Notes under the pieces: model-generated | Seen by the model: only the letters and a program-made list of their open reading frames with translations | The model's database searches: none | What the model was told of the DNA's origin: nothing | Origin: an uncultured Gammaproteobacteria bacterium | GTDB taxonomy: Bacteria; Patescibacteriota; Microgenomatia; Levybacterales; GWA1-39-11 | Direction: 5' to 3' | Assembly (NCBI GenBank): GCA_964537315.1 | Contig: CAZIAP010000002.1 | Location: 43,237-107,236, forward strand | Length of the DNA: 64,000 bases | In this document: positions 1 through 64,000 of the stretch, piece by piece | Layout of the letters: each line of letters begins with the position of its first letter | How positions within the stretch are numbered: position 1 is the stretch's first letter | Position numbers and translations under genes: made by a program

Positions 1-397
1 CAACATCTTCATCCAAAATGCCCATATCAATCATGCTGTCCCCATTAACCTTGAGAGCATAATACGAATTGTTTGGTTTCAATTTAATATTGCTTGGAAC
101 TTGAATGGGTTCAGGATTTTCAATTGGTTCGATTGGTTCACCTGCTGCTATAAAACCCAACAAAGGAACTGTCCTTTTTTGCGTAATTGGTTCAATTCCA
201 CGATTTTTATGAGGATCTCTTTTTAGGTATCCCTTTTTTTCCAATTCCTCAATGTAGTATTGGGCTGTACTTAGGTTTTCTGTGTTCAAAAAACCTGCTG
301 TTTCACGCAATGAAGGAGAGAACCCATTTTCATGAACAAATGAATTGATAAAATCCAACACGCCTTTTTGTTTATCAGTTAATGGCTTGACTTGCAT
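1..397 (-). CDS. lexA: LexA repressor, partial (C-terminus cut by the window edge). Not in the ORF track.
   Basis: Reverse-strand translation from the ATG (complement of 395-397) gives MQVKPLTDKQKGVLDFINSFVHENGFSPSLRETAGFL...PLLGFIAAGEPIEPIENPEPIQVP...ALKVNGDSMIDMGILDEDV. This has a winged-helix N-domain, the AAGEP linker and the GDSM catalytic-serine motif of S24 peptidases. The ORF runs off the window start. Confidence 0.75.
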   Translation of the reverse strand, partial: MQVKPLTDKQKGVLDFINSFVHENGFSPSLRETAGFLNTENLSTAQYYIEELEKKGYLKRDPHKNRGIEPITQKRTVPLLGFIAAGEPIEPIENPEPIQVPSNIKLKPNNSYYALKVNGDSMIDMGILDEDV

Positions 398-416
398 AGT
401 GTATTATGATAACTTT

Positions 417-435
417 ATGACAAATTTATAGTCAT
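417..435. promoter_or_regulatory. Candidate operator palindrome ATGAC-N9-GTCAT in the lexA/DUF2188 divergent promoter
   Basis: An ATGAC (417-421) / GTCAT (431-435) inverted repeat lies between the lexA start and the divergent gene. A strong RBS AAGGAGGTGAGG follows at about 465-476. Its position fits an autoregulatory LexA box, but it is not a canonical known LexA consensus. Confidence 0.25.
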
Positions 436-480
436 GTCAAGCAATATAAATATATCAATCTATAAGGAGGTGAGGCAATA

Positions 481-711
481 ATGGCAAAATCACAACATGT
501 AGTACCATATGGCAAAGATTGGGCAGTTCGAGGTGCCGGAAATAGTCGTGTCACTTCAATACACAAAACACAATCATCAGCATATCAAGAGGCTAGGCAG
601 ATAGCAATCAATAACAAAGCGGAGGTGGTAATACACCGCCCAGACGGCAGAATAAGGGATAAAGATAGTTTTGGCAATGATCCTTTTCCTCCTAGGGATA
701 AAAGGTTTTAA
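481..711 (+). CDS. DUF2188-family small protein
   Basis: The 76-aa product MAKSQHVVPYGKDWAVRGAGNSRVTSIHKTQSSAYQEARQIAINNKAEVVIHRPDGRIRDKDSFGNDP matches the DUF2188 pattern (V-P-xx-GW-V...A-S-xH-TK-EA-A-R-A...-IH--DG-IR). An AAGGAGGTG RBS sits 8 nt upstream. Confidence 0.6.
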   Translation: MAKSQHVVPYGKDWAVRGAGNSRVTSIHKTQSSAYQEARQIAINNKAEVVIHRPDGRIRDKDSFGNDPFPPRDKRF

Positions 712-754
712 ATCTGTTGGATTATCATCATGCACACTTATTTTAAATGCGTAA

Positions 755-1270
755 ATGGAAGAAATTTTAGAGAATTTTGAGTTTGTTAGATTTGTCTTCG
801 TCCCATTTTTATCTTTTGTTGTGGGTTTTGCTTTAGCTGTATTTATTTATAGACACCCTCAAACAAAAAAATTTAAATTTGTCACTAAATTGTGGCACAT
901 TGAATCAGAAAAGTACCGCAATCTTACAAGAAATCATTACAACATCTCAGATTTGCAAATTGTGGATTCCAATAATAAACCTGTACGTCACCCATACACG
1001 CTTAATGATGGGAAAAATGTTTTTAAATGCATTGCCTCCTATACTGATGGCACGACTGAAAGTTATTCTCCATATTGGTTGTGTTGGGCAAAAGGAAGTG
1101 ATGATCCTTGGTGCGTTTTGGGTAAAAGTAGAAAAGATGAAGTATCTATTACTAGAGGCGAAAGACATGAGAGATATTCAGAATTGTCATGTTGGGTATT
1201 TCCACCTAAGAGGCAGTCAGAAACAGGGAATGTAGAAATACCGCATGTCTCAATCGGCTTTAAGTATTGA
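755..1270 (+). CDS. Hypothetical membrane-anchored protein (one N-terminal TM helix, Cys/Trp-rich C-domain)
   Basis: 171-aa ORF. The hydrophobic segment FVRFVFVPFLSFVVGFALAVFIY is followed by a Cys/Trp-rich domain. Its stop overlaps the next gene's start (ATGA-type overlap at 1267-1270). I recognise no family. Confidence 0.35.
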   Translation: MEEILENFEFVRFVFVPFLSFVVGFALAVFIYRHPQTKKFKFVTKLWHIESEKYRNLTRNHYNISDLQIVDSNNKPVRHPYTLNDGKNVFKCIASYTDGTTESYSPYWLCWAKGSDDPWCVLGKSRKDEVSITRGERHERYSELSCWVFPPKRQSETGNVEIPHVSIGFKY

Positions 1271-2700
1271 AAATTATGTACATACTAGAAAAAGAACACG
1301 CACTAAAACTGTCTGCTGCCCTTGCTAGCTCATATTACAAAGAACGAGTAAATTATCTTGAAAAAGTACTCCGAGCAACAAGAAGCAAGCGTCACAAGAA
1401 TAATAAAGAAATGTTGCTTGCAATGCAGTTCAACATAGCCAAATTTGAAACTAATATTTGGAACACTCTTAGCGAAGGCAGGAATCTAGCAAAACAGTTA
1501 AATTCAAAATCCAGTCTAACATCCGAAGAAGAGAAGGACTTAAAAGGAATAGAAGAACATATCCTTATACATGAACATCTAATCAGAATTTCTCGTACTA
1601 TTTGCGATGGAATTGCGTGGAGGAATTTGAATTACAATCGCACTTTCTTAAATTCCTCTGCTCGAGGATTTGGAGCAGGGAGAATTGATGTAAATAGTAA
1701 AGAGTTCAAGAGTGAGTTTATGTGGGCACACAGGATTTCAAAAAGATTAAATAGCTTGGTAATACTTAACGATTTAACTAGATTCTTGAGAATTGGTGAC
1801 TTAACAGAAATTAATGATGGCATAGCTTTTATTCATGAAATTAAGAAGTATGGAAAAGAAGTTAAAAATTTGTTCACACTAAAGAAAGTTACAGGCAATG
1901 CCAAAATAAGCAAACAGGCAATAAGATTACTAGAATTACAAAGAATTGCGTTTGCCAATAAAGCCAAAATTTACGGCATAGATGTAGAAACAAAAGAAGT
2001 TGAGTTAGATTTAAAAACCAACACAAATAAAGTCAAGAAATTATTTAGAGAATCAGAAAAGAAATTTGTTGTATCTGATGACATTGATGAGTGTATTAAT
2101 GTAGAAGTAACAAACTTCCATGCAATTCAAGAACATAAACAGAAAGTTGATATTGAAGAGTTGAAAAAAATATCTCCTAAAAAAAGAGTGACTGACTTAA
2201 TTCTTGTTCATAGCAATTGGGACACATTTTATAGTGATGAAAAGGGCAACTTTGTAAGATCCGCACCACCATACTCAATATTTCCCTTTTCAGCAAAGGA
2301 CTGTACTTTTCTAATGTCTGGTTATTATCTAGTTAAATGCTCATTGAATGTTACAAAACTAAAAGAAGTTCTACTACAAAACAATTGGATAATAGAGGAA
2401 CGAACAGAGAAAGATCTAGATAAACAGATCGCAGATTACGAAAAGGAGAAAGATACGATGTTTACAGTTAAAGAGGGTTTGTATGCACATGTTCCAAGTG
2501 ATGGTGGGCTCTTTACAGTCAAACGAGGGCCTTTCAGTGTATCGTTTGACGCAATGCTATATTGCAGGCTAACTATGGAATATCTATCTGTTGAGAGCAT
2601 TCTTAATATTTTGGAGCACATGTATAAGATCGCATCACAAAGACGAAAAGATGATATATATTTTCCTAGATTTAGGAATGAAAACGAATTTTGGAATTAG
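1267..2700 (+). CDS. Hypothetical 477-aa protein. A possible PD-(D/E)xK-like motif (RIGDLTEINDGIAFIHEIKK) is weak inference.
   Basis: Long ORF translationally coupled to the upstream gene. I recognise no domain. The D...ExK spacing in IGDLTEINDGIAFIHEIKK resembles a restriction-endonuclease-like core. No Walker A motif. Confidence 0.45.
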   Translation: MKIMYILEKEHALKLSAALASSYYKERVNYLEKVLRATRSKRHKNNKEMLLAMQFNIAKFETNIWNTLSEGRNLAKQLNSKSSLTSEEEKDLKGIEEHILIHEHLIRISRTICDGIAWRNLNYNRTFLNSSARGFGAGRIDVNSKEFKSEFMWAHRISKRLNSLVILNDLTRFLRIGDLTEINDGIAFIHEIKKYGKEVKNLFTLKKVTGNAKISKQAIRLLELQRIAFANKAKIYGIDVETKEVELDLKTNTNKVKKLFRESEKKFVVSDDIDECINVEVTNFHAIQEHKQKVDIEELKKISPKKRVTDLILVHSNWDTFYSDEKGNFVRSAPPYSIFPFSAKDCTFLMSGYYLVKCSLNVTKLKEVLLQNNWIIEERTEKDLDKQIADYEKEKDTMFTVKEGLYAHVPSDGGLFTVKRGPFSVSFDAMLYCRLTMEYLSVESILNILEHMYKIASQRRKDDIYFPRFRNENEFWN

Positions 2701-2733
2701 CTACATTGCAGGAGTAGGTAAAAGTGTCCAGTA

Positions 2734-3723
2734 TTGAAGTACACAAATATGAGTTACTACGAATTAGAGCAAGATAAAGTCATTAGACAATTTTTAAAGG
2801 ATTTTCCTGAACCAACAAAGGACAATCTTTTTATCTTATTTCATAGCCATTTCATACACCCAGATATAGAAACTGAATTTCTAAACAAAGTTGCAAAAAA
2901 TGTTATTGATGTAAGTTACGATTATTTTATTTCTCTCCCGAAAACAAAGAGATTTCACTTTTTACGAGCATTGGGTAAATTAATAGACTCTGCTCTGTCG
3001 TTAAAAATATGGGAATTCCAGCTCTCAAGAAATGATGCGACGTGGTATTGGAAAGATACCCCCACTTACTTTTTAGCATTAACACATTTAGTAGAACCTC
3101 TTGAGTCTTTAAGGCATGAAATGGGATTAGTCAGAAGAAAGCATTTGTATGAAAAAATTGTTTGTGTAGAGGGAGAAAGCGAGCTTAGTTTTATAAGGAC
3201 ATTGTATCTAACTGCAAAATATGCAAACTTTGACTTTCCTGTCTACAGCTATAAAGGGAAGGGTGAAATACAGAACTTAATACACTTTATTAAAGAAAAA
3301 AATAGGCAAGGAATAAGAGTTCTCTTATCGTACGATATGGACAGACAATCAGACTCATTTATTAAGAAGATTAAGAAAAAATGCACAATTGAAAAAACTT
3401 TTGGGTTCAGTCAGGATTTTGAAGGCTCATTTCCACCTGAAATATTAACGCGTGCTTTGGATGACTATATTAAAAAGTACACAAAATTAAAAATTTCGCT
3501 AGATGAAAAAGACATTGCTGGTTTATTATCTCAACATAAGCCATTCTTAAAAGTGTTCAGTCAAAAATACAACGTAAAAGTTAATAAAGTAAAATTAGGT
3601 GAGTTATTGGGGAAAATTATGGCTGGCGTACTGTATCAACACTGGAACGATGTTTTTAACAAACGCGTAAAAACACCATTTAACTCTGAAATATATAAGT
3701 TTTTGAAATATTTAGTTTCATAA
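2734..3723 (+). CDS. Hypothetical 329-aa protein with a TOPRIM-like motif (E...DxD, OLD/DUF4435-like)
   Basis: IVCVEGESELSFIRTL is followed about 44 aa later by RVLLSYDMDRQSD. This glutamate then DxD arrangement is characteristic of TOPRIM nuclease domains of OLD-family and DUF4435 proteins. The rest is unrecognised. Confidence 0.45.
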   Translation: MKYTNMSYYELEQDKVIRQFLKDFPEPTKDNLFILFHSHFIHPDIETEFLNKVAKNVIDVSYDYFISLPKTKRFHFLRALGKLIDSALSLKIWEFQLSRNDATWYWKDTPTYFLALTHLVEPLESLRHEMGLVRRKHLYEKIVCVEGESELSFIRTLYLTAKYANFDFPVYSYKGKGEIQNLIHFIKEKNRQGIRVLLSYDMDRQSDSFIKKIKKKCTIEKTFGFSQDFEGSFPPEILTRALDDYIKKYTKLKISLDEKDIAGLLSQHKPFLKVFSQKYNVKVNKVKLGELLGKIMAGVLYQHWNDVFNKRVKTPFNSEIYKFLKYLVS

Positions 3724-3727
3724 AGAC

Positions 3728-4378
3728 ATGATAACCTGGCTTCAAGAAAATTATGGGTGGGCGATTAGTCTGCTAATACAGAGCTTTATCGCTTACCATG
3801 TATTTTTCCTATCCCAAAGACTTTCCAACAGAGAACGCCTGAGACACAAAGAGTCAATCAAGAGAAAAGCAGATGAGTTATTGTCTGAAATTCGAAAGAG
3901 AAAGTTAAACAGCGAGGTGTATTTGGTAAACATTAATCGCTATTTCAAGGACTATCCTTCGAATAAAGAAAAGCGGTTCGAGGGCTATTCCCACATTAAA
4001 GCAGAGATTAAAACTACTAGATTTGATGGTATCGAATTCTTCGCAGAACCGCCAAAAGAGGTATATAGAAAAAAAGACAGCACTTTGTCATTTAAAGGTA
4101 ATAAAAAGGAACATGTGTTTAATGCGTTTCCAGTTGGCATTGTTCCTTATGAATGGATTGAGCACGTAGACGCGGTTGGTGATGAGTATGCCTATGTTCC
4201 ATTATTTTATTGCCATTTCAAAGGTAGGACACATTGGAAGTTTTGGAAGAGGTTGTTATTTTTTGGGTATCCATACAAAAACATGCTCTATTATCGTTTA
4301 AGCGATGTATATAATAAGCGAAACGATCCAATGGAGATGAAATACGCCTATATTGATGAGCCCATATCAAAGAACTAA
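3728..4378 (+). CDS. Hypothetical membrane-anchored protein (N-terminal TM)
   Basis: 216-aa ORF starting 5 nt after the previous stop. N-terminal hydrophobic helix WAISLLIQSFIAYHVFFL. No known domain. Confidence 0.4.
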   Translation: MITWLQENYGWAISLLIQSFIAYHVFFLSQRLSNRERLRHKESIKRKADELLSEIRKRKLNSEVYLVNINRYFKDYPSNKEKRFEGYSHIKAEIKTTRFDGIEFFAEPPKEVYRKKDSTLSFKGNKKEHVFNAFPVGIVPYEWIEHVDAVGDEYAYVPLFYCHFKGRTHWKFWKRLLFFGYPYKNMLYYRLSDVYNKRNDPMEMKYAYIDEPISKN

Positions 4379-4813
4379 ACACATGACTAATAAGAAAATC
4401 AACATAACAATTAAAACAAATCTAGATAACGCCACGCCAGAAGAATGGGAGCGATTTATGAAAAATCTAATAGAGGCACACAGAATACTATATAGACGAG
4501 TATTGGAACGAAAAACCAAAGAGATTCTTAGGTTGCCATAGCTACTGGCCGTACCTTATCCATATCTTCTTTTAGTTGGCTAATGAACCTAAAATCCTCA
4601 AACACTTTGAATATACGCACGAATTGACTGGTTATATTAACGTTACGATCCTCGAGCTACTGAAAAAGTCACCATTTGGTGGCTTTTTTTGTGGCTTCTT
4701 TAGAGTAGGCACTCCTTTAGTCTTGAGCTGGAAACGCGAAATCTTCAAAAGAAAACTAGTCGCAGAGCTACAAAACTAACATAAAAGATCATACGTATGT
4801 TAGAATAAATAAA

Positions 4814-5314
4814 ATGAGTAAACTAATTACATGCATCTGGTTTGTCAACAACGACGGAGAAGAGGCAGTAAAATACTATGTAGACACTTTTAACTCAGCC
4901 CCTGGGATTCATGAAGCAAAACTTGGAGATATCACAAAAGCACCTAAGGCAAGCGAAGAAGTTTCAGGTAGACCTGAAGGGTCAGTTCTGACAGCTGAGT
5001 GCGAGATTGATGGAATAAGCTTCATGGCTCTCAATGGTGGTCCTCTTGACCAATTCAAACTTAATGGGTCTACATCTTTTATTATTGAATGTGAAACACA
5101 AGAAGAAATAGATTTCTTCTGGGAAAAACTTTCAGCAGTTCCTGAGGCTGAACAATGCGGGTGGTGCACAGACAAATTCGGTGTCACATGGCAAGTAGTT
5201 CCAAGGATTTTGGATGAAATGATGAGAGATCCTCAAAAAGCTGAGGCAGTAACCGCTGCTTTTATGCCAATGAAGAAAATTGACCTTGAAACAATTAAAA
5301 AAGCAGGCGAATAA
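4814..5314 (+). CDS. PhnB-like / 3-demethylubiquinone-9 3-methyltransferase-domain protein (VOC superfamily)
   Basis: MSKLITCIWFVNNDGEEAVKYYVDTFNSA...CGWCTDKFGVTWQV matches the PF06983 pattern (I-P-LWF...A-EA---Y...CGW--D-FG-SWQ). Paralog of 9539-10027. Confidence 0.7.
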   Translation: MSKLITCIWFVNNDGEEAVKYYVDTFNSAPGIHEAKLGDITKAPKASEEVSGRPEGSVLTAECEIDGISFMALNGGPLDQFKLNGSTSFIIECETQEEIDFFWEKLSAVPEAEQCGWCTDKFGVTWQVVPRILDEMMRDPQKAEAVTAAFMPMKKIDLETIKKAGE

Positions 5315-5464
5315 AAGACTTATTTAGGCTATGCATTTGTAAAGAAGCATTCATAAAAATAGGTACCGACTTCGTCTTTCAGGTTGAGCGCAATAACATT
5401 GTATTTTACCCTCAAATTTCTTATAACCCAAGTCTTTAATTAGAGCCTTTGATATAATCATCCC

Positions 5465-5902
5465 ATGAAGATCGATTCTCATGCTCCACTAATTGCGAAA
5501 AAAAGAGAACTAATTAACGCTCCTATAAACCACGTTTGGAAAATTCAATCTGATATAAATAATTGGCCCAAATGGCAAAAAGAAATCTCAGACGCGAAGC
5601 TTCATGGAAAGTTAGCAAAAGGAACAACTTTTACTTGGAAAGCTATGGGTATGAACATCAACTCAAAGTTACAAGAGGTCATTGAAAATAAAGTAATTGG
5701 ATGGTCAGGAGAATCATTTGGAATGAACGCAATTCATATCTGGAAGTTTGAAAAACAAGGAAATAAAACATTAGTTACAACTGAGGAATCACTATCCGGT
5801 TGGTTCCCACGGTTAATCAAGCTGTTTAAAGCAGATTTTCTAGAACAATCACTTACAAAAGCATTACTGAACTTAAAAAATCAAGCAGAAAAAACAAAAT
5901 AA
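5465..5902 (+). CDS. SRPBCC (polyketide cyclase/START-like) domain protein
   Basis: 145-aa product (I-AP---VW---D---WP-W) typical of polyketide_cyc2/SRPBCC small proteins. Confidence 0.6.
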   Translation: MKIDSHAPLIAKKRELINAPINHVWKIQSDINNWPKWQKEISDAKLHGKLAKGTTFTWKAMGMNINSKLQEVIENKVIGWSGESFGMNAIHIWKFEKQGNKTLVTTEESLSGWFPRLIKLFKADFLEQSLTKALLNLKNQAEKTK

Positions 5903-5917
5903 TCTCATGTTTTATAC

Positions 5918-6304
5918 ATGTTAAAATTATTTATGGTAAGTAAAGATGATCTAAACAAAGTAGAATATAACCTTCCAGCAGACTGGCGTGGAGATGTAAT
6001 GACGCAAATCCGCATACTAATAAAGCAAGCAGACCCAGAGATAATAGAAGATGTTAAGTGGAAGACACCATCAAACCCTGACGGGGTTCTAGTTTGGTAT
6101 AAAGATGGAATGATTACTACCGGTGAAATTTACAAAAAACATATTAGACTAGCTTTTGCAAAAGGACCTGCTCTTAAAGACCATGACCCAAAAGGACTTA
6201 TCAACAGTTACCGCGCGATTATCATACATGAAGAAGACAAAATTAATGAACGTGCATTTAAAGATCTTATCCGAGCTGCAGTAGCACTAAATAGCAAAAA
6301 ATAG
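5918..6304 (+). CDS. DUF1801 (YdhG-like) domain protein
   Basis: ...IRILIKQADPEIIEDVKWKTPSNPDGVLVWYKDG... is characteristic of the DUF1801 family. Confidence 0.55.
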   Translation: MLKLFMVSKDDLNKVEYNLPADWRGDVMTQIRILIKQADPEIIEDVKWKTPSNPDGVLVWYKDGMITTGEIYKKHIRLAFAKGPALKDHDPKGLINSYRAIIIHEEDKINERAFKDLIRAAVALNSKK

Positions 6305-6553
6305 TAGAGAGTGGAGCCCAGACAAAGCACAACGATATATCACCCACATTTGTCCAAGTTCTTCAGTATAGTAAAGGTCCAGAATTAGACTGATACTACA
6401 TGATTATTACAGGAAAATCATACTACTTTATTAGATTTTTGTTACATTTGCTAATAAAGAAGCCTCCTAGAAGATATGAGTAGGCAAGTCAACTATAGCG
6501 ATACAGAATCATTATTTTTAATTATCCTTTCGACAAAGTAGGTGATGAACTAC

Positions 6554-6766
6554 ATGAAAGATGAGGCAAACATAGCAACACATTTAAGAGAGCACCAACA
6601 ATATCCCGCTACTAGAGAAGAGCTAATTGAGACATGCAACCAATTAGGTGACTTTTCAGATGAAGACAAGCAGACGTTCATGGATAAGCTTCCTGAAGGC
6701 ACATACAATACCGCTGAGGAAGTTATGATGGCTCTTGATATGGATACAGCACCAAGAACTGCATAA
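6554..6766 (+). CDS. DUF2795-like small protein
   Basis: ATREELIETCNQLGDFSDEDKQTFMDKLPEGTYNTAEEVMMAL resembles DUF2795 (P-t---l-----g-d-e-l--L--LP---Y----dV--A). The start is ambiguous (GTG 6542, ATG 6545 or ATG 6554); 6554 has the best spacing to the GGTG RBS. Confidence 0.45.
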   Translation: MKDEANIATHLREHQQYPATREELIETCNQLGDFSDEDKQTFMDKLPEGTYNTAEEVMMALDMDTAPRTA

Positions 6767-6870
6767 ACAACTTTTACTAACATACTTGAAAAATATTAGT
6801 TGTTCAAAGTGTTAAAGATCTGACACCTTACTTCGACCTAAATATTAGAACTTTCTGATAAAATATACTC

Positions 6871-7260
6871 ATGCAAAAATATAAGTCGTTGGAGGAATTT
6901 TTTGATGACCTTAAAGAACCCAGAAAATCTGAGGTTGAAGCATTAAGAAAGATAATTTTTGCTGCAGAAAACGATTTGAAGGAGCAAATTAAATGGAACG
7001 CTCCAAGCTACTCATTCAATCATGACGACAGGATAACTTTCAATTTATTCGACCCAAATTCTACGCGTTTAGTATTTCATGCAGGAGTAAAAACGAAGGA
7101 AGATAAGAAAGCTCCACCAATCTTTGATGATGAAACAGGATTATTAGAGTGGAATTCAAATATTAGAGCTACGGCTAGCTTTGAAAACTTAAAGCAAATT
7201 TCTGAAAGTAAAGAGGAATTAATAAAAGTAATTAAAAAATGGCTTGAAGTGTTTGATTAA
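6871..7260 (+). CDS. DUF1801-family protein
   Basis: ...EVEALRKIIFAAENDLKEQIKWNAPSYSFN... is the conserved DUF1801 core (IKW--P). Confidence 0.5.
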   Translation: MQKYKSLEEFFDDLKEPRKSEVEALRKIIFAAENDLKEQIKWNAPSYSFNHDDRITFNLFDPNSTRLVFHAGVKTKEDKKAPPIFDDETGLLEWNSNIRATASFENLKQISESKEELIKVIKKWLEVFD

Positions 7261-7288
7261 TAATCACTGTGTTATAAAACTTTAGATT

Positions 7289-7633
7289 ATGTTTAAACTG
7301 AAACGTATTTATGAAAAAGCTGATAAATCTGATGGGTTTAGAGTTTTGGTCGATAGACTATGGCCAAGAGGAGTATCGAAAGACAGAGCCCAACTTGACC
7401 TGTGGTTAAGAGAAGTTGCTCCCAGCACTAATCTTAGAACATGGTTTGGACACGATCCTAAAAGATGGGAAGAGTTTGAGAAAAGGTATCGACAAGAGTT
7501 AAAAGACAAAGACGAATATTTGCAAGAATTAATCTCACTTGAAAAAAAGCATAAAACCGTCACATTATTGTATTCGGCAAAAAATACCGAACAAAATCAA
7601 GCAGTACTACTAGCAAAAGTACTGAAACACTAG
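7289..7633 (+). CDS. DUF488 (YeaO-like) family protein
   Basis: MFKLKRIYEKADKSDGFRVLVDRLWPRGVSKDRAQLDLWLREVAPSTNLRTWFGHDPKRWEEFEKRY is the DUF488 signature (K-RIY-----DG-R-LVDRLWPRG--K-----D-W-K--APS--LR-WF-H-P-K-W--F---Y). Confidence 0.65.
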   Translation: MFKLKRIYEKADKSDGFRVLVDRLWPRGVSKDRAQLDLWLREVAPSTNLRTWFGHDPKRWEEFEKRYRQELKDKDEYLQELISLEKKHKTVTLLYSAKNTEQNQAVLLAKVLKH

Positions 7634-7682
7634 ATAAGATTTATTGACCAGATCCGAAAAAACTGCAAAATCACAACACAAC

Positions 7683-8486
7683 CTATACATAAGGCAATGA
7701 CCCTAGAGAAGAGTACTCTTCATTGAAACCATAAAGAGTATTCATATCTTCATCACTTATCTCAAAATCAAATACATTTATATTCTCTTCTATGTGATTT
7801 TTATGATTTGCTTTGGGAATTGGAACAGTTCCAAATTGCAAATTCCAACGAATTAAAATTTGTGCTGGTGACTTTTGATATTTACTTGCTATCTGTTGTA
7901 AAGCTGGTTCATCAAGTCTTTGGGTCCGAGTTAAAGGACTGTATGCTTGAATTAGAATATTTCTTGCATCACAGAATGCTTTAAATTCATTGCTATACCC
8001 AAATGGACTCCACTCAATCTGATTAACAGTAGGCGTTTCCTCTGTGTCTTCAATCAGCTTATCTATTAAATCAGCAGAATAGTTACTAACTCCTATATCA
8101 CGCACAAGTTTTTCATTTTTAGCTTTAATCAAACCTTCCCAAAGTTTTTCGCCTGCACCTGTTGGTGGTGGGCGATGAATAAGCATTAAATCAACATACT
8201 CCAACTTCAATTCTTCTAAATTAGATAATGTGCGTTTATAAGCATCATCCATTTCTTCAACTTTAGTTGTGATAAAAAGTTCTTCTCTGCTTACACCACT
8301 TTTTATTATTCCATCTCCAATTCCAGGTTGAGAACCATAATCACTTGATGTATCAATTAATCGATATCCCTTATTAATAGCAAAAGCAACTGTGTCTGCT
8401 GTTTGGTCCATTAATTGCCATGTTCCCAGTCCCATTACAGGCATTTTATTTCCCGTGTGAAGAGTAACAGTAGAGTCTTTATTCAT
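7683..8486 (-). CDS. Aldo/keto reductase (2,5-diketo-D-gluconate reductase-like)
   Basis: LHTGNKMPVMGLGTWQ...GYRLIDTSSDYGSQ...YVDLMLIHRP...IGVSNY...IEWSPF...IPKANHKNHIEENINVFDFEIS carries the AKR catalytic/NADPH motifs. Confidence 0.8.
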   Translation of the reverse strand: MNKDSTVTLHTGNKMPVMGLGTWQLMDQTADTVAFAINKGYRLIDTSSDYGSQPGIGDGIIKSGVSREELFITTKVEEMDDAYKRTLSNLEELKLEYVDLMLIHRPPPTGAGEKLWEGLIKAKNEKLVRDIGVSNYSADLIDKLIEDTEETPTVNQIEWSPFGYSNEFKAFCDARNILIQAYSPLTRTQRLDEPALQQIASKYQKSPAQILIRWNLQFGTVPIPKANHKNHIEENINVFDFEISDEDMNTLYGFNEEYSSLGSLPYV

Positions 8487-8577
8487 ACCTTCATACTACA
8501 ATACGTTTATCTGCACAATTTATATTGAAGTAAGAAAGGTGCAAGAACTTTAATTCAGTATTGACTTAATTAAGCTA

Positions 8578-8931
8578 ATGCTTTATTATCTAATCATGGA
8601 TATATTTTCAGCACTTGCAGATCCTACCAGACGCCAGATAGTGGAAATGCTGGCCAGTAAAGGAAAACTTCCAGCAACAACTATCTCAAAAAATTTTAAT
8701 GTTAGTCCTCCCGCTATTTCTCAACACCTAAAAGTACTCCGAGAAGCAAAAGTTGTAGATGTGGAGAAACGTGCACAACAACGACTTTACACCATAAATG
8801 CTGCTTCTATTAAAGATGTAGAGAAGTGGATTCAAGGAATCACTAAACAATGGGAAGAAAGATTTCTTAGGTTAGATAAATTATTTGAAGAAGAAAATCG
8901 TTTGAAAGGAGGTGAGCACAATGACAGATGA
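8578..8931 (+). CDS. ArsR/SmtB-family transcriptional regulator
   Basis: FSALADPTRRQIVEMLASKG...TTISKNFNVSPPAISQHLKVLREAKVV is an ArsR HTH. The start may be the internal Met at 8596. Confidence 0.7.
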   Translation: MLYYLIMDIFSALADPTRRQIVEMLASKGKLPATTISKNFNVSPPAISQHLKVLREAKVVDVEKRAQQRLYTINAASIKDVEKWIQGITKQWEERFLRLDKLFEEENRLKGGEHNDR

Positions 8932-9430
8932 ACAAGGAATTGTAATTGAAAGAGTGTTTGATGCCCCGCGCGATCTTGTGTGGAAAGCATGGACCGATCC
9001 TGAGATGATCAAAAAATGGTGGGGACCTGAAGGATTTTCTGCACCAAGCATAAAGAATGACCTCCGCGTAGATGGGAAATATATATTTGCTATGCAAGGA
9101 GAACCGGGATCTGAATGGGAAGGTGTAATGTATAGCGCTGGTGTATACAAAGAAATTGTTCCAAATGAGAAGATCGTAGTAACTGATTATTTTTCAGATG
9201 AGAGTGGTGAAAAAATGAACCCTGCTGATTTTGGCCAAGATGCAAATTTTCCATCTGAACAAACAGTGACAATTTTATTTGAAGATGTTGAGGAAGGAAA
9301 AACAAAACTCACCCTTAAATATCCAAAACCAGAAACAGAAGAGCAATACCAAGCAATGTTAAAAAGTGGTATGCAAGAAGGATGGCAATCAAGCCTTAAT
9401 AAACTTGAAAAACTCTTACAAGAAGCGTGA
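8921..9430 (+). CDS. AHSA1/SRPBCC (activator of Hsp90 ATPase homolog) domain protein, ArsR-associated
   Basis: IERVFDAPRDLVWKAWTDPEMIKKWWGPEGF...GGEW is an AHSA1-like domain. A GGAGGTG RBS lies 7 nt before ATG 8921 (the track's 8912 is a GTG). The usual ArsR + AHSA1 pairing is present. Confidence 0.7.
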   Translation: MTDEQGIVIERVFDAPRDLVWKAWTDPEMIKKWWGPEGFSAPSIKNDLRVDGKYIFAMQGEPGSEWEGVMYSAGVYKEIVPNEKIVVTDYFSDESGEKMNPADFGQDANFPSEQTVTILFEDVEEGKTKLTLKYPKPETEEQYQAMLKSGMQEGWQSSLNKLEKLLQEA

Positions 9431-9538
9431 TTTTATCATGCTAAAACTAATCCATTATTGTCCTGGAATTATTACCAGGACAATAATGGAATGATTACCA
9501 GTTGGCAGATTTATCTGATATAAAGGGGGTAAATATAT

Positions 9539-10027
9539 ATGACACAAAAAATAATACCAAATCTTTGGTTTAACAATAACGCGTCAGAGGCTGTAGATTT
9601 TTATCTTTCAGTGTTTAATGATGCGAAAATTTTAAATACGGACTACTACACTGAGATTGGAGAAAACATTACCGGACACAAAAAGGGAGACGTTTTAACA
9701 ATTGAGTTTGAACTGTTAGGAACTCGATTTATTGCAACTAATGCCGGTCCTGGATTTACTTTCAACCCTTCAGTATCTTTCATGGTGGAATGTAAAGACC
9801 AGGAAGAAATCGATTATTATTGGGAAAAGTTATCTGCAGTTCCTGAAGCTGAACAGTGTGGTTGGTTACAGGACAAATACGGAATATCTTGGCAAATTGT
9901 TCCGACTACCTTATTTCATATGTTAAAAGTTGGCACACCGGAGCAAAGAAAACGGGTAACAGAAGCTTTCATGCCCATGAAAAAGTTTGATATCAAGGAA
10001 TTGGAGAACGCTTTCGAAGGAGAATAG
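9539..10027 (+). CDS. PhnB-like VOC-family protein (paralog of 4814-5314)
   Basis: MTQKIIPNLWFNNNASEAVDFYLSVFNDAKI...AVPEAEQCGWLQDKYGISWQIVP shares long identical stretches with the 4814 ORF (EEIDxxWEKLSAVPEAEQCGW). Confidence 0.7.
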   Translation: MTQKIIPNLWFNNNASEAVDFYLSVFNDAKILNTDYYTEIGENITGHKKGDVLTIEFELLGTRFIATNAGPGFTFNPSVSFMVECKDQEEIDYYWEKLSAVPEAEQCGWLQDKYGISWQIVPTTLFHMLKVGTPEQRKRVTEAFMPMKKFDIKELENAFEGE

Positions 10028-10110
10028 AACAAACTAGTAGCCTCAGAAATAGCTTAGTCATTCAGTAAAACAATCAAAATGACAGTACTGTCTTCTGATA
10101 TAATTCTTGA

Positions 10111-11409
10111 GTGAAAACGTTTTATCAAGTACTGGCAAATACCTTAATTGTAGCTTTTACAAATAACTTTGTATGGTTTGCTCTCACATTTTGGATTTAT
10201 TTGGAAACAAAATCTGTTTTGGCAACAGCATATATAGCAGGTATTTATTTAGTTGCCACAGCATCATCTGGGTTCTGGCTAGGTTCAATAGTAGACCATA
10301 ACAAAAAGAAAACCGTAATGATGATTTCAAGCATCATTACTCTCATATGCTTTTCAGTAGGAATGTTACTTTTCTTATTAGCACCTGATGGAGCATTTAA
10401 AAGCATTTCAAGTACTTATCTATGGGTACTCGTGCTGTTTCTTATGCTAGGTGTAATTGCAGGAAATATTAGAAATATAGCACTTCCAACCATTGTTACG
10501 CTTCTAATTGATGAAGACTTCAGGGATAGAGCAAATGGAATGTCAGGAACTGTGATGGGTATATCCTTTGCTATTACTTCCGTAGCAAGCGGACTTATAC
10601 TTGCTCATGGAGGAATGAATTCTGTACTTGTAATTTCAATTGTCACTACTGCTATTGCCATCTTCCATATGATCCTTACAAATATTCCCGAGAAGAAGAT
10701 TGTTCATGCTCAAGACGCACCCAAGAAAATAGACATAAAAGGAACATACTTAGTAGTCAAAGCGATACCAGGACTATTAGCACTAATTCTATTTGCCACG
10801 ATAAACAACTTCTTAGGTGGAGTGTTTATGTCGCTAATGGACCCATATGGTCTTTCCCTCGTTTCTGTTCAAGAATGGGGCATTCTTTGGGGATTTCTAA
10901 GTCTTGGTTTTATATTAGGTGGACTTATTGTTGCAAAAAAAGGATTAGGAAAAAACCCTCTACGTACACTATTCCTAGCAAACATTGTTATGTGGACTGT
11001 GTCGATATTTTTCACAATCCAACCTTGGATAGCACTCCTTGCCGCAGGTATGTTTACTTGGATATGTTTAGTTCCATTCGCGGAAGCAGCTGAACAAACA
11101 ATCATTCAAAAAGTAGTACCAAAGGAACGTCAAGGAAGAGTGTTTGGATTCGCTCAAAGTGTAGAGCAAGCAGCATCACCACTTACGGCATTTCTAATCG
11201 GTCCCATTGCACAGTTTATCTTTATCCCTTATATGACTACCGGAAGTGGAGTACAGCTAATTGGACACTGGTTTGGAGTTGGGCAAGACAGAGGAATCGC
11301 TCTTGTATTTATTATTGCAGGAATCATAGGACTTACTATTACTCTTATAGCAATGCGTTCAAATGCTTACAAACTACTTAGTCAGAGGTATTTGCAGAAT
11401 AATTCTTAA
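10111..11409 (+). CDS. MFS transporter
   Basis: 432 aa with about 12 predicted TM helices and an MFS-like arrangement. The closest pattern is macrolide-efflux/EntS-like families. Confidence 0.65.
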   Translation: MKTFYQVLANTLIVAFTNNFVWFALTFWIYLETKSVLATAYIAGIYLVATASSGFWLGSIVDHNKKKTVMMISSIITLICFSVGMLLFLLAPDGAFKSISSTYLWVLVLFLMLGVIAGNIRNIALPTIVTLLIDEDFRDRANGMSGTVMGISFAITSVASGLILAHGGMNSVLVISIVTTAIAIFHMILTNIPEKKIVHAQDAPKKIDIKGTYLVVKAIPGLLALILFATINNFLGGVFMSLMDPYGLSLVSVQEWGILWGFLSLGFILGGLIVAKKGLGKNPLRTLFLANIVMWTVSIFFTIQPWIALLAAGMFTWICLVPFAEAAEQTIIQKVVPKERQGRVFGFAQSVEQAASPLTAFLIGPIAQFIFIPYMTTGSGVQLIGHWFGVGQDRGIALVFIIAGIIGLTITLIAMRSNAYKLLSQRYLQNNS

Positions 11410-11460
11410 GATTTTTCTAACTACGATCATACCATACCATCATCTAATTTATACTTTCGT

Positions 11461-11829
11461 ATGATAAGTTACTATTTAATGGACAAAATTAGATCTACAA
11501 AAGAAGTTTTTGAAAGCCACCTTTTATTACGAAAAGAAGGAAAAGTTGAAGAGGATATTCAGACCAATTACTCAGATGATATAGTAATTATTTCGAGTGT
11601 TAGCAAATTTTATGGTCATGATGGAGTAAGAAAATCAGCAAATGTGCTAGAAAATGACATAGGAGATAGTGAATTTATCTACGTTAAACAAGAAGTAGAG
11701 CAATCTATTGCATACTTGGTATGGAATGCTGAATCTAATAATAAGATAACCTCGGGTACAGACTCTTTTTTGATTAAAGATGGGAAGATAAAAATACAAA
11801 CTATCTATTATGAGGTGGAAAATAAGTAA
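11461..11829 (+). CDS. Hypothetical small protein (NTF2/SnoaL-like fold possible)
   Basis: 122-aa ORF with no strong motif. The size and alternating pattern fit an NTF2-like fold. Confidence 0.35.
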   Translation: MISYYLMDKIRSTKEVFESHLLLRKEGKVEEDIQTNYSDDIVIISSVSKFYGHDGVRKSANVLENDIGDSEFIYVKQEVEQSIAYLVWNAESNNKITSGTDSFLIKDGKIKIQTIYYEVENK

Positions 11830-12073
11830 CTTTCTTATTTCTTACACTATTTTTCTTTGTATTTTATCTTCAAGCAATAAAATGCTTGTATGAGAATATT
11901 TAGATCTTTCATCGCTGTTCTCTCAAGCACAGTTTACTAAATAAATACAGTTTCTAGCCTCTTTTACTAGAAACTCTTACTTAACTCTTCACATAAATTG
12001 TATCCGTAGTTTACATATATTCCGTATTGTGTATTAAATTCAAGAGCTTAACCTGAAAAAGGAGGCGATAAAA

Positions 12074-12343
12074 ATGAGTATAGTATTATGGATAATATTT
12101 GGAGCAATTGCAGGATTTATAGCTGATTTTCTTGATAAATCTGTAACTTTGAGCTGGATTGAAAGAATCGCCGTTGGAGTTGTGGGTGCTTTTATAGGAG
12201 GAACAATAGCAACACTGCTTACAACAGGACAGCTTGATTTTAGTGGAACCGCAGACTTTAATATAATTTCTCTTCTTGTTGCAGTTCTTGGAGCACTTCT
12301 TGCACTATTTGTATGGAAGAGAATGAAACCTGGTAGAGTATAG
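12074..12343 (+). CDS. GlsB/YeaQ/YmgE-family stress-response membrane protein
   Basis: MSIVLWIIFGAIAGFIADFL...GVVGAFIGGTIATLL is the transglycosylase-associated (GlsB/YeaQ/YmgE) signature. An AAAGGAGG RBS sits 8 nt upstream. Confidence 0.7.
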   Translation: MSIVLWIIFGAIAGFIADFLDKSVTLSWIERIAVGVVGAFIGGTIATLLTTGQLDFSGTADFNIISLLVAVLGALLALFVWKRMKPGRV

Positions 12344-12583
12344 TTGTTTTAATATTCATCATCTTAATATATATATTAGTAGTATTAGTAGGTGATGTTG
12401 ATAAGTGGAGTAAAGCATAAGCGCGTGCCTGAAAAAATGGGGAAAAGTGAGGTATATCTTTGTGCATTAAATGTTTATAAAGTTTTCTTAGTCTAATCTT
12501 TGGTGATAACATTAAGATAATTCACTGGTTGTAAACATTATTTCCCCAATTAACTAGTGATATTGATCCACATTGTTTCCACA

Positions 12584-13177
12584 TTAAATAAAGGGTTTAA
12601 GTGATTGCATATCCTCAATAAGAGTTTTTTTGCTTCTGCCTGAGTAAAGCGCTACTGCAGGGTGATAAAGAGGAATGATATGTATATCTCCATACGCGGC
12701 TTTAGCAGGAATGACTTTTCCGTGGAGAGTGCTAATTGAACCTGTCTGTTCAAGAAGGTTAAACTTTTCCAGTATATATTTCATAGAAAACCTTCCGAGT
12801 GTAGCTATAACTTTTGGTTGAATGATATTGATTTGTTTTTCCAGAAAAGGTGAGTAAAGAGCAATCTCGTGAGGTGAGGGGTCTCTGTTTTCTGGGGGTC
12901 TATCTTTAACAATATTGGTAATGTATACATTTTTTCGCTCAAGATTAATAGATGTAAGCATTTCATCTAATATTCTGCCTGCAGCTCCACAAAACGGTCG
13001 TGCTTGTTCAGCTTCGTTCTTACCTGGTGCTTCACCTGCAAACATTATCGTAGCATCATGGTTTCCTTCTCCAATTACAGGGTAATAATTATTTTTCTTT
13101 CTGTATTCATATAAAGGTGATTCTTTGAGGTTTAAAACTTCATCACGAATTTTTCTTAGTTCCTCTGTTTTATTCAT
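12584..13177 (-). CDS. Uracil-DNA glycosylase, family 4
   Basis: ATIMFAGEAPGKNEAEQARPFCGAAGRILDEML...YITNIVKDRPPENRDP...HPAVALY carries the family-4 UDG motifs (GEAPG, F-G-AG). Confidence 0.8.
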   Translation of the reverse strand: MNKTEELRKIRDEVLNLKESPLYEYRKKNNYYPVIGEGNHDATIMFAGEAPGKNEAEQARPFCGAAGRILDEMLTSINLERKNVYITNIVKDRPPENRDPSPHEIALYSPFLEKQINIIQPKVIATLGRFSMKYILEKFNLLEQTGSISTLHGKVIPAKAAYGDIHIIPLYHPAVALYSGRSKKTLIEDMQSLKPFI

Positions 13178-13217
13178 AATAAATATTATACCTTCTAAAG
13201 GGTTGTTTAGGAAACTT

Positions 13218-13850
13218 ATGTTTCTTATAATGAATAGTTCTATGATCGAAGTTTTTTTTGACGTTGAAACAAAAAAATTATTTCATGAAGTCGAAAATCG
13301 TGATGTTACAAAACTCGGTGTTTCGATTGTTTCTGTATATCAACGGGAGATTGACTCACAGTTTAGGGAAATTAAAGGACAGATGCGCAGCTATTGGGAA
13401 AAAGACTTTGCAGATCTCTGGAAAGTGCTTCATGATGCAGACAGAATAATTGGCTTTAATTCTATTAGTTTTGATAGTGCTGTTTTACAGCCATACGCAC
13501 CGTTTGCACTTAACAAACTTTCTCACTTTGACATGCTGGATGAGATTCGTAAAGTTCTTGGTCACAGACTGAGTCTTAATGCATTAGCATCTCAAACACT
13601 CGGTACTGCGAAAAGTGATGTGGGAACAAATGCTGTGGTGTACTTTGCAAAAGGTGATGCAGAAAGCCTGGCAAAACTTCAGTCCTACTGTGAAGCAGAT
13701 GTCCTTATTACGAGAGATCTATACGATTTCGGAGTGAGAAACAAACACTTAAAATATTTAGATAAATGGAATACTCTTCGAAAAGTAGAAATTGATTTCT
13801 CTTATCCTCAAGAGATATCTGAAGCAGGAAAACAAACGAGCTTATTTTAG
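13218..13850 (+). CDS. 3'-5' exonuclease (DEDD/RNase D-like)
   Basis: FFDVETKKLF...IGFNSISFDSAVL...YCEADVLITRDLY gives DEDD exonuclease motifs I-III. It is divergent from the UDG gene. The start is uncertain (13218, 13230 or 13242). The track's 13125 start overlaps UDG and is rejected. Confidence 0.6.
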   Translation: MFLIMNSSMIEVFFDVETKKLFHEVENRDVTKLGVSIVSVYQREIDSQFREIKGQMRSYWEKDFADLWKVLHDADRIIGFNSISFDSAVLQPYAPFALNKLSHFDMLDEIRKVLGHRLSLNALASQTLGTAKSDVGTNAVVYFAKGDAESLAKLQSYCEADVLITRDLYDFGVRNKHLKYLDKWNTLRKVEIDFSYPQEISEAGKQTSLF

Positions 13851-14106
13851 ACTATACATAACCCTTACATAATGTTGCTTTTCTTCACGTATCCAAGGTT
13901 TATAGTTGTATTATGGACTCGGTTTTAATAGCAACAATCTCAGTAGGACTTGTTATTTACATGAAAAATTCTCTATTATTATGAAATTTAAACTGTTTGC
14001 AAAACAAAAAGTAAATACAGAACTTAAGAAAGATAAGGTATTAAAACTTGGGAAAAAGCAAATTGAAAAACTGGTAAAGCAGGGAATTACTATTCAGTTT
14101 GTTCGT

Positions 14107-14871
14107 TCATAATTTTAAGCAGTCATCAAGCTTATATTCTCCAACTCTGGTTCTTTTAATAGCAAATGCTATTGCACAGCTTCCGACTGTCCTTCCCAAG
14201 TCATGCGCTAGGGTTCTCATATATGCTCCGTGAGACGATTTAACTCTTAAGGATATGAAGGGGTAGGTATTATTATTACTGTATAGTAAATCATTCCATG
14301 CTCTCAGAATCTTTTCTTGCCTGAAGTCTCCTTCTACTTGATTAATTTTTTGCTGAATGTCTTGTAACAGCTTTGATGCGGGCAAGGTTCTTGAGTCGAG
14401 TAATGTAATGTCGGTTATTTCAATTGGTTTAGATGGCACTTTAATTTCATTTATTTTGTCAATACGCGCCCAGTAAAACAAAGGTTTTCCATTAACTCTG
14501 GCTGAGGAGTAAGGAGGGTATGGTTGATCATATTTTCCTATAAATTTATGTAGTATTTTGCTAATATTTTTAATTTTTCCGATATCTATATCGCAAGTAT
14601 TAGTTACTAATCCAAGAGGATCATATGTGTCTGTCTCAAAACCAAATACTACACTCACCTCATATTCTTTAGATAGCATTTGGTGTTTTTCTCTTTTTTT
14701 GCACTCATCACCTGATAAAACTAATAATATTCCTTCTGCCATGGGATCGAGTCTTCCCGCATATGCTAATGGTACATTTTCCAGTTCCGGAACGGTCTTT
14801 TTTAAAAGATCCAATATTTGAAGAGGAGTACTGCCTACCGGTTTGTATACGGGAATAACAGAGGATTGCAT
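14107..14871 (-). CDS. truB: tRNA pseudouridine(55) synthase TruB
   Basis: IPVYKPVGSTPLQILDLLKK...LAYAGRLDPMAEGILLVLSG... includes the catalytic-Asp GRLD motif. Confidence 0.85.
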   Translation of the reverse strand: MQSSVIPVYKPVGSTPLQILDLLKKTVPELENVPLAYAGRLDPMAEGILLVLSGDECKKREKHQMLSKEYEVSVVFGFETDTYDPLGLVTNTCDIDIGKIKNISKILHKFIGKYDQPYPPYSSARVNGKPLFYWARIDKINEIKVPSKPIEITDITLLDSRTLPASKLLQDIQQKINQVEGDFRQEKILRAWNDLLYSNNNTYPFISLRVKSSHGAYMRTLAHDLGRTVGSCAIAFAIKRTRVGEYKLDDCLKL

Positions 14872-15476
14872 TAGGCGGACTCTTCGAAGCGACGAGAAAC
14901 TTCTTCCCAGTTAACAACTTTCCACCAAGCCTCAATATATTCAGGTCTGCGATTTTGATATTTAAGATAGTAAGCATGTTCCCAAACATCTAATCCCAAG
15001 AGTGGTGTTGTCTGACTCATAAGAGGACTGTCTTGATTTGGAGTAGTAACAATTTTAAGCTCTCCATTCTCAACTACTAGCCACGCCCATCCGCTTCCAA
15101 ATACTCCTGCAGCAGCTTCGTTAAATTTTGTTTTAAACGACTCTTCATCTCCAAATTTTGACTCTATTTTATCTTTCAGAGTATCAGACATACTGCTGCC
15201 TTCGTGAGGTGTCATAACTGTCCAGAAAAGAGTATGATTTGCGTGTCCACCTGCGTTATTTCTAACTTTTGTCCTAATATCTTCTGGGACCTGGTCAAGG
15301 TTTTGAATAAGTTCTTCAACTGGCATGGAAAGAAGATTCTCGTGATTGGAAAGGGCGTCATTGACGTTTTTTATGTAAGCTGCATGATGCTTGCCATGAT
15401 GAAGTCTCATGGTTTCTTCGTCAATTGCTTTTTCTAATGCATTGTAGTCATAAGGAAGGTCTGGAAGCGTATACAT
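14871..15476 (-). CDS. sodA: Fe/Mn superoxide dismutase
   Basis: MYTLPDLPYDYNALEKAIDEETMRLHHGKHHAAYIKNVN...DVWEHAYYLKYQNRRPEYI are canonical Fe/Mn-SOD motifs. Confidence 0.9.
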   Translation of the reverse strand: MYTLPDLPYDYNALEKAIDEETMRLHHGKHHAAYIKNVNDALSNHENLLSMPVEELIQNLDQVPEDIRTKVRNNAGGHANHTLFWTVMTPHEGSSMSDTLKDKIESKFGDEESFKTKFNEAAAGVFGSGWAWLVVENGELKIVTTPNQDSPLMSQTTPLLGLDVWEHAYYLKYQNRRPEYIEAWWKVVNWEEVSRRFEESA

Positions 15477-15564
15477 AATTTTACTATGACTATATTATAC
15501 AAAGCATTTTCAAGATATGGGTAAGATGTTTGTAAGATTACAATAGACATAAAGTATTATAATC

Positions 15565-16689
15565 TTATTCTCGCCACTTCAACGCCACCCATGCTGATAA
15601 GACTGTGGAAATAGGAACTGCTAGGACTAGACCGATACTACCAGCTAACGTTCTGATAACCTCTTCTACGATAACCTGACTGTTAAGTATGACCCAATAT
15701 GGTTGGTTTGATGGGTTTAGCACAAATAGAATAAACAGGCTAAGTGAAGCGCCAGCGTAGGCAAGCACCAATGTGTTTACGAGTGCTGCTATATGCTCTT
15801 TTCCGACTACATATCCACGCGTAACAAGATCCATAAACTCTAATTTTTTATTTGCTCGTGAAATTTCAAATACCGCTGCAGCTTGCGAGGTTGTTATGTC
15901 GTCAAGCACTCCCAGTGTACCGATAATAATTCCACCTAGAAGTAGACCCTTTAAGTTAATGCTGGTTGGTCCGAACTGAAGTAAATATGCATCTTCGGTT
16001 CCTACACCTGAAAGACTGGTTATCTCTACGAATAAAAAAGCAAGAATGCCCGTAATTAATAGTGATCCTGCGGTGGAGGCAAGAGCTACAGTAGTTCTCC
16101 TTGAAATACCATGAGCAAGATAGATTGTAATAACCATAATTGCAAGTGATCCAGCTATAGTGATAAGGAGTGGATCTTGTCCTCGAAGTATTTGAGGAAC
16201 AATGAACTGTAAAATAATTAGCACACTAACTATCATCCCCAGTATCGAACCAAGTCCTTTTTTTCCTGCAACAAAGATTACCAGCAGAAAGAATCCTGCA
16301 ACTATATAGAGGAGAGTGTCTATTCTGTAACGGTCTAACACTGTGTAGTTTGTTTTGTCAGGTAGAATTGTTTTGATCAATACCACAGTCTCACCAACTT
16401 TAAGCTTTTGGGACGAGTCGACTCTGACTACTCCGCCGTGGTCAATTGTGACACTTTTCCCTTTTTCAGGCCCATCTTCAATCTCAAGTTTTACAGTCTG
16501 AACATAATTGATAGATCCATCTACTTTCTTGTTTTCTTCTTTTATAACCTCAATCACCTGAGCTTTGTAGTAGTGTTCTTCAGGAGGTTCAGGAGGCAGT
16601 AGTTTCCCTTGTGCATGTGAAGTTGGTAGGAAAAGAAAAAATAAAATTAAAAAAATATTAATATAACGTAGCAGCTTATTCATTAACAT
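15565..16689 (-). CDS. YibE/F-family membrane protein
   Basis: Signal peptide, extracellular domain, then 7-8 TM helices (GILAFLFVEITSLSGVGTEDAYLLQFG; VLDDITTSQAA), as in the YibE/F family. Confidence 0.55.
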   Translation of the reverse strand: MLMNKLLRYINIFLILFFLFLPTSHAQGKLLPPEPPEEHYYKAQVIEVIKEENKKVDGSINYVQTVKLEIEDGPEKGKSVTIDHGGVVRVDSSQKLKVGETVVLIKTILPDKTNYTVLDRYRIDTLLYIVAGFFLLVIFVAGKKGLGSILGMIVSVLIILQFIVPQILRGQDPLLITIAGSLAIMVITIYLAHGISRRTTVALASTAGSLLITGILAFLFVEITSLSGVGTEDAYLLQFGPTSINLKGLLLGGIIIGTLGVLDDITTSQAAAVFEISRANKKLEFMDLVTRGYVVGKEHIAALVNTLVLAYAGASLSLFILFVLNPSNQPYWVILNSQVIVEEVIRTLAGSIGLVLAVPISTVLSAWVALKWRE

Positions 16690-16737
16690 AGTATTATATC
16701 AGCAGTATTCTGTCTGTTGTAGCTTGATTACCAGATA

Positions 16738-17757
16738 GTGTATAATCACAATCACTATAAGACTATGATAAATAAATCCTTTTTTAGGCACTTACTCAAT
16801 AACCAGATTATTGTAGCGTTAATTGTACTCGGATTTGCCTGGTTGGTTGTAGAGCTGATTAGTGTAGTAATAGCCGGTTTTGTTGCTTATATAATCATGG
16901 CCGCAATCTCGCCAATCGTCGAACGCTTGACGGGCTATGGTGTTCCAAAAGCTTTGGCTGCAGCAGGTGTTTACTTACTGATCGTAGTTATATTATTTGT
17001 CTTAATTTTTCCTTTAGTCCCGTTCTTAGTAAATCAAACGACTCAGCTATTCACAAAACTTCCTGCATATATTCAGAATGCAACTGAACTGATAGGTGTG
17101 AATATCAGTAGAGAAGAGTTGCAAGAAATAATAACTTCTCAGATTGGGGCAATAGGAAGTAATGCGCTTCAGGTTACGACAAGGGTGTTTGGAGGTGTGT
17201 TTAATATATTGACAATAATAGTTCTCAGCTTTTATCTTTTACTTGACCATACCCGTGTAAAAAACAGTGTGGCCTCTTTATTCTCAAACAGCACTAATAA
17301 AAAAGCGATTGAGGTACTTAGCAAGGTAGAGTACAAGCTTGGCGCATGGCTTAGAGGACAGATTTTTTTATCATTATTTATTGGTGTTTTTACTTGGGTG
17401 GGCCTATCATTAATTGGTCTGGAGTATGCTCTACCTTTGGCGCTTCTTGCAGGTATGCTTGAGATTGTGCCTACTCTTGGACCCATAATCGCAGCCATAC
17501 CGGCAATTTTAATTGCTTTAAGCGTATCTTTACCTATGGCGATCGTGGTTACAGGGTTTTATGTTTTAATTCAGATAATCGAGAATAATTTTCTTGTACC
17601 TCGAATAATGCAACGAGCAGTAGGCTTGCACCCGATAATCGTTATATTAGGAATAATTGTGGGTGGTAGGCTGCTTGGGATTATAGGAGCTTTGCTTGCT
17701 GTACCGTTTATTTCACTTATTGTCGTTGTTGCATCAGAAGTGCGCAAGCGAGCCTAA
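16738..17757 (+). CDS. AI-2E family transporter (PerM/UPF0118)
   Basis: 339 aa and polytopic. The ...LEIVPTLGPIIAAIPAILIAL... conserved block is typical of AI-2E/UPF0118. Confidence 0.7.
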   Translation: MYNHNHYKTMINKSFFRHLLNNQIIVALIVLGFAWLVVELISVVIAGFVAYIIMAAISPIVERLTGYGVPKALAAAGVYLLIVVILFVLIFPLVPFLVNQTTQLFTKLPAYIQNATELIGVNISREELQEIITSQIGAIGSNALQVTTRVFGGVFNILTIIVLSFYLLLDHTRVKNSVASLFSNSTNKKAIEVLSKVEYKLGAWLRGQIFLSLFIGVFTWVGLSLIGLEYALPLALLAGMLEIVPTLGPIIAAIPAILIALSVSLPMAIVVTGFYVLIQIIENNFLVPRIMQRAVGLHPIIVILGIIVGGRLLGIIGALLAVPFISLIVVVASEVRKRA

Positions 17758-17765
17758 TTCTCTCC

Positions 17766-19088
17766 ATGATTTCAAGTTTTGATCAAGCACTACAATACTT
17801 ATACTCTCACATTCCCAAAAGTACCGGCAGAATGTTTCCTGGCGAGGTTGGTCTTGCTCGTATGAATGCGCTTGTCACAGAGCTTGGTAATCCGCAGGAG
17901 AAGTATAAAACTGTTCATATTGCTGGAACATCAGGAAAAGGGTCGACTGCCACAATTGTAAGCCATCTTCTTAAGAGTCAGGGGTTTAAAGTTGGGCTTC
18001 AGCTTTCTCCACACGTATTGGATATTCGTGAACGCATTCAAATTAACAATAGTTTGTTGGATAAACACAAATTCCTCAAGTATTTAAATGAGATAGTTCC
18101 CGCTGTAGAAAAAATGTCTAAAGGAGACTTTGGACAAGTTACATATTTTGAAATTCTTGTGTCACTTGCTTACTACTCATTTTGGAAAGAAGGAGTAGCT
18201 TATGCTGTAATCGAAACAGGAATGGGAGGCTTGTATGATGGGACAAATATCATCAAAAATCCACAAAAATTAGCTGTAATAACGAGAATTGGGCATGATC
18301 ATATGTCCGTGCTTGGAAAAACATTGCCTCAGATAGCAAAACAAAAAGCAGGGATCATCCATAAAGGTAACATCGTTATAACTATTGAGCAGTCAAATGA
18401 TGTATTAAATGTAATTGAGTCAGAGAGCGATGTGAAGCAAGCAGAATTAGCTGTTATTAAATCTAAAGACTACTCAGTAGAAAGTATAAGTAAGACAGGA
18501 ACGAAGTTTTATGACGGTATAAGAAAGCAGAAACTTCATCTCGGATTAATAGGTTCGCATCAAGTAGAAAATGCCATGCTTGCATTGGAAGCAGTATCGA
18601 GAATAGCACAACGTGACAATTGGAACATGCAATCAAATAAAACAACAAAAGTACTACAAGAATTAAAATTTCCGGCACGAATGGATGTTGTTACCTATAA
18701 ACAAAAAACGTTGGTGATAGACGGTGCGCACAACTCCCAAAAAATGAGGGCGTTTCTTAAATCTTTGAGTGCTCTTTACCCAAGAGAAAAATTTGTTTTT
18801 CTTGTTGCATTTAAACACGGAAAAGACATTAAGCAGATGATGAGTCTTTTACAAAAATATGCAAAAGAGATTGTTGTCACAGACTTTTTTGTGGGAAATC
18901 AAGATATGCCAAACATATCAGAATCTGCAGATAGAGTGGCCTCATATGCAACTGTAATTCCTGTTCAAGCGATAAGTGGTGCTGATAAAGCATTAGAGTA
19001 CGCACTAAAGCAAGATGATAAAGTTATCGTTACGGGCTCCTTATATTTTGCTTCTGAAATATACTCATTATTAAAGGCAAAAAGTTAA
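17766..19088 (+). CDS. folC: Folylpolyglutamate synthase / dihydrofolate synthase FolC
   Basis: VHIAGTSGKGSTATIVSHLL P-loop, ...ETGMGGLYDGTNII..., ...VIDGAHN... are Mur-ligase/FolC motifs. Confidence 0.85.
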   Translation: MISSFDQALQYLYSHIPKSTGRMFPGEVGLARMNALVTELGNPQEKYKTVHIAGTSGKGSTATIVSHLLKSQGFKVGLQLSPHVLDIRERIQINNSLLDKHKFLKYLNEIVPAVEKMSKGDFGQVTYFEILVSLAYYSFWKEGVAYAVIETGMGGLYDGTNIIKNPQKLAVITRIGHDHMSVLGKTLPQIAKQKAGIIHKGNIVITIEQSNDVLNVIESESDVKQAELAVIKSKDYSVESISKTGTKFYDGIRKQKLHLGLIGSHQVENAMLALEAVSRIAQRDNWNMQSNKTTKVLQELKFPARMDVVTYKQKTLVIDGAHNSQKMRAFLKSLSALYPREKFVFLVAFKHGKDIKQMMSLLQKYAKEIVVTDFFVGNQDMPNISESADRVASYATVIPVQAISGADKALEYALKQDDKVIVTGSLYFASEIYSLLKAKS

Positions 19089-19135
19089 AAGCCTTTATCT
19101 TCAACTATGAAACATCAGGCTTTATTAGCAGTCTA

Positions 19136-19164
19136 TTGACATGACTGATAAAAACTACTAAAAT
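19136..19164 (+). promoter_or_regulatory. Sigma70-like promoter: TTGACA, 17 nt spacer, TAAAAT, abutting the clpB start
   Basis: TTGACA at 19136-19141, a 17-nt spacer, TAAAAT at 19159-19164. An ATG follows at 19165 and again at 19171, implying a leaderless or very short-leader transcript. Confidence 0.35.
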
Positions 19165-21333
19165 ATGTCTATGGATAACAATAAAGCAGTAGAAGAATTG
19201 TTAAAACCAGTGAGTCCGGAAGAGGCTCTAAAAAGATACACTATTAATTTCACTCAAATTGCTCGAGAAGGTAGGCTAGATCCTGTGATCGGACGCGAAA
19301 ATGAAATCCGCAGGATAATGCAAATTTTATCCCGTAGAACGAAAAATAACCCGGTTTTAATTGGCGATCCGGGTGTGGGTAAAACAGCTATTGTTGAGGG
19401 TTTGGCTCAAAAAATTGTTAATAACGAAGTGCCTACTACTTTAAAAGACAAAGAACTTCTTTCGCTTGATTTTGCCCAACTACTTGCTGGTGCAAAGTTT
19501 CGTGGAGAATTTGAAGAGAGGCTGAAGGCTGTAGTAAAAGGCATAGAGTCGGGAGAGGGTAAGTATATTGTGTTCATCGATGAATTACACACCATTGTTG
19601 GAGGAGGAGCATCAGAAGGAGCTGTTGATGCAGCCAACATTCTTAAGCCATCGCTTGCGCGAGGGTCGTTGCGTATGATAGGAGCGACTACTATCCAGGA
19701 GTACCGTAAGTATATTGAAAGAGATCAAGCTCTTGCACGTAGATTCCAACCGGTTCAGGTAGATGAGCCAAGTCAAGAAGACGCAGTATCTATCCTACGG
19801 GGAATAAAAGAGAAGTACGAGCTTCATCATGGGATACGTATTACAGATAATGCTTTGATCTCTGCAGTTAAACTGTCTGCCCAATACATTCCTCATAGAT
19901 TTCTACCAGATAAAGCAATTGATCTTATTGATGAAGCTGCATCGGGTATAAAAATTGAAACAGAGAGTATGCCAACTGAGCTGGAGGAGCTTAGGCGTAG
20001 AATAACTCAGATTGAGATTGAACAGGCAGCCTTAAAGAAAGAAAACACCCCAGTTGCAAAACAAAAACTTGACGACGGAAAAAAACAGCTTAAAGAGTTA
20101 AAAAAACAAGCGGACGAACTAGAAAAGTACTGGAACGAGCAGAAAGATATTATGCAACAGATGCAATCAGTTCGTGCTCAGAGAGATGCTTTGCGAATTG
20201 AAATGGATCGTGCTGAACGAGCTGTGGATCTTGAAAAAGCTGCAGAAATAAAGTACGGTAAACTTCCAGAAATTGAAAAGAAGCTAAGTGAACTACACTC
20301 GGAGTGGGGGAAAATTCCTCGTGAAAAAAGGATTTTAAGAGAGGAAGTAGATGAGGAAGATATTGCTAAAGTTGTAGCACGATGGACAGGAATTCCTGTG
20401 AGCTCAATACTGGAGTCAGAAACTGAAAAGCTAATACATTTAGAGGATAAGCTTCAGGAGCGAGTGGTTGGACAGAAAGAGTCTCTTACGGCAATCGCAA
20501 AAGCGATTAGACGTAATCGTTCAGGTATCTCTGACAGAACACGACCTATTGGAAGCTTCCTATTTTTAGGACCGACAGGTGTAGGGAAAACAGAGACTGC
20601 GAGAGCTTTAGCTCAGCTGCTTTTTAATGATGAGCACGCAATGGTTCGCATCGATATGTCCGAATACCAAGAGTCGCATACTGTGGCTCGTCTGATAGGA
20701 GCCCCTCCTGGATATGTGGGTTTCGATGAAGGAGGTCAACTTACAGAAGCTGTGAGAAGGAAGCCTTATTCCGTAATCTTGTTTGATGAGATTGAAAAAG
20801 CTCACCCCCAAGTTTTTAATCTATTTTTACAGATGCTCGATGACGGTAGGCTAACTGACAGCAAAGGAGTAACAGTTGATTTTCGCAATACTATAGTTAT
20901 AATGACCTCGAATCTTGGCAGTGAAATGATTTACGAGTATGCTGGCAAAAATGAAAAAGAACTTGAGTTGAAAATGTGGCAATTACTGCGCAATCATTTT
21001 AAACCAGAGTTTCTTAATAGGTTGGATAGAGTAATTATGTATCATCCACTGACGCGTGATGAGATCCTGCAGATCAGTAAGTTGCAGCTTGAGCGGGTAC
21101 AACGTCGACTTGCTGAAAATAATATTCATATAAAAATAACCGATGAGCTGATAGCTTATTTTGCAGCAGCAGGTTTTGACGAGACGTTTGGTGCACGACC
21201 TCTTAAAAGACTTGTCGATGAAAAACTGCTTGACGAATTGGCATTACAGATAATAGAAGGAAAGATTCTCCCAGGAGACTCAGTTACTCCACACTTAAAG
21301 AATGATCAGATAGAGTTCTCACTCCCTTCGTAA
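19165..21333 (+). CDS. clpB: ClpB-type AAA+ chaperone lacking the N-domain (two AAA modules plus a middle coiled-coil)
   Basis: [45 protein letters not shown] (AAA-1). A long coiled-coil middle region. [48 protein letters not shown] (AAA-2), C-terminal D2-small domain. At 722 aa it has no ClpB N-terminal domain. Confidence 0.85.
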
Positions 21334-21355
21334 AATTGGGACCCCCTCATCTTAA

Positions 21356-21376
21356 TCTTCTCCCAGAGGGAGAAGA
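21356..21376 (+). terminator. Stem-loop immediately after the clpB stop (9-bp perfect stem, 3-nt loop), no U-tract
   Basis: TCTTCTCCC (21356-21364), AGA, GGGAGAAGA (21368-21376). No T-run follows, so the intrinsic-terminator call is tentative. Confidence 0.3.
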
Positions 21377-21428
21377 ACAAATGTATAATACAAATTGTAA
21401 TAAAATCACTGATGGTATTGACATGTAG

Positions 21429-21457
21429 TTATCCACATTCGTATACTGTTATCCACA
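21429..21457 (+). promoter_or_regulatory. Two perfect DnaA boxes (TTATCCACA) upstream of dnaA
   Basis: TTATCCACA at 21429-21437 and 21449-21457, 12 nt before the dnaA ATG (21469), in an AT-rich stretch. Confidence 0.8.
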
Positions 21458-21468
21458 ATAGAAAACAT

Positions 21469-22809
21469 ATGGATGATCTGTGGAAATCTGTACTTGCTGA
21501 AATAGAAATAAACATTACTAAGCCTACATTTCACATGTTCTTTCGGGGTACCAATCTCGAAAGCCTTGAAAACAATGTAGCAACCATCTCTGCCCCTAAC
21601 ATTATGATCGCCGATTATATCGAAAAAAGGTATTACGGTGTAATAAAGCAAATTATTGATAAAAAAACCAACGGGAATGTAAGTCTGGTTTTTCTAACCA
21701 GTACCAGTGCAAAGAGAAGAGAAGAAGGAGGAAGTGCTGGTCCTCTCTTTTCTGAGGCTCCCACTGTTACGCGATCAAGGCCAAAGCGGATAAACAAGGA
21801 CTATACTTTTGAGTCATTTGCGGTGTCGGAAACCAATCAATTAGCTTATACAGCTGCACAAACTGTCGCAGCAAATCCTGGCGACAGATACAATCCTGTT
21901 TTTTTATACGGTACGGTAGGTGTGGGTAAAACCCATTTGATGCACGCTATTGCAAACTCTATTTTTGAAAAAAATAACGAAGTAAATGTGTTGTACCTTA
22001 CAACGGAAGAGTTTACCAATGAGGTGGTGGAGTCGATAAGGGGAAAGACTACAACTCAGATGAGAAAAAAATTTCGCAATGTAGACTTACTCTTGCTGGA
22101 TGATATCCAGTTCCTAAGCGGCAAAGAGAAGGTTCAGGAAGAGCTTTTTCATACCTTTAACAGCTTGATTGAAAAAGGAGGACAGATTGTATTCACCTCA
22201 GACCGTCCACCGTCAGAGATCCCTAAAATTGAAGCACGTCTAGCATCTCGTTTCGAAGGGGGTTTGACAGTGGATATTGAGCCTCCTGACTTTGAGTTGC
22301 GTACTGCAATTTTGCTTATGAAATCTGAAAAATATGATTTGGACTTCTCAATTGAGATGGCAAAAACGGTTGCTGAGCGCATCACAGACACACGCGCGCT
22401 TGAAGGATTTTTACTTCGCCTTTCTACATTGATGAGCGCCAACCCAGATAAGCATATCTCTGAGCAAGCTATACTTCGGTTACTTGGTAAGCGCGCAGAC
22501 AGACCACAAACGATTAAGCCTGATCAGATTATTGAAGCAATTTGTGATTACTACAATATTAAGCAGACTCAGTTAAAAGGGAAAAAACGGGATGCCTCTC
22601 TTGTTCGGCCTAGACATGTGTGTATGTACCTCTTAAAAGAAGAAGGAGGACTTACATTTTCTGATATCGGAAACTTATTAGGGGGTCGAGACCATACTAC
22701 GGTTATGCACGCTGTAGATAAAATTACTAAGCTGATGTCAGATTCGGATACAACCCAAGAAGAGGTTGGTTCTATCAAACAGAAAATGCGTGAAGACTAC
22801 TTACAGTAA
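21469..22809 (+). CDS. dnaA: Chromosomal replication initiator DnaA
   Basis: NPVFLYGTVGVGKTHLMHAIAN (Walker A), LLLLDDIQFL (Walker B), the ...FTSDRPP... sensor, and C-terminal DNA-binding LTFSDIGNLLGGRDHTTVMHA. Start taken at ATG 21469 (MDDLWKS...) rather than the upstream non-ATG extension. Confidence 0.9.
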   Translation: MDDLWKSVLAEIEINITKPTFHMFFRGTNLESLENNVATISAPNIMIADYIEKRYYGVIKQIIDKKTNGNVSLVFLTSTSAKRREEGGSAGPLFSEAPTVTRSRPKRINKDYTFESFAVSETNQLAYTAAQTVAANPGDRYNPVFLYGTVGVGKTHLMHAIANSIFEKNNEVNVLYLTTEEFTNEVVESIRGKTTTQMRKKFRNVDLLLLDDIQFLSGKEKVQEELFHTFNSLIEKGGQIVFTSDRPPSEIPKIEARLASRFEGGLTVDIEPPDFELRTAILLMKSEKYDLDFSIEMAKTVAERITDTRALEGFLLRLSTLMSANPDKHISEQAILRLLGKRADRPQTIKPDQIIEAICDYYNIKQTQLKGKKRDASLVRPRHVCMYLLKEEGGLTFSDIGNLLGGRDHTTVMHAVDKITKLMSDSDTTQEEVGSIKQKMREDYLQ

Positions 22810-22823
22810 CGTTTTCCTCGCTG

Positions 22824-22843
22824 TTATCCACAGTTTATCCACA
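22824..22843 (+). promoter_or_regulatory. Two perfect DnaA boxes (TTATCCACA) in the dnaA-dnaN intergenic region (oriC candidate)
   Basis: TTATCCACA at 22824-22832 and 22835-22843, followed by about 150 bp of very AT-rich sequence before dnaN. Confidence 0.75.
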
Positions 22844-22997
22844 AAAAAAGACGTTTAGTTAAGTAGCTTTTCCACATATTCAGATGACATACACAATGAG
22901 ATATGATACTATTGCTAGACTGTAAGATTGTTGTGTTAGTCAGTATTGTATTTTTTAAGTAATTTTAAGACACACAACCATTTAACTGTTTTATCAT

Positions 22998-24098
22998 ATG
23001 AAAGCGCAACTACTTGTTGAAAATATAGAGCCATACTTGTCGTCTCTTGCTAAAGCACTTCCGAATCACTCTCCTGTTCCTGTATTGTTAAACATATTAA
23101 TTGAAGCAACGCACTCTGGATTGTATATCTCGGCAACCGACTTAGAGCTGGGAATAAAAACAAAGATTCCAGGAAAGATTGATCAAGAGGGGGCGGTTAC
23201 TGTTCCTGGAAAACAGTTTATTGAAATTTTAAACTCTTTACCGAAAGGAAAAGTTACTTTAACTTACGAAAAAGAAGCAGTGACCATAGAGTCAGCAGGA
23301 GGAAATATCGTACTTCAAACTATACCTAAAGAAGAGTTTCCTAATCTGTTCGAAGAAAAAGGTGAAAAAGTTTATACATTTACGAAAACCGAACTGAAGG
23401 ACATTTTTACTAAGGTTATTTTTTCTTCATCAGTTGATGACTCACGTGCAGAGCTGAGCGGAGTATATATCGCGCAAAAAGAAGATCACGTAGATTTTGT
23501 AGCCACTGATGGATATAGATTATCTCTAAAGCGTGTGGATGGAAAAAAAATACTGGAAGCAGATAGCGGGATTATTGTCTCATCAAAATTTATTGCTGAA
23601 GCACTAACACTCAATAGCGAGTCATTGGATTTTTATGTTTATCAGCAGGGAAATCAAGTTTTGCTTGAGGCTGACAACACTGTCTTGGTAGGGCGGCTTA
23701 TTCAGGGCAACTTTCCCAATTATGAGCGAGTAATCCCGCAAGAAGGAGCAACAAAGGCAGTGATTGATGTAGATGAATTTGCAAAATCTATTAGGCTTGC
23801 GACTGTGTTCGCAAGAGAAAGCGCCAACATAGTAAGAGTCAAAATAGCAGACAAACAACTTAGGCTTTTTTCTCGATCTTCAGGTGTAGGTGAAGGAGAC
23901 ATACAAATTGCTGTAGATCAAACAGGAGAAGAAAACGAGATTGCATTTAATGTGAAATTTTTAGGAGAGTTATTAAGAACAGTTGATGAGAAGAGAATAA
24001 CACTTTCAATTAATGGTCCACTTGAGCCTGCATTATTTAAACTTGAAAAAGACACAAGCTTTCTCCATGTCATCATGCCTGTTAGGGTCCAGGAGTAG
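22998..24098 (+). CDS. dnaN: DNA polymerase III beta sliding clamp DnaN
   Basis: 366 aa with three-domain beta-clamp organisation: LLNILIEATHSGLYISATDLELGIK...GRLIQGNFPNYERVIP...LEPALF. Sits in the canonical position after dnaA. Confidence 0.85.
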   Translation: MKAQLLVENIEPYLSSLAKALPNHSPVPVLLNILIEATHSGLYISATDLELGIKTKIPGKIDQEGAVTVPGKQFIEILNSLPKGKVTLTYEKEAVTIESAGGNIVLQTIPKEEFPNLFEEKGEKVYTFTKTELKDIFTKVIFSSSVDDSRAELSGVYIAQKEDHVDFVATDGYRLSLKRVDGKKILEADSGIIVSSKFIAEALTLNSESLDFYVYQQGNQVLLEADNTVLVGRLIQGNFPNYERVIPQEGATKAVIDVDEFAKSIRLATVFARESANIVRVKIADKQLRLFSRSSGVGEGDIQIAVDQTGEENEIAFNVKFLGELLRTVDEKRITLSINGPLEPALFKLEKDTSFLHVIMPVRVQE

Positions 24099-24102
24099 AA
24101 GA

Positions 24103-24729
24103 CTAGTAGATGTGATCAGTATGATTCGAGTAATCTTTTAAATCCGATCCCCATTTTTCAATATAGCCGTCTACTGTTGTGGGTACAAATACTTGTATTT
24201 CCATAACTTCATCTTTAAACTCATTACCTCTTACTGCAAATCCTTGAGAAGCGTAAATATAAGTTTTAAGAAACTTACCAAACATTTCAGATCCAGTAAA
24301 CTCTCGTTCAGGTGTTCCTAAGTTGCTTACCAGTTCAGATAAACTTGGGTATTGCTCAGTTGGGTTAGCTGTTACGATTTTTTCATAGATCACAGTATCA
24401 CCATTAATAATGATTTGATTATCTCTTAATGAGCTTGCAGATTTATAATTATATTGTTTTCCTAGAGAAGTGTCTTCCACGCTTCTTGGTTGTCCTAGCT
24501 GAGCAATCACGTCGCTGGTTGTAACACCAGGGTTTGTTTTTTGCATTGGGATAATTTTATAATTTTGAGAGGTTCTTTCAGTATTGTTGACAGGTGGTTC
24601 GTTACCTACTTGGTTATTGTTGCGAAAATTGTACAAGATTATAACTCCCACAATAAGTGCAATAATACATCCAACTGTGATGATTAGAATCCACATTTTA
24701 TATCTATCAATTAATGCAATGATTTTCAT
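24103..24729 (-). CDS. Hypothetical membrane-anchored extracytoplasmic protein
   Basis: 208 aa. N-terminal TM (MWILIITVGCIIALIVGVIILY) then a soluble domain. First gene of the minus-strand block after dnaN. Confidence 0.4.
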   Translation of the reverse strand: MKIIALIDRYKMWILIITVGCIIALIVGVIILYNFRNNNQVGNEPPVNNTERTSQNYKIIPMQKTNPGVTTSDVIAQLGQPRSVEDTSLGKQYNYKSASSLRDNQIIINGDTVIYEKIVTANPTEQYPSLSELVSNLGTPEREFTGSEMFGKFLKTYIYASQGFAVRGNEFKDEVMEIQVFVPTTVDGYIEKWGSDLKDYSNHTDHIY

Positions 24730-24730
24730 A

Positions 24731-25420
24731 TCAATAGTCTCCTAATATTTTTCTTGCAGTTTCAAAGTGTTTAGGATATTTTCCATCAGCAAAAGGTACT
24801 ACACCGCGCAGTTCACATCCGGTTTGCTCCAGTACATTTCTATTTAAATAGTATGTTATCATTTCCGCGTAATCTTCAGTAATTGGAGGCGTTCCATAAC
24901 AACCTGAAGCACCATAACCTGTCATTCCGCCCTCTGAAACGAATGCATTTTCATGATCCGTAGTTGCTCTTTCTCCATCACCACACCAGTAAATAATATG
25001 ACCAAACTCATGAATCAAAACCACTTTGAATAGTGTTGCATCTCCTCGTGTAATGCCCAGCTCATCTCTTAAGAGAAATGTCTTACAACCTGTTTGTTCA
25101 GACATACCACTATGTGCTGTTACAACAGTTCCACGAACTAAATTGATAAAATTTGTATGTGATACATCCCAATATTTTTCCCACGCCCATTGAAGCTGTT
25201 CTTGGGTAAATCCATTCATTGTTATACCAAACTCATCTATAATTCCTTGCCTAATATCTTGTGGTGGAGGAGGGGCTTCACCACCTTGAGTAGGAGGTTG
25301 TGTTGTTGGATTTCCAACACGGGTTGTTACTTTTTCGCTTCTTGTTTGCGCATAAAGAGATAAACCAAACGAAAAGAATAAAACAAATATTGTAAAAATA
25401 ATAACGCTGCTTTTTTTCAT
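24731..25420 (-). CDS. Secreted protein with HExxH zinc-metallopeptidase motif
   Basis: Signal peptide MKKSSVIIFTIFVLFFSFGLSLYAQ, then VVLIHEFGHIIYW (HExxH) with a downstream Glu. Start placed at ATG 25420; the track's 25435 is a TTG. Confidence 0.45.
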   Translation of the reverse strand: MKKSSVIIFTIFVLFFSFGLSLYAQTRSEKVTTRVGNPTTQPPTQGGEAPPPPQDIRQGIIDEFGITMNGFTQEQLQWAWEKYWDVSHTNFINLVRGTVVTAHSGMSEQTGCKTFLLRDELGITRGDATLFKVVLIHEFGHIIYWCGDGERATTDHENAFVSEGGMTGYGASGCYGTPPITEDYAEMITYYLNRNVLEQTGCELRGVVPFADGKYPKHFETARKILGDY

Positions 25421-25428
25421 GTTTACAC

Positions 25429-25959
25429 TTAACAACCCAAGGGCATTGGGTTGAACTCTGTATTAGTATCTTTAACAGACTGAGACGTGAATGCGCTTAA
25501 GTAAAATACTAGCGGTAAGTAGCAAATATCATTTTGATTAATGCCTTCCTTATTCAAGTAATCTTGAACTTCTTCCTTTGCTTGATTGATGTCAGTAGTA
25601 AGAATTTCTGCCATGAACACATCAGGTGATGCAATATATTCCAATCTATATTTGGCAGTTTTGTGAACAATACCACTTGTATTATTCAGTCTACCAATTA
25701 TTGATTGTCTTGTAGATCTTCCTTGCTCAGATAATTCCTGACGGTTTTGAATAACATCAATCGTTTTTCTTTTGGCCTCAGTGTTATAGGAGACGTTTTC
25801 TCTAATTGCCTTTCCTTGAAATGTTGGGACTGGCGTGGGCTGAGTAGGTGAATCATCAGGCAAGTCCTGTTTACTTAAATTCATGTAAACAACAATTACT
25901 ATACAAGTAATAATAAATACTCCAATGATGGCAAATAATACAGTTACTTTCTTATTCAT
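25429..25959 (-). CDS. Hypothetical membrane-anchored protein
   Basis: 176 aa with an N-terminal TM and a GGGGAGGAAA RBS upstream. No known domain. Confidence 0.4.
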   Translation of the reverse strand: MNKKVTVLFAIIGVFIITCIVIVVYMNLSKQDLPDDSPTQPTPVPTFQGKAIRENVSYNTEAKRKTIDVIQNRQELSEQGRSTRQSIIGRLNNTSGIVHKTAKYRLEYIASPDVFMAEILTTDINQAKEEVQDYLNKEGINQNDICYLPLVFYLSAFTSQSVKDTNTEFNPMPLGC

Positions 25960-28640
25960 CTAGCGTTTCCTCCCCACAAATGATCAGCGCATGCCCAATA
26001 TTCCCACTGCCTTCCGATAGTGACCAAGTATTTATTATAGTTTATCGCGTTTGTTGTTTGTTTTCGCCAATCCACGTCGCCATGGTCAAACTCTCCGTTT
26101 CTACCTCTACCCATTTGGTAAAGACCCCATGCGCCAACTGGGTCAGGTGTCCCAATACTTTCATGAGACGCGTAAGTATTAGGATTATAACCTGGGGCTT
26201 CGCAAGGAATGATATTAAAGAACCACTCATCTGCATGTTGAGGGTCCAGATCCTTAAGTAAAGTATACAGCTTATCTTTATCGCTCGGACGTCTGTTTGT
26301 AAGTAATGAGCAGGATGGGTCTCCGAAGTTTGCTCCTGTGCCATCTTTGTGATAAGGATTATTAAGATCGTAATATCCTTCACAAGTCTCGCTATTTGCA
26401 GGTGTGTCGCCTCCGGAGTGTATAGGAGTACTAGCACCGACTTCTTCAGCCCAAGCTTGATTTTCGACATAAAAATCTGTATTTAAAGGACGAATAGTCA
26501 GGAAGAAAGTTTGAGATTTGACTTGCCCAGGTGAGCCACCATTAAAACTTCCTGTATAAGTTTCTGCTACTGCCTGCATTCTATTTGAAAATCTCTGTTG
26601 GTTGTCTCTGTAATAGCTCCCCCAACTTTCCATAGTGGCTCTCCAGTTGTCTTGCCTTGCAATATCTCCTGCAACTTCAAGGGCATTATTTATAGCGTTA
26701 ATCGCTGGGTCCATCAGAAGTATGGCTATTAGTTGTTGTGCTTGAGCTTCTGCAGCAGTGGTTGGTCGTTGAGTACCAGGTGTTCCAGGTCTTCCTGCTT
26801 GTTGGAGTATTTCTTCAATTGATTTTGCAGGAAATGTAGATGGATTTGTGATACCACCTTCATCAATTACTCTTTGTCCGACTCGTTGCACGGTTGCTGC
26901 ATCGACTGCGCCATAAACCGCCATGAAGTCTTCGGCAAGGTGGTCGACGACTTGTGCGACTTGAACCCCTCCTACTTGCCAATCTCCAGAGTTGAAGCCA
27001 CCTATACAACCTGCATTGATATTGTTACGGCTTAATTCTTGAATGTCATCGCAGTTCCATGAGTAAGGATTTGCTCTTGATCCTTCAATTGCCATAGTCC
27101 ATATTACTGCAAGAAACGGATCAACATATTTTGGATCGTTGTTAGGCGCTTTAGAGAGTATATATGTTTGGTATTGATTAATTAAACTCCCAAGACGGTT
27201 TGCGTTTGCAATATCTTCATTAGAATAAACTGCATCAGATTCTCCACTCGGAGGGAGTAGATTATACGGTGATTGAGTATATTTATTAATATCAATGGTT
27301 TCAGATGAGGGTCGTGGAAGTTCCGGACCAATTATTGCCTGGTTATCATTAAGCGACCATCTGATTCTCGTGACATTACCTAAAGAATTTTCATCTGGAG
27401 TATAGTTTCCGGATGCGCTTACGAACTCTGTGCCAGGCGGAATAGTGTCATAAATCATAACATTTCCAGTCCCGTTATAAGAGACGTTTATCGTGTACAT
27501 AATATCGTCGCCATTTGCAACTTGCGCGGGCGCAGATTTGCTTAAGGTAATTCTTTGAGACGCATCAGGTACAGAAGCAGGAGGTGGAGATGGTTGGGCA
27601 ATATAATAGTCATCGTAGTCAGATTGTCCAGTACTAGTTAAGATGAAAATGAAAAGAATAAGCAAAATAATTATCGCAACAACTACCCAGAACCATGGAC
27701 TTGCTGCAAGAGGAGCAACACGTGCAGCCATTGAGGCAAGTCGAATTCCTTTTCCCATTCTTTGTATACGAGAAAATCTCCCCAGAGAGTTCGCTCTTCT
27801 TCTGGCTTTAGCTCTAATGTTTCTTTGAATATGTTCTCTTGTAAGTCTAGGATCCATTCTTTGTCTAATTGGTGAGGTTGGCATGGAGGGTCGGCTAGGA
27901 TGCGGTGATTCAGATGGGAGAATTCTTTGTTTGACAGTATTGATGGTTTTGTCTACTGCTCTTTGTACAATATCTTGGATCAAACTAGAAGGATCATCAG
28001 TAGGATAGTTGCTAACCTTGTTATCTATTTCGTCCCAGGATGTTGGTTCTATTTCTTCTGGGGGCGTGAATAACGGATGGTTTTTGGCGTAAGGTATATA
28101 ATAGTCTGCTTTTTCAGGAAATGATTTGTTCTTAAAATCTGCAATTGTCTCTTTGTATCTTTGTTTAAGTGTGTCATTTTTTTCTTGTACTGAACCATAT
28201 GTACCTTTTTTAAGCCTTTCAATATGATCTTTTGCTTTCTTCCAATACCTAACTACAGTTGGATCTTTGTCAGGATTGGGTGTAAAGTGTCCTTGGCTTT
28301 TATCACCATGTATGCCTTTTTTAAGATACTTCTGGTAAACATCCGGATGATTTGCTCTCATCTGAGCCTCTGCTGCAAAGATTGCATGATCGTGGGTTCT
28401 TTGATCACGGATTTTCTGCAAACCCTGTAGTGTGGGAAGATTACTTTTGTTAGGAGCTTGTTGCTTAAACCGTTCTTTTTCGCTCGAATAGTACTTTAAA
28501 AATTGTGGATCTTCGTAGAGGTTTAGTGCTGGAAGTTGATAGTCATTTTTAAAGACATTAAGCAATTCCCCTTCAGGAATAGGGGATCCATTAACAAGTT
28601 TTTTCAAGCTCTCAGGTAGTATTGAACTCTCATTATCCAT
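25956..28640 (-). CDS. Large bitopic surface protein (894 aa) with a DUF11-like repeat
   Basis: About 300-aa basic N-region, TM (WFWVVVAIIILLILFIFIL), then a roughly 560-aa C-region containing DIMYTINVSYNGTGNVMIYDTIPPGTEFVSASGNYT (conserved-repeat/DUF11-like). Overlaps the virB4-like gene by 8 nt. Confidence 0.5.
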   Translation of the reverse strand: MDNESSILPESLKKLVNGSPIPEGELLNVFKNDYQLPALNLYEDPQFLKYYSSEKERFKQQAPNKSNLPTLQGLQKIRDQRTHDHAIFAAEAQMRANHPDVYQKYLKKGIHGDKSQGHFTPNPDKDPTVVRYWKKAKDHIERLKKGTYGSVQEKNDTLKQRYKETIADFKNKSFPEKADYYIPYAKNHPLFTPPEEIEPTSWDEIDNKVSNYPTDDPSSLIQDIVQRAVDKTINTVKQRILPSESPHPSRPSMPTSPIRQRMDPRLTREHIQRNIRAKARRRANSLGRFSRIQRMGKGIRLASMAARVAPLAASPWFWVVVAIIILLILFIFILTSTGQSDYDDYYIAQPSPPPASVPDASQRITLSKSAPAQVANGDDIMYTINVSYNGTGNVMIYDTIPPGTEFVSASGNYTPDENSLGNVTRIRWSLNDNQAIIGPELPRPSSETIDINKYTQSPYNLLPPSGESDAVYSNEDIANANRLGSLINQYQTYILSKAPNNDPKYVDPFLAVIWTMAIEGSRANPYSWNCDDIQELSRNNINAGCIGGFNSGDWQVGGVQVAQVVDHLAEDFMAVYGAVDAATVQRVGQRVIDEGGITNPSTFPAKSIEEILQQAGRPGTPGTQRPTTAAEAQAQQLIAILLMDPAINAINNALEVAGDIARQDNWRATMESWGSYYRDNQQRFSNRMQAVAETYTGSFNGGSPGQVKSQTFFLTIRPLNTDFYVENQAWAEEVGASTPIHSGGDTPANSETCEGYYDLNNPYHKDGTGANFGDPSCSLLTNRRPSDKDKLYTLLKDLDPQHADEWFFNIIPCEAPGYNPNTYASHESIGTPDPVGAWGLYQMGRGRNGEFDHGDVDWRKQTTNAINYNKYLVTIGRQWEYWACADHLWGGNAR

Positions 28641-31191
28641 GGTTTATCGATCCGGAGGGAGGCGGTGTTCCAGAAGGTTTCGGAGTCTGAGGGGTTGGTG
28701 GTGGTGCAGGATTCGGAAAATTAGACGCAGTTGGCATTTGTGAACGTGCCATATTCGCAGTGTGGTAGGTGGCTTGCCCTCCAGAGTTGTTCATAACGGG
28801 TGCAGCTTGTCCTGGAGCTTGTGGTTGAGGCGGCATAGGCTGTTGTGGTGGCGTATTTGGTTGTTGAGGCTGCTGAGTCTGTTGAGCGGGAATAGTGTTT
28901 GCATTAATAGATGACATGTCTGCAGGTGCCTGCTCTATAGTAGGTGGTTGTACGGTTGGTTGGGTGGGTGGAGTCGGGGCTTGGCTACCTGCAAAACCCA
29001 TAGGTCGGTCTATTGCAAGTTCAGGCGCAGCCTGTGGAGCTATTTGTTCGTGTGTTTCCTCTTGTGGGGTAGGAGTAGAGATATCAGGAATTGGTGCCTC
29101 TTGTCCTGAACCAGACGGATCAGGTGAAGCTGCGTCATTTTTTTCTTGCTGCTCTAAAAGATCCTGAGGTTTTGAAGTGATCAGATCGTACTCGAATTGG
29201 GAAGCGATAAACTGAGCAGAGATATGATTTTGTCCAGCAAAAAGCAACCCTTCTCCAACTTGCGCAGTTAGTAAAAATTGCTTCTCACCTTCTGAAAGGA
29301 AAAATGCTTTTGCGAGAGCCTCAACACCTGAGGTACCTTGTTTAAGTAATATCTGAATTGAGGAGTTAGAAACAATAGCTTTTCCATAATCATTATTCAA
29401 AAAATCTTCAATATCTTGTGTAAGAGTTGTCATACCCAGATAATATTTTCGAGCTCGTTTGGCGATTCCTTGTAAAAAGCTTGCTGAATCCGGATACTTC
29501 ATCATGTACCAAGCCTCATCAACGATGAGCAGTCGTTTTTTTAGCTTAGTACGAACACGACTCCAGATAAAGTCTAAGATGACGTGCATTGCAATCGGTC
29601 TTAAAGCATCTTCAAGTTGTTTAATAGAGAAAACAGTTAGCTGACTGCGAATGTCATAGTTAGTTTGAGCATTGAGAAGCCCTGCAAAACCTCCTTTGAC
29701 GAACTTTTCCAATCTAAATGCAAGTTCTTTTGCTTCTTGTTCTTCCATATTCAACAGAGTTTTGTACAAATCTTCTAAAATTGGTGGCTCTTTATCATAT
29801 GTAGCAGGGTCAGGAGTTATGCCTTTTTGTTTATATACAAGGACGAGCGACCTATCAAGGATGGCTTCCTGAGTAGGAGTCATCTCTCCAACCATGGTTT
29901 TAAGAAGTCCGTGTAATGAAAGAATTTTAATGCCAAGTTGAGCATCCGTTCGGTCTTCTGAAAGAAGAGCAAATGGATTGATTGCCACCTCTGAGTTTTT
30001 CGAAAAGTTAATATATTCTCCGCCAAGCGAAGCACACAGGGTTCTATACTCGTCTTCTGGGTCAATGATCAGGATCTCTGCGTCAAACATCATTTGTCGC
30101 AAGATCTCAAGTTTTACTAGGAAAGACTTACCCGAACCGGACTTACCGAAAACTACTTGGTTAGCATTCTCAAAAGAGAATCTATCGACGATAACCAGAG
30201 AATTATTTAATGTATTAACGCCATAAAGAATCCCATTTGGTTGTGATATTTCATATGATGTAAACGGAAAAGTGGATGCCACAGATGTAGTGTCCATATT
30301 TCGGGTGATGAACAACTTGTCTGACCCATAGGGCATAGTGGTTTTAAACCCTTCTTCCATTTGTAGAGTTGCTGATTTCATAAGCAACATGTTTGAGGCA
30401 AGCAGAGTCTGCAATTGTTTGGATTTTTCTTCCAGTTCGTTAGGATTGTCAGCGGTTATAGTTACATATAGTCCAAACTGATAAAAACGTTCTAGTCCTC
30501 GAGCTAATTCCTCGCGTAAAGCAATCGCGTCTTCAAGAGATGCCTGAACTTTGGGATCTGGTTCCAGACCTGCTTTGTAATCGGCATCTAGAGTTGCTTC
30601 CATTTCTGCTATCTTGCGTCTGAGATTTGAGAGTACATCTTTGCTTTCGACAGGGTAAATAAACATGGATATGTTCATAGTCTCTTTGTGATCTATAAGA
30701 ATTGAGAGCCAGTTTGGAGAAACTTCGCGTGGATAATCAGCCACAAAGAAAGTCCTAAAATACCTATCTCCAACCCGTACGTGCTTAAAGTCAACTTCTA
30801 CCGACGGAGGGGCAATTACATCAGCAAGCGAAACAGAGCCTTGTTTTAAAGCATCAAGCGTAGCTCTCTGAGCAGTTGCTGCTTGTTGGGGTGTGGTTCC
30901 ATTTGGCATGACTACAGCCTGTCCAATATTTGGAGCTTGTGGTTGAGTAGGAGTAGCAGGTGCTTGAGCAGGCGCTGGTGGAGGTGTATTAAGTACGGAT
31001 TGAGGCTGTGCGGGCATTGTAGGTTGTGCTTGAGGCATTCCTTGCCCTGAGACTTGTTGTGGTTGTTGTACCGGTATACTTCCAGCAGGTTGAGTTGGTA
31101 CACCATTAGGAAAAGCGGTACCACCTTGATTCACGGAAGGCGTAGCAGGTTGTTGAGATTGTTCTGATTTTTTATTAAATATGTTAAACAT
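28633..31191 (-). CDS. virB4: VirB4/TrbE/CagE-family type IV secretion ATPase with long P/Q-rich low-complexity N- and C-terminal extensions
   Basis: DFKHVRVGDRYFRTFFVADYPREVSPNWLSIL (CagE_TrbE_VirB N-domain). Walker A VVFGKSGSGKSFLVK. Walker B KKRLLIVDEAWYMM. About 120 aa N-terminal and about 200 aa C-terminal stretches are Pro/Gln/Thr/Ala-rich. Confidence 0.8.
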   Translation of the reverse strand: MFNIFNKKSEQSQQPATPSVNQGGTAFPNGVPTQPAGSIPVQQPQQVSGQGMPQAQPTMPAQPQSVLNTPPPAPAQAPATPTQPQAPNIGQAVVMPNGTTPQQAATAQRATLDALKQGSVSLADVIAPPSVEVDFKHVRVGDRYFRTFFVADYPREVSPNWLSILIDHKETMNISMFIYPVESKDVLSNLRRKIAEMEATLDADYKAGLEPDPKVQASLEDAIALREELARGLERFYQFGLYVTITADNPNELEEKSKQLQTLLASNMLLMKSATLQMEEGFKTTMPYGSDKLFITRNMDTTSVASTFPFTSYEISQPNGILYGVNTLNNSLVIVDRFSFENANQVVFGKSGSGKSFLVKLEILRQMMFDAEILIIDPEDEYRTLCASLGGEYINFSKNSEVAINPFALLSEDRTDAQLGIKILSLHGLLKTMVGEMTPTQEAILDRSLVLVYKQKGITPDPATYDKEPPILEDLYKTLLNMEEQEAKELAFRLEKFVKGGFAGLLNAQTNYDIRSQLTVFSIKQLEDALRPIAMHVILDFIWSRVRTKLKKRLLIVDEAWYMMKYPDSASFLQGIAKRARKYYLGMTTLTQDIEDFLNNDYGKAIVSNSSIQILLKQGTSGVEALAKAFFLSEGEKQFLLTAQVGEGLLFAGQNHISAQFIASQFEYDLITSKPQDLLEQQEKNDAASPDPSGSGQEAPIPDISTPTPQEETHEQIAPQAAPELAIDRPMGFAGSQAPTPPTQPTVQPPTIEQAPADMSSINANTIPAQQTQQPQQPNTPPQQPMPPQPQAPGQAAPVMNNSGGQATYHTANMARSQMPTASNFPNPAPPPTPQTPKPSGTPPPSGSINHG

Positions 31192-31203
31192 GGACAGGTA
31201 CCT

Positions 31204-31238
31204 TAATTTCTAATTAACCTAATTATTCTAATTTCTAA
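31204..31238. repeat. Two copies of the 10-mer TAATTTCTAA (TTAGAAATTA in gene sense), 25 bp apart, 15-50 bp upstream of the virB4-like start
   Basis: Plus-strand TAATTTCTAA at 31204-31213 and 31229-31238. The virB4 ATG is the complement of 31189-31191. Confidence 0.6.
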
Positions 31239-31266
31239 ACAATTTATAATTTCTCAAATGATCAAT

Positions 31267-31884
31267 TTATAATATTATATTTGTTATGTCATCTGACTGA
31301 AAATCTAGAGAAACTGTTTCCTGGTTATATAGTTCGTAGAGTACTTTTGCCACCTCGCTAGATTCAAGCGGTCGTGCAGATAGACCCATACGTTGAATCT
31401 GGCTTAAAACTCCGGCCTGCTTGCTATTCACTGCTTCTTTAATGCGGTCTTGCAGGGTCATCTTTTTGTTGGTAATTGGTCCAAGTTCAAGAGAAGAGAA
31501 GGGAATTACAACATAGATTTTTTTATCGAGCAAATTTTCACCTTTTACCAGCTCTTGGATGAATTGCTTGTACATAATAAGGTGCTCTGATAGATTTGGA
31601 TCCTGAGTTTTCTCTATTTTTGATTCTAGCATAGATAGATACTCGGTCATGTCAACTTTTTTAGAAACGATAAAAATCTGGATAGCAGATGAAAGTGAGT
31701 TCAGAAATGACATGAATCCGTATATTCGCGCATTCTGTTCCTCTGTTGAAAGTAGGAAAAAATTGACAGATGATACTTCAAGAATTGAAGCCGCATTGTT
31801 CCCTTTTAAGAACAAGATACCGTCTTTAATATCTTCTACTTCTGTAAATCCTTGTGTTGTTGATTGTATTTTTGCTTTAGCCAT
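31267..31884 (-). CDS. Hypothetical soluble protein (205 aa) in the T4SS-like locus
   Basis: ORF with no TM and no recognisable motif. Confidence 0.4.
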   Translation of the reverse strand: MAKAKIQSTTQGFTEVEDIKDGILFLKGNNAASILEVSSVNFFLLSTEEQNARIYGFMSFLNSLSSAIQIFIVSKKVDMTEYLSMLESKIEKTQDPNLSEHLIMYKQFIQELVKGENLLDKKIYVVIPFSSLELGPITNKKMTLQDRIKEAVNSKQAGVLSQIQRMGLSARPLESSEVAKVLYELYNQETVSLDFQSDDITNIIL

Positions 31885-31917
31885 AAACCTAATAAATTCT
31901 TAAGTACCTTAGCATAT

Positions 31918-33234
31918 CTATGCAGCAGGCATAGTTGGACTAGGTGTTGGAATTGGTGTATTTCCAAATAATTCTCTGCGTAATTTTTCCCGTTGATCAA
32001 TTGATATAATCTCAAGCGGGTTGAATATTTCGCCTTTCATTTCTATTTGAACATTCTCAAACTCATGTTTTTTTCCTGGATCGTCAAAGTACATCTTGTA
32101 TGTTCCGTTAGGGAGTGGAGTGGCAGAGATAAACTGTCCAAGAGCGTTTGTCTTGAATGCACGGACAGGGATTTCATTGCTGTCTACGACCTCTACTAAT
32201 ATGTTTTGTAAAACTTTTCCACGAGGGTCTTTAACTATTCCTAGAACTATATTAGGTATATCCGGCAAAGTTGGGAAACCCGAGCTTAAGTTAGATTGAG
32301 GAGTGACACTTTTTACTGTAGCTGCTTTTGGAGCCTCTTTCTCTACAGGAGTGACAGCTGGACGTTGTGATACTTGTTTTGCTTGCTGCATAACCTGCTT
32401 TTTTTGAAATGTAGCCGTTTGACCAAGTGCTTCTGCCAACTTTTGTTCTAGATCTCGAATTTTTGCTTCCAAGTCTGCTGTCTTTCCAACACTTTGTTCT
32501 GCAACTCTAATATCTTGAATTTCTTTTTTAATTTCTGCTATGTCATCCGCTGGCTTAGGTTGTGGGGCAGGAGCAGGCTTTACTACATCTGTAGGTAAAG
32601 AGTTTTTCTGCACTATTTTTTCTGGTACAGCTGGCATAACCGGTTTTACAGCCTCTCTTTTAATAATTTTTGGTTGAGAAGGTGGAGGAGTTACTCGTCT
32701 GGTTTCATTTGCGAGAGGATTAGGTGTAGATACAGACATATCTGGATTATCAAAAGAAGCTTTTAGATTAGAAAAGTACTGCATTTCCCGGTCGTCAGGT
32801 CGGAAATAAGAGCTGCGGAGCGCGCTAGCGAGCGCTTTTCTATTTGCCTCATTTTTTGATTGTTGAGGAACTGGTTGTTGAGTGGCTGAAGCCTGTACTG
32901 CTTTTGCAGGTTGTAAGAACTGATACTTTGTGAGGTCAATGCCCTGTTTACGATATACGTACTGATTTTCTTTTGGTATGGAGCGCGCAAAATATATCAG
33001 CATTTTATCTAGAGGTCTACCACCTACAGGTACAAAGGCCAGTGCCACTCCTGCTGCTGCAAAAATACCCATCAATGGAACCATCAAAAACGGGTGACTT
33101 TTATTCATGGCGACAAAAGTAAGCGTGCAAAAAATTCCAGCTACAACTACATATCCAAATTGTTTAACGGTCATGGAGCCGATTATCTTGAATTTAAAGC
33201 CTGTAATGTCCTGAGGAATTGGATGGTTTTCCAT
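31918..33234 (-). CDS. Membrane protein with two N-terminal TM helices, a Pro-rich linker and a C-terminal carboxypeptidase-regulatory-like beta-sandwich
   Basis: TM pair (GYVVVAGIFCTLTFVA; LMVPLMGIFAAAGVALAFV), a P/A/Q-rich coiled region, then a C-terminal VLGIVKDPRGKVLQNILVEVVD...NALGQFISATPLPNGTYKMYF (CarboxypepD_reg-like). Start taken at ATG 33234; the track's 33279 is a TTG. Confidence 0.45.
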   Translation of the reverse strand: MENHPIPQDITGFKFKIIGSMTVKQFGYVVVAGIFCTLTFVAMNKSHPFLMVPLMGIFAAAGVALAFVPVGGRPLDKMLIYFARSIPKENQYVYRKQGIDLTKYQFLQPAKAVQASATQQPVPQQSKNEANRKALASALRSSYFRPDDREMQYFSNLKASFDNPDMSVSTPNPLANETRRVTPPPSQPKIIKREAVKPVMPAVPEKIVQKNSLPTDVVKPAPAPQPKPADDIAEIKKEIQDIRVAEQSVGKTADLEAKIRDLEQKLAEALGQTATFQKKQVMQQAKQVSQRPAVTPVEKEAPKAATVKSVTPQSNLSSGFPTLPDIPNIVLGIVKDPRGKVLQNILVEVVDSNEIPVRAFKTNALGQFISATPLPNGTYKMYFDDPGKKHEFENVQIEMKGEIFNPLEIISIDQREKLRRELFGNTPIPTPSPTMPAA

Positions 33235-33394
33235 ATAATCAAGCGTATAACGTGAAAATTTTATATTCAAGCATCTCAAACTAGGTCAAAGAGTCACAAA
33301 AATTGTGAAAATAAGACTTTATAAGCGATTAAAAGTTAAAAATGCATTAATAGTTGCTACATTATTGACACGATTCTATACTTAAGTTAGATAC

Positions 33395-34099
33395 ATGGAG
33401 GAATATATTTGGTTAATTCTAATTTCTGAGCTGGTTTTTCTTTTTTTTACTTCACGCTATATCTCCAAAGCTTTATTTTCTCTTAGTTATAAGGTATTTA
33501 GGAAGCAGAGCATTGCAATACGATTTGTAGCATTAATTTTCTTTCCCGGTACAGTAATTCATGAACTTGCACATTACTTGATGGCAAAGATGCTTTTTGT
33601 CAGAACAGGTAAGGTAGAGTTGACCCCCGAGTTGCATGGTAACGGTTTAAAACTGGGAAGTGTGCAAGTTGCTAAATCAGATATTCTTAGACAATTTTTG
33701 ATCGGTGTTGCACCTTTACTATTTGGATCAGCTTTGTTAGTACTTGGAACTTACTATTCTTTGCCGAAGATAATAAACTTTTCATTAGATACCTCATACC
33801 TTATACTTGCTACTTTATACCTATATGTTATTTTCGTAATCACCAACACGATGTTCTCAAGTAAAAAAGATATGGAAGGAGCGTTGGGGTTATTTATTTT
33901 TATTGCTTTTGTTACTTCAGTAATATTTGTTGCCGGGAGAGAAGAGTGGTTAATCGAACCTGTTCGGTTTATAAATGGGAATTTAATGGTACAGCTTTAT
34001 AGCAAGCAAGCAGCTCAATTATTACTAATTCCGGTTGGCATTAACTTTACAATTTTACTTCTTAATAATCTTGTGAGATTTCTTAGAAAAAATAATTAG
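33395..34099 (+). CDS. Polytopic membrane protein with an intramembrane HExxH (M50B/DUF3267-like putative metalloprotease)
   Basis: FFPGTVIHELAHYLMAK sits inside a TM helix, with about 6 TM segments. It is the only plus-strand gene inside the minus-strand T4SS block, next to the pilin-like genes. Confidence 0.4.
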   Translation: MEEYIWLILISELVFLFFTSRYISKALFSLSYKVFRKQSIAIRFVALIFFPGTVIHELAHYLMAKMLFVRTGKVELTPELHGNGLKLGSVQVAKSDILRQFLIGVAPLLFGSALLVLGTYYSLPKIINFSLDTSYLILATLYLYVIFVITNTMFSSKKDMEGALGLFIFIAFVTSVIFVAGREEWLIEPVRFINGNLMVQLYSKQAAQLLLIPVGINFTILLLNNLVRFLRKNN

Positions 34100-34114
34100 A
34101 AGTTAAGAGGACAA

Positions 34115-34459
34115 CTAGTTTGTCTCAGTATCAGGAACAATGACGTTTTGATCTACACCTAAAAGGCCGAAAAATCCATTAAATAACGCAAATGATACCG
34201 CAATAAATACAAAACCGATAATTGCAAAAGTTAAAGTTTTTTTAGCACCAGAAATCTTTTCAGGGTCACCATTAGCCGTGATTAGCTGAATACCGCTCCA
34301 TATAATGAAAATTAATGCAACTGCACTTGATAAAACAATTGCTGCATTAATGATGTTGGAGAAAAGCGGCCATATACAGGATAGAGTTGCAACCTGAGTA
34401 CCGGAAGCAGTTTCATGTAAGCACCCAGATTCATCCCAGGGACGAGTAAATAAAGCCAT
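34115..34459 (-). CDS. VirB2/TrbC-like pilin-family small membrane protein (paralog 1)
   Basis: 114 aa: AAIVLSSAVALIFIIWSGIQLITANGDPEKISGAKKTLTFAIIGFVFIAVSFAL. This is a two-helix hairpin with a charged loop, shared with the next three genes. Confidence 0.5.
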   Translation of the reverse strand: MALFTRPWDESGCLHETASGTQVATLSCIWPLFSNIINAAIVLSSAVALIFIIWSGIQLITANGDPEKISGAKKTLTFAIIGFVFIAVSFALFNGFFGLLGVDQNVIVPDTETN

Positions 34460-34517
34460 ATATTGTTTATAACAAAATCAGAAGATGAAAACTAGTAGTT
34501 TGGATTAAAGAATGAAT

Positions 34518-34979
34518 TTATTGACCTGAGAGCCTAGCGTTCTCACATTCACTTAATGCTTGACCTTCTCTTAGGTTAAGATAACACTCAAGCGTTGGAA
34601 TGTTAGGATTTAATATATCTCCAGCTCCGAGTAGTCCCATTACAAAATTAAGAATAACTACTGCTAACAGCAACACTACAAGACCTATAATTGCTGCAAT
34701 TATATGGCCTCTAGCTTCAGAAACCTTTTCCTTATCTCCGCCAGAAATGATCCATTTAATAGCTCCCCAGAGTAGAAAAATTAGTGCTGCAATAATACCA
34801 ATTGCAATTAATATAATAATTATCCAACGAACAACAGTGTTAACTGTAGCAACAGGACCTGGGTCGACAAGTGGAACGTCACCTGGAACGATATCGTTCT
34901 GCGCAAATACTTGAAATGAAGTAAATAGATAAAGTGCTGTTGCAGATAATATAGCTGTTGATTTTTTTAGAAATTTCAT
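34518..34979 (-). CDS. VirB2/TrbC-like pilin-family protein with signal peptide (paralog 2)
   Basis: Signal peptide MKFLKKSTAILSATALYLFTSFQVFAQ. Then VVRWIIIILIAIGIIAALIFLLWGAIKWIISGGDKEKVSEARGHIIAAIIGLVVLLLAVVILNF. Start placed at ATG 34979; the longer track ORF overlaps the neighbour. Confidence 0.5.
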   Translation of the reverse strand: MKFLKKSTAILSATALYLFTSFQVFAQNDIVPGDVPLVDPGPVATVNTVVRWIIIILIAIGIIAALIFLLWGAIKWIISGGDKEKVSEARGHIIAAIIGLVVLLLAVVILNFVMGLLGAGDILNPNIPTLECYLNLREGQALSECENARLSGQ

Positions 34980-35025
34980 ATCTAACTGATTATGGACATA
35001 TATGGAATTAGTTGTCAAGAGGTAA

Positions 35026-35394
35026 TTAAACGGGTGATAGCTCTCCGCCACCGCCACCTGGTCTGGACGCTGACTGAAACACATTTATCCCTAATAGTCC
35101 TCCTATGAAATTCATAATGACAAGAGAGAGTATAATAACAACGAGTCCAATAATAGAATATATGATTGTTCTGCGAGCGCTATCAAGTTTTTCTTTATCT
35201 CCCCCTGATGTGATCCATTTTATAGCACCAATAATAAGAAAGATAAGTGCAGCAATAATTCCCACACTAGTTAAAATAATAATTACCCAGGAAATTATGC
35301 CAGCTAATCCACCCTCACCAGTTGTGGGTACACCTTCAGGGGGTACGACTTCTTGTCCACCGGGTAGAGTCAGAGAAAGTAGTTTTTCCTTCAT
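35026..35394 (-). CDS. VirB2/TrbC-like pilin-family protein (paralog 3)
   Basis: IISWVIIILTSVGIIAALIFLIIGAIKWITSGGDKEKLDSARRTIIYSIIGLVVIILSLVIMNF is near-identical in motif to paralog 2 (AIKWI[IT]SGGDKEK). Confidence 0.5.
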   Translation of the reverse strand: MKEKLLSLTLPGGQEVVPPEGVPTTGEGGLAGIISWVIIILTSVGIIAALIFLIIGAIKWITSGGDKEKLDSARRTIIYSIIGLVVIILSLVIMNFIGGLLGINVFQSASRPGGGGGELSPV

Positions 35395-35486
35395 AATATT
35401 AAGTTAAGCTTTGTTTGGGGAAAAAGTCAATATTGATGGGTGTAGGCGCCCGCTTTTTGAGCAGGCGCCAAGTAAACTAAATACGA

Positions 35487-36098
35487 CTAGTAGGAGCTAG
35501 CTAAGGTCAAAGAGATCTTCTCGAAGTCATCGAGGTAATCTTCAAACCACGCAGGTCGAGCGCTGAGTTCCAATCTCACCATGTAAGGAGATCCATCGAA
35601 ACTGGTTGTCGGGAAGAATACAAGAACATGTTTTGTTATCCCGTTTGACCAAGATTTGTCATAGGAGAATTTCCAAGCAATACCTTCCTGCGGATTAAAC
35701 GCTCCATGACTTATGACGTTACTTAGAGTATCAAACCCTGCAAATGTTTGGTGATAGCAGTCAGCAAACTCTGGTAGAGATGTGTCTGAATTCCAGACAC
35801 AGTGGTCCCAGACAAGTTTGCTGCAATAGATGCTAACATTGTCTTCAAGTTCCCCAGCAGGAACTATCAAGTTCCCTTCGCTGTTTACGATTGACCAAGC
35901 CGATGGATATCTCACTGTCGCTAGGTTGCTACAGTTGATACGACCGTCCAGAGTCAGATCTGGAGATGATTGAGAACTCTGTTGAGCAGGCTTTGATGTC
36001 TGAACATCGCTGTTCTCATTCTCAGAAGCACTGCTATCGTTTCCGCAAGCTGCGAGCAATAAACCGGCGGCTAGAACAATCAATACGAACAGTTTCAT
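35487..36098 (-). CDS. Hypothetical lipoprotein
   Basis: MKLFVLIVLAAGLLLAACGNDSS gives a lipobox (LLAAC). A GGAAGG RBS lies before ATG 36098. No known domain. Confidence 0.45.
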   Translation of the reverse strand: MKLFVLIVLAAGLLLAACGNDSSASENENSDVQTSKPAQQSSQSSPDLTLDGRINCSNLATVRYPSAWSIVNSEGNLIVPAGELEDNVSIYCSKLVWDHCVWNSDTSLPEFADCYHQTFAGFDTLSNVISHGAFNPQEGIAWKFSYDKSWSNGITKHVLVFFPTTSFDGSPYMVRLELSARPAWFEDYLDDFEKISLTLASSY

Positions 36099-36293
36099 GG
36101 TTCCCAGCCTTCCTGATAGCAAGCGATGCTTAGAAAGATTTGCGCCTGCAGAAAGAAATAATAGAGCAGAATCCTTTCTAGTCGTGTTAAAGTACTGATG
36201 ATTCTGATTACATACAACAGTAACAGTTACATCTTAACCGGGAATTATAGCATAAAAAAGCGCTAAAATCAATACTATGGGACTTATTGATTG

Positions 36294-38036
36294 CTAAGAA
36301 CCTCGCTCAAATCCAGGTATCTGTAAGATGTCAATACCTATAATTTCAAGAATAGCAATGGACAAAATCAAAAAGATGAGCCCGGTAACTGATGAAGTTA
36401 TTAGTTCACGAGAACGACTAATCTTTTCTTTATCTCCTCTTGAAGTAAGAATTATATATCCTGCATAAAGAATGCGTGCAAACGCAGCCATAATACCTAT
36501 TGTTAATAAGAAAGATCCTGCATCGCGTATGAACTCTAAAGGGTTAGTTGAGAATGCAAAAATTGCAGTTTCATATTTCCCGCACTGGAATCGAGTTGGA
36601 TCTGTCTCATCAACATCTTCTCCCTTTGCATTCACCCATTGGGCGCAGGGTAGGCCGGAGTCAAGCTGTTGCTGATTAATTGCATGTTGTAGTTCTGACA
36701 TATTTGGATCTGCTTCTATCCATCTTGTGTCAACGTATGCATTGCCTTCACTATCGATATTGATGGGAATTTCATATAAAGTGAACCCACCCTGACAGAG
36801 GTCAAGATGACGGTATCGATTCGCAAAGCCAGTATCGTTAATTTGCTCGTTAATTTTTAGAATATACTTTCCTGTTGGAAAAGCGCTATTTCCATTACGT
36901 TCATCTGCAATTGTTTCTGTTACTCCATCTTCACCTATAACAACACATCTTTCTCCTGTACTGTTATGAATGAAACCAGATTTGTAGTCGTTATCAACCC
37001 CCTCAAGTACAATTTGATAATTATTGCGTTTTTCTCCTCCTGCTGTTTGTCGTCCAGAAAGAGTAACTGTGATTGGGTTAGATATTTCCACAACTCCTGG
37101 GGGTTTATCAGAATTTTTAAAGAGAATTCTACTAGTGGATCCTGTGTCTTTATTGAATCCGAACTCCAGACCTTCATGAATAGTTACGTCAGGATAATAG
37201 TGATGTACATAAAACTCAGCTAAAGCAACTAGGACAGGTGCTTCATTTTTTACAATATAAGCTCCAATTCGGTAAATGCTTCCGGCATGAAACCAGTCTC
37301 CGCTATCACATTCTGTTTTTAATTTTTTATCTTTGTTACCGCATACTGTTATATCGTCGTTATTTGAAATTCCAGCTTCTTCTCGACTGATTAGTAACTT
37401 TCCATTTCCTTTTAGCACATTGTTTTCGCATTCTTGTTGATCAGAAAGAAGGCAGAACTTGGCACCATCAGGTAAATTATTAAAACGAATCTTTACATTT
37501 TCCTCGTTGCTATCAATGAGGCCATCAGGGCTTATTATCTCTGCTGAAGGTGATTCTCCAGATATAGTGCTGTTTGTGTTGTTTTCTGAGGAAGAACCAT
37601 CATTAGAATCTTGTTCATTGTTTTGCGGGGCGGAAATAGTGATAGAAAGATTCCCTGAAGCTTCACATAGTGTGTTTTCCTCCGTGCCACTAACACGAAC
37701 AGATGCATTAGTACCGGGCTCAATCGGAGGAACAACAAGATTGTAATTTCTCTGTGATGTATTATAAGTACTTGCTGTTCCTAGTGAGTTTCCAGAGCTG
37801 TCGATGAACTCGAAATAGTAACCAGTACCTGATTGGACTTCTGCATTCGGATCTATGGTTGCTCCAACTCCCATTGTTTGTCCTGAAATAACAGGGGTAC
37901 TGTCCAACCTATTTAATGAAATTGTTGGAAGTTTTGTACATGCAGCAGCTGAAACTTGGGGAATATCTCTAAATAAGAAAGCTAGAATAATGAGTGAAAT
38001 AACTCCTAGAGAAGCAAAAATAACAACTTTTCTCAT
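36294..38036 (-). CDS. Large surface protein (about 580 aa) whose C-terminus is the same VirB2/TrbC-like membrane hairpin (paralog 4, pilin-domain fusion)
   Basis: N-terminal signal/TM (VVIFASLGVISLIILAFLF) and a roughly 500-aa Ser/Asn/Gly-rich extracellular region. C-terminus FLLTIGIMAAFARILYAGYIILTSRGDKEKISRSRELITSSVTGLIFLILSIAILEIIG. The start (ATG 38036 vs TTG 38072) is uncertain. Confidence 0.5.
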   Translation of the reverse strand: MRKVVIFASLGVISLIILAFLFRDIPQVSAAACTKLPTISLNRLDSTPVISGQTMGVGATIDPNAEVQSGTGYYFEFIDSSGNSLGTASTYNTSQRNYNLVVPPIEPGTNASVRVSGTEENTLCEASGNLSITISAPQNNEQDSNDGSSSENNTNSTISGESPSAEIISPDGLIDSNEENVKIRFNNLPDGAKFCLLSDQQECENNVLKGNGKLLISREEAGISNNDDITVCGNKDKKLKTECDSGDWFHAGSIYRIGAYIVKNEAPVLVALAEFYVHHYYPDVTIHEGLEFGFNKDTGSTSRILFKNSDKPPGVVEISNPITVTLSGRQTAGGEKRNNYQIVLEGVDNDYKSGFIHNSTGERCVVIGEDGVTETIADERNGNSAFPTGKYILKINEQINDTGFANRYRHLDLCQGGFTLYEIPINIDSEGNAYVDTRWIEADPNMSELQHAINQQQLDSGLPCAQWVNAKGEDVDETDPTRFQCGKYETAIFAFSTNPLEFIRDAGSFLLTIGIMAAFARILYAGYIILTSRGDKEKISRSRELITSSVTGLIFLILSIAILEIIGIDILQIPGFERGS

Positions 38037-38080
38037 ATATTCATCATATCCATACACGTATAATGAAAGCAAGTTGAAAT

Positions 38081-39388
38081 TTATTCTGAGAACTTAAGCC
38101 CTTTGCCTTTTACTGTGAGGATGTATTGTGGATTATTTGGGTCTGATTCTATTTTTTTACGCAGCCTATAAACTATCTGATCTAGAGCTTGGTCAGTAAC
38201 ACCTTCTTGAGTCTTTGAGTCAGTCCATACTGCGTTTATAATGCCTTCTTTTTCTACAGTTTTACCTTTATTAACTAACAAATGTTTAAGTAAGCGAAAT
38301 TCAGATGGTGTAAGGTTATCAGAAATATCGACATCACCTTTATATATCTCGTTAAGCTCTTCATTATGTGTAAATTCTTCTTTTTTTTCTTTAATGGTCG
38401 ATAAAAAAGTCTCAAAAATAGGAATGGATATTTTTCCATTGTTTAGTAGTCCAACCAACTCAAGAAACTTTGCTTCGTCTGTATGATTCTTAAGATTTTT
38501 TACGATATGTTGTTCTTCAGTCGTGAGGTAATTCCAGATCTCTGTTAAAGCACCTCTCATTTGCCTGTGGTTGAGTAGGTGAGCTTCAAGATCTTTAGGA
38601 GTTTCGTTTTCTGATAAAAATGCCTCATATGCAATTTTCACTAGCTTACCGTGTCCGCCTGTTAGCTCCATGAGCTTTTCACGAGCATCTTCATTTTTTT
38701 TGCCTGCAACTTGCTCGATGTAGTTGAGCCTAAAGTCAGGCTCATCAGGATGAGACATCTTCATAAATATTGAGTTGCCGATTAAAAATTCATAAAACTC
38801 AGCGAGAGTAGAGGTGTCAATCAGTAAATCGATAGGTCGAGATAGGGCGAATACACAAGAAAATTTATATTTTGCCCGATTGCGCAGAATCTTTAGATTA
38901 ACGAAAAATTGATCTGTTAAATCTTGTGAATATTGTTCAAGCCGATCGATTAAAAAGACTACAGACATATCTTTTTCAAGTGCCAGATAGTCAATAGATT
39001 TTTTTAAAGCCTGGAAAAGTACTAGCTCATCGTTAAACTCAATGGCTTCTTTTAAGAAGGCATTTATTTGAGTACTTTCAGTAGTCATTCCGCGCTCACT
39101 AAGTGAATATCCAAGAGAGATGAGTATAAATTTTGTGACGTCAGATAGAGGTCTGCTCCTAACCTCAGAAAAATCCATATATACAAAATGATATTTTTCT
39201 TGATTTTCTAAATGGTATTCACGTACTTTGCGGTTGTAAGCCAGCAACCTCAAAAGTCGACTTTTTCCAACTCCCGGCAATCCTAATACTTGGCTTGATG
39301 CACCTTTTTTTACGAAGCCAATAACTTTTGAAATTTCTTCATGCAATGAATTTTCAGGGTAAAGTGATTCGAAATATTTGGGTTCCAT
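38081..39388 (-). CDS. P-loop NTPase (AAA/STAND-like) fused to a C-terminal OmpR/PhoB-type winged-helix DNA-binding domain
   Basis: Walker A VLGLPGVGKSRLLRLL, Walker B MSVVFLIDRLE. C-terminus LTPSEFRLLKHLLVNKGKTVEKEGIINAVWTDSKTQEGVTDQALDQIVYRLRKKIESDPNNPQYILTVKGKGLKF matches trans_reg_C (LTPKEFxLL...R--L---VWG------R-VDVHI-RLRKKLE-DP--P-YI-TVRG-GY-F). Confidence 0.6.
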   Translation of the reverse strand: MEPKYFESLYPENSLHEEISKVIGFVKKGASSQVLGLPGVGKSRLLRLLAYNRKVREYHLENQEKYHFVYMDFSEVRSRPLSDVTKFILISLGYSLSERGMTTESTQINAFLKEAIEFNDELVLFQALKKSIDYLALEKDMSVVFLIDRLEQYSQDLTDQFFVNLKILRNRAKYKFSCVFALSRPIDLLIDTSTLAEFYEFLIGNSIFMKMSHPDEPDFRLNYIEQVAGKKNEDAREKLMELTGGHGKLVKIAYEAFLSENETPKDLEAHLLNHRQMRGALTEIWNYLTTEEQHIVKNLKNHTDEAKFLELVGLLNNGKISIPIFETFLSTIKEKKEEFTHNEELNEIYKGDVDISDNLTPSEFRLLKHLLVNKGKTVEKEGIINAVWTDSKTQEGVTDQALDQIVYRLRKKIESDPNNPQYILTVKGKGLKFSE

Positions 39389-39400
39389 AGGTAAAATTAC

Positions 39401-39410
39401 TAATTTCTAA
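39401..39410. repeat. TAATTTCTAA 10-mer copy, 13-22 bp upstream of the NTPase-wHTH gene start
   Basis: Plus-strand TAATTTCTAA at 39401-39410 (gene-sense TTAGAAATTAG). Flanked by ATTACTAAT near-repeats. Confidence 0.55.
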
Positions 39411-39424
39411 TTACTAATAACAAA

Positions 39425-39790
39425 TTAAAGCTGCTTATCATTTTTATTAGCTGTATGAATTATAGCATTGAAGATCAGGTTGAGCTCTTTTGCTTCTTGG
39501 ATAATTTTTTCGGCGTCACTTGCTAAATCTGGAGAAGCATGTTTGATCATAAGTAGCCAGTGAATTGTTTCTTTTGATTCTTTCTTACATATTCCAAGTT
39601 TATGCTTGAAATCTAGTCGACTTTCAGCATTATCAGCTTCGCAATAGTTTGCACCAACGCTAGTAGAGGACCTAACTAATTGGGATATGAGAGGGAGAGT
39701 AATAGCAGTTCGTGGAACTGTTTTACAGAATGCAATTGTGTTTTCCCCAAACTTGCGTGTTCTTTCTTCAAGATCATATTTTCTGATCAT
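39425..39790 (-). CDS. Four-helix-bundle protein (TIGR02436; formerly '23S rRNA intervening-sequence protein' family)
   Basis: MIRKYDLEERTRKFGENTIAFCKTVPRTAITLPLISQLVRSSTSVGANYCEADNAESRLDFKHKLGICKKESKETIHWLLMI matches the family hallmark (Y-L-ERT--F---I--------------QL-RS-TSIGANY-EA----S--DF--K--I--KE--ET-YWL-L). Confidence 0.65.
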   Translation of the reverse strand: MIRKYDLEERTRKFGENTIAFCKTVPRTAITLPLISQLVRSSTSVGANYCEADNAESRLDFKHKLGICKKESKETIHWLLMIKHASPDLASDAEKIIQEAKELNLIFNAIIHTANKNDKQL

Positions 39791-39805
39791 ATTACATTAT
39801 ATCAA

Positions 39806-39836
39806 TTAGAAATTAGATATTAGTTATTAGAAATTA
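39806..39836. repeat. Two copies of TTAGAAATTA, 21 bp apart, in the divergent region upstream of the 1395-aa ORF, oriented toward that ORF
   Basis: TTAGAAATTA at 39806-39815 and 39827-39836. They lie between the four-helix-bundle gene start (39790) and the ATG at 39918. Confidence 0.55.
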
Positions 39837-39917
39837 AATTTGAAGATGATTTTTATAAGGAAGTTGTGAGGATCATATCAAGGTAAAAGCAAATACCTGA
39901 TTTACAATAGCTTCACT

Positions 39918-42900
39918 ATGAAAGAACAATTGACACGCTCACCGAATCTAACGTACTCTAATAGTATGGAAGATAGTGGAGAAAAAAATATTTATCACGC
40001 GGAAGATAAAATTCAAGATAAGTCACCGAAAGTATCAAAGATTTCAAGAATAACTCAGCAAGAAGAAAAAGATAGGATTGATAAAATTATTAGTGGTGCT
40101 CCTGCATTACATCAAGAACCCTTACGGCAATCTCTTTACGAAGCATATTTTACAGCTTCATCCACCGAAGCAGAAGACTCTTCTCGTATAGACGAAATAA
40201 GAAAAGAACTTGATGAGACAGTTTCAGATTCCGACGAGAACAATGAAGATATTATGGAAAGATTGGGAAGAGCTGAACAAGAATTAGGGAGAAATCTTAA
40301 TGCTCAAGAAAAAGCAGCCATAATTGCAGCTCATAATGTGGGCGAAAATGAGCAGGGAAAAGACGGATCAGAGGCAGGAATAAATAACTATACATTTTCT
40401 CAGTTGAGAGAAAAAGCAAAAATTCTTAAAGGGGATGACGAGCAGAAAGGTTTTTCTAAAGAGGAAAGACGTAAATTGATGGAAGCAGGTATTGTGGGAG
40501 AGGAGAGAGATAAACAGGATTTGCGTAGTACACCTGAAAGGTTAGTTGAGTTAAGTGAAGCTCAACTTCGTGAGCAAGAAGCTATTAGAAAAAATACTGA
40601 TACTATGGTTCAGCAGCTAAGCGAATTACTAAGCATATCTGCAGAAGAACGAGATATACTGCGTAAACTTAGTGATGAACAAATGGAAAGGCTTATTCAA
40701 TCAATTGAGTTTAGCAAGACAACCTTTGAAGAATATATTGAAAAGTCAATTCGACAAGGACTTGACGATCCTAAAGAAAGAAAAACTAATGAAGTTGTAA
40801 TGGAAGCGATTAGTAAAGTAAGTGCAGAGGAGTATGAGACTTATCGTAATGCAGAATCAAAAGTAAGATCTGAGAGAAATCGTGTAATATTCTCATATGC
40901 CAATGCAGTGAAAGATAATTTTAAAGGAGGAGAATACCTAGAAGATGATGAATGGAGCGGAACTGTGGAAGAGTATATCAGGAGGGAAGTCGATCGGGTA
41001 GGAGAAGTACTAGATGATTTAGAAGATAAATTTATTAGTGGTGATTTAAACGATCTAGAAGTACAAAGAGAACTAAGGAATATTTCAAAAGATAGTGAGC
41101 GTATCCAAAACGAAGCAAATATTTTAGCAGGAATAGACCCTCAAGAAAGAAGAGGTAGAGGAAAAGCTGTTAAAAATATTGAAGAATTAATGAAATTTAT
41201 AATGGAGCTTCATCCGGATTACTCAGAAGAGGGTAACTATCCATTAATATACCCTCCTGAACATGAACAAGCAGGAGAAATTAATCAAGGAAATTTTATT
41301 CAGTGGATTCGCGACCAGTTGTCGCATTATCATAACCAAGACGCTGATAACCCACAGGTAAACTTTTTCGGTAATATCAGTGTGGAAGTTGAATCCCAAG
41401 GCTATACGAGAACTGTTAATGTTTTACAGATGATCAATAATCCCGGCGTATTTTTTAAGAGCAAAAACGGACATGTCTTGAATGGTTTGAGAGATGAAGT
41501 TGAGCGCACGATATGGCAATACTCAACAAATCGCAATAATAGAATTGCATATTTTCAGTCAATGCCTCTTGACACCAAAATTGCTGATGTTGTTGCGGCA
41601 ATCAACTCAAATAATGCACTCACAAAGCCTGCATATGAAGGCAAAAGTCCTCTCTACTGGAATTTGACTCAATCTGAAAGATATGAAAACGAGACTCGTT
41701 TGGATGCACGGGTAGGAGAGGGTATAGTTGCTGGAACGATGATTTATTATGACATTACTGATTACGAAGCTCTTAAAAAACGTTGTGCACCAATCAAAGA
41801 TGCTGAAGGAAAAGACGATGTTTCCCCTCTTTTTGATTTAAATAAAATAAAAGCAGCAGCACAGAGTATTTTGATCTCTAATAAAAGACCGGATTATGAT
41901 AAATACTTTACAGAAGACACCTGGGCTGAGATTAGTAGTTGGTTTGATGACAACGGAGTGTTAAAAGATGGAAGTGGAGATAAGTGGATCAAGTTTTTTA
42001 ATCCTTATGAACCACAACAAGACACAAGGAAGCTCGAATTACTTCGCGCATTAATTGCTGAAGAGATCTCTAGAAGAACCGGTCTGAATAGTAATGCCGC
42101 AAAATATGCCGAGCAGTGGGCACAGTTTCAAATTGATTTCATGTTGATATCAGCTCGAGGTGGTGTAGGAGCTGCTGCGTATAACGGGGCTGAAAAAGGA
42201 CTTCGAATGCTTGAATATTATGAGCGTGCATGGAGTGATACTAAACCAGGTTTGGGTAACCCAAAAGCTTTAGGTTTACTTGTTGCGCCTGGAGTTGATT
42301 TTCTCATCGGCACTCAAGTTAGATCTTCAGAGTTTAAATTAGCGGAGGTAAGTAAGGCAACAGATTCTAAAGGAAACTTTAACAAAGTCAATATTGTAGA
42401 ATTTGATGAAAAGGGTGAACCGGTTAAGGTAAGCCATACACTTAAAGATAACCAAGAGGTACTTTACGTAGGTAGTAAAATTATTTCGAGCAAAACAAAA
42501 GGGGAGATAATCAGCTTCGAGGAACGAGAAAAAATTGCGGCATTTACCTTATTGGACGACAAAGAAGAAATTTTAGAAAATGCTGAAGTAAAAGAAAATG
42601 CTAATACTGGAGAGTTCACAGTATTCGTGAATGGTCAAGAATATAAATCGTACAAACCAAGCGAAGAAGATGGAAAATATACAAATCATTACGAATTGGT
42701 TGGGGAAAGAAAATATAAGATTACGAAACGTGAATGGCATTTTGATGATGCGCTTGGACTCAATACTAAGGATAAAAGAGTGGTTGTAGAAGTTGATGAG
42801 CAAGGAAACAGACGTTACTTAGGAGAGTTAAAAGAAAATGAGAGGGTAGATCTAGGAGGAAATACACTTAAGTCAATGCAAGAGGTGAGGGTACGGGAGA

Positions 42901-44105
42901 AAGTTTTTATTGGAGGACAGTTAGCCTACACACTTAAAGATGGAGAAAGCACAGAGCAATCTGGAGATCAAATATGGATTATAAAAGACGGAAAAGTAAT
43001 TAAAAAGTTATGGGCAAGGATTAATAAAGATGGAAATTCTTATAAAAGAGAAATTCAACATGTTGACGTACGATATACTACCGTGAACGGTGAAGAAACA
43101 GCGGTGGAAGGTGCAATCCAAACGCATAAAACAACTAATTTAGATAACTCAGAGATTAAAATTAAGAAAGAAAGAGTGATTGAAGAGTGGCGTGAGCATC
43201 AGCTTTCTACCTATGATGTATTACAACATATGGACGAAACTCGATCGGAGTGGCAAGAACGTATTAATCAAGCAACCACGAAGGAGGAAAAGGATCGTCT
43301 TAGAAAGGAAGCGGATGATAAAGTTCAATATTGGGCATTAAAGCTTGAGTGGGGGTCAGATGAACAACGTCAGTTTGCGCAAAATCAGTTTGGTCGGGCA
43401 ATGCAACTTTTTCATGAGTATGGGCAAAAATTTGTAATCGATCCTAGAAGCCTATATAGCTACGATGAAAAAAAGGGGTTTGTATTTGATCAAGGAAAGC
43501 TCCAAGAAGAGATTGGTGAAAAGCTTATAAAACCTAGACGTTATGCATTTAGAACATGGCCTCATCTTGACATGAGTAGGATTGTCAGAGCTCCAGATCC
43601 AGAAAACAAATTTGAATATAGAGAGATGTTTTTGGCTGAAGCAATTTTCGGCAGACAAGTCCTTGAAACATTTCGTAGAAAAGACGGTACGATTGACTTT
43701 GAATTTTTAAGTAGTAGAGACGGAATAAAAGAGTTGATAAAAACTGAGGCATTACTTAGGTTGGCTGCAGATGAAATGTATTTTGAAGATCTCGACATGC
43801 TTACACCAAGGCTCGGCTTACAGGCTAAGTTAGCATACCGTAAAGGTATATTTACTCTTTCTGATGGAATTTCGATTGACTATAGAAACGTAAAGAACAA
43901 TAAGGTGAGTAATGGGTTTTTCGGAGCCCGTAAAATTTCTTTTAATGAATATGGACCTTCATTTGAGCAGGTTTATAACAAAGCTACTGGAGCTTCACCA
44001 CTCTCCATAATACGAAAAGAAACACAAAATGCAGTGCTTTTTCAGGGGTTCAGAGGAGTTTTTGATGCTGTAAAGGAAGTAGTCGGATCAGCATTTAAAT
44101 CATAA
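39918..44105 (+). CDS. Giant hypothetical protein (1395 aa), highly charged (E/K/D/R-rich), coiled-coil-prone N-half. No TM, no recognisable catalytic motif.
   Basis: Single uninterrupted 4.2-kb ORF. The N-terminal 450 aa are dominated by E/K/R/D heptad-like stretches. I see no Walker motifs or HUH relaxase motif. Confidence 0.6.
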   Translation: MKEQLTRSPNLTYSNSMEDSGEKNIYHAEDKIQDKSPKVSKISRITQQEEKDRIDKIISGAPALHQEPLRQSLYEAYFTASSTEAEDSSRIDEIRKELDETVSDSDENNEDIMERLGRAEQELGRNLNAQEKAAIIAAHNVGENEQGKDGSEAGINNYTFSQLREKAKILKGDDEQKGFSKEERRKLMEAGIVGEERDKQDLRSTPERLVELSEAQLREQEAIRKNTDTMVQQLSELLSISAEERDILRKLSDEQMERLIQSIEFSKTTFEEYIEKSIRQGLDDPKERKTNEVVMEAISKVSAEEYETYRNAESKVRSERNRVIFSYANAVKDNFKGGEYLEDDEWSGTVEEYIRREVDRVGEVLDDLEDKFISGDLNDLEVQRELRNISKDSERIQNEANILAGIDPQERRGRGKAVKNIEELMKFIMELHPDYSEEGNYPLIYPPEHEQAGEINQGNFIQWIRDQLSHYHNQDADNPQVNFFGNISVEVESQGYTRTVNVLQMINNPGVFFKSKNGHVLNGLRDEVERTIWQYSTNRNNRIAYFQSMPLDTKIADVVAAINSNNALTKPAYEGKSPLYWNLTQSERYENETRLDARVGEGIVAGTMIYYDITDYEALKKRCAPIKDAEGKDDVSPLFDLNKIKAAAQSILISNKRPDYDKYFTEDTWAEISSWFDDNGVLKDGSGDKWIKFFNPYEPQQDTRKLELLRALIAEEISRRTGLNSNAAKYAEQWAQFQIDFMLISARGGVGAAAYNGAEKGLRMLEYYERAWSDTKPGLGNPKALGLLVAPGVDFLIGTQVRSSEFKLAEVSKATDSKGNFNKVNIVEFDEKGEPVKVSHTLKDNQEVLYVGSKIISSKTKGEIISFEEREKIAAFTLLDDKEEILENAEVKENANTGEFTVFVNGQEYKSYKPSEEDGKYTNHYELVGERKYKITKREWHFDDALGLNTKDKRVVVEVDEQGNRRYLGELKENERVDLGGNTLKSMQEVRVREKVFIGGQLAYTLKDGESTEQSGDQIWIIKDGKVIKKLWARINKDGNSYKREIQHVDVRYTTVNGEETAVEGAIQTHKTTNLDNSEIKIKKERVIEEWREHQLSTYDVLQHMDETRSEWQERINQATTKEEKDRLRKEADDKVQYWALKLEWGSDEQRQFAQNQFGRAMQLFHEYGQKFVIDPRSLYSYDEKKGFVFDQGKLQEEIGEKLIKPRRYAFRTWPHLDMSRIVRAPDPENKFEYREMFLAEAIFGRQVLETFRRKDGTIDFEFLSSRDGIKELIKTEALLRLAADEMYFEDLDMLTPRLGLQAKLAYRKGIFTLSDGISIDYRNVKNNKVSNGFFGARKISFNEYGPSFEQVYNKATGASPLSIIRKETQNAVLFQGFRGVFDAVKEVVGSAFKS

Positions 44106-44140
44106 TTATAAATGAACTTCTTATTCTGACCATTTCTTCT

Positions 44141-45844
44141 CTAACTATTTTCTTGACCCTGATTAGTTTCTCGTTGTCGTCTTGCTCTTTGTTCTGCATT
44201 GTATTGTGCTTCTAACCGTTGAGCCTCAATTCTCTCTTGTGCATCTCTTCTCATCTGTCCAATTTTTCCTCCAACGGGTCCGCGAGACCAGAACTGCTCT
44301 AAGCGAGGACGAACATTCCCTCTCCATATAATTGCGCCCGTTCCTTTTGGATTACCATTTGCATCAGTTTCAAAAAGCTTGCTACCAACCTTTTTAGGTA
44401 TAGCAGAAGCTGCAGATGAACCAACTCCGAATGCTGCTCCAACAGCTCGTTGGTACGAAACGGTTGGAGCTTTAAGCGTATCTTTAACCATATTTACAAC
44501 TTCTGTAGTCATTAACAAAACAGCAATGCCTATTAATGCGCTAAAATATTTAGGATTAATTGCTCCACCAATAAAAGGAGGAGTGAAGTGATCAGCTCCT
44601 CCTCCGCTGAACATCTGTGCAAACACAGAACCGAGCAGGAACATAAAAAGTGTTACCGGAAAAACTGCAATATAGGCAAAAATATGCTTAAACCAAGACC
44701 CTGCATTGAGAGGTGAACCAGGGATAAGACTGCCAGCAATCCAAATGGGGGCAACAACTGTATCAATAAGTATAAATAAGTATGCTTTTAACAATAAGAA
44801 CCAGAGTCTTAACAATGCATAGAGAAGTGCAAAAGTTATAATGAAAAATGCTATTGTACCTCCTAATACGCCAATTAGATCATATGGTGAAAAAGATCTA
44901 TATATCGGTACATCAATTCCGGTAACTCTCTCTATCGCATAAAATGGCGCTGTAGCAGGGTTTAGCAAATTAAAAGCATCGGTAAATATTTGTCCAAAAA
45001 ATGTTTCAGCTACGCTTCCCTCAAGAATGCTGGTAATTATATGTCCAATTTCAAATGATGCGTTTTTAACAATATCAAAACCTCCAAAAAATCCTAGAAC
45101 TCCAAAGGGAGTTTGACCCTGTATTTTTGTCGGATCTAAGCTAGAAAGATTCGCTCCAGTTCCAAGCATAATTTGATAAAAAAGATACATAAAAAGATAC
45201 ATAATATCTATTAAAAATCCTGATATGGCGTATGAAAATGTAATTAAAATTAATACAATTACTGCTTTTGGAATCGCGTTCTGAATTGTCATTACGGACC
45301 TTGGATCAATATTAAATCTGAAAATTATTCCGATCCCCATAATCATGAAAATGATTACAAACAATACATAAATTATGTTTCTAAATGCTGTCCACGTGGC
45401 AAGAAGTGGATTTAATGCTCTAAAGCCATGTCCTTCTTGTGCATATGTTGATTTTATGACCCCGAAGTTGGAAGCAGTGTGTTGAATGTATTGACCGGTA
45501 TTAATAGGTACATCAAAAGTCCAAGCAATCATACTACCTACAGCTCCAATCGCACCTCCTCCATTTTCCACAAATCCGATTTGTCCTGACTTTGGATCAA
45601 CTCCCAGACATTTAGTCGATGGGTTTACCGGATCGACACCTGTTAGCTGGCAGGAAATTGCCGCCATTACTTCAATCAGAACCATCTGTGTATGAGTACC
45701 GTAATTTTGAGGAACGTCGCTGTTTACACGCCCAGGTAAAGCACTAGAAGTGGCTGTAGTAGCTGGTGCTTGAGCAAAAATTACCGGGGCTGAAAAGTTC
45801 AGGAAAAAAGCGACGAAAAACAGCACGGCGAGCAGGCGTTTCAT
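44141..45844 (-). CDS. VirB6/TrbL-like polytopic membrane protein
   Basis: Signal peptide (MKRLLAVLFFVAFFLNFSAPVIFA), an extracytoplasmic segment, at least 6 TM helices (IIYVLFVIIFMIMGIGIIF; IVLILITFSYAISGFLIDIMYLF...), and a C-terminal cytoplasmic charged tail (QRARRQRETNQGQENS). This architecture and its locus context fit VirB6/TrbL. Start at ATG 45844; the track's 45898 is a TTG. Confidence 0.5.
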   Translation of the reverse strand: MKRLLAVLFFVAFFLNFSAPVIFAQAPATTATSSALPGRVNSDVPQNYGTHTQMVLIEVMAAISCQLTGVDPVNPSTKCLGVDPKSGQIGFVENGGGAIGAVGSMIAWTFDVPINTGQYIQHTASNFGVIKSTYAQEGHGFRALNPLLATWTAFRNIIYVLFVIIFMIMGIGIIFRFNIDPRSVMTIQNAIPKAVIVLILITFSYAISGFLIDIMYLFMYLFYQIMLGTGANLSSLDPTKIQGQTPFGVLGFFGGFDIVKNASFEIGHIITSILEGSVAETFFGQIFTDAFNLLNPATAPFYAIERVTGIDVPIYRSFSPYDLIGVLGGTIAFFIITFALLYALLRLWFLLLKAYLFILIDTVVAPIWIAGSLIPGSPLNAGSWFKHIFAYIAVFPVTLFMFLLGSVFAQMFSGGGADHFTPPFIGGAINPKYFSALIGIAVLLMTTEVVNMVKDTLKAPTVSYQRAVGAAFGVGSSAASAIPKKVGSKLFETDANGNPKGTGAIIWRGNVRPRLEQFWSRGPVGGKIGQMRRDAQERIEAQRLEAQYNAEQRARRQRETNQGQENS

Positions 45845-45906
45845 ATATATACAGTATGGGGGAATATTTGATACAAAGTCAACTTTTTTAAGCTTCAAAT
45901 TAGCTG

Positions 45907-46539
45907 TTGATGTCTATCTTATTGACAACTTTTAGATGGATAGGTATGATTAGGCAAATTAATATAAGGAATATGAACCGTTATTTAGTAATTATTTTGT
46001 TCGCCATATTCCATTTTTCTGCTGCCCCTTTTTTTGCCCAAACTATTACCATTACGGCAACCGATAGCGCTAAAGCCTCAACTCCTCCCGCCCAAATTCA
46101 GTACGAACTACCTTATCCGGGAATATTGCCTGATCATCCATTGTATTTTCTTAAAGTCGCTCGTGACAGAATCGTTGGATTTTTAATCAACGATCCTGTG
46201 AAAAAAGCAGAGTTTAATTTACTTCAGTCGGATAAAAAGCTATTTGCTGCTCGGATGCTTTTTGATGACGATAAAGACAAGTTGGGTTTTGAAACTCTCT
46301 CGAAAAGTAACAACTATATGCATCATGCAATATCTGAGGCAAATCGTGCAAAAGAAATGAACCGTAATACAGATGGAGTAGTGCAAAAAATGGGCGCTTC
46401 ACTAGCAAAGCATAGAGAGGCAATAAGAGAGATTATACGGACAGACACTCAGTATAAAAAACAACTAGAAGGAGAAGAAAAAAGGTTGAACGAAATAAGG
46501 GCTCTTTACCTGCAATATTTTTCTCAACAAGGGAACTAA
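45907..46539 (+). CDS. Hypothetical secreted/membrane-anchored protein
   Basis: N-terminal hydrophobic segment (YLVIILFAIFHFSAAPFFAQ), then a soluble domain ending in coiled-coil-like sequence. The true start may be the internal Met. Confidence 0.4.
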   Translation: MMSILLTTFRWIGMIRQINIRNMNRYLVIILFAIFHFSAAPFFAQTITITATDSAKASTPPAQIQYELPYPGILPDHPLYFLKVARDRIVGFLINDPVKKAEFNLLQSDKKLFAARMLFDDDKDKLGFETLSKSNNYMHHAISEANRAKEMNRNTDGVVQKMGASLAKHREAIREIIRTDTQYKKQLEGEEKRLNEIRALYLQYFSQQGN

Positions 46540-46862
46540 TTTTCTGATTTTTCACAGATAATTTTTTACTTTATTTTTTCTTACAAATCGTGTTGAGGCT
46601 ACACTATGTTCCTATAGTAAGTTGATATAGTTTGATCAATTGACAGGGGGAGATTTAGTGGGCTATATTGATTACTGACACTACATGTGGAAAAGCTCAA
46701 AACTTAAAAATAAATCTCGAAAGTTTTGAATTGCACATTAAATAAAGTTAAAAATTAAAAGTGAGAAATCAAGTTCACAAGTTAGAACTGAGAAGTTTTA
46801 TGCAGTTTTGACTTTTGAGTTGTATTTTTGAATTTTTGTATTTTAACTTTTAAATTTTCTTT

Positions 46863-47318
46863 ATGCACTGTCCGTACTGTAATCATACCGGTTCTGAAGT
46901 CGTAGAAACTCGGGTAGGAGAGGAAGGGTCCAATATCCGGAGAAGGCGGTTATGTTCTGAGTGCAATAAACGGTTCACTACCTATGAGCGGATTGAAGGG
47001 GTTACTCTAATTGTTCGCAAGCGGGATGGTAAACGTGAGCAATTTAGTAGAGAAAAATTAAAAATAGGACTTATTAAATCCTGTGAAAAAACCACAGTGT
47101 CTCTGCAGGAAATAGAAGAAGTAGTCGCAAGTATTGAACGAGAGTTGAGATGCGGCGACTCACTGGAAGTAGAGAGTCAGCAGATTGGTAGAATGGTAGC
47201 AGATCAGCTGAAGAAAAAGAATAAGCTGGCATATATAAGATTCGCCAGCGTGTTTAAGAATTTTGTAGATATTGATGATTTTGCACAAGAATTGAAAATT
47301 TTAGATAAAAGCAATTAA
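46863..47318 (+). CDS. nrdR: Transcriptional repressor NrdR
   Basis: MHCPYCNHTGSEVVETRVGEEGSNIRRRRLCSECNKRFTTYERIE is the zinc ribbon. The ATP-cone follows (RDGKREQFSREKLKIGLIKSC). Confidence 0.9.
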   Translation: MHCPYCNHTGSEVVETRVGEEGSNIRRRRLCSECNKRFTTYERIEGVTLIVRKRDGKREQFSREKLKIGLIKSCEKTTVSLQEIEEVVASIERELRCGDSLEVESQQIGRMVADQLKKKNKLAYIRFASVFKNFVDIDDFAQELKILDKSN

Positions 47319-47324
47319 ACAAAT

Positions 47325-49775
47325 ATGAAATTAGACGGAATCAGACAAAAAGTATTTTTAGACCGCTACGCTTTAAAAGATAAAGACGGTAGTCTGCTTG
47401 AGCATACTCCTGAAGAGATGTGGAAGCGCGTCGCGCGAGGGGTCTCCCAAACCGAGGACAAAAATGTTAGATCTCATTGGAGAAAAGAGTTCTATCGGGT
47501 AATGGAAGATTTCAAGTTTGTTCCTGCAGGACGTATTTTGTCAGGAGCGGGTACAGGTTACCAGGTAACTTACTTTAATTGTTTTGTCATTCCTTCCCCA
47601 CAAGACTCTCGTCACGGTATTTTGGAAGCACTCGGGCAATTAGTAGAAATTCAAGCTCGCTCAGGAGGAGTTGGATTAAATCTCTCATCACTTCGTCCAA
47701 AAGGTGCGCGTGTTAAAAAAGTAAATGGAACTTCATCAGGTCCTGTGAACTGGGCGACTCTTTTCTCAGTTGCGACGCACGATATTGTTCAGCAAGGCGG
47801 AAGCCGTCGAGGTGCAACAATGCTTATGCTGTGGGATTGGCATCCAGATGTGGAAGAGTTCATCACAGTAAAACAAGACCTTACCAAAATAAACGGAGCA
47901 AATCTTTCAGTATGTATCTCAGATGCCTTTATGGAAGCTGTTAAAAATGATGCTGATTGGGAGCTAGTGTATCCTGACCTCGATGACCCTAAATATGACT
48001 CACATTGGAATGGCGATATCGTTGAGTGGCGCAAGCTCGGTGGAAAAGTAAATCTACACAAGACAGTAAAAGCACGCGAGCTATGGAATTTGATCTGTGA
48101 AGCTGCTTGGAGAAGCGCTGAGCCAGGACTTCATTTTATGGACAGATCAAACAAACGGTCAAACACTTGGTATTTTGAGCGACTTATTGCTACAAATCCT
48201 TGTGGAGAGCAGCCACTGGGAGGTTGGGCTGTGTGTAACTTAGGTGCGATGAATTTGTCAGCTTACGTTACCGGGTATGACGCGGATAATCCTGGAAAAT
48301 TTGACTACAAATCATTTGCGGCAGATGTAAAAGTTGCAATGAGGTTGCTTGATAACGTAATCGATCAGACGTACTACTTTTTCCCCGAAAATGAGAAATG
48401 CGCAAAAGAAATTCGCAGAACAGGTTTGGGAATTATGGGACTTGGTGATGCGCTGATAAAAATGAATCTTGCTTATGGTTCTGAAGAATCACTTCCGATA
48501 ATTGAAAAAATATTCAAGACGCTTCGTGACAGCGCGTACGATGCTTCAAGTGATATCGCAAAAGAAAAAGGATCCTTCCCTAAGTTTGAGAAAGAACAAT
48601 ATCTCAAAGGATATCACATCAAAGAGCTACCTAAAGAACTACAAAAGAAAATAGAAAAACAAGGTATTCGTAATGCTGTCCTCTTGACTATTGCCCCAAC
48701 AGGTACGACATCATTAGTGTCAGGAGTTAGTTCTGGAGTAGAGCCGGTTTATGAGTTTGCTTTCAAAAGACGATGGAGAGGCGGAGAGGACATGATGTAT
48801 CATCCTCTCTATGAAGAATGGCTCAAAGCTCATCCGGGAGAAGAAAAACCAAAATATTTTGTGTCTGCAAACGATCTGACACCTGAAGAACATGTAAAAG
48901 TACAGGCCGTTGCCCAAAAATATATTGACTCCTCAATTTCAAAGACTGTAAATGCTCCAAAAACACATAGTGTCGAAGATGTTAAAAAGCTATATATGAT
49001 GGCATATGACCATGGTCTTAAAGGCATTACTTATATGAGAGACGGGTCAAGACAAGGAGTATTGGAACGAGTAGAGGAAAAGAAAGAAGAACAGAAGGAG
49101 CAGCCGGTTATGACACTGCGAAAAAGACCTCCTGTGATGGTCGGTTCGACTTACGAAACGGAAACACCTTTCGGTCACTCATTCATAACAATCAATTCTG
49201 ATAAAGAAGGGAATCCATTTGAGGTATTCATCAATTCAGGTAAATCAGGATCAGACGTTATGGCAATGTCTGAGGCGTTAGGACGAATTATCTCAATGGT
49301 GCTTCGCATGCAAAGTCCGATTGCTCATAGAGAAAGAATACGACAAATTGTTGGTCAACTATCAGGAATTGGTGGAGCTCGAACTGTAGGCTTTGGTATT
49401 AACAGAGTAAGATCTATGCCTGATGCTTTGGCAAAGGTACTTGCAGAACACTTTAGCTTTAAAGTCAATGGAAAAGTAGTTGACGCCGCACTTCGCCAAG
49501 GCTCCGAGGGGCAAGTAGTTAAACATCCAGAACAAGAGAAATCTGATGTAAAAGGTAATGGATCTAATGGAAACGGACATGGTTTGTCACTTAACGGACA
49601 CTCCGCACCAGTTCAAGCAGATGCTGTACCTCAAACGACTGTGATGCAGCAAATGACACTTCCTCAAGACGACACAAGACAACTATTTGATATCTGCCCT
49701 GAATGTGGTGGAGCATCTCTTGCAAGAGAAGAAGGCTGCAAGAAATGTTATGCCTGTGGGTACGCAGAGTGTTAA
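47325..49775 (+). CDS. nrdJ: Class II (adenosylcobalamin-dependent) ribonucleotide reductase NrdJ with a C-terminal zinc ribbon
   Basis: ...RLIATNPCGEQPLGGWAVCNLGAMNL... is the class II active-site cysteine motif. Length 816 aa. C-terminal CPECGG...CKKCYACGYAEC. Confidence 0.9.
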   Translation: MKLDGIRQKVFLDRYALKDKDGSLLEHTPEEMWKRVARGVSQTEDKNVRSHWRKEFYRVMEDFKFVPAGRILSGAGTGYQVTYFNCFVIPSPQDSRHGILEALGQLVEIQARSGGVGLNLSSLRPKGARVKKVNGTSSGPVNWATLFSVATHDIVQQGGSRRGATMLMLWDWHPDVEEFITVKQDLTKINGANLSVCISDAFMEAVKNDADWELVYPDLDDPKYDSHWNGDIVEWRKLGGKVNLHKTVKARELWNLICEAAWRSAEPGLHFMDRSNKRSNTWYFERLIATNPCGEQPLGGWAVCNLGAMNLSAYVTGYDADNPGKFDYKSFAADVKVAMRLLDNVIDQTYYFFPENEKCAKEIRRTGLGIMGLGDALIKMNLAYGSEESLPIIEKIFKTLRDSAYDASSDIAKEKGSFPKFEKEQYLKGYHIKELPKELQKKIEKQGIRNAVLLTIAPTGTTSLVSGVSSGVEPVYEFAFKRRWRGGEDMMYHPLYEEWLKAHPGEEKPKYFVSANDLTPEEHVKVQAVAQKYIDSSISKTVNAPKTHSVEDVKKLYMMAYDHGLKGITYMRDGSRQGVLERVEEKKEEQKEQPVMTLRKRPPVMVGSTYETETPFGHSFITINSDKEGNPFEVFINSGKSGSDVMAMSEALGRIISMVLRMQSPIAHRERIRQIVGQLSGIGGARTVGFGINRVRSMPDALAKVLAEHFSFKVNGKVVDAALRQGSEGQVVKHPEQEKSDVKGNGSNGNGHGLSLNGHSAPVQADAVPQTTVMQQMTLPQDDTRQLFDICPECGGASLAREEGCKKCYACGYAEC

Positions 49776-49819
49776 GCTAGCAAGTGGCATATAGCATATA
49801 GCTAATAGTCATGGTAAAA

Positions 49820-49950
49820 ATTAAAGTATTGTATAGGTAAGAAGGGTGAAAGTCCCTCTCAGAGCCGCTACTGTAAAGACAGAAAACTATACATTATTAC
49901 TCCTTCCCGAGCTTGGAAAAACCAATAATCTCGAGAAGCATTTTAAATTA
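49820..49950 (+). promoter_or_regulatory. Candidate cobalamin (B12) riboswitch in the 5' leader of the adenosyltransferase operon
   Basis: AAGAAGGGTGAAAGTCCCTCTCAGAGCCGCTACTGTAAAG at 49840-49880 matches the conserved riboswitch core (AAxxGGGAA..GGTGAAAxTCC....C.G.CCCGCCACTGTAA). The 190-nt leader and the downstream B12-metabolism gene are consistent with it. The boundaries are approximate. Confidence 0.5.
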
Positions 49951-49967
49951 AAAGGTTTAAGTCTATC

Positions 49968-50519
49968 ATGCCGATCTATACAAAAACAGGAGATAGAGGT
50001 AAAACGTCATTACGTACGGGTAGCCGCATTTGGAAAGATTCTATACGAGTTGAAGCGTATGGAAGCATTGATGAGCTGAATTCATATATAGGAGTAGTTA
50101 TTTCAACGCTCGGAGAGCCAAAGCGTGGATGGAAAAAGTACCTACAAACACAGTTACTATCAATTCAAGGTGACTTGTTATTTATAGGATCATCACTTGC
50201 TAAAAGCGAAGTGATGCTGGATAGGCTTGATCCTAATACTAAAAAATTTGAGGAACAAATTGATACGATGACAGAAAAACTCCCAGAATTGAGTAATTTT
50301 ATTCTTCCAGGCGGAAATCCTGTTGGGTCACATCTGCAATATGCCCGAACACTGGTCAGAAGAGCAGAAAGGAGAGTAGTTACTCTTGCAAAAACTGAAA
50401 AAGTAGATGATTCACTAATACGTTACATTAATAGGTTATCAGATCTATTTTTTACCATGTCGCGGTTTGCAAATTTTAAGGAAAAGAAAAGTGAAGTAGT
50501 TTGGGCCCCCTTTAAGTAG
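49968..50519 (+). CDS. pduO: Cob(I)alamin adenosyltransferase, PduO/MMAB type
   Basis: MPIYTKTGDRGKTSLRTGSRIWKDSIRVEAYGSIDELNSYIGVV...ILPGGNPVGSHLQYARTLVRRAERRVV is the canonical PduO-type ATR N-terminal signature. Confidence 0.85.
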   Translation: MPIYTKTGDRGKTSLRTGSRIWKDSIRVEAYGSIDELNSYIGVVISTLGEPKRGWKKYLQTQLLSIQGDLLFIGSSLAKSEVMLDRLDPNTKKFEEQIDTMTEKLPELSNFILPGGNPVGSHLQYARTLVRRAERRVVTLAKTEKVDDSLIRYINRLSDLFFTMSRFANFKEKKSEVVWAPFK

Positions 50520-50524
50520 GACAT

Positions 50525-51763
50525 ATGGAAAACAGAGCATACATACCCCAAGAGGCGTATCAAAATTATCTACAAGGTGTTCCAGCTGAGCAGAGGGACA
50601 ATTTATATTCAATAGAGCCGAGGGTAGAAAAGTCTATAAAAGTAGTGCAGTACGAGCTAGACTTTGATAGACAGCAAGCAAGGGAAATCTTAAGGAGTAG
50701 GGGAGATGAAGATTTTGAGAGCAGAGTAGAGAACTTTAAATCTTTTACTGAAATGCAGTTACTTACGGCTTTAGGGGAAAGATTTAATAGAGGACTAAGT
50801 CGCTACTCATACCGTACGGAAGATGGAGTTTTGTATGGTGAACATAGTGATGAACCTTTTCTTGATGTTTTAGAAAGGGGTAGAGCATACCGGGAAATAT
50901 ATGGAAATCCTGTTGATCATTCCCGTGAAGAGGCAGAAGTAAGAGGTTTTAAAAAAATCCAGGATGTTTTGGGTAACCCAGATACTCCTCCTGGTACTAT
51001 TGCGGTCTCAGTGTCACCTCCAGGGGGTGAGGGGTCTATATATAAACATAACTTTTATGACGGTTTTCAAAAAAAGGAAGACGGGAGTATTGAAGTGGTT
51101 CGGTTTAGTAACGCATTAAGTGCAGAAGAAACAATTGATAGACTAAAAGAGCTGGATCCTCAAATCAACACTCCAGAACAACTAACAGATGTTAATTTGC
51201 TTTCAAACCCTATTATCCTATCTAAAGAGATTGGACAAGAATTGACCTTAGATAAAATACATACTCATCTTCACAAAGATCATGACGTAATGAGTGAAAA
51301 AGATTTTGCAGTAGTACAGGAGATGTGTGCTTTTCTTATGGTAAGTTACATAAACTCTCTTTTGGAAGATCCTGAGGATTATAATAAACATGCCAGGTTA
51401 TATAACGCTTTACTAAATAAGGCGGATGAAGTTTCCGACTCTCTAAAAGAGAGTAGAGATATTGCGGTAATTAAGTCATCTGCTGATATGACAGAACAAG
51501 AGATATATTATCTTGGCAATCAATCTGTTAGATCAGTAGATACAGGGTGCGGATATTCAGGAGGAGCAGAAATCATGAACGGAGGAGAAACCGCACTAGG
51601 TGTTTATTCAGTCATGTCGTTTGGAGGAGTAGAAGATAAGTACGGTTCATTAAAGTTTAAGTGTCCTCATTGTAACTATGAAAATACTCGCCCTTACGGA
51701 AAGCTGATTGAAAGGTGTGGGGATGGTCAATCAAGTGGATGTAAAAAAAGCGTTCGTTGCTAA
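50525..51763 (+). CDS. Hypothetical 412-aa protein with a C-terminal zinc ribbon, co-operonic with pduO
   Basis: Starts 5 nt after the pduO stop. Ends ...KFKCPHCNYENTRPYGKLIERCGDGQSSGCKKSVRC. No recognised domain. Confidence 0.45.
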   Translation: MENRAYIPQEAYQNYLQGVPAEQRDNLYSIEPRVEKSIKVVQYELDFDRQQAREILRSRGDEDFESRVENFKSFTEMQLLTALGERFNRGLSRYSYRTEDGVLYGEHSDEPFLDVLERGRAYREIYGNPVDHSREEAEVRGFKKIQDVLGNPDTPPGTIAVSVSPPGGEGSIYKHNFYDGFQKKEDGSIEVVRFSNALSAEETIDRLKELDPQINTPEQLTDVNLLSNPIILSKEIGQELTLDKIHTHLHKDHDVMSEKDFAVVQEMCAFLMVSYINSLLEDPEDYNKHARLYNALLNKADEVSDSLKESRDIAVIKSSADMTEQEIYYLGNQSVRSVDTGCGYSGGAEIMNGGETALGVYSVMSFGGVEDKYGSLKFKCPHCNYENTRPYGKLIERCGDGQSSGCKKSVRC

Positions 51764-51769
51764 GCGGAT

Positions 51770-51928
51770 ATGAAAAATTTAAATGATTCAAATAAAAATT
51801 GTGATGATTGTTTTAAAATTATTTGCAAATTATGCAATTGGGAACCCGATGATAATGAAGTAGAGGCTATACAGAGTGGAGTACTTCAAAATTGTCCTGA
51901 CTGCGGATGGAGTCCTAGAGTATCGTGA
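51770..51928 (+). CDS. Small Cys-rich zinc-ribbon protein (52 aa), below the ORF-track size cutoff
   Basis: MKNLNDSNKNCDDCFKIICKLCNWEPDDNEVEAIQSGVLQNCPDCGWSPRVS has CxxC...CxxC pairs. It starts 7 nt after the previous stop. Confidence 0.3.
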   Translation: MKNLNDSNKNCDDCFKIICKLCNWEPDDNEVEAIQSGVLQNCPDCGWSPRVS

Positions 51929-52055
51929 AATAATGTGGATAACTTTTCACAGCAGTAACTATATCAAACTGATACATGGGTATCAAACTATATCATTTAG
52001 CCTCGAAAAACTGAGTATTGAAAAAAAATCGAAACTCTGTATACACTAGAGATAC

Positions 52056-52787
52056 ATGTGGAAAACTCTGGTAAACCTCATCTTTCCTAAGTACTGTGTG
52101 CAGTGTAAGCGAATAGGAAATTACATTTGTGATAACTGTTTTTCTTACATTCGCTTTGATCCTACTCCGATTTGTCCCAAGTGTAATAAGCAATCGATTG
52201 AGGGCGCGACCCATCCAAGGTGTCGTACTCTTTATAGTATTGATGGGCTCGTCTCAGCAGTTGTATATACCGGAGTGATAAAGCGACTTGTGCATCAATA
52301 TAAATATAATCCGTATGTATCTGACCTTAGAGATGACATTGGAAGATTAATGTGTGAGAGCTTGGAACAAAATGAAATATTTTTTAACTTTCTCAAAGAC
52401 AAACCAGTGCTTATACCTGTTCCACTCCATCCGATGAGACTTTCTAGAAGGGGATATAATCACTCATGGCTTCTCTGCTCTTATGTCGCACAATATTTCA
52501 AGCAAGAAGTAAATAATGATGTGTTAGTAAGAACACGCAACACAAAACCACAGTTTAAGCTCTCAAAAAATGATCGATACTCTAATGTCAAAGATGCATT
52601 TAAAATTCAAGAGAGTCAGAAGAAGACTGTTAAAGGAAGAACAATATTAATAATAGACGATATTGCGACTACCTGCTCTACTCTGGGAGAAATCGCTAAA
52701 GTACTAAAACGCAATGGTGCAAAAAGTGTTTGGGGGGTAGTCTTTGCAAGAGAAGAATTAACGAGGACAAAAGTAGGACGGGTTTAG
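52056..52787 (+). CDS. comF: ComF-family phosphoribosyltransferase-domain protein
   Basis: N-terminal Cys4 zinc finger (CVQCKR...CDNC...CPKCNK). C-terminal PRTase motif RTILIIDDIATTCSTL. Confidence 0.7.
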   Translation: MWKTLVNLIFPKYCVQCKRIGNYICDNCFSYIRFDPTPICPKCNKQSIEGATHPRCRTLYSIDGLVSAVVYTGVIKRLVHQYKYNPYVSDLRDDIGRLMCESLEQNEIFFNFLKDKPVLIPVPLHPMRLSRRGYNHSWLLCSYVAQYFKQEVNNDVLVRTRNTKPQFKLSKNDRYSNVKDAFKIQESQKKTVKGRTILIIDDIATTCSTLGEIAKVLKRNGAKSVWGVVFAREELTRTKVGRV

Positions 52788-52817
52788 GGTGTAGATTAAA
52801 TCAGGTATAATGAGTTC

Positions 52818-53258
52818 ATGAGAATTGTTAATAAACAACTAAATCGAAATTATGCCGTTATCGAAAGGATAGAGAGCGGTATTGCCTTATTGGGATCAGA
52901 AGTAAAGGCTGTGCGTACGAATCATGCAAGCCTCGACGGCTCTCATGTGCGTATTTTAGATGGACAAGCATACCTAGTCAATGCAAAAATCTTTCCATAT
53001 AAGTTCTCGCGTACAGAGAACTATAATGAATCGAGAAGCCGAAAGTTATTATTACATAGAAAGGAACTAACAGCGCTCAAATCTCGGCTCGATCAAGGTA
53101 ACTTTACACTTGTACCTGTTGCACTCTACCTTAAAAACAATCGGATTAAACTAGAAATCGCGTTAGTAAAAGGGAAGGCACAACACGAAAAACGCCGTGA
53201 ATTACGCAAGAAAGCAATTGACCGTGATATAGAGCGAGAATTGAAAAAATGGTCATAA
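52818..53258 (+). CDS. smpB: SsrA-binding protein SmpB
   Basis: NRNYAVIERIESGIALLGSEVKAVR...LLLHRKELTALKSRLDQGNFTLVPVALYLKNNRIKLEIALVKGK is canonical SmpB. Confidence 0.9.
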   Translation: MRIVNKQLNRNYAVIERIESGIALLGSEVKAVRTNHASLDGSHVRILDGQAYLVNAKIFPYKFSRTENYNESRSRKLLLHRKELTALKSRLDQGNFTLVPVALYLKNNRIKLEIALVKGKAQHEKRRELRKKAIDRDIERELKKWS

Positions 53259-53281
53259 TTTGCTATAATATAGGATATCTT

Positions 53282-53695
53282 GGGGATGTATTGTATCGAC
53301 AAGAATAGTACATTAAAAACTGCAAGCCGGCTTTGAATCGTAGCCGTAAAACAGGTTCAAACCTTACATGCTGATGGAACAACCATCCGCCGCAAGGTTC
53401 AGCGGTTCGCTGCTGACCTTATGCCGTCAACAGGACTTCGTCCTGCGATGGCATTCGCTGCTTAATAAGCGCGAGCTGTCTGTAATGTCTTTTCTCAACG
53501 GGGCGTCTCAGGCAAAAACTTAGTTGAGAAAAAGGTAAAGAGGCTGGTCTTCTTTTTATCATTTTTTTGACCTTAGTTATATCTTCGGATGTCGGTTTTC
53601 GTTCGGATATGATGAATTTCAATAATCGACTACGCTTGTAGATGTTTTTAACGCACCTTCTTTGGACGAGGGTTCATTACCCTCCATCTCCACCA
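53282..53695 (+). ncRNA. ssrA: tmRNA (ssrA), one-piece, directly downstream of smpB
   Basis: 5' GGGGAUG pairs with 3' CAUCUCC-A-CCA, with a G3.U wobble (the Ala identity element). T-arm GAGGGTTCATTACCCTCC. The internal tag frame ...GCT GCT GAC CTT ATG CCG TCA ACA GGA CTT CGT CCT GCG ATG GCA TTC GCT GCT TAA TAA encodes (A)ADLMPSTGLRPAMAFAA ending in a double stop. The minus-strand ORF 53419-53622 inside it is spurious. Confidence 0.85.
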
Positions 53696-53698
53696 ATT

Positions 53699-55555
53699 TT
53701 AAAATGTAAATGAGTGTAAAGCCTCCGGGGTGGCAATATAAATTGTCTTTGACGCTTCATCTGCTGAGAAGTCTACAGCCTTACCTATGATGTCCCAACT
53801 ATACTCTTGTTTTACCTCACCGTTCTTTGAAGTAATAAGTACGCGTTGGTTAGTCCTGTCCAAAATATACACATAAGTGTAGTCTTGTGCGCTATATACC
53901 AAAGAGTTTTTACTTATATTTCCCTGAGTACCTGTTACGTTATAGGTGTCATCAACTCCTCGGGTGAATTTTTGTACTTTTCCGTTATCAATTACCGTAT
54001 ATATGGATCCGTCAATACCCATTGAAACAGGTGTGTTTTGAAGAGGAGAATCTAAATATTCAGTAACCTTATATGCGCTTGGTGAGTATTTCTCGACAGT
54101 TTTATTTGCTGAGTTCAGCAAGTATATATTACTTCCGAAAACATCGATTGCAGTGCGTGCTTTATCAATCTTAAAAAGTTCGGTATTATTGCCGTTGCTG
54201 AGATTAACACGTATTACCCCACTATTGCTAAGGACGTATGCAGAATCGCTATCAGCTGTTATATCCATAATAGTTGTAGTATCAAGGTCGTACGTTTCAT
54301 CGACTTCTCCAGAACTATCTATAGTTACAAGCTTATTTGCTTTATCTGTTACCATAAGTGATCCTCCTTTGATAGTTACAGTTTGTATCTGATCGAGTTT
54401 GAGGTCTTGTGCTGAAGTAATCTCTTGTCCGTTTTCAACTCTTTTGCCCGATGAAAGCTGAGAGAGTTTACTATCAACTTTTGCAAGCAGGGCGTTTACT
54501 TCTCCTAGATTATTATCATTCGGATACTTGGCTTTAGTTTGTGTCAGTAAGTCTTTGGCTTTAGTATATTTATCCAGTGCAAGTGGTCGATTAAGAGGTT
54601 CAATAGCTTCTCCTTCATCATACTCGGTTTGGGCAGACTGTAGGGCTTGGCTAATAGCTTGAGTATTATCTGCTGCTTTTTCCTGTTGGGTACGGATTAG
54701 AATACTGCCAATGAGAAATAATAAAAGCACGATGATCGAAATACCGATAACGAATCTTTTTTTATTTTTAATGGCACGAATTCGAGTGATCACTTTAGAT
54801 ATAAGATCAGGTATTCCTCCTATTGGAATAGGGAATTTTTTTTCGTGTGGTTTCTCATCGCTAAGCAACTCTGTAATTGACTCATCAGAGTAGTCATCAG
54901 CATCCGGTAAATTTTCTTCAGTGACATTATCTTCGTCTGGCTGTTCTTCTACTGTATTAGAAATATTTTCAGGGTTTATGTATTGAAGTAATACTATTGC
55001 TTCTGCTCCGGTTGGGTTGTCGTGTAACAACGGAGCAATACCTTCAGAAATTTCGGTGAGATTATCAGTCTGCAGATGAGGGTTAAGAATCAAAGGACTC
55101 AGTTTATGAGCAAAAGCATCAGTTTGAATAAGAATAATATCGTTATGTTGCAAAGGACCGGTAAATGATAATACTTTGTCGGGGTGACCCTCCGCTACAA
55201 TCCCAAGTTTTTCGTTACGCTTGATAGAGACTATTCCTTCTTCTGCGGTAATAATATAAAGTGTATTTTCGTTGTTGGTTACCAAGACAAGTGAATATCT
55301 AGCTGATTTTTCAACAGTGTTAACTGTATTTTCAACTGCTTTTTTTATACTCTCGATTGTTTTTTCATCAAGGGAAAAATATTCACGCTGAAGGCGTTCC
55401 AGAAGCTCTTTTCCTATTTGTGCTACAGGTTTGTCCCCCTCTTCATCAATAGACACGCTTAGCACAACATAAAAATTTAGTGTTGAGTATGCTTGAGACC
55501 AAGCTGTACTAGTTGCGTTTGCTGCAAGTTTTGCAATAAGAAATTGTGGGTTCAT
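53699..55555 (-). CDS. Hypothetical bitopic membrane protein (618 aa)
   Basis: About 270-aa cytoplasmic N-region, TM (FVIGISIIVLLLFLIGSILI), then an extracellular C-region with repeated beta-strand-like segments. No known domain. Confidence 0.45.
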   Translation of the reverse strand: MNPQFLIAKLAANATSTAWSQAYSTLNFYVVLSVSIDEEGDKPVAQIGKELLERLQREYFSLDEKTIESIKKAVENTVNTVEKSARYSLVLVTNNENTLYIITAEEGIVSIKRNEKLGIVAEGHPDKVLSFTGPLQHNDIILIQTDAFAHKLSPLILNPHLQTDNLTEISEGIAPLLHDNPTGAEAIVLLQYINPENISNTVEEQPDEDNVTEENLPDADDYSDESITELLSDEKPHEKKFPIPIGGIPDLISKVITRIRAIKNKKRFVIGISIIVLLLFLIGSILIRTQQEKAADNTQAISQALQSAQTEYDEGEAIEPLNRPLALDKYTKAKDLLTQTKAKYPNDNNLGEVNALLAKVDSKLSQLSSGKRVENGQEITSAQDLKLDQIQTVTIKGGSLMVTDKANKLVTIDSSGEVDETYDLDTTTIMDITADSDSAYVLSNSGVIRVNLSNGNNTELFKIDKARTAIDVFGSNIYLLNSANKTVEKYSPSAYKVTEYLDSPLQNTPVSMGIDGSIYTVIDNGKVQKFTRGVDDTYNVTGTQGNISKNSLVYSAQDYTYVYILDRTNQRVLITSKNGEVKQEYSWDIIGKAVDFSADEASKTIYIATPEALHSFTF

Positions 55556-55797
55556 AATACGAGGCTAAGTATAGTATAACCAATAACAAATACTGACGCT
55601 ACTATGTTACCTATTGCAACAAATCGCAAGACAGGAGAAAAGGACGTTTGATCTACATAGCGAATCAAAGAGGTGATTTGAACATATAAAATAACTGAAA
55701 AAATACTATATAAAGTAGCAAATATTAAGAGAATAAACTGATATAAAAAGTCTTGGCCTGATACGATACTACTTACTAAGTCTGTAAACTCCATCAT
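55552..55797 (-). CDS. Small two-TM membrane protein
   Basis: 81-aa hydrophobic product in an overlapping operon arrangement with its neighbours. Confidence 0.3.
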   Translation of the reverse strand: MMEFTDLVSSIVSGQDFLYQFILLIFATLYSIFSVILYVQITSLIRYVDQTSFSPVLRFVAIGNIVASVFVIGYTILSLVL

Positions 55798-56477
55798 AAA
55801 TTTCCTTTCTTATTACTCTGAGCAAGTTGATTAATCATCTCTGCCACCTGTGATGGATGTGGTACTTTATCATACTCAAAATTTTGTTGAACTGCCTCAG
55901 TTTGAATCACAACATTTCCGTATTTAAATACTGACTGAAGAAAACCAGTTTGAGTATATGTCACATCTACTACTGCGCTCAGTTGAGTTTCAGCCACGTT
56001 TTTTGAAAGAATATTCAACATATCGATATCGAGTAGGCGCTTATTAGTAATTAACCCTACGTGAAAATACCACTCAGCAAACTTAAGCAACGCGTATCCA
56101 AAAAGCCCTAAATAGTACAAAGATCCTGCTATAAAGATCGTTGAAGGAGAGAATGAGACAAACGGAACTTGAGATATCAGTGGAATTAGAAGAAATGGTA
56201 CGAATATTAAAGCAACAATAATCATAAACCATGGAATATTTGTAATATGATGTCTTCTAACCAAGATGTGTATGTCTTCTTCAGGCAGCTGACTATGAGT
56301 AGTTACCTTCGAAGGGTCTAGACAAAGAGAAGAGTAAAAATGCAAAGATTCTTTATTTATATTAGGGAAAAACGAATGAGCGTGATTAGTATGAAGTGTT
56401 TTTTCTGTACGACTCGACTTTGAAGCAGAAGTCTTATTATCTTGTAGAATGAACTCTCCAGATAGTTGATTACTCAT
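55794..56477 (-). CDS. Membrane protein with bacterial PH (bPH_2/YdbS-like) domain
   Basis: Two TM helices (WFMIIVALIFVPFLLIPLI; IFIAGSLYYLGLFGYALLKFAEWYF) followed by HVGLITNKRLLDIDMLNI...VDVTYTQTGFLQSVFKYGNVVIQT, typical of PF03703. Confidence 0.5.
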   Translation of the reverse strand: MSNQLSGEFILQDNKTSASKSSRTEKTLHTNHAHSFFPNINKESLHFYSSLCLDPSKVTTHSQLPEEDIHILVRRHHITNIPWFMIIVALIFVPFLLIPLISQVPFVSFSPSTIFIAGSLYYLGLFGYALLKFAEWYFHVGLITNKRLLDIDMLNILSKNVAETQLSAVVDVTYTQTGFLQSVFKYGNVVIQTEAVQQNFEYDKVPHPSQVAEMINQLAQSNKKGNL

Positions 56478-56480
56478 AGA

Positions 56481-58178
56481 TTACTTTTTCTCAATATTAA
56501 AGAAAGAAAAGCCTGTTTGTGGAATACGCACGTAACCCGGTGCGCGCAGATTGAAGGCTTTTTTAAATTCGTCTGCGCTCATTCTAATTCCATTGATAGT
56601 GACAGAGCTGGTAGAACCATTGCCTTGACTTACGCTTACACTAGTAGCTGCGCTTATTCCTCCGTGTGGAGAAGCTTTTTCTCTAAGCTCTGAATGACTA
56701 TAAGGATTTCCTCCCCAGCAGCTAGTAGTTACAGGCGTTACTCTTTCTGCGTCAGATGAGCTACCTCTAGTGATAACTAAATGAGCATTGACTATATCTG
56801 CCATTTCTTCAGGTGATAGCCAAGGATTAGATCTACCACAAGTCGCACCTGAGTTGCTGTAGTGTTGTCTCCACCAAGCTTTATATAACCACGGTGATCC
56901 GCCTTGTTTTTCCCATGCACGGTCAATAAAAGTAGGTCCTCCGCTTCCGTCTGTAGTATCCCAACCAATAGGAGACGCAAATCCTCCGTGAGTAGAGGCA
57001 TAATAAGTAACAACATCTTCTAATACCATTCCTTTGGTATCATTTACTGCATTTTTCCAGGATTCCGGAGCGTTGTCTGATTTACTTTTATTAAACACCT
57101 GGCATGCTTCAGTCGTACAGATTTCCTTTCCTTCTGCTTTGTATCTGTATGCATAAGTACGGGCAGCGACAGCTTGGGCTTTTAGAGCTTCCGGATGCCA
57201 GCTTGAAGGCATCTCAGCAATTCCATAAAGATATGTTGTTTCAAAATCTATTTCTCCGTATCCCGCAACTTTTATTCCTCCTTCGGTACCTTTACTGACA
57301 GGCTCTTTTCCGTAATACGCACGAAGAATTGTCTTATAATCCTGACCAGCCTGTGCTCTGCCTCTTGCTCCATATTGACTCATACCCTTTCTATGGGTAT
57401 ACCCCCCAAACGAGAATACAGCAAAATAACCGCTGGGTGCCGATTCCTGAAATCCTTTAGCTGATGATAAATACTCATCTGCAAGTTCTCCACTTCCTAG
57501 AGTGAAAGTAAAGCTTCCGGATCTGGCATTAATAATCTCCTGTTGCTTGGCAGATAACTCAGCAATTTGTCCAGATAGAGAAGCTTGGTAGCTTTTTGCA
57601 CCTGCGACAACTTTTTCAATCTCTGCTTTATCTTTTGCAAGTCTTGCTTTCAGGCCTGAGAGCTGAGACTCTTGTTTTTCAAGTTTTGATTTAATATTCT
57701 CTAGCTCTGTAAGCTTCAGCGCAGTACTGGTTATAACTGCTTTATCCTGGCTTGCATCTTTTTGCTTATAAGTTAGGAGGCGGGTTATAGACGCAGCGTC
57801 TGCACTTGATAAGAATATAAGTAACGGTGAGAATAGTGAGTTTTTCATATAGTATTCGCGTACGGTTTTATTAAACACGTCCTTTTGTCCCTCCAGATCT
57901 TTATAACCTTTTGCAATATAATCTTTTTTTGTCTCTATATCTTGCTCGATAGATCTTATTTGATACTCGACACTATCTAGTTGCTTTTTCATGCTTGATA
58001 CCTGTGACTCTAAGGGAGTTGTGGCTTTTCTCGATGCTTCCAGTGCTGCTTGTAGCTCGTTAATTTCTTTGGTTAAAGTGTCTAACTCATCAGAGTATAC
58101 GGGAGAAGAATGCATCGATACTGAGGTGATGAAAACAATACATAAAATAAAGAGGGCAAGGAACTTCTTCATATGCAT
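56481..58178 (-). CDS. SpoIID/LytB-domain protein with N-terminal signal peptide and long coiled-coil
   Basis: C-terminal ...GMSQYGARGRAQAGQDYKTILRAYY...SWHPEALKAQAVAARTYAYRY... carries SpoIID/LytB signature blocks. The N-terminal 200 aa are coiled-coil (architecture like PcsB-type wall hydrolase regulators). Confidence 0.7.
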   Translation of the reverse strand: MHMKKFLALFILCIVFITSVSMHSSPVYSDELDTLTKEINELQAALEASRKATTPLESQVSSMKKQLDSVEYQIRSIEQDIETKKDYIAKGYKDLEGQKDVFNKTVREYYMKNSLFSPLLIFLSSADAASITRLLTYKQKDASQDKAVITSTALKLTELENIKSKLEKQESQLSGLKARLAKDKAEIEKVVAGAKSYQASLSGQIAELSAKQQEIINARSGSFTFTLGSGELADEYLSSAKGFQESAPSGYFAVFSFGGYTHRKGMSQYGARGRAQAGQDYKTILRAYYGKEPVSKGTEGGIKVAGYGEIDFETTYLYGIAEMPSSWHPEALKAQAVAARTYAYRYKAEGKEICTTEACQVFNKSKSDNAPESWKNAVNDTKGMVLEDVVTYYASTHGGFASPIGWDTTDGSGGPTFIDRAWEKQGGSPWLYKAWWRQHYSNSGATCGRSNPWLSPEEMADIVNAHLVITRGSSSDAERVTPVTTSCWGGNPYSHSELREKASPHGGISAATSVSVSQGNGSTSSVTINGIRMSADEFKKAFNLRAPGYVRIPQTGFSFFNIEKK

Positions 58179-58303
58179 GGTTTATTATAACAAAAGATGA
58201 AAAGAAGTCGAAATGAATAGCTTCAATGTTTCTTACGGAATTTTTAGTAGATATTTATACTGGATATATATCATCTGTAAGATAAATGAGAGGTGATAAT
58301 CTT

Positions 58304-58384
58304 ATGCCATATATTGTAGCTTGGTTATTATTAGTCCCTGCAGCAGTGCTTCTACTAATCTGGATCGCAACTCAAATTTTGTAG
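58304..58384 (+). CDS. Tiny hydrophobic peptide ORF (26 aa) with strong RBS, speculative
   Basis: GAGAGGTGATAAtcttATG, then MPYIVAWLLLVPAAVLLLIWIATQIL* as a single TM-like helix. Confidence 0.2.
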   Translation: MPYIVAWLLLVPAAVLLLIWIATQIL

Positions 58385-58672
58385 TTAGAAAGAAATTCTA
58401 CCTCTGAACTTGGAAACCGCAATACGAAATGGTGTGGCAGGAACAATTGGGATGAATGCTGCAATGAAAGATATTATACGGTCAATCATATCTAACTGTG
58501 GACCAAAAATCATTTTTCCTTTGATACCTTCATACAAGCTGATTGCGTCACCAATTCCATACGGACCCAGTCCAAAAGGAATTGACTCAACCAAAGTCCT
58601 TAAAACAATAACACTATTCGACATTTTTTCATACGGATTATACGAAAGTTGTTTTAGGTCAGCTGTTTTCAT
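58385..58672 (-). CDS. Hypothetical small protein (95 aa). Strand assignment is uncertain because the plus-strand ORF 58410-58676 overlaps it.
   Basis: The minus frame (MKTADLKQLSYNPYEKMS...DAISLYEGIKGKMIFGPQ...) looks more protein-like than the plus frame. No homology recognised. Confidence 0.25.
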   Translation of the reverse strand: MKTADLKQLSYNPYEKMSNSVIVLRTLVESIPFGLGPYGIGDAISLYEGIKGKMIFGPQLDMIDRIISFIAAFIPIVPATPFRIAVSKFRGRISF

Positions 58673-58737
58673 CTAAGTATTAATAAAATTAAAAATTAGT
58701 ATAGGCAAGAGATATGACAATTATGTAAGAATGTGGG

Positions 58738-58811
58738 GGTGCGCCTGCTTGGGATCGAACCAAGGACATCTACTTTATAAGAGTAGTGCTCTACCACTGA
58801 GCTACAGGCGC
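58738..58811 (-). tRNA. tRNA-Ile with anticodon UAU (reads AUA)
   Basis: Reverse complement GCGCCUG-UA-GCUC-AGUGGUA-GAGC-A-CUACU-CUUAUAA-AGUAG-AUGUC-CUUGG-UUCGAUC-CCAAG-CAGGCGC-A-CC gives a full cloverleaf. The anticodon loop CUUAUAA places UAU at positions 34-36. CC is encoded. Confidence 0.8.
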
Positions 58812-58857
58812 TGAGTTGAGCTTTATTATACACAAATATTAATTTAGGAGAAAGGCG

Positions 58858-61260
58858 CTAGATATTTTTCTTTAATTGAGATTCAGAGCCTGTATCTCCG
58901 ATATCACCTAGTACCTCAAAAAGCCTAGATCTTTTAGCAATTTCTGCTTCAACTAGTTCTACAGGACGACCATATTTTAGCCTGGACAACTCTCTAACGA
59001 GTTCTGTTACACGTGGGTTTTCAAGCTTTTTCTCAGCCTCAATATCGCGGGTCAAGTTGAGTGAAAATGGAGGAACAGGTTCTTCATTAATCTGAGTTTT
59101 TACATAGGCGTGGTAGCGTTCTACGTTAATTAAATCACCTTCAGTTATGTTAGGCTGGAACTCGTGTTGTAGATAGTTTGCGTCGGTAACACCTACACGG
59201 AAAGATACTATTGTTCCGACATTACCAAATATCGCATTTTTTATATCCTCGTCCATCTGTCCAATAAACTGGTTCGCTACCGTTAAGTTAAGCCTGTATT
59301 TTCTGGCTTCTGACAGAATGGTCGCAAAATCCGGTGTGGCAAAATTCTGAAACTCATCTACGTACAGGTAAAAGTCTTTTCTCTGTTCTTGAGGGATATC
59401 TTGGCGACTCATGGCTGCACTCAGAAGTTTTGGAACTAATAAAAGACCTAAGAAAGCAGAGTTTTCTTCACCAATCTTTCCTTTGGCAAGTGATACGAAT
59501 AAGATTTTTTTGTTATCCATTACATCTCGGAAATTAAATGCGCTTTCGCTTTGTCCGATCATATTTCTCATCATCTTATTAGTAACGAAGCGGCCGAATT
59601 TAGAAACAATGTAATCCAACACTTCAGACTTATGGAAGTCAGAAGTTTGCGCAATTTGATCAGTCCAGTAGCGGCGAACCATTGGGTCGTTTACTTTCGG
59701 CAATAGCTCTTGTACAAATGACGGGTCGGTCAGAACGCGCACAACTTCAATAAAGGTATTTCCTTTTTCTGCCATAACTGTTAGCATTGCATTCCTAACC
59801 GCGTGTTCAAAACGAGGTCCTATGATACCGGTTTGGTGAGGATCAAAAAGTTTTCCCATCAGTCCGATGACGGAGGCAACAATAAAGTGTTTTTGCTCTT
59901 CAGTTGATGCCTCAAGCATATTCAACCCCATAGGGCGTATAGTATCTGAAGGGTCAAAGATTATGACATCTTCTGCTCTCTCAGGTGGAATTAATGGTAG
60001 TATCTGATCAATTGTATCGTGCGGATCTATGAAACAAACACCTTCACCGTTACGAATATCTTGCAATATCATATCTTTAAGAAACTCAGATTTTCCAACA
60101 CCTGTTTTACCGATAATATACATGTGACGTCTACGGTCAGTTTGCTGAAGATAAATAGGTTTTGTTATTCCTCGATAAATACTTTTACCGATATATAGAC
60201 CTGTGGTTGGTACGTTGGCAGGAGCAGGTGCGAGACGTGCTCTCATCCAATTAATAGCTGGAGAGTCAACGCTTTTATTAGGGAAATGAAAAATTGTTGC
60301 AAGCTCCTGCGTGTTAAGAACTGAACCGGATCCCCAGAGTGGCAAATGACGATAAATAAAATCAACCATGAAGAAACTTTTTGTCCAGCGCATCTTATCT
60401 TTTGTAAATGAGTTATAGCCTGAAAACTGAGTAAAAGCACTGACAATATTACCAAGATGTGCGTCAGCTGATTCCTCAGTTGAGGATACTGCTACGAGTC
60501 GGATATAAGTAGTAAAAGCTGCTTTGGTCATTTTTTGGTCAACAGCCTCTAGCTCTTTTTGATCAACGGAATATTTTGCTGTTTCAGGATCTGCTTCTTG
60601 TTTTTTAGTTGACGAGATAAATGCTCTCCCGCCAGACTTCCATACAGAGTCAGCCGGAGTGATAATAAGCTGGATAGCAGCTGCTTCACCATCTTGCATT
60701 TTTCCTAGTGTGCTGGCAAAAGTTGATAAAGGATCAACGGGCAAATCTTGGTATGTGCGAATAGGTTTGTAGTCAGGTTCATCTAGTTTTAAAGATGCAT
60801 ATGCAACCTTTCCGTCAGGGTTATCAAAAATGTTATATTCTTCTACCTGTTCAATTTGTGCATCAGGGTAGGATCCGTGAATTTGTTTTTCAACCATATC
60901 TAAAAGCTTTTTCGGTACACTCACGTAAAACCTAATATCTTGAGGTCTCGCTACGATCTCAAATGTAATTGAATCGGGAATTTTGAAAAACTTAAACTTA
61001 CCTTTTGCCGACTTAATACTGGCAAAGCTTGCAAACATTTGCTCTGCAGCATCAATTTTTATCTCATTATCCCGCGGAAGCTTGATCTCAAGATGTGCCA
61101 TGTTTAATGCTTTTTCATGTCTGGTTTTATTTTTGCGCCAAAGACCATATAGAAACGCCAGACCGGAACAAAAAGCAACGATTGTCGAAACGATTATAAA
61201 GGCCAAGATTAGAGAAATCAGAGTATCAACTGCAGAATTAATCATAGTGTCAGGCTGCAT
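58858..61260 (-). CDS. Type IV coupling protein-like ATPase (TraG/TraD/VirD4 / FtsK-HerA superfamily) with N-terminal membrane anchor
   Basis: N-terminal TM hairpin (LISLILAFIIVSTIVAFCSGLAFLYGLW). Walker A MYIIGKTGVGKSEFLK, Walker B DFYLYVDEFQNFAT, followed by ...LNLTVANQFIGQ... Start taken at ATG 61260, preceded by AAAGGAGGAAA at 9-nt spacing. The track's 61281 is a TTG. Confidence 0.55.
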   Translation of the reverse strand: MQPDTMINSAVDTLISLILAFIIVSTIVAFCSGLAFLYGLWRKNKTRHEKALNMAHLEIKLPRDNEIKIDAAEQMFASFASIKSAKGKFKFFKIPDSITFEIVARPQDIRFYVSVPKKLLDMVEKQIHGSYPDAQIEQVEEYNIFDNPDGKVAYASLKLDEPDYKPIRTYQDLPVDPLSTFASTLGKMQDGEAAAIQLIITPADSVWKSGGRAFISSTKKQEADPETAKYSVDQKELEAVDQKMTKAAFTTYIRLVAVSSTEESADAHLGNIVSAFTQFSGYNSFTKDKMRWTKSFFMVDFIYRHLPLWGSGSVLNTQELATIFHFPNKSVDSPAINWMRARLAPAPANVPTTGLYIGKSIYRGITKPIYLQQTDRRRHMYIIGKTGVGKSEFLKDMILQDIRNGEGVCFIDPHDTIDQILPLIPPERAEDVIIFDPSDTIRPMGLNMLEASTEEQKHFIVASVIGLMGKLFDPHQTGIIGPRFEHAVRNAMLTVMAEKGNTFIEVVRVLTDPSFVQELLPKVNDPMVRRYWTDQIAQTSDFHKSEVLDYIVSKFGRFVTNKMMRNMIGQSESAFNFRDVMDNKKILFVSLAKGKIGEENSAFLGLLLVPKLLSAAMSRQDIPQEQRKDFYLYVDEFQNFATPDFATILSEARKYRLNLTVANQFIGQMDEDIKNAIFGNVGTIVSFRVGVTDANYLQHEFQPNITEGDLINVERYHAYVKTQINEEPVPPFSLNLTRDIEAEKKLENPRVTELVRELSRLKYGRPVELVEAEIAKRSRLFEVLGDIGDTGSESQLKKNI

Positions 61261-61792
61261 TCGGTATTTCCTCCTTTTCAATTGGTGTGTTCCTTAATTT
61301 TTCATCATTATTGGTAGAGATATTACTGTTCATATGAGGATGATAGTCCACGTGCTTTTTCAGCGGAAGAGAAGACACTTCTTCGTGTCCGACAAATTTG
61401 TCAGGGGATGACGTGCTACCATACTCTCTATCTATTAATACGCTTTTGACCACATTTTTAAACGCATCAAATATTGGTTCAATCGAAAGATGGTAAACCC
61501 CTTTTGGGTGGTTCTCAATCGGGTCAACATGTGAGTGCGGGTGTGGATGTAGATGCCCGTTAACTTGTTCCTCGCTTCGTGGATCTGGATTATCGGAGAC
61601 CCCCAAATCTTCCGGATCGCATGCAACTTCGTGTTCGTAGCCTGGGTGAGCTTCAGCCAATGCTTTTTTAATCCCTTCCAATTGGTCTTGATGGTCTACA
61701 GTATCGAATCCGGCATTTATAACTTCGGGATCTAGTCGAGGAAACTTGTTATATTGTCCTGAATTGTCTAAAAAATCTTTAACTTCGCTCAT
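61250..61792 (-). CDS. Hypothetical His-rich acidic protein
   Basis: 180 aa with HLHPHPHSHVDPIENHPKG and many His/Asp/Glu residues. The 11-nt overlap with the downstream ATPase gene suggests co-transcription. Confidence 0.4.
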   Translation of the reverse strand: MSEVKDFLDNSGQYNKFPRLDPEVINAGFDTVDHQDQLEGIKKALAEAHPGYEHEVACDPEDLGVSDNPDPRSEEQVNGHLHPHPHSHVDPIENHPKGVYHLSIEPIFDAFKNVVKSVLIDREYGSTSSPDKFVGHEEVSSLPLKKHVDYHPHMNSNISTNNDEKLRNTPIEKEEIPNAA

Positions 61793-61906
61793 ACATCAAT
61801 GATAACATACATAGGCACTTGAATAGCTATATTAAGCTCACAAAATCTTCACAGGTAGTTCAATTGCGTGAGCTATGTATTTTGAGTATAATTAGGTACG
61901 TAAATT

Positions 61907-61994
61907 GGAGGAGTCGCATAGCACGGTCCATTGCGGGGGATTGCTAATCCCCTGAGCCGCAAGGCTCGCGCAGGTTCGAATCCTGTCTCCTCCG
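61907..61994 (+). tRNA. tRNA-Ser (anticodon GCU), class II with long variable arm
   Basis: GGAGGAG-UC-GCA-UAGCACGGUCCAU-UGC-G-GGGGA-UUGCUAA-UCCCC-UGAGCCGCAAGGCUCGC-GCAGG-UUCGAAU-CCUGU-CUCCUCC-G. It has a 3-bp D-stem, a 17-nt variable arm and anticodon GCU. CCA is not encoded. Confidence 0.85.
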
Positions 61995-62030
61995 CAGCAT
62001 TTTCACCCCTCATATATAATAAGTAGTATC

Positions 62031-62708
62031 TTGACTGCATTTCAGATAAAACTCATTGCAATTATTACAATGACGATAGACCATGTAGGGTTGTTTCTTT
62101 TTCCTGATGTTTCAGCATTTCGCATCATAGGTAGGCTCTCGTTCCCTCTTTTTGCTTGGCTTATTGCAAACGGAGCGTATCACACAAAAAACATTAAGGC
62201 GTACTTATTGCGTTTATTAATATTTGCCGGACTATCGCAAATCCCTTTCTACCTTGCTTTCAGTTTGATTAACCCAATAGATGTAGGGTCAAACATCTTT
62301 GTTACATTATTTCTTGGGTTGCTTGCGATATACGCAATTCAGAAAATTTCAAATAAGTTTTTGTGGGCAATGGCCGTCATTATATGTGCAATAACAGCAC
62401 TCATTTTAGGATCAGACTACGGCGCTGCAGGGGTATTCTCCATAGTCGGGTTTTATCTTTTCTTTAAGAGGATGAAGACTCTGATTATATACCAAGCACT
62501 TATTTATTTACTTTTTTTCACTATTCCTGCTTTGATACAGTACAGTGAAACAGGGTATATGAGCGTGATAGGACTATTTCAACCAGCAGGGTTAGTTTCT
62601 CTGTTATTTATTTGGATGTATAACCAAAAAGAGGGAACAAAAGCAAAATTTCTTTTTTATGCTTTCTACCCTCTTCACTTGCTTGTGCTTTATTTAACGC
62701 AAAGGTAA
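62031..62708 (+). CDS. TraX-family membrane protein
   Basis: MTAFQIKLIAIITMTIDHVGLFLFP... is the TraX (PF05857) N-terminal signature (LK-IA---M-IDH-G). About 6 TM helices. Confidence 0.6.
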   Translation: MTAFQIKLIAIITMTIDHVGLFLFPDVSAFRIIGRLSFPLFAWLIANGAYHTKNIKAYLLRLLIFAGLSQIPFYLAFSLINPIDVGSNIFVTLFLGLLAIYAIQKISNKFLWAMAVIICAITALILGSDYGAAGVFSIVGFYLFFKRMKTLIIYQALIYLLFFTIPALIQYSETGYMSVIGLFQPAGLVSLLFIWMYNQKEGTKAKFLFYAFYPLHLLVLYLTQR

Positions 62709-62712
62709 TCAC

Positions 62713-63141
62713 TTAGTCTTCAGTTAGGCCAGTAACTTCTTGTCTCACCTCTTCAGGTTTCTTAGACTTTACATAACTGTAAACTAAAGCTGCTAAGATG
62801 ACTGCCTGAATGGCAAAATCTATAAAATAAGTCCAGTTGATCTGTGAGCGATACAAGATCTCGATAAACATAAATGCAACGGGAGAGAACACGGCGAGAA
62901 ATAAAACAGGGGGTGTTTTTTCTTGTCTCAAAGAGAGCAGCAAAGCTCCTGCAATAACAATAATGAGTGCAGAGGTCATGTGCAGTAGAAATATATCATC
63001 TTTAGGTCCTGTTACTGTCTCAAAACTTCGCAGATGTAGGAACGGCCAAAGTCCCGTAATTAAATAATAAGTTCCTTGAATTCCAAGTACCCATTCAAAT
63101 AATGATAGTTGTTTAATCATGAGATCAATATACTTTTCCAA
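62713..63141 (-). CDS. Hypothetical 4-TM membrane protein
   Basis: 142-aa hydrophobic protein. No family recognised. Confidence 0.4.
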   Translation of the reverse strand: MEKYIDLMIKQLSLFEWVLGIQGTYYLITGLWPFLHLRSFETVTGPKDDIFLLHMTSALIIVIAGALLLSLRQEKTPPVLFLAVFSPVAFMFIEILYRSQINWTYFIDFAIQAVILAALVYSYVKSKKPEEVRQEVTGLTED

Positions 63142-63187
63142 GATATGAAAAATGTGATAAAACAGTGTGTATAATAAATAGCTTGGT

Positions 63188-64000
63188 ATGAAATCATTTT
63201 TAACAAATATCTATCTTTTTAGATTTCTTGATAATCTAATGCTTATATTTCCGCTTTATGCGGTGATGTTCGAAGACAGTGGGTTAACTGTGTTTCAGAT
63301 CTCTTTACTATTCATCGTGTGGTCTGCTGCAACCTTTATCTTAGAAGTTCCTTCAGGTGTTTTGGCAGATAAGTATTCACGTATAAATATACTAGCAGCA
63401 GGGCAAATTTTTAAAATAATTGGGTTTTTATTCTGGATTATTATGCCCAATTTTATAGGATTTTTAATAGGATTTATTTTTTGGGGAGTCAAAAGCGCAT
63501 TGCATTCAGGAACGTTTGAGGCATTACTATATGACGAGCTAAAAAAGTTTAAACAAGAAAGTCATTATACGAAAATATTAGGCAGAGTCGAGAGCGTGTC
63601 GCATGTTGGCGTTGTGGGAGCATCTATTGGCGCATCGCTTCTTATCTCGTCTGGTTACTCAGCGGTTATCGTGGCAAGTATTATATTCATTATACTTTCG
63701 TTTATTCCGCTCTATTTGTTGCCAAAGGCGAAGATTGCTGAATCAACACACGAAAAAGAGTACTTCAAGCTTTTAAAACAGGGGATACTGGTGGTGAAGA
63801 ATACACCTGTGTTATTGCGTCTGATTATATTTTTAGCAATTGCAATAGGAATAGATGCTGTCATAGATGAATATTATAACCCTTTCGCACGAGAGCTGGG
63901 ACTTGAGACGCAGATGCTTGGATACTTTTTTGCTGTGGTTATTTTTGTTGACATCCTAGGATCTCTTGTCGCGTATAAGTTTAAAGAATATTCTAACGGC
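63188..64000 (+). CDS. MFS transporter, partial (runs off the window end). Not in the ORF track.
   Basis: Translation from ATG 63188 gives MKSFLTNIYLFRFLDNLMLIFPLYAVMFEDSGLTVFQISLLFIVWSAATFILEVPSGVLADKYSRINILAAG... This MFS N-half motif (G-LADK-SR) stays open to position 64000. Confidence 0.55.
   Translation, partial: MKSFLTNIYLFRFLDNLMLIFPLYAVMFEDSGLTVFQISLLFIVWSAATFILEVPSGVLADKYSRINILAAGQIFKIIGFLFWIIMPNFIGFLIGFIFWGVKSALHSGTFEALLYDELKKFKQESHYTKILGRVESVSHVGVVGASIGASLLISSGYSAVIVASIIFIILSFIPLYLLPKAKIAESTHEKEYFKLLKQGILVVKNTPVLLRLIIFLAIAIGIDAVIDEYYNPFARELGLETQMLGYFFAVVIFVDILGSLVAYKFKEYSNG

Follow-up and report, generated by a model that had tools for sequence, protein, structure and literature searches.

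The stretch of DNA analysed (hereafter the window, 64 kb) contains on its reverse strand an open reading frame that begins with ATG and occupies exactly positions 38081–39388. The ORF list, Pfam, the homologues and an AF2 model indicate that its product, a regulator of 435 amino acids, joins a STAND-like NTPase module to a C-terminal winged helix of the OmpR/PhoB type; it is probably an uncharacterised and widely conserved transcription factor of the Levybacteria, which are ultra-small CPR bacteria.

Downstream, after a gap of 8 nt containing no terminator-like site, lies on the same strand the gene of a 592-aa membrane protein (36294–38072), whose orthologues carry a T4SS_pilin domain (Pfam; loci L007, L170 and L171) and with which the structural part of the presumably regulated operon probably begins. 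Further along the reverse strand three VirB2-like T4SS pilin genes in a row (34115–35394; Pfam T4SS_pilin, 35.7–40.1 bits) and a group of PrgI(VirB3)-like, TraC-like and VirB4-like (TraG P-loop) genes (28633–33279) are found, the TraC-like gene being named from the annotations of its orthologues, so that the placement of the regulator in a T4SS-like locus, proposed in an earlier reading based on sequence only, is borne out by the PrgI, pilin and VirB4-like genes. In the opposite direction, diverging from this operon and sharing its control region, a forward-strand gene (39918–44105) encodes a 1395-aa protein for which profile searches returned no domain matches; this gene is syntenic in the relatives, being co-directional with the regulator in L170 and L171. 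No partner histidine kinase is present in the locus, no Rfam family was detected between 31000 and 40100, and a generic scan for promoters and terminators between 30800 and 40100 yielded counts equal to those of shuffled sequences.

In the one Patescibacterium amenable to genetics, the T4SS and its pilin array are indispensable for growth as an epibiont (Wang et al. 2023, PMC10633639). No regulator is mentioned in recent surveys of Patescibacteria T4SS loci, where the only suggestion is an effect of gene dosage due to the nearby replication origin (PMC12102498); our own literature search, which covered both this protein architecture and regulators of CPR T4SSs, returned nothing relevant.

Linkage of the regulator to the T4SS genes

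In 61 of 73 loci the regulator heads a cluster of T4SS pilin, PrgI, TraC and VirB4 genes and adjoins the pilin-domain protein and the pilins, and the operon order in Levybacteria would accordingly read: regulator, large pilin-domain membrane protein, VirB2-like pilin array, PrgI, TraC, VirB4. Because synteny is strong throughout this lineage, adjacency constitutes weaker evidence than it would appear to. Indeed, NrdR, RNR, DUF5667 and further unrelated genes show the same degree of synteny in the Levybacteria loci, dnaA and dnaN adjoin the T4SS cluster, distant members of the regulator family have other surroundings altogether, with CHAT/TCAD9/TPR genes or with MalT/BTAD as neighbours, and a PWM scan and a regex search of the window found no further copies of the candidate operator described below in front of the pilin or VirB4 genes, all of which would suit a general-purpose or unrelated regulator brought next to the T4SS by nothing other than the strong synteny around the replication origin. 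This possibility is nevertheless rather unlikely, for the adjacency outlasts the rearrangements that have taken place. In six loci (L048 being the one followed in detail) the regulator is inverted in situ and yet still adjacent to T4SS genes, and family members of only 31–35% identity still lie beside pilins or VirB4 despite a different gene order, as in L170–L172, where the region has been reordered wholesale and neither NrdR nor RNR is found in the vicinity. The tight coupling between the regulator and the pilin-domain gene likewise speaks against a fortuitous neighbourhood. Since the linkage is conserved in approximately 70 species and survives changes in gene order, the most economical reading is that the protein regulates the T4SS locus.

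Domain architecture and family of the regulator

The C-terminal domain (residues 358–432; 38093–38317) matches Pfam Trans_reg_C with 68.8 bits (gathering cutoff 26.2; E=4.3e-19), and a PDB sequence search relates it to structures of the OmpR, KdpE, PhoB and RegX3 DNA-binding domains. The AF2 model (pLDDT 89 and pTM 0.75 for the full-length protein) displays the N-terminal β-sheet, the three helices and the C-terminal hairpin wing typical of the OmpR family (β structure at 339–350, helices at 361–372, 380–387 and 399–413, β structure at 423–433), and Foldseek superimposes it on 1odd, 3zq7 and 6lxn with TMt 0.69–0.72 and rmsd 2.3–3.2, OmpR and KdpE being among the proteins whose DNA-binding domains are matched in fold. 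The invariant columns extend from V397 to K412, and the recognition helix (...TDQALDQIVYRLRKKIE) is nearly invariant in the alignment. On the other hand, Pfam gives no Response_reg match, hence no receiver (REC) domain with its phospho-acceptor, and the NCBIfam response-regulator models cover only residues ~335–435, with scores far below their cutoffs. The PDB search performed with the profile of the full-length protein was dominated by OmpR-family DNA-binding domains.

The N-terminal module (AF2: pLDDT 91, pTM 0.90) begins with a nucleotide-binding domain (residues 1–210; 38759–39388) that comprises five β-strands and a three-helix insertion (residues 81–138) between β2 and β3, and for which Foldseek finds PAB2304, SSO1545, Cdc6/Orc1 and CED-4. 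Its P-loop, GLPGVGKS (residues 36–43; 39260–39283), has in 137 close family members an invariant G41, S43 in 122 and, at the position of K42, lysine in 91, arginine in 45 and glutamine in one; furthermore, some close members have lost the P-loop glycines as well (AAPAVGRS). In the Walker B strand VFLID-R (residues 144–149; 38942–38959) D148 is kept in 136 of the 137 and is followed by an arginine (R149, in 127) instead of the second acidic residue (DD/DE) characteristic of STAND proteins, an E or a D occurring at this position only in some distant members, others having R or Q. By contrast, the sensor-1 arginine expected of a STAND NTPase is present, within the motif FALSRP, at the end of β4 (residues 176–182 in the model): the pair R184–P185 is encoded at 38834–38839 and R184 is found in 133 of the 137. 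A helical lid follows (residues 215–260; 38609–38746), containing the sequence TGGHGKL (243–249) as the probable counterpart of the STAND GxP motif; the proline is replaced here (GGHGKL), whereas distant members have GGHPxLL or GGYPxLL in the same columns, and H246 recurs in 132 of the close members. The module ends with a small winged-helix-like domain (residues 265–335; 38384–38596) formed by helices between 267 and 311 and a hairpin at ~314–320, the three domains together being matched by Cdc6/Orc1 and PAB2304. Beyond residue 335 the model holds only the DNA-binding winged helix, and Pfam detects no repeat-type sensor family (TPR, WD40, LRR or SUPR) either in this protein or in 61 homologues. 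Thus, the Walker A/B NTPase perceived in the sequence-only reading stands, as a module of ~335 aa, while the description as helical repeats was rejected, the AF2 models displaying a nucleotide-binding domain, a lid and a small winged helix and no TPR-like repeat sensor.

The protein itself falls below the Pfam cutoff for every NTPase family (AAA_35, 24.2 bits against a cutoff of 27; AAA_16, nSTAND3 and NACHT also sub-threshold), and its N-terminal module has no NCBIfam match. Among the 61 homologues, at E<=0.001, NTPase profiles are matched by AAA_16 in 29, nSTAND1 in 23 and NACHT in 7 cases, several of the nSTAND1 matches exceeding the cutoff of 27.1 bits. Pfam returned no Sigma54_activat AAA+ domain, which sets the protein apart from enhancer-binding proteins, and PADLOC produced only weak local matches (mad8, E=1.4e-4). 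A similarity to ABC ATPases emerging from the PDB profile search (residues 9–49, E=1.5e-4) is restricted to the P-loop region and was judged generic because in the model a helix, and not the ABC β-subdomain, precedes the P-loop.

The closest folds are those of the archaeal "ATPase_2" AAA+ proteins and of ORC/Cdc6 (TM 0.44–0.59 overall), PAB2304 and SSO1545 reaching 0.55–0.59, whereas the resemblance to ORC/Cdc6, whose context is replication initiation, is significant and loose at the same time (Foldseek E ~1e-6, TM 0.43–0.53). Neither Pfam nor the PDB profile search yields a match to an ORC/Cdc6 sequence profile; sequence similarity ends at the P-loop, the Walker B "DE" is absent and the regulator possesses in addition the OmpR-type domain. 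Nevertheless, the fact that the N-terminal module finds its best fold matches among AAA+ initiators and loaders that end in a winged helix (ORC4, Cdc6/Orc1, DnaA, MuB, TnsC) raises the question of whether the protein might be a DNA-handling part of the secretion apparatus, ORC/DnaA/MuB-like or akin to an oriT-binding accessory protein, that stands in for missing relaxosome components. The T4SSs of Patescibacteria do lack a relaxase and often the coupling protein (PMC10633639, PMC12102498), and the phased repeats described below could in principle serve as an assembly site. Yet TM values of 0.4–0.5 are modest and generic for modules made of a nucleotide-binding domain, a lid and a winged helix, including the STAND protein CED-4; the same domain arrangement is found in homologues whose loci contain no T4SS genes; and the conserved repeats form part of a promoter-like sequence immediately in front of the gene that opens the operon. 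Furthermore, to our knowledge the Trans_reg_C fold is used almost exclusively by transcription factors, and a role in DNA handling must be regarded as very improbable.

The derived nature of the ATPase site is evident from its sequence, and the lysine/arginine exchange in Walker A together with the missing second Walker B acid makes hydrolysis doubtful: ATP hydrolysis by the regulator is probably slow or dispensable and the NTPase may be a pseudo-enzyme. Carried to its extreme, this view would make of the module a degenerate, nucleotide-independent scaffold that only oligomerises, the regulator binding DNA constitutively or being controlled by a partner protein. The arginine found in 45 of 137 P-loops, the loss of P-loop glycines in some of them, the D-R pair of Walker B and the replaced GxP proline would all fit such a scaffold. 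On the other hand, arginine retains the positive charge at the phosphate-binding position, G41 is invariant, S43, D148 and R184 are 89–99% conserved in the close family and the module as a whole is conserved as strongly as the DNA-binding domain. A complete independence of nucleotide is an unlikely alternative, albeit one of some weight, and nucleotide gating of the regulator is plausible. Of the earlier description of the protein as a candidate nucleotide-gated regulator of the locus, the regulatory role is favoured by the conserved linkage, whereas the "nucleotide-gated" part is weakened by the altered Walker motifs.

A homologue search with the regulator identified 776 homologues; all of the 120 matches listed are 432–484 aa long with a coverage of 99–100%, so that the suspicion of two ORFs joined by a sequencing error is ruled out and the gene can be considered a single one. 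The succession of a P-loop NTPase and a C-terminal OmpR-type winged helix, recognised at the outset from sequence, is consequently real and conserved. Orthologues are present in about 70 Levybacteria species, Trans_reg_C is found with Pfam in 60 of 61 family members, and the same domain order is maintained in distant relatives from Chloroflexi (20–28% identity), which score as Pfam nSTAND1. A search with the N-terminal module alone yielded 488 clusters at 50% identity, nearly all of 430–490 aa. Because of the size of this family the architecture is less unusual than first thought, even though the papers searched contain no characterised protein with an NTPase preceding an OmpR-type winged helix. 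It is a NOD placed directly before an OmpR-type winged helix, without sensor repeats, and as such a fresh variant among the STAND-type transcription regulators.

The IVP cassette and the 10-mer arrays

Between the head promoter and the regulator a gene (39425–39790, reverse strand) is inserted that encodes a four-helix-bundle protein of the 23S_rRNA_IVP / TIGR02436 type (50 bits with Pfam, 74.5 bits with TIGR02436). It occupies this position in only 16 of the 73 loci and is the sole IVP gene of the window. Its 3′ arm (39395–39427, reverse strand) consists of 4.7 copies of a 7-nt unit (TRF) and its 5′ arm (39804–39836, forward strand) of the mirror array of the same unit length; the two form an inverted repeat (I1) with 26-nt arms and 88% complementarity that pairs in both the MFE and the centroid folds, closing the cassette as a stem.

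These arms contain copies of the 10-mer TTAGAAATTA, which in the sequence-only reading had been regarded as an operator shared by the regulator and other genes. The enrichment is real: five exact copies are present against 0.59 expected, a number reached in none of 100 shuffles. One copy (39401–39410), within the 3′ arm, is located 12 nt upstream of the ATG of the regulator and two exact copies are in the 5′ arm. The 10-mer clusters at three places of the T4SS locus, each oriented toward the downstream gene, and one of these, a solo array of three 10-mer-like units (31204–31256, reverse strand) situated 12 nt before the ATG (31191) of the VirB4-like gene, has no IVP gene beside it. Taken by themselves these data could suggest an autoregulated regulon, with the repeats acting as operators common to the region upstream of the regulator, the divergent intergenic region and the region upstream of VirB4. 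However, the arrays at ~39400 and ~39820 are inverted copies around the IVP gene; the 22 IVP genes of related loci are all flanked by mirror arrays whose unit sequence is specific to the individual cassette; and orthologous loci lacking the cassette lack the arrays as well, despite a nearly identical recognition helix of their regulators. In addition, the sites of the PhoB/OmpR family are phased at 10–11 bp, with which contiguous 7-bp units do not agree. Since the arrays differ between cassettes they do not represent a conserved operator, and the 10-mer was rejected as the operator of the regulator, its operator function in the locus at large being very unlikely. Thus, whereas the 10-mer and its location were correctly observed, the argument for autoregulation that had been built on it falls with its assignment to a cassette arm.

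The head promoter and the proposed mechanism

A better operator candidate, on sequence grounds, is the conserved element CTTGATATgatcCTCACAActtcCTTATAAaaa at the head of the operon (39852–39882, reverse strand), identified by PWM and by comparison of the orthologous loci. It contains the hexamers TTGATA (39881–39876), TCACAA (39869–39864) and TTATAA (39858–39853), the last two being 11 bp apart, and conforms to the consensus CTTGATAT-N5-cTnACAa-N5-TtACAa, with direct repeats phased at 11 bp. The PWM (29.7 bits) has a single match in the window, at 33.2 bits, and 87 matches in 1.43 Mb of orthologous loci as opposed to 3 in shuffled sequences. The element is present in approximately 60 species, lying in ~60 loci 37–190 nt upstream of the regulator or of the IVP gene that precedes it; it is also found upstream of the regulator in L172, where protein identity is down to 31%, and weaker copies precede PrgI in L024, L026 and L081. 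Part of it is a promoter of the sigma-70 type (TTGATA-N18-TAcAAT), and, because the hexamers resemble −35 and −10 boxes, "operator" and "promoter" are not fully separable. The middle hexamer nonetheless occurs in 49 of the 60 elements, compared with 1 of the 8 promoter-like sites that served as a small control set and with ~3% of random positions. A conserved DNA word is what would be expected from the nearly invariant recognition helix.

A regex search for phased pairs revealed no enrichment in the window (5 against 4.7, and 3 against 1.3). A second phased-repeat site (61822–61858, forward strand), between the operon of the VirD4-like T4CP and tRNA-Ser/TraX, resembles by eye the head elements of L030, L035 and L046 at ~26 of 29 positions of its core. 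This site was discarded as an operator of the regulator: in 80 metagenomic relatives phased pairs upstream of the T4CP genes gave 7 matches against 11 in shuffles, and a site resembling it is found only in L090 (87% identical).

As a whole, the data are best explained, with somewhat better than even confidence, by a transcription factor composed of a STAND module and an OmpR-type winged helix that heads its own T4SS/pilus operon and controls it through the phased repeats. As to DNA-binding specificity, the part played by the nucleotide and the sign of the regulation, we infer the following sequence of events. Residues 1–335 would constitute a STAND-class nucleotide-binding oligomerisation module (nucleotide-binding domain, helical lid and winged helix), working as a nucleotide-binding switch and not as a motor, and residues 358–432 the DNA-binding domain. 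The nucleotide bound at the P-loop would determine conformation and oligomeric state of the module, whereupon at least two C-terminal winged helices could align head-to-tail and bind the 11-bp-phased TtACAa direct repeats of the head promoter, thereby controlling the regulator's own operon and probably also the divergent gene of the 1395-aa protein. Autoregulation is likely in view of the conserved phased-repeat element within the operon's head promoter. The examples of MalT, AfsR/SARP and PhoB incline us towards activation; autorepression is also conceivable, because an overlap between the repeats and the core promoter is seen in many loci, that of the window among them.

A more daring version of this mechanism, unlikely in its entirety, takes the regulator for a "sensor-less" STAND switch whose signal is the nucleotide itself. 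The organisms concerned cannot make their own nucleotides and their T4SS/pilus machinery is essential for the epibiotic lifestyle; occupancy of a hydrolysis-poor P-loop might hence report on the host being tapped, the quantity sensed being ATP versus ADP or the plain availability of nucleotide, and the loaded protein might polymerise on the head repeats in the manner of ORC/DnaA, switching on the epibiotic machinery. Were this so, the protein would be the first dedicated T4SS regulator of Patescibacteria and would define a new domain-order class of STAND transcription factors. The regulator and its predicted operator offer a handle, testable in vitro, on T4SS control in at least one large CPR lineage, the Levybacteria; and the STAND field gains a minimal architecture, with a natural Lys/Arg polymorphism in Walker A, as a compact model for studying the contribution of the nucleotide cycle to transcription factors of the STAND type.

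Among known systems, MalT and the other LAL proteins (STAND, LuxR family) share with the regulator the arrangement of an N-terminal STAND module and a C-terminal DNA-binding domain in one polypeptide, and they form nucleotide-dependent oligomers on arrays of repeated sites. They differ from it in size (~900 against 435 aa), in having an arm and a SUPR/TPR sensor, in their LuxR/GerE HTH in place of the OmpR/PhoB winged helix and in the second acidic residue of Walker B; indeed, GerE, TPR_MalT and WHD_MalT find no Pfam match in the regulator or in 61 relatives. AfsR and the large SARPs (wHTH – BTAD – NB-ARC/STAND – TPR) combine the same two superfamilies in reversed order, their winged helix being N-terminal, and their binding sites, heptamers repeated directly in 11-bp phase and overlapping the −35 region, resemble the phased TtACAa repeats of the head promoter. 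The regulator has no TPR sensor, and no BTAD match was obtained with Pfam in it or in 61 relatives; SARPs belong to Actinobacteria and the present family to CPR bacteria and Chloroflexi, with an NTPase of a different, nSTAND1/AAA_16-like clade. With the OmpR/PhoB response regulators the protein has in common the fold and family of the DNA-binding domain, from which binding to tandem direct repeats is to be expected, whereas a P-loop NTPase module takes the place of their receiver phospho-switch. In the published description of the nSTAND1 conflict NTPases (Kaur et al. 2021, PMC8195603) effector or adaptor domains occupy the N-terminus and repeat sensors the C-terminus, and no wHTH in C-terminal position is mentioned. 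The regulator of the window scores below the nSTAND1 cutoff and accompanies a secretion system instead of a conflict system, whereas distant members of its family exceed that gathering cutoff, one of them lying beside CHAT/TCAD9/TPR genes.

A P-loop module followed by an OmpR-type winged helix

The gene at 38081-39388 (-) starts with ATG and encodes a 435-aa protein, REG, with boundaries identical to those of the sequence-only reading, in which an NTPase was thought to precede a C-terminal OmpR/PhoB-type winged helix within a single ORF. This order is borne out: Walker A (GLPGVGKS) and Walker B (VFLID) motifs are found in the N-terminal 335 residues, and the C-terminus is unambiguously an OmpR/PhoB-type winged helix, Pfam Trans_reg_C matching residues 358-432 with 68.8 bits (cutoff 26.2). 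This domain matches in sequence the solved DNA-binding domains of OmpR, KdpE, PhoB and RegX3, its fold resembles those of solved OmpR-family DNA-binding domains (TMt ~0.7, rmsd 2.3-3.2 Å) and its recognition helix is almost invariant in the family alignment. NCBIfam response-regulator models align, far under their own cutoffs, with residues ~335-435 alone, a stretch corresponding to the DNA-binding portion of the models. A fusion of two ORFs by sequencing error is ruled out by 776 homologues, the 120 listed matches being all 432-484 aa long with 99-100 % of the query aligned; their database names go no further than "winged helix-turn-helix domain-containing protein".

The same domain order recurs in distant members of the family (20-28 % identity), nine of ten of which end in Trans_reg_C and several of which exceed the nSTAND1 gathering score, and in a mixed set of 61 members, where Trans_reg_C is recognized in 60, AAA_16 in 29, nSTAND1 in 23 and NACHT in 7. 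With residues 1-335 as query against 1.8 billion cluster representatives, 488 clusters were retrieved at E<=1e-3, nearly all of them proteins of 430-490 aa in which the matching part is N-terminal.

The N-terminal 335 residues of REG itself reach no Pfam cutoff (AAA_35, 24.2 against 27; AAA_16, nSTAND3 and NACHT, weaker). AlphaFold2 yielded confident models of both the full protein (pLDDT 89, pTM 0.75) and the N-terminal module alone (pLDDT 91, pTM 0.90), consisting of a P-loop domain of five strands, into which three helices (residues 81-138) are inserted between beta2 and beta3, a lid made of helices (~215-260) and a small winged helix (~265-335), followed by a variable linker and the OmpR-type domain; the helical repeats formerly attributed to the NTPase do not appear, the models being devoid of TPR-like repeats. 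The nearest PDB structures found by Foldseek are the archaeal AAA+ ATPases PAB2304 and SSO1545 (TM 0.55-0.59), with Cdc6/Orc1 (TM 0.44-0.53), the STAND protein CED-4 (TM 0.48-0.51), MuB and DnaA also among the neighbours. The modelled fold is the NBD-lid-WH body plan common to initiator AAA+ and STAND proteins, and sequence evidence, including the search with residues 1-335 and the family matches of the homologues given above, favours the STAND class. The sensor-1 arginine (FALSRP) is kept as R184 in 133 of 137 close relatives and the lid of distant members carries the STAND "GxP" motif as GGHPxLL, versus GGHGKL in the Levybacteria clade. Of the features that define this class, REG has the Walker A motif, the aspartate of Walker B, the arginine of sensor 1 and, in the models, a lid followed by a winged helix; it has neither a second acidic residue in Walker B nor a sensor made of repeats.

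Transcription factors of the STAND class are known: MalT/LAL proteins consist of NOD, sensor and LuxR HTH, AfsR and the large SARPs of OmpR wHTH, BTAD, NOD and TPRs. REG has the parts list of a SARP in the order of MalT, with no sensor domain whatever; it differs from response regulators in lacking a receiver, from SARPs in lacking BTAD and in its reversed domain order, and from LAL proteins in lacking LuxR HTH or SUPR. The paper defining nSTAND1 does not mention a wHTH fusion.

In STAND and AAA+ proteins the Walker B aspartate is followed by Asp or Glu; in 127 of the 137 close relatives of REG this residue is Arg. The Walker A lysine (residue 42; 39263-39265) is Lys in 91 of these relatives, Arg in 45 and Gln in 1, the distant relatives having 73 Lys and 15 Arg, and a few close relatives also lack some P-loop glycines (AAPAVGRS). 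P-loop proteins so strongly constrained elsewhere seldom show such a natural Lys/Arg polymorphism. On the other hand, G41, S43, D148 and R184 are conserved at 89-100 % in close relatives. By its sequence the ATPase site is a derived one, and we infer that nucleotide binding is kept, hydrolysis being slow or dispensable. Since binding is read as retained, the "nucleotide-gated" regulator proposed earlier is plausible as a binding switch, less so as an ATPase cycle, in view of the Lys/Arg exchange and of the Asp-Arg pair. Possibly the module is a pseudo-enzyme scaffold.

Linkage to the T4SS locus

A scan restricted to one genome per species returned 496 stretches encoding a relative of REG, of which the 80 best were examined and 73 had a strong match. 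The sources named are Levybacteria (Candidatus Levyibacteriota), Microgenomates or the Patescibacteria group. Dozens of MAGs entitled "uncultured Gammaproteobacteria bacterium" and one "Bacteriovorax sp." also contain Levybacteria-type REG/T4SS loci (L012, L015, L017, L018, L020, which is the same contig as L006, L021 and many others); these names seem to be in error, the Gammaproteobacteria-titled records appearing to be mislabelled bulk MAGs.

The earlier placement of REG in a T4SS-like locus is upheld. In 61 of the 73 loci it adjoins a large pilin-domain membrane protein and a VirB2-like pilin array, with PrgI, a TraC-like and a VirB4-like gene farther downstream, and the window has the same order; short contigs, L018 and L058 among them, account for some of the remaining loci. 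The next gene follows the REG stop codon at a distance of only 8 nt, and a scan of this region of the window revealed no terminator-like site in the gap.

Gene order is well conserved across Levybacteria generally, NrdR-RNR and DUF5667 being likewise syntenic, and therefore evidence from inversions, rearrangements and Chloroflexi contexts outweighs mere adjacency. REG is inverted in situ yet still adjacent to T4SS genes in six loci (L048, L055, L064, L068-L070); at L048 (10001-11800) the conserved promoter element that heads the operon is followed by an IVP gene (23S_rRNA_IVP family), antisense REG and the pilin operon, so that transcription from it would run antisense through REG. Members of only 31-35 % identity still adjoin T4SS genes in different arrangements, the pilin operon being divergent from REG and the gene for a giant protein following it in L170 and L171, and REG being convergent with VirB4-TraC-PrgI in L172. 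Remote Chloroflexi homologues have unrelated contexts (CHAT/TCAD9/TPR genes, or MalT/BTAD neighbours). Because inverted and rearranged CPR loci keep their T4SS neighbours and Chloroflexi homologues do not, the link belongs to the CPR subfamily, not to the domain architecture in itself. The papers describing Patescibacteria T4SS (PMC10633639, PMC12102498, PMC12857230) mention no regulator; REG, judging from sequence, is a candidate, and one that can be tested, for the first regulator dedicated to a CPR T4SS, albeit in an uncultivated lineage.

Several features of the surroundings were also noted. The 1395-aa giant protein (39918-44105, +) and a 585-aa protein (44141-45898, -) have no Pfam or NCBIfam match, are always beside REG across Levybacteria, divergent or downstream, and are possibly T4SS-associated surface or effector proteins. 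Since dnaA and dnaN (21412-24098, +) directly adjoin the T4SS cluster (24103-39388, -), the latter is adjacent to a likely replication origin, an arrangement already published for Microgenomatia (PMC12102498). NrdR and a class II-like ribonucleotide reductase with TSCPD domain and cobalamin adenosyltransferase (46863-49775, +) form a block syntenic with the REG region in many Levybacteria. ARAGORN located a tRNA-Ile with anticodon TAT at 58738-58811 (-); isoleucine tRNAs of the unmodified UAU type are not known to be common in bacteria.

IVP cassettes and the repeated 10-mer

The 10-mer TTAGAAATTA, whose presence upstream of REG had suggested autoregulation, is truly enriched in the window (5 exact copies against 0.59 expected); with one mismatch there is no overall enrichment, the additional copies falling at the same three places. 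The unit is actually a 7-nt tandem repeat. Two arrays, one next to REG (39395-39427) and one in the intergenic region between the divergent genes (39804-39836), repeat each other in inverted orientation, form arms of 26 nt that are 88 % complementary and bracket a gene (39425-39790) for a 23S_rRNA_IVP/TIGR02436 four-helix-bundle protein. When the 458-nt transcript is folded, the arrays pair as a cassette-closing stem in both MFE and centroid structures, with an overall z-score of only -1.5. All 22 IVP genes of related loci have the same mirror-array flanks, the unit being cassette-specific (TTTTGAN, ATTTGTA, AAATYCGAA and others); an IVP gene occupies this position in only 16 of the 73 loci, lying elsewhere in the cluster in others, and no arrays were found at REG orthologues without an upstream IVP gene. 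Because inverted arrays bracket IVP genes, their units vary and cassette-free orthologues lack them, we conclude that the REG-proximal 10-mer marks the edge of an IVP cassette inserted there and is not an operator.

Intervening sequences of rRNA that RNase III excises are known to contain IVP ORFs, also in CPR bacteria (PMC11270868). The present cassettes, with stem-capable inverted arrays of 7-8-nt units, are placed not in rRNA but in mRNA leaders or intergenic gaps of the T4SS/pilin cluster, both in the window (39395-39836) and in L001, L015, L017, L022, L027, L031, L033, L038-L040, L043, L049, L053, L055-L057, L071 and L170, with two or three per locus in L040, L049 and L057. Three TTAGAAATTA-like units form an array by themselves (31204-31256, -), which ends 12 nt before the ATG of the VirB4-like gene and is oriented like a cassette 3' arm, with neither IVP gene nor inverted partner nearby; it could be the remnant of a lost cassette or have a separate function.

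The promoter-embedded head element

Alignment of the regions upstream of REG orthologues revealed an element, CTTGATAT-N5-cTnACAa-N5-TtACAa(T), common to about 55 distinct loci. The derived PWM (31 nt, 29.7 bits of information) matches the 64-kb window once, scoring 33.2 bits at 39852-39882 (-); related loci totalling 1.43 Mb contain 87 matches, and shuffled sequence 3. Strong matches are always 37-190 nt upstream of REG or, in cassette-bearing loci such as the window, of the IVP gene before it; L172, whose REG has 31 % identity, has CTTGATTtctaCCTAACAGgtagCTAACAG directly upstream of it. The outer hexamers resemble a sigma-70 promoter (TTGATA-N18-TAcAAT), and the middle hexamer is the same word as the third, 11 bp apart; 49 of 60 elements have it, compared with ~3 % of random positions and 1 of 8 other promoter-like sites, a small control sample (Fisher p = 2e-4). 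Some loci have three or four phased copies, and weaker copies of the element precede PrgI in L024, L026 and L081. OmpR/PhoB-family domains and SARPs usually bind direct repeats phased by 10-11 bp; since the repeats fit such sites and the recognition helix is almost invariant, the head element is a reasonable operator candidate, albeit one inseparable from the promoter in silico.

In the mechanism proposed here, the NOD-like module would self-associate in a nucleotide-dependent manner and so bring at least two C-terminal winged helices into register on the phased repeats of the head promoter. REG would thereby govern the operon running from its own gene through the pilins to the T4SS genes; the divergent 1395-aa gene, with its start codon 36 nt away from the element, would probably be under the same control. 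MalT, AfsR/SARP and PhoB, taken as analogues, speak for activation; autorepression is also possible, given that the core promoter is overlapped by the repeats. In about one third of the loci the third hexamer, 7-13 nt before the ATG, also provides the sole plausible -10 box; in others a separate TATAAT comes ~18 nt downstream, and the placement is thus compatible with either sign of regulation.

A second phased-repeat site, CACTTGAATAGCTATATTAAGCTCACAAAATCTTCACAGG followed by GAGTATAAT (61822-61892, +), is flanked by a VirD4-like coupling-protein operon (58858-61792, -) on one side and by a tRNA-Ser(GCT) with a TraX-family gene (62031-62708, +) on the other. It is not conserved in 80 T4CP-centred relatives, a similar one being present in L090 only; its core is nearly identical to the head elements of L030, L035 and L046. 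Finally, -10-like TACAAT/TATAAT hexamers are found only 7-13 nt before the starts of REG orthologues and, at 39895-39917, before that of the giant gene, with no clear Shine-Dalgarno upstream of either, which suggests very short or absent 5' leaders.

Follow-up and report, generated by a model that had tools for sequence, protein, structure and literature searches.

We analyzed a gene module on the plus strand of a 64-kb stretch of DNA (hereafter the window, meaning the whole stretch that was analyzed), in which nrdR and nrdJ are followed by a predicted class-II cobalamin riboswitch, by pduO, and by genes encoding two proteins of 412 and 52 amino acids, referred to here as F412 and Zn52 (Table 1). 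The nrdR gene belongs to a conserved DUF5667-nrdR-nrdJ block. A preliminary description of this DNA had named NrdJ as the neighboring user of adenosylcobalamin (AdoCbl), and the match of NrdJ to the TIGR02504 equivalog model (596.4 bits; cut-off = 399.95) bears this out, making NrdJ the B12 consumer that adjoins the riboswitch-pduO module. The final residue of NrdJ is a cysteine, and the Cys pattern of its tail is near that of the CRD described by Loderer et al. (2017), from which two gaps differ by one residue (PMC5704485). In class II ribonucleotide reductases (RNRs) the Cys-rich tail shuttles electrons to the active site, and in the CRD-type NrdJ that was studied neither thioredoxin nor glutaredoxin reduces this tail, the physiological reductant being unknown (PMC5704485).

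Table 1. Features of the module, with positions in the window.
Feature	Positions	Strand	Basis
nrdR, Zn-ribbon/ATP-cone repressor	46863-47318	+	PF22811, PF03477; TIGR00244 (186 bits)
nrdJ, AdoCbl-dependent class II ribonucleotide reductase	47325-49775	+	TIGR02504 NrdJ_Z, PF02867, PF00317, PF12637
NrdJ C-terminal Cys-rich Zn-finger tail, CPEC-x10-CKKCYAC-x4-C	49690-49772	+	translation
Class-II cobalamin riboswitch aptamer (predicted)	49818-49897	+	RF01689 (AdoCbl-II), Rfam scan
Expression platform	49898-49967	+	MFE fold
P13 hairpin, UUCC / loop CGAGCUU / GGAA	49904-49918	+	covariation in relatives
pduO, PduO-type ATP:cob(I)alamin adenosyltransferase, 183 aa	49968-50519	+	PF01923, TIGR00636
F412, soluble protein of an undescribed family, 412 aa	50525-51763	+	ORF
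F412 residues 335-347, VRxVxTGCGxSGG, with Cys342-Gly343 at the tip of a beta-hairpin	51527-51565	+	alignment and models
F412 C-terminal Zn ribbon, C380, C383, C398, C406, and terminal Cys412	51662-51760	+	alignment
Zn52, six Cys, CxxC-x4-CxxC...CPxC, 52 aa	51770-51928	+	ORF, six-frame HMM search

The operon had been proposed to open with a PduO-type adenosyltransferase, and both family models agree, the protein scoring above the cut-offs of PF01923 (E = 1.7e-54; 184.9 bits, cut-off = 24; residues 3-167 aligned to positions 1-170 of the 171 in the profile) and of TIGR00636 (177.6 bits, cut-off = 108.45). PduO converts cob(I)alamin and ATP into AdoCbl, the cofactor of NrdJ. The N-terminal domain of Salmonella PduO and human MMAB likewise correspond to PF01923/TIGR00636, and the protein of the window resembles them also in adjoining an AdoCbl-dependent enzyme. 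The partners of those proteins are diol dehydratase or methylmalonyl-CoA mutase, whereas here the partner is NrdJ, and what follows pduO is F412, not a reductase or chaperone of known type. Within the 64-kb window no genes for cob/cbi functions or for B12 transport were found; the organism may, as had been proposed, salvage B12 instead of making it.

An Rfam scan of the whole window returned a single riboswitch match, to RF01689, which covers model positions 1-81 in full with 38.1 bits (gathering score = 36.5; E = 1.8e-5 for the whole window and 9.7e-8 for the local stretch). The leader had been described as a cobalamin riboswitch to be scanned with RF00174; the covariance scan was positive and the riboswitch assignment stands, while the proposed model does not. 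RF00174 (class I) was rejected as the best model because RF01689 outscored the overlapping matches of the same clan (CL00101), and class I is also disfavored by the aptamer itself, which is 80 nt long and has a plain P6 hairpin without a large P6 extension. The score of the window's aptamer lies 1.6 bits above the Rfam threshold, a narrow margin; aptamers of relatives score 39-57.5 bits with RF01689. Our own covariance model (R1), built from 11 relatives, gives the window's aptamer 84.1 bits and produced 89 matches in total, all on the same strand as F412.

The aptamer comprises a P1/P3 stack, P4, P5, P6 and the B12 box, with the conserved core letters GGTGAAAGTCC at 49845-49855 and GCCGCTACTGTAAAG at 49864-49878, and with an L5 loop of sequence AGCCG (49863-49867). 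The J1/3 internal loop is absent, with only a U-U mismatch at this place, and many aptamers of relatives carry large insertions in P4 or P6. Across relatives, 92.6% of the cells in helices P3-P6 are paired and 12 of the 16 pairs show compensatory changes on both sides; none of 500 shuffles was as good, and slid controls gave 31-42%. All four pairs of the P13 stem covary, and the kissing loop formed between L13, the P13 loop, and L5 is 98.6% paired in relatives. One pair of this kissing loop, U:A in most relatives, is reversed to A:U in the window and in three other aptamers (L003a, L069a and L092). The kissing loop matches the RF01689 architecture, in which the L5-L13 contact depends on the ligand and includes an unpaired purine (PMC5028336). 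The window's element resembles env8HyCbl-type class-II members (RF01689) in its compact aptamer with a four-way junction, which lacks the large periphery of class I, in its conserved L4, L6 and B12 box, in the unpaired purine of the kissing loop, and in a short J1/13 linker. Taken together, the element is almost certainly a cobalamin riboswitch and the gene downstream of it a PduO-type enzyme; the element is predicted to bind a corrinoid and to control expression.

Members of the class-II family differ in ligand preference, for AdoCbl or for HyCbl/MeCbl (PMC6158498). Among the loci studied here there are two aptamer subtypes, with J6/3 reading AAAA before pduO and transporter genes and A[G/U]CC before F412. 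Two such aptamers within one operon may sense different corrinoid forms. A literature search combining CPR or Patescibacteria with cobalamin riboswitches found no reports.

In the MFE fold of the window's expression platform, CUUCCCGAG (49903-49911) has an alternative pairing partner, CUCGAGAAG (49930-49938), and a putative RBS, AAAAGG, lies at 49950-49955. A terminator hairpin or terminator arm was looked for in this platform and is absent, and the alternative pairings examined showed no ligand-dependent change at the RBS from which an OFF or ON logic for the window's own switch could be derived. A U-run and a start codon follow the hairpin region in 55 of 70 distinct platforms; the hairpin is clear in 35, and in 31 there is an exact complement to the 5' half of P13. 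In one leader (L019) the antiterminator is the ligand-free MFE structure. In env8 the RBS lies within L13, whereas most leaders here have a further tier, a terminator/RBS hairpin governed by the competition between P13 and an antiterminator; in four leaders (L027, L028, L033 and L085) the start codon lies 3-7 nt past P13, as in env8. In most relatives, binding of the ligand would favor P13, and P13 formation would free a hairpin that serves as intrinsic terminator and RBS sequester; by this route the predicted structures imply that cobalamin switches the genes off.

The F412 gene begins 5 nt past the pduO stop and is preceded by AGGA, in keeping with the 5-nt gap given in the preliminary description (stop at 50519, start at 50525). 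The F412 family comprises 589 clusters at 50% identity, with lengths of 320-450 amino acids, and its members with a taxon name belong to the Candidate Phyla Radiation (Levybacteria, Curtissbacteria). Alignment A2 proved too diverse as the seed of a metagenome scan, for which the narrower alignment A3 was used. We surveyed 74 non-redundant F412 loci and found a riboswitch placed to control F412 in 65 of them, in four arrangements: riboswitch-pduO-F412 (19 loci), two aptamers (11 loci), pduO-riboswitch-F412 (15 loci) and riboswitch-F412 without an adjacent pduO (20 loci). The aptamer lies immediately 5' of F412 in 46 of the 74 loci, some of them non-syntenic, and in 20 of these 46 neither pduO nor the nrdR-nrdJ-pduO block adjoins F412. 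In 8 of the 15 pduO-riboswitch-F412 loci no aptamer precedes pduO, and 18 of the 20 loci without an adjacent pduO have neither nrdJ nor pduO on the fetched stretch.

In 30 loci pduO and F412 are co-transcribed, with a gap of 3-5 nt or an overlap where gene calls were inspected, and the pair is kept as its flanks vary, with comF or DUF8128 on the 3' side or DUF4430-DUF6580 inserted on the 5' side. An nrdR-nrdJ-(pduO)-F412 synteny is widespread, and one locus (L037) reads nrdJ-riboswitch-F412 without pduO. The DUF4430/DUF6580 pair, present in some loci, looks like a transporter; a search for literature on DUF4430 and cobalamin found nothing mechanistic. The riboswitch is tied to F412 more consistently than to pduO, and no other gene of these loci is as consistently under B12 regulation as F412. 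Because a riboswitch is placed to control the family in 65 of 74 loci, we conclude with high confidence that F412 is a core member of the B12 regulon. The hedged suggestion of a role in B12 handling for the 412-aa protein gains much stronger support from the same counts, including the 46 direct aptamers and the 20 loci without an adjacent pduO, and since the family is under B12-switch control almost everywhere it occurs, F412 very probably takes part in the B12 handling of these tiny-genome bacteria in a way not described before.

The protein had been called unassignable, and searches of Pfam, NCBIfam and PDB sequences with the single F412 sequence indeed returned no family match. A 41-member F412 profile compared with Pfam, NCBIfam and the PDB matched the Zn ribbon alone, a Pfam scan of the 41 members of alignment A1 taken individually assigned no family, and ten further long members scanned had no Pfam match and no informative fusions. 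A word-indexed search with a 146-member profile found unannotated proteins only. One protein from the profile search is mislabelled L37AE/L43A owing to its ribbon. AlphaFold2 models of F412 (pLDDT = 83.5 and 89.4) predict a layout of disordered N-terminus, alpha/beta core, helical region, Cys342 hairpin and C-terminal Zn ribbon. The core (approximately residues 90-196) runs two strands/two helices/three strands, and both models show a five-stranded antiparallel sheet with helices. Foldseek searches of the models against the PDB (two models) and BFVD gave no match at E <= 0.001. The top weak matches, all non-significant, are mainly PAS, Cache or LuxR-type ligand-binding domains and include TraR, LasR, RhlR, SdiA, PYP/FAST, LOV, Cache and PAS-B; the PAS-like resemblance is itself non-significant (best E = 0.03, probability = 0.21, TM < 0.3).

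Of 184 family members, 98% have C342 and 97% have G343, at the tip of the hairpin, whose strands (338-340 and 343-345) are present in both models; in alignment A2, C342 is invariant. At least 90% of members retain C412 as the last residue, and 91-96% or more retain the Cys columns of the ribbon; the only PDB profile matches of the ribbon are weak, non-significant ones to the eL43/L37ae zinc ribbon (E = 0.07-1.1). Ten polar residues are also invariant (E85, R86, R134, E135, E138, S164, Y173, N176, D179 and R193). The only His-rich stretch of the protein (H250, H253) varies within the family. F412 has no transmembrane segment or signal anchor (maximum KD19 = 1.46; family median = 0.99).

Several assignments for F412 were tried and rejected. 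A canonical, Rossmann-like B12-binding domain would bring a DxHxxG...SxL...GG motif or a PF02310 match, and neither was found. A BtuF/DUF4430-type surface binder is contradicted by the lack of a hydrophobic segment and of a family match, the genuine DUF4430/DUF6580 genes of relatives being separate ORFs. For a CblC/MMACHC-like protein there is no Pfam match, and the top 50 Foldseek PDB matches listed for each of the two models include no CblC chain; more generally, F412 showed no sequence or fold similarity to CblD, PduS, CobR or BtuF. A glycyl-radical or class III RNR identity, raised by TGCGY together with the ribbon, does not hold, as the motif is T-G-C-G-x, which lacks the in-register Arg of the R-[IVT]-[CSA]-G-Y fingerprint, the fold has no ten-stranded barrel and F412 members have no PFL/NrdD-type match. 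No radical-SAM activase gene was seen in the loci with precomputed Pfam hits, most neighbors elsewhere lacking annotation.

The 52-aa Cys protein noted earlier after the 412-aa gene proved to be conserved in nine lineages: a six-frame HMM search of approximately 750 kb of loci gave 12 Zn52 matches, all directly 3' of F412. One database homologue was found and no Pfam family. Rubredoxin was rejected, as Zn52 gave only sub-threshold zinc-finger/rubrerythrin-like fragments, although its CxxC...CPxC spacing is rubredoxin-like. Two unrelated small Cys-rich proteins, Zn52 and DUF5522, occur in the slot after F412; in some lineages Zn52 is a probable accessory to F412.

We consider it slightly better than an even bet that F412 acts in the AdoCbl supply path. 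Our overall reading, that the module is a riboswitch operon extension behind nrdJ in which F412 is a cobalamin processing or hand-off factor for PduO, is tentative and falls a little short of even. F412 would then be a soluble cytoplasmic cobalamin-handling factor acting just upstream of the PduO step: the invariant polar residues would line a PAS-like pocket that captures imported cobalamin, removal of the upper ligand and/or reduction of the cobalt would fall to Cys342, itself recycled by the Zn-ribbon/terminal-Cys412 tail, Zn52 or DUF5522 could act as redox or metal partners, and cob(II)alamin would be passed to PduO. The specific thiol/redox hand-off is doubtful; the relay is inferred from likeness to RNR tails. 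Like the CRD of class II RNRs (Loderer et al., 2017), F412 has a C-terminal CxxC...CxxC ribbon ending in an extra Cys, but the F412 tail has five Cys rather than six, at other spacing, and the partner Cys would be Cys342 in the body of the protein. Equally speculative is the proposal that F412 represents a new cobalamin-processing class, with a PAS-like corrinoid pocket, a catalytic Cys and a Zn-ribbon/terminal-Cys arm, that deligates and/or reduces B12 and feeds PduO as a bacterial, non-homologous counterpart of CblC/CblD, with Zn52 and DUF5522 as dedicated partners.

In the human pathway, CblC (MMACHC) and CblD (MMADHC) are soluble cytosolic proteins that accept imported cobalamin, strip its upper ligand (by thiol or flavin chemistry, with a Co-S bond in CblD) and pass it to the PduO-type enzyme MMAB; they have nitroreductase-like folds and no Zn ribbon. 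The likeness of F412 to them lies in the proposed role only, a functional analogy without a sequence or fold match. F412 can also be likened to two cobalamin reductases that partner adenosyltransferases, the Fe-S flavoprotein PduS and the flavin reductase CobR, by the proposed delivery of electrons, which would take PduO-bound cob(II)alamin to cob(I)alamin, and by genomic coupling to the adenosyltransferase, but it belongs to neither family and no flavin or Fe-S motif was found in it.

Two patterns of the survey count against the hand-off reading: 8 loci combine a B12-repressed F412 with unregulated pduO and nrdJ, and 20 have an F412 that stands apart from pduO. Both fit a factor needed only under B12 scarcity, a B12-independent bypass included. 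Such a backup, B12-repressed like metE or nrdDG, would supply or spare product when NrdJ is idle, for example by deoxynucleotide salvage. The F412 family shares with B12-independent isozymes under B12-riboswitch repression, such as metE and nrdAB/nrdDG, the logic of a gene turned off with cobalamin, the canonical platforms being OFF switches, and the invariant charged residues of F412 resemble an enzyme active site; deoxyribonucleotidase-like and dTMP-kinase-like ORFs, read by eye, adjoin F412 in one locus (L025). F412 differs from those genes in its co-transcription with pduO in 30 loci at close spacing, and translational coupling of a B12-using gene with its own bypass is not normal. At 320-450 amino acids, with no barrel and no activase nearby, F412 is too small for, and cannot be, an RNR, and it has no likeness to any known salvage enzyme. 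We regard a backup as unlikely.

It is distinctly improbable, in our view, that F412 serves NrdJ itself, as the reductant of its Cys-rich tail or as a chaperone for AdoCbl loading or repair. NrdJ has such a tail here, on which thioredoxin and glutaredoxin were inactive in the studied enzyme (PMC5704485), F412 offers a comparable Zn-ribbon/terminal-Cys tail and an invariant Cys, and the synteny, with the nrdJ-riboswitch-F412 order of L037, fits. A reductant would be expected when B12 is present, yet canonical switches repress F412 then; the 18 loci without nrdJ or pduO on the fetched stretch also speak against this role, and a direct comparison of the NrdJ and F412 tails gave no significant similarity. 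We give similarly little credence to F412 as a ligand-sensing regulator, with a PAS-like sensor and a nucleic-acid-binding Zn ribbon, that would bring a protein layer into B12 or nucleotide control. The weak fold matches are mainly to sensor domains, the C-terminal ribbon is weakly like the rRNA-binding eL43/L37ae ribbon and the neighboring NrdR is itself a Zn-ribbon regulator, but every fold match is non-significant, the dense set of invariant Glu, Arg, Ser, Tyr, Asn, Asp and Cys, like the terminal Cys, suggests catalysis rather than DNA binding, and translational coupling to the pduO enzyme would be unusual for a regulator. That the association is meaningless, with F412 an unrelated conserved CPR gene behind pduO and the window's aptamer a decaying relic, has a negligible chance, and the distribution of the riboswitch already contradicts it. 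Common descent within one order could account for part of the synteny, and the window's aptamer scores close to the threshold and has lost its terminator; yet F412 has its own aptamer in 46 loci, non-syntenic contexts included, the aptamers before F412 form a distinct sequence subtype, a compensatory change keeps the kissing-loop pair in the window's lineage, and the window's platform is identical at 69 of 70 positions to that of the L090 leader, from a genome whose nrdJ and pduO are only 83% and 87% identical.

B12 riboswitch regulons have repeatedly revealed missing steps of corrinoid uptake and processing. The regulon described here is compact, consisting of the consumer nrdJ, the activator pduO, sometimes a DUF4430/DUF6580 pair, and the F412 family, which has no known relatives or fold. 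Experiments on F412 could bear on the reductant of the NrdJ Cys-rich tail, and the protein itself is a candidate for preparing scavenged B12 in minimal cells that apparently lack known cobalamin reductases and decyanases.

The module genes between 46.8 and 52 kb of the window all lie on the + strand, where nrdR and nrdJ are followed, after a spacer of 192 nt, by pduO, the ORF of a 412 amino acid protein (F412) and a 52 amino acid ORF with six Cys (Zn52). NrdJ is an AdoCbl-dependent class II reductase (TIGR02504, 596 bits; cut-off 400), and PduO was matched over its full length by PF01923 (E = 1.7e-54) and TIGR00636 (177.6 bits against 108), which bears out the pduO-type adenosyltransferase and adjoining AdoCbl-dependent nrdJ of a preliminary description of this DNA. 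The leader motif strings quoted there are present where it placed them, and the F412 start does lie 5 nt past the pduO stop, with AGGA ahead of it. The C-terminus of NrdJ is a six-Cys Zn-finger tail (CPEC-x10-CKKCYAC-x4-C) whose final residue is Cys; a tail of this type mediates turnover and is not reduced by thioredoxin or glutaredoxin (Loderer et al., 2017; PMC5704485). The module is followed 3' by comF, smpB and a tmRNA (118 bits), and the window also holds two tRNAs, one with a long variable arm, and a DUF8128/TrwB-like ATPase. A membrane protein of ~500-585 amino acids and a ~1390 amino acid protein, both without family assignment, flank the nrdR-nrdJ block. The same two proteins flank F412 directly in loci of relatives without nrdJ and pduO, suggesting that nrdJ-pduO has been lost from, or moved out of, an ancestral arrangement.

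Coordinates of features in the window and in F412 loci of relatives (L handles)
Sequence	Feature	Coordinates	Strand
Window	Two unassigned proteins flanking nrdR-nrdJ	39918-45898	
Window	nrdR	46863-47318	+
Window	nrdJ	47325-49775	+
Window	NrdJ Zn-finger tail	49690-49772	
Window	RF01689 aptamer	49818-49897	
Window	L5 loop of the aptamer	49863-49867	
Window	Expression platform (70 nt)	49898-49967	
Window	P13 loop	49908-49914	
Window	pduO	49968-50519	+
Window	F412	50525-51763	+
Window	Zn52	51770-51928	+
Window	comF, smpB, tmRNA	52056-53695	
Window	tRNA	58740-58811	-
Window	DUF8128/TrwB-like ATPase	58858-61281	-
Window	tRNA	61907-61994	+
L003	DUF4430-DUF6580	6363-7242	
L005	DUF4430-DUF6580	6402-7336	
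L005	Aptamer before pduO	6249-6328	
L005	Aptamer before F412	7864-7942	
L013	DUF4430-DUF6580	1865-2831	
L069	DUF4430-DUF6580	1308-2212	
L006	DUF5522 after F412	9241-9420	
L045	DUF5522 after F412	6235-6393	
L056	DUF5522 after F412	6130-6285	
L076	DUF5522 after F412	6210-6398	
L009	Aptamer with insertion	5170-5330	
L067	Aptamer with insertion	4650-4960	
L071	Aptamer with insertion	4570-4900	
L082	Aptamer with insertion	4459-4720	
L090	Aptamer with insertion	2207-2330	
L090	Expression platform	2330-2410	
L017	Aptamer remnant	5816-5840	
L017	Two unassigned proteins flanking F412	7190-12852	
L019	Leader of canonical type	5200-5345	
L025	ORFs adjoining F412	1298-2511	-
L043	leuS, truncated pduO, F412	42-2550	
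L081	pduO, split F412	159-1774	

A scan of the window with all Rfam models gave a single riboswitch match, RF01689 (AdoCbl-II, class II), which scored 38.1 bits (gathering score 36.5), with E = 9.7e-8 in a local search. The cobalamin riboswitch proposed earlier was thereby recovered, but RF00174, the family then put forward, is not the best model because RF01689 outscores the overlapping clan members. Since the margin over the threshold is small, the structure was tested on relatives. RF01689 matched the homologous spacers of related loci at 39-57.5 bits, and pairing in the four core helices of 11 aptamers reached 92.6%, with both-sided changes in 12 of the 16 pairs; none of 500 shuffles was as good, and slid partners gave 31-42% pairing. 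A model built from 11 relatives' aptamers (R1) scored the window aptamer at 84.1 bits and found 89 matches in 84 sources, all 89 on the F412 strand. We conclude that the riboswitch in the window is real. Many aptamers score below the Rfam threshold because they carry large P4 and P6 insertions, up to ~300 nt long and some of them repeat-like, with short units (CGCTAAA in L071).

In every leader, the aptamer is followed after 5 to 10 nt by a short hairpin, P13, whose loop L13 (CGAGCA; CGAGCUU in the window) complements the aptamer loop L5 (UGCCG; AGCCG in the window) with one A unpaired. The window and its relatives thus share a feature described for the RF01689 family (PMC5028336), an L5-L13 kissing loop broken by unpaired purines. 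This pairing is 98.6% complete in 14 sequences, its outer pair being U:A in most and A:U in the window, in the aptamers L003a and L069a and in L092. All four pairs of the P13 stem covary, with stems including UUCC/GGAA, CCUU/AAGG, UCCC/GGGA and UUUU/AAAA. Covariation and complementarity show a predicted kissing loop in this riboswitch.

The common platform, the part of the leader 3' of the aptamer, consists in relatives of P13, a hairpin such as uccuuCUCGggaGAGAAGGA, a U-run and the start codon. The RBS forms the 3' arm of this terminator hairpin, whose 5' arm and loop complement the 5' half of P13 (CCCGAG). When ligand is absent, a long alternative helix, which is the MFE fold in locus L019, would form; when ligand is bound, the kissing loop would lock P13, allowing the terminator/sequester hairpin to form and switching expression off. 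Among 70 distinct platforms, 55 have the U-run and start codon, 35 a clear hairpin and 31 an exact P13 complement; L027, L028, L033 and L085 resemble env8 in having the start codon 3-7 nt 3' of P13. The comparison shows predicted OFF-type platforms in most relatives. The window platform keeps the alternative pairing CUUCCCGAG/CUCGAGAAG but has lost the terminator's 5' arm; a ligand-dependent change at the RBS was sought among its alternative pairings and none could be demonstrated. It is identical at 69 of 70 positions to that of L090, a related locus whose nrdJ, pduO and F412 are 83, 87 and 69% identical to those of the window over the compared stretches, and is therefore under strong constraint. 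Both platforms are without the terminator seen in most relatives.

The strongest of our results is the comparison of F412 loci. Loci were gathered by exact-protein look-ups and from 12 species genomes and 67 metagenome contigs, neighbours were labelled by BLAST against reference proteins, and aptamers were located by nhmmer and R1, three insertion-rich ones being judged by eye. Among the 74 non-redundant loci, 19 have the architecture of the window (riboswitch-pduO-F412), and 11 have an aptamer 5' of pduO or of DUF4430-DUF6580-pduO and a second directly 5' of F412. The order pduO-riboswitch-F412 was found in 15 loci, the region upstream of pduO being present without an aptamer in 8 and off the contig in 7. 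Another 20 have riboswitch-F412 with pduO not adjacent; 18 of these are also without nrdJ on the fetched stretch, and their neighbours are unrelated genes. No aptamer was found in 9 loci, five of which have at most 80 nt of upstream sequence and one 183 nt. In L081, pduO lies at the contig edge and F412 is split by a frameshift; in L043, leuS, a 5'-truncated pduO and F412 occur with the aptamer absent; and in L017 (Curtissbacteria) the aptamer is reduced to an L5/P6 core remnant. A riboswitch is hence positioned to control F412 in 65 of 74 loci, directly upstream of it in 46.

The pduO-F412 pair remains constant while its flanks vary, with comF or a DUF8128 ATPase downstream and transporter genes sometimes inserted upstream. 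Where gene calls were inspected, the two genes are 3-5 nt apart or overlap, except for a gap of 51 nt in L006. Thus, F412 is linked to the B12 sensor more consistently than pduO is, and the survey shows it to be a predicted member of the B12 regulon. In some relatives, the riboswitch also controls two genes beside pduO that probably act as a pair in B12 uptake, one for the transcobalamin-like domain DUF4430 and one for the membrane protein DUF6580; a copy was sought in the 64-kb window and is absent. In L025, ORFs adjoining F412 on the opposite strand resemble, by eye only, a 5'(3')-deoxyribonucleotidase and a dTMP-kinase-type P-loop protein.

J6/3 reads AAAA(C) in 21 of the 22 aptamers located 5' of pduO or DUF4430; in most of those directly 5' of F412 it reads A[G/U]CC(C), and the 5' junction is GGGUGAA. 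Operons with both include L003, L005, L013, L033, L045, L056 and L076. By sequence, the pduO/DUF4430-side and F412-side aptamers are two paralogous subtypes. Selectivity among class-II riboswitches extends from MeCbl/HOCbl to AdoCbl and is set by the J1/3-J6/3 contact (PMC6158498), so the two subtypes may sense different corrinoids. The window aptamer is without the J1/3 internal loop.

F412 had no significant match in Pfam, NCBIfam or PDB sequences, and a 41-sequence profile, scans of each member and scans of ten long members for fusions gave no relative; the sole match in those searches was weak, non-significant and eL43-like, at the C-terminal Zn ribbon. All 43 relatives returned by a word-indexed search are hypothetical proteins, and those with a name belong to Candidatus Levybacteria. 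An exhaustive profile search gave 589 clusters at 50% identity (307 below 1e-30), which makes this a large family; in species representatives, it extends to Curtissbacteria. The family is undescribed: neither Pfam nor NCBIfam has a model for it, none of its relatives has a solved structure, and no source annotates it. Near-invariant in 184 members are E85, R86, G119, R134, E135, E138, S164, Y173, N176, F177, D179, R193, C342 and G343; the ribbon cysteines C380, C383, C398 and C406 and a Cys as the very last residue are conserved, and His250 and His253 show no conservation. A hydrophobic segment was sought in F412 and is absent. In confident AlphaFold2 models (pLDDT 83.5 with 41 sequences; 89.4, pTM 0.77, with 146), two N-terminal helices precede an antiparallel core of two strands, two helices and three strands (~91-196). 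A helical region follows, then a hairpin tipped by Cys342 and, beyond a floppy linker, the ribbon.

Zn52 had no family match, and a database search gave one homologue. In ~750 kb of loci its profile found 12 copies from 9 lineages, all 12 immediately after F412. In four other lineages this slot is filled by DUF5522 (PF17653, GYCCxxxCxxCPY), an unrelated Cys-rich protein.

We infer that F412 works beside PduO in the supply line for AdoCbl, because it is coupled to pduO in 30 loci, has a ligand-binding-type domain lined by invariant polar residues, combines an invariant cysteine with a Zn-ribbon/terminal-Cys arm, and is followed by either of two alternative small Cys proteins. Class II RNR tails use this kind of arm to shuttle electrons (PMC5704485). 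The absence of a known reductant for this type of NrdJ tail makes it attractive to regard F412 as a reductant or chaperone of NrdJ, a role that fits poorly with repression by B12. The main rival to a supply-line role is that F412 provides a B12-independent bypass, which would account for loci in which F412 is the sole repressed gene or occurs on its own, but leaves its coupling to pduO unexplained. That F412 is a hitch-hiker gene is excluded, its independent aptamers contradicting this.

In humans, CblC and CblD feed the PduO-type enzyme, and this would be the closest functional analogy for a supply-line role of F412. It is an analogy only, because every test of membership failed.

The riboswitch and pduO belong to known families, the F412 family is undescribed, and no paper found in our literature search connects cobalamin riboswitches with CPR bacteria. 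We therefore regard the module as a new variation on the riboswitch-controlled B12 operon, in which the most consistently regulated gene is the uncharacterised component, F412.
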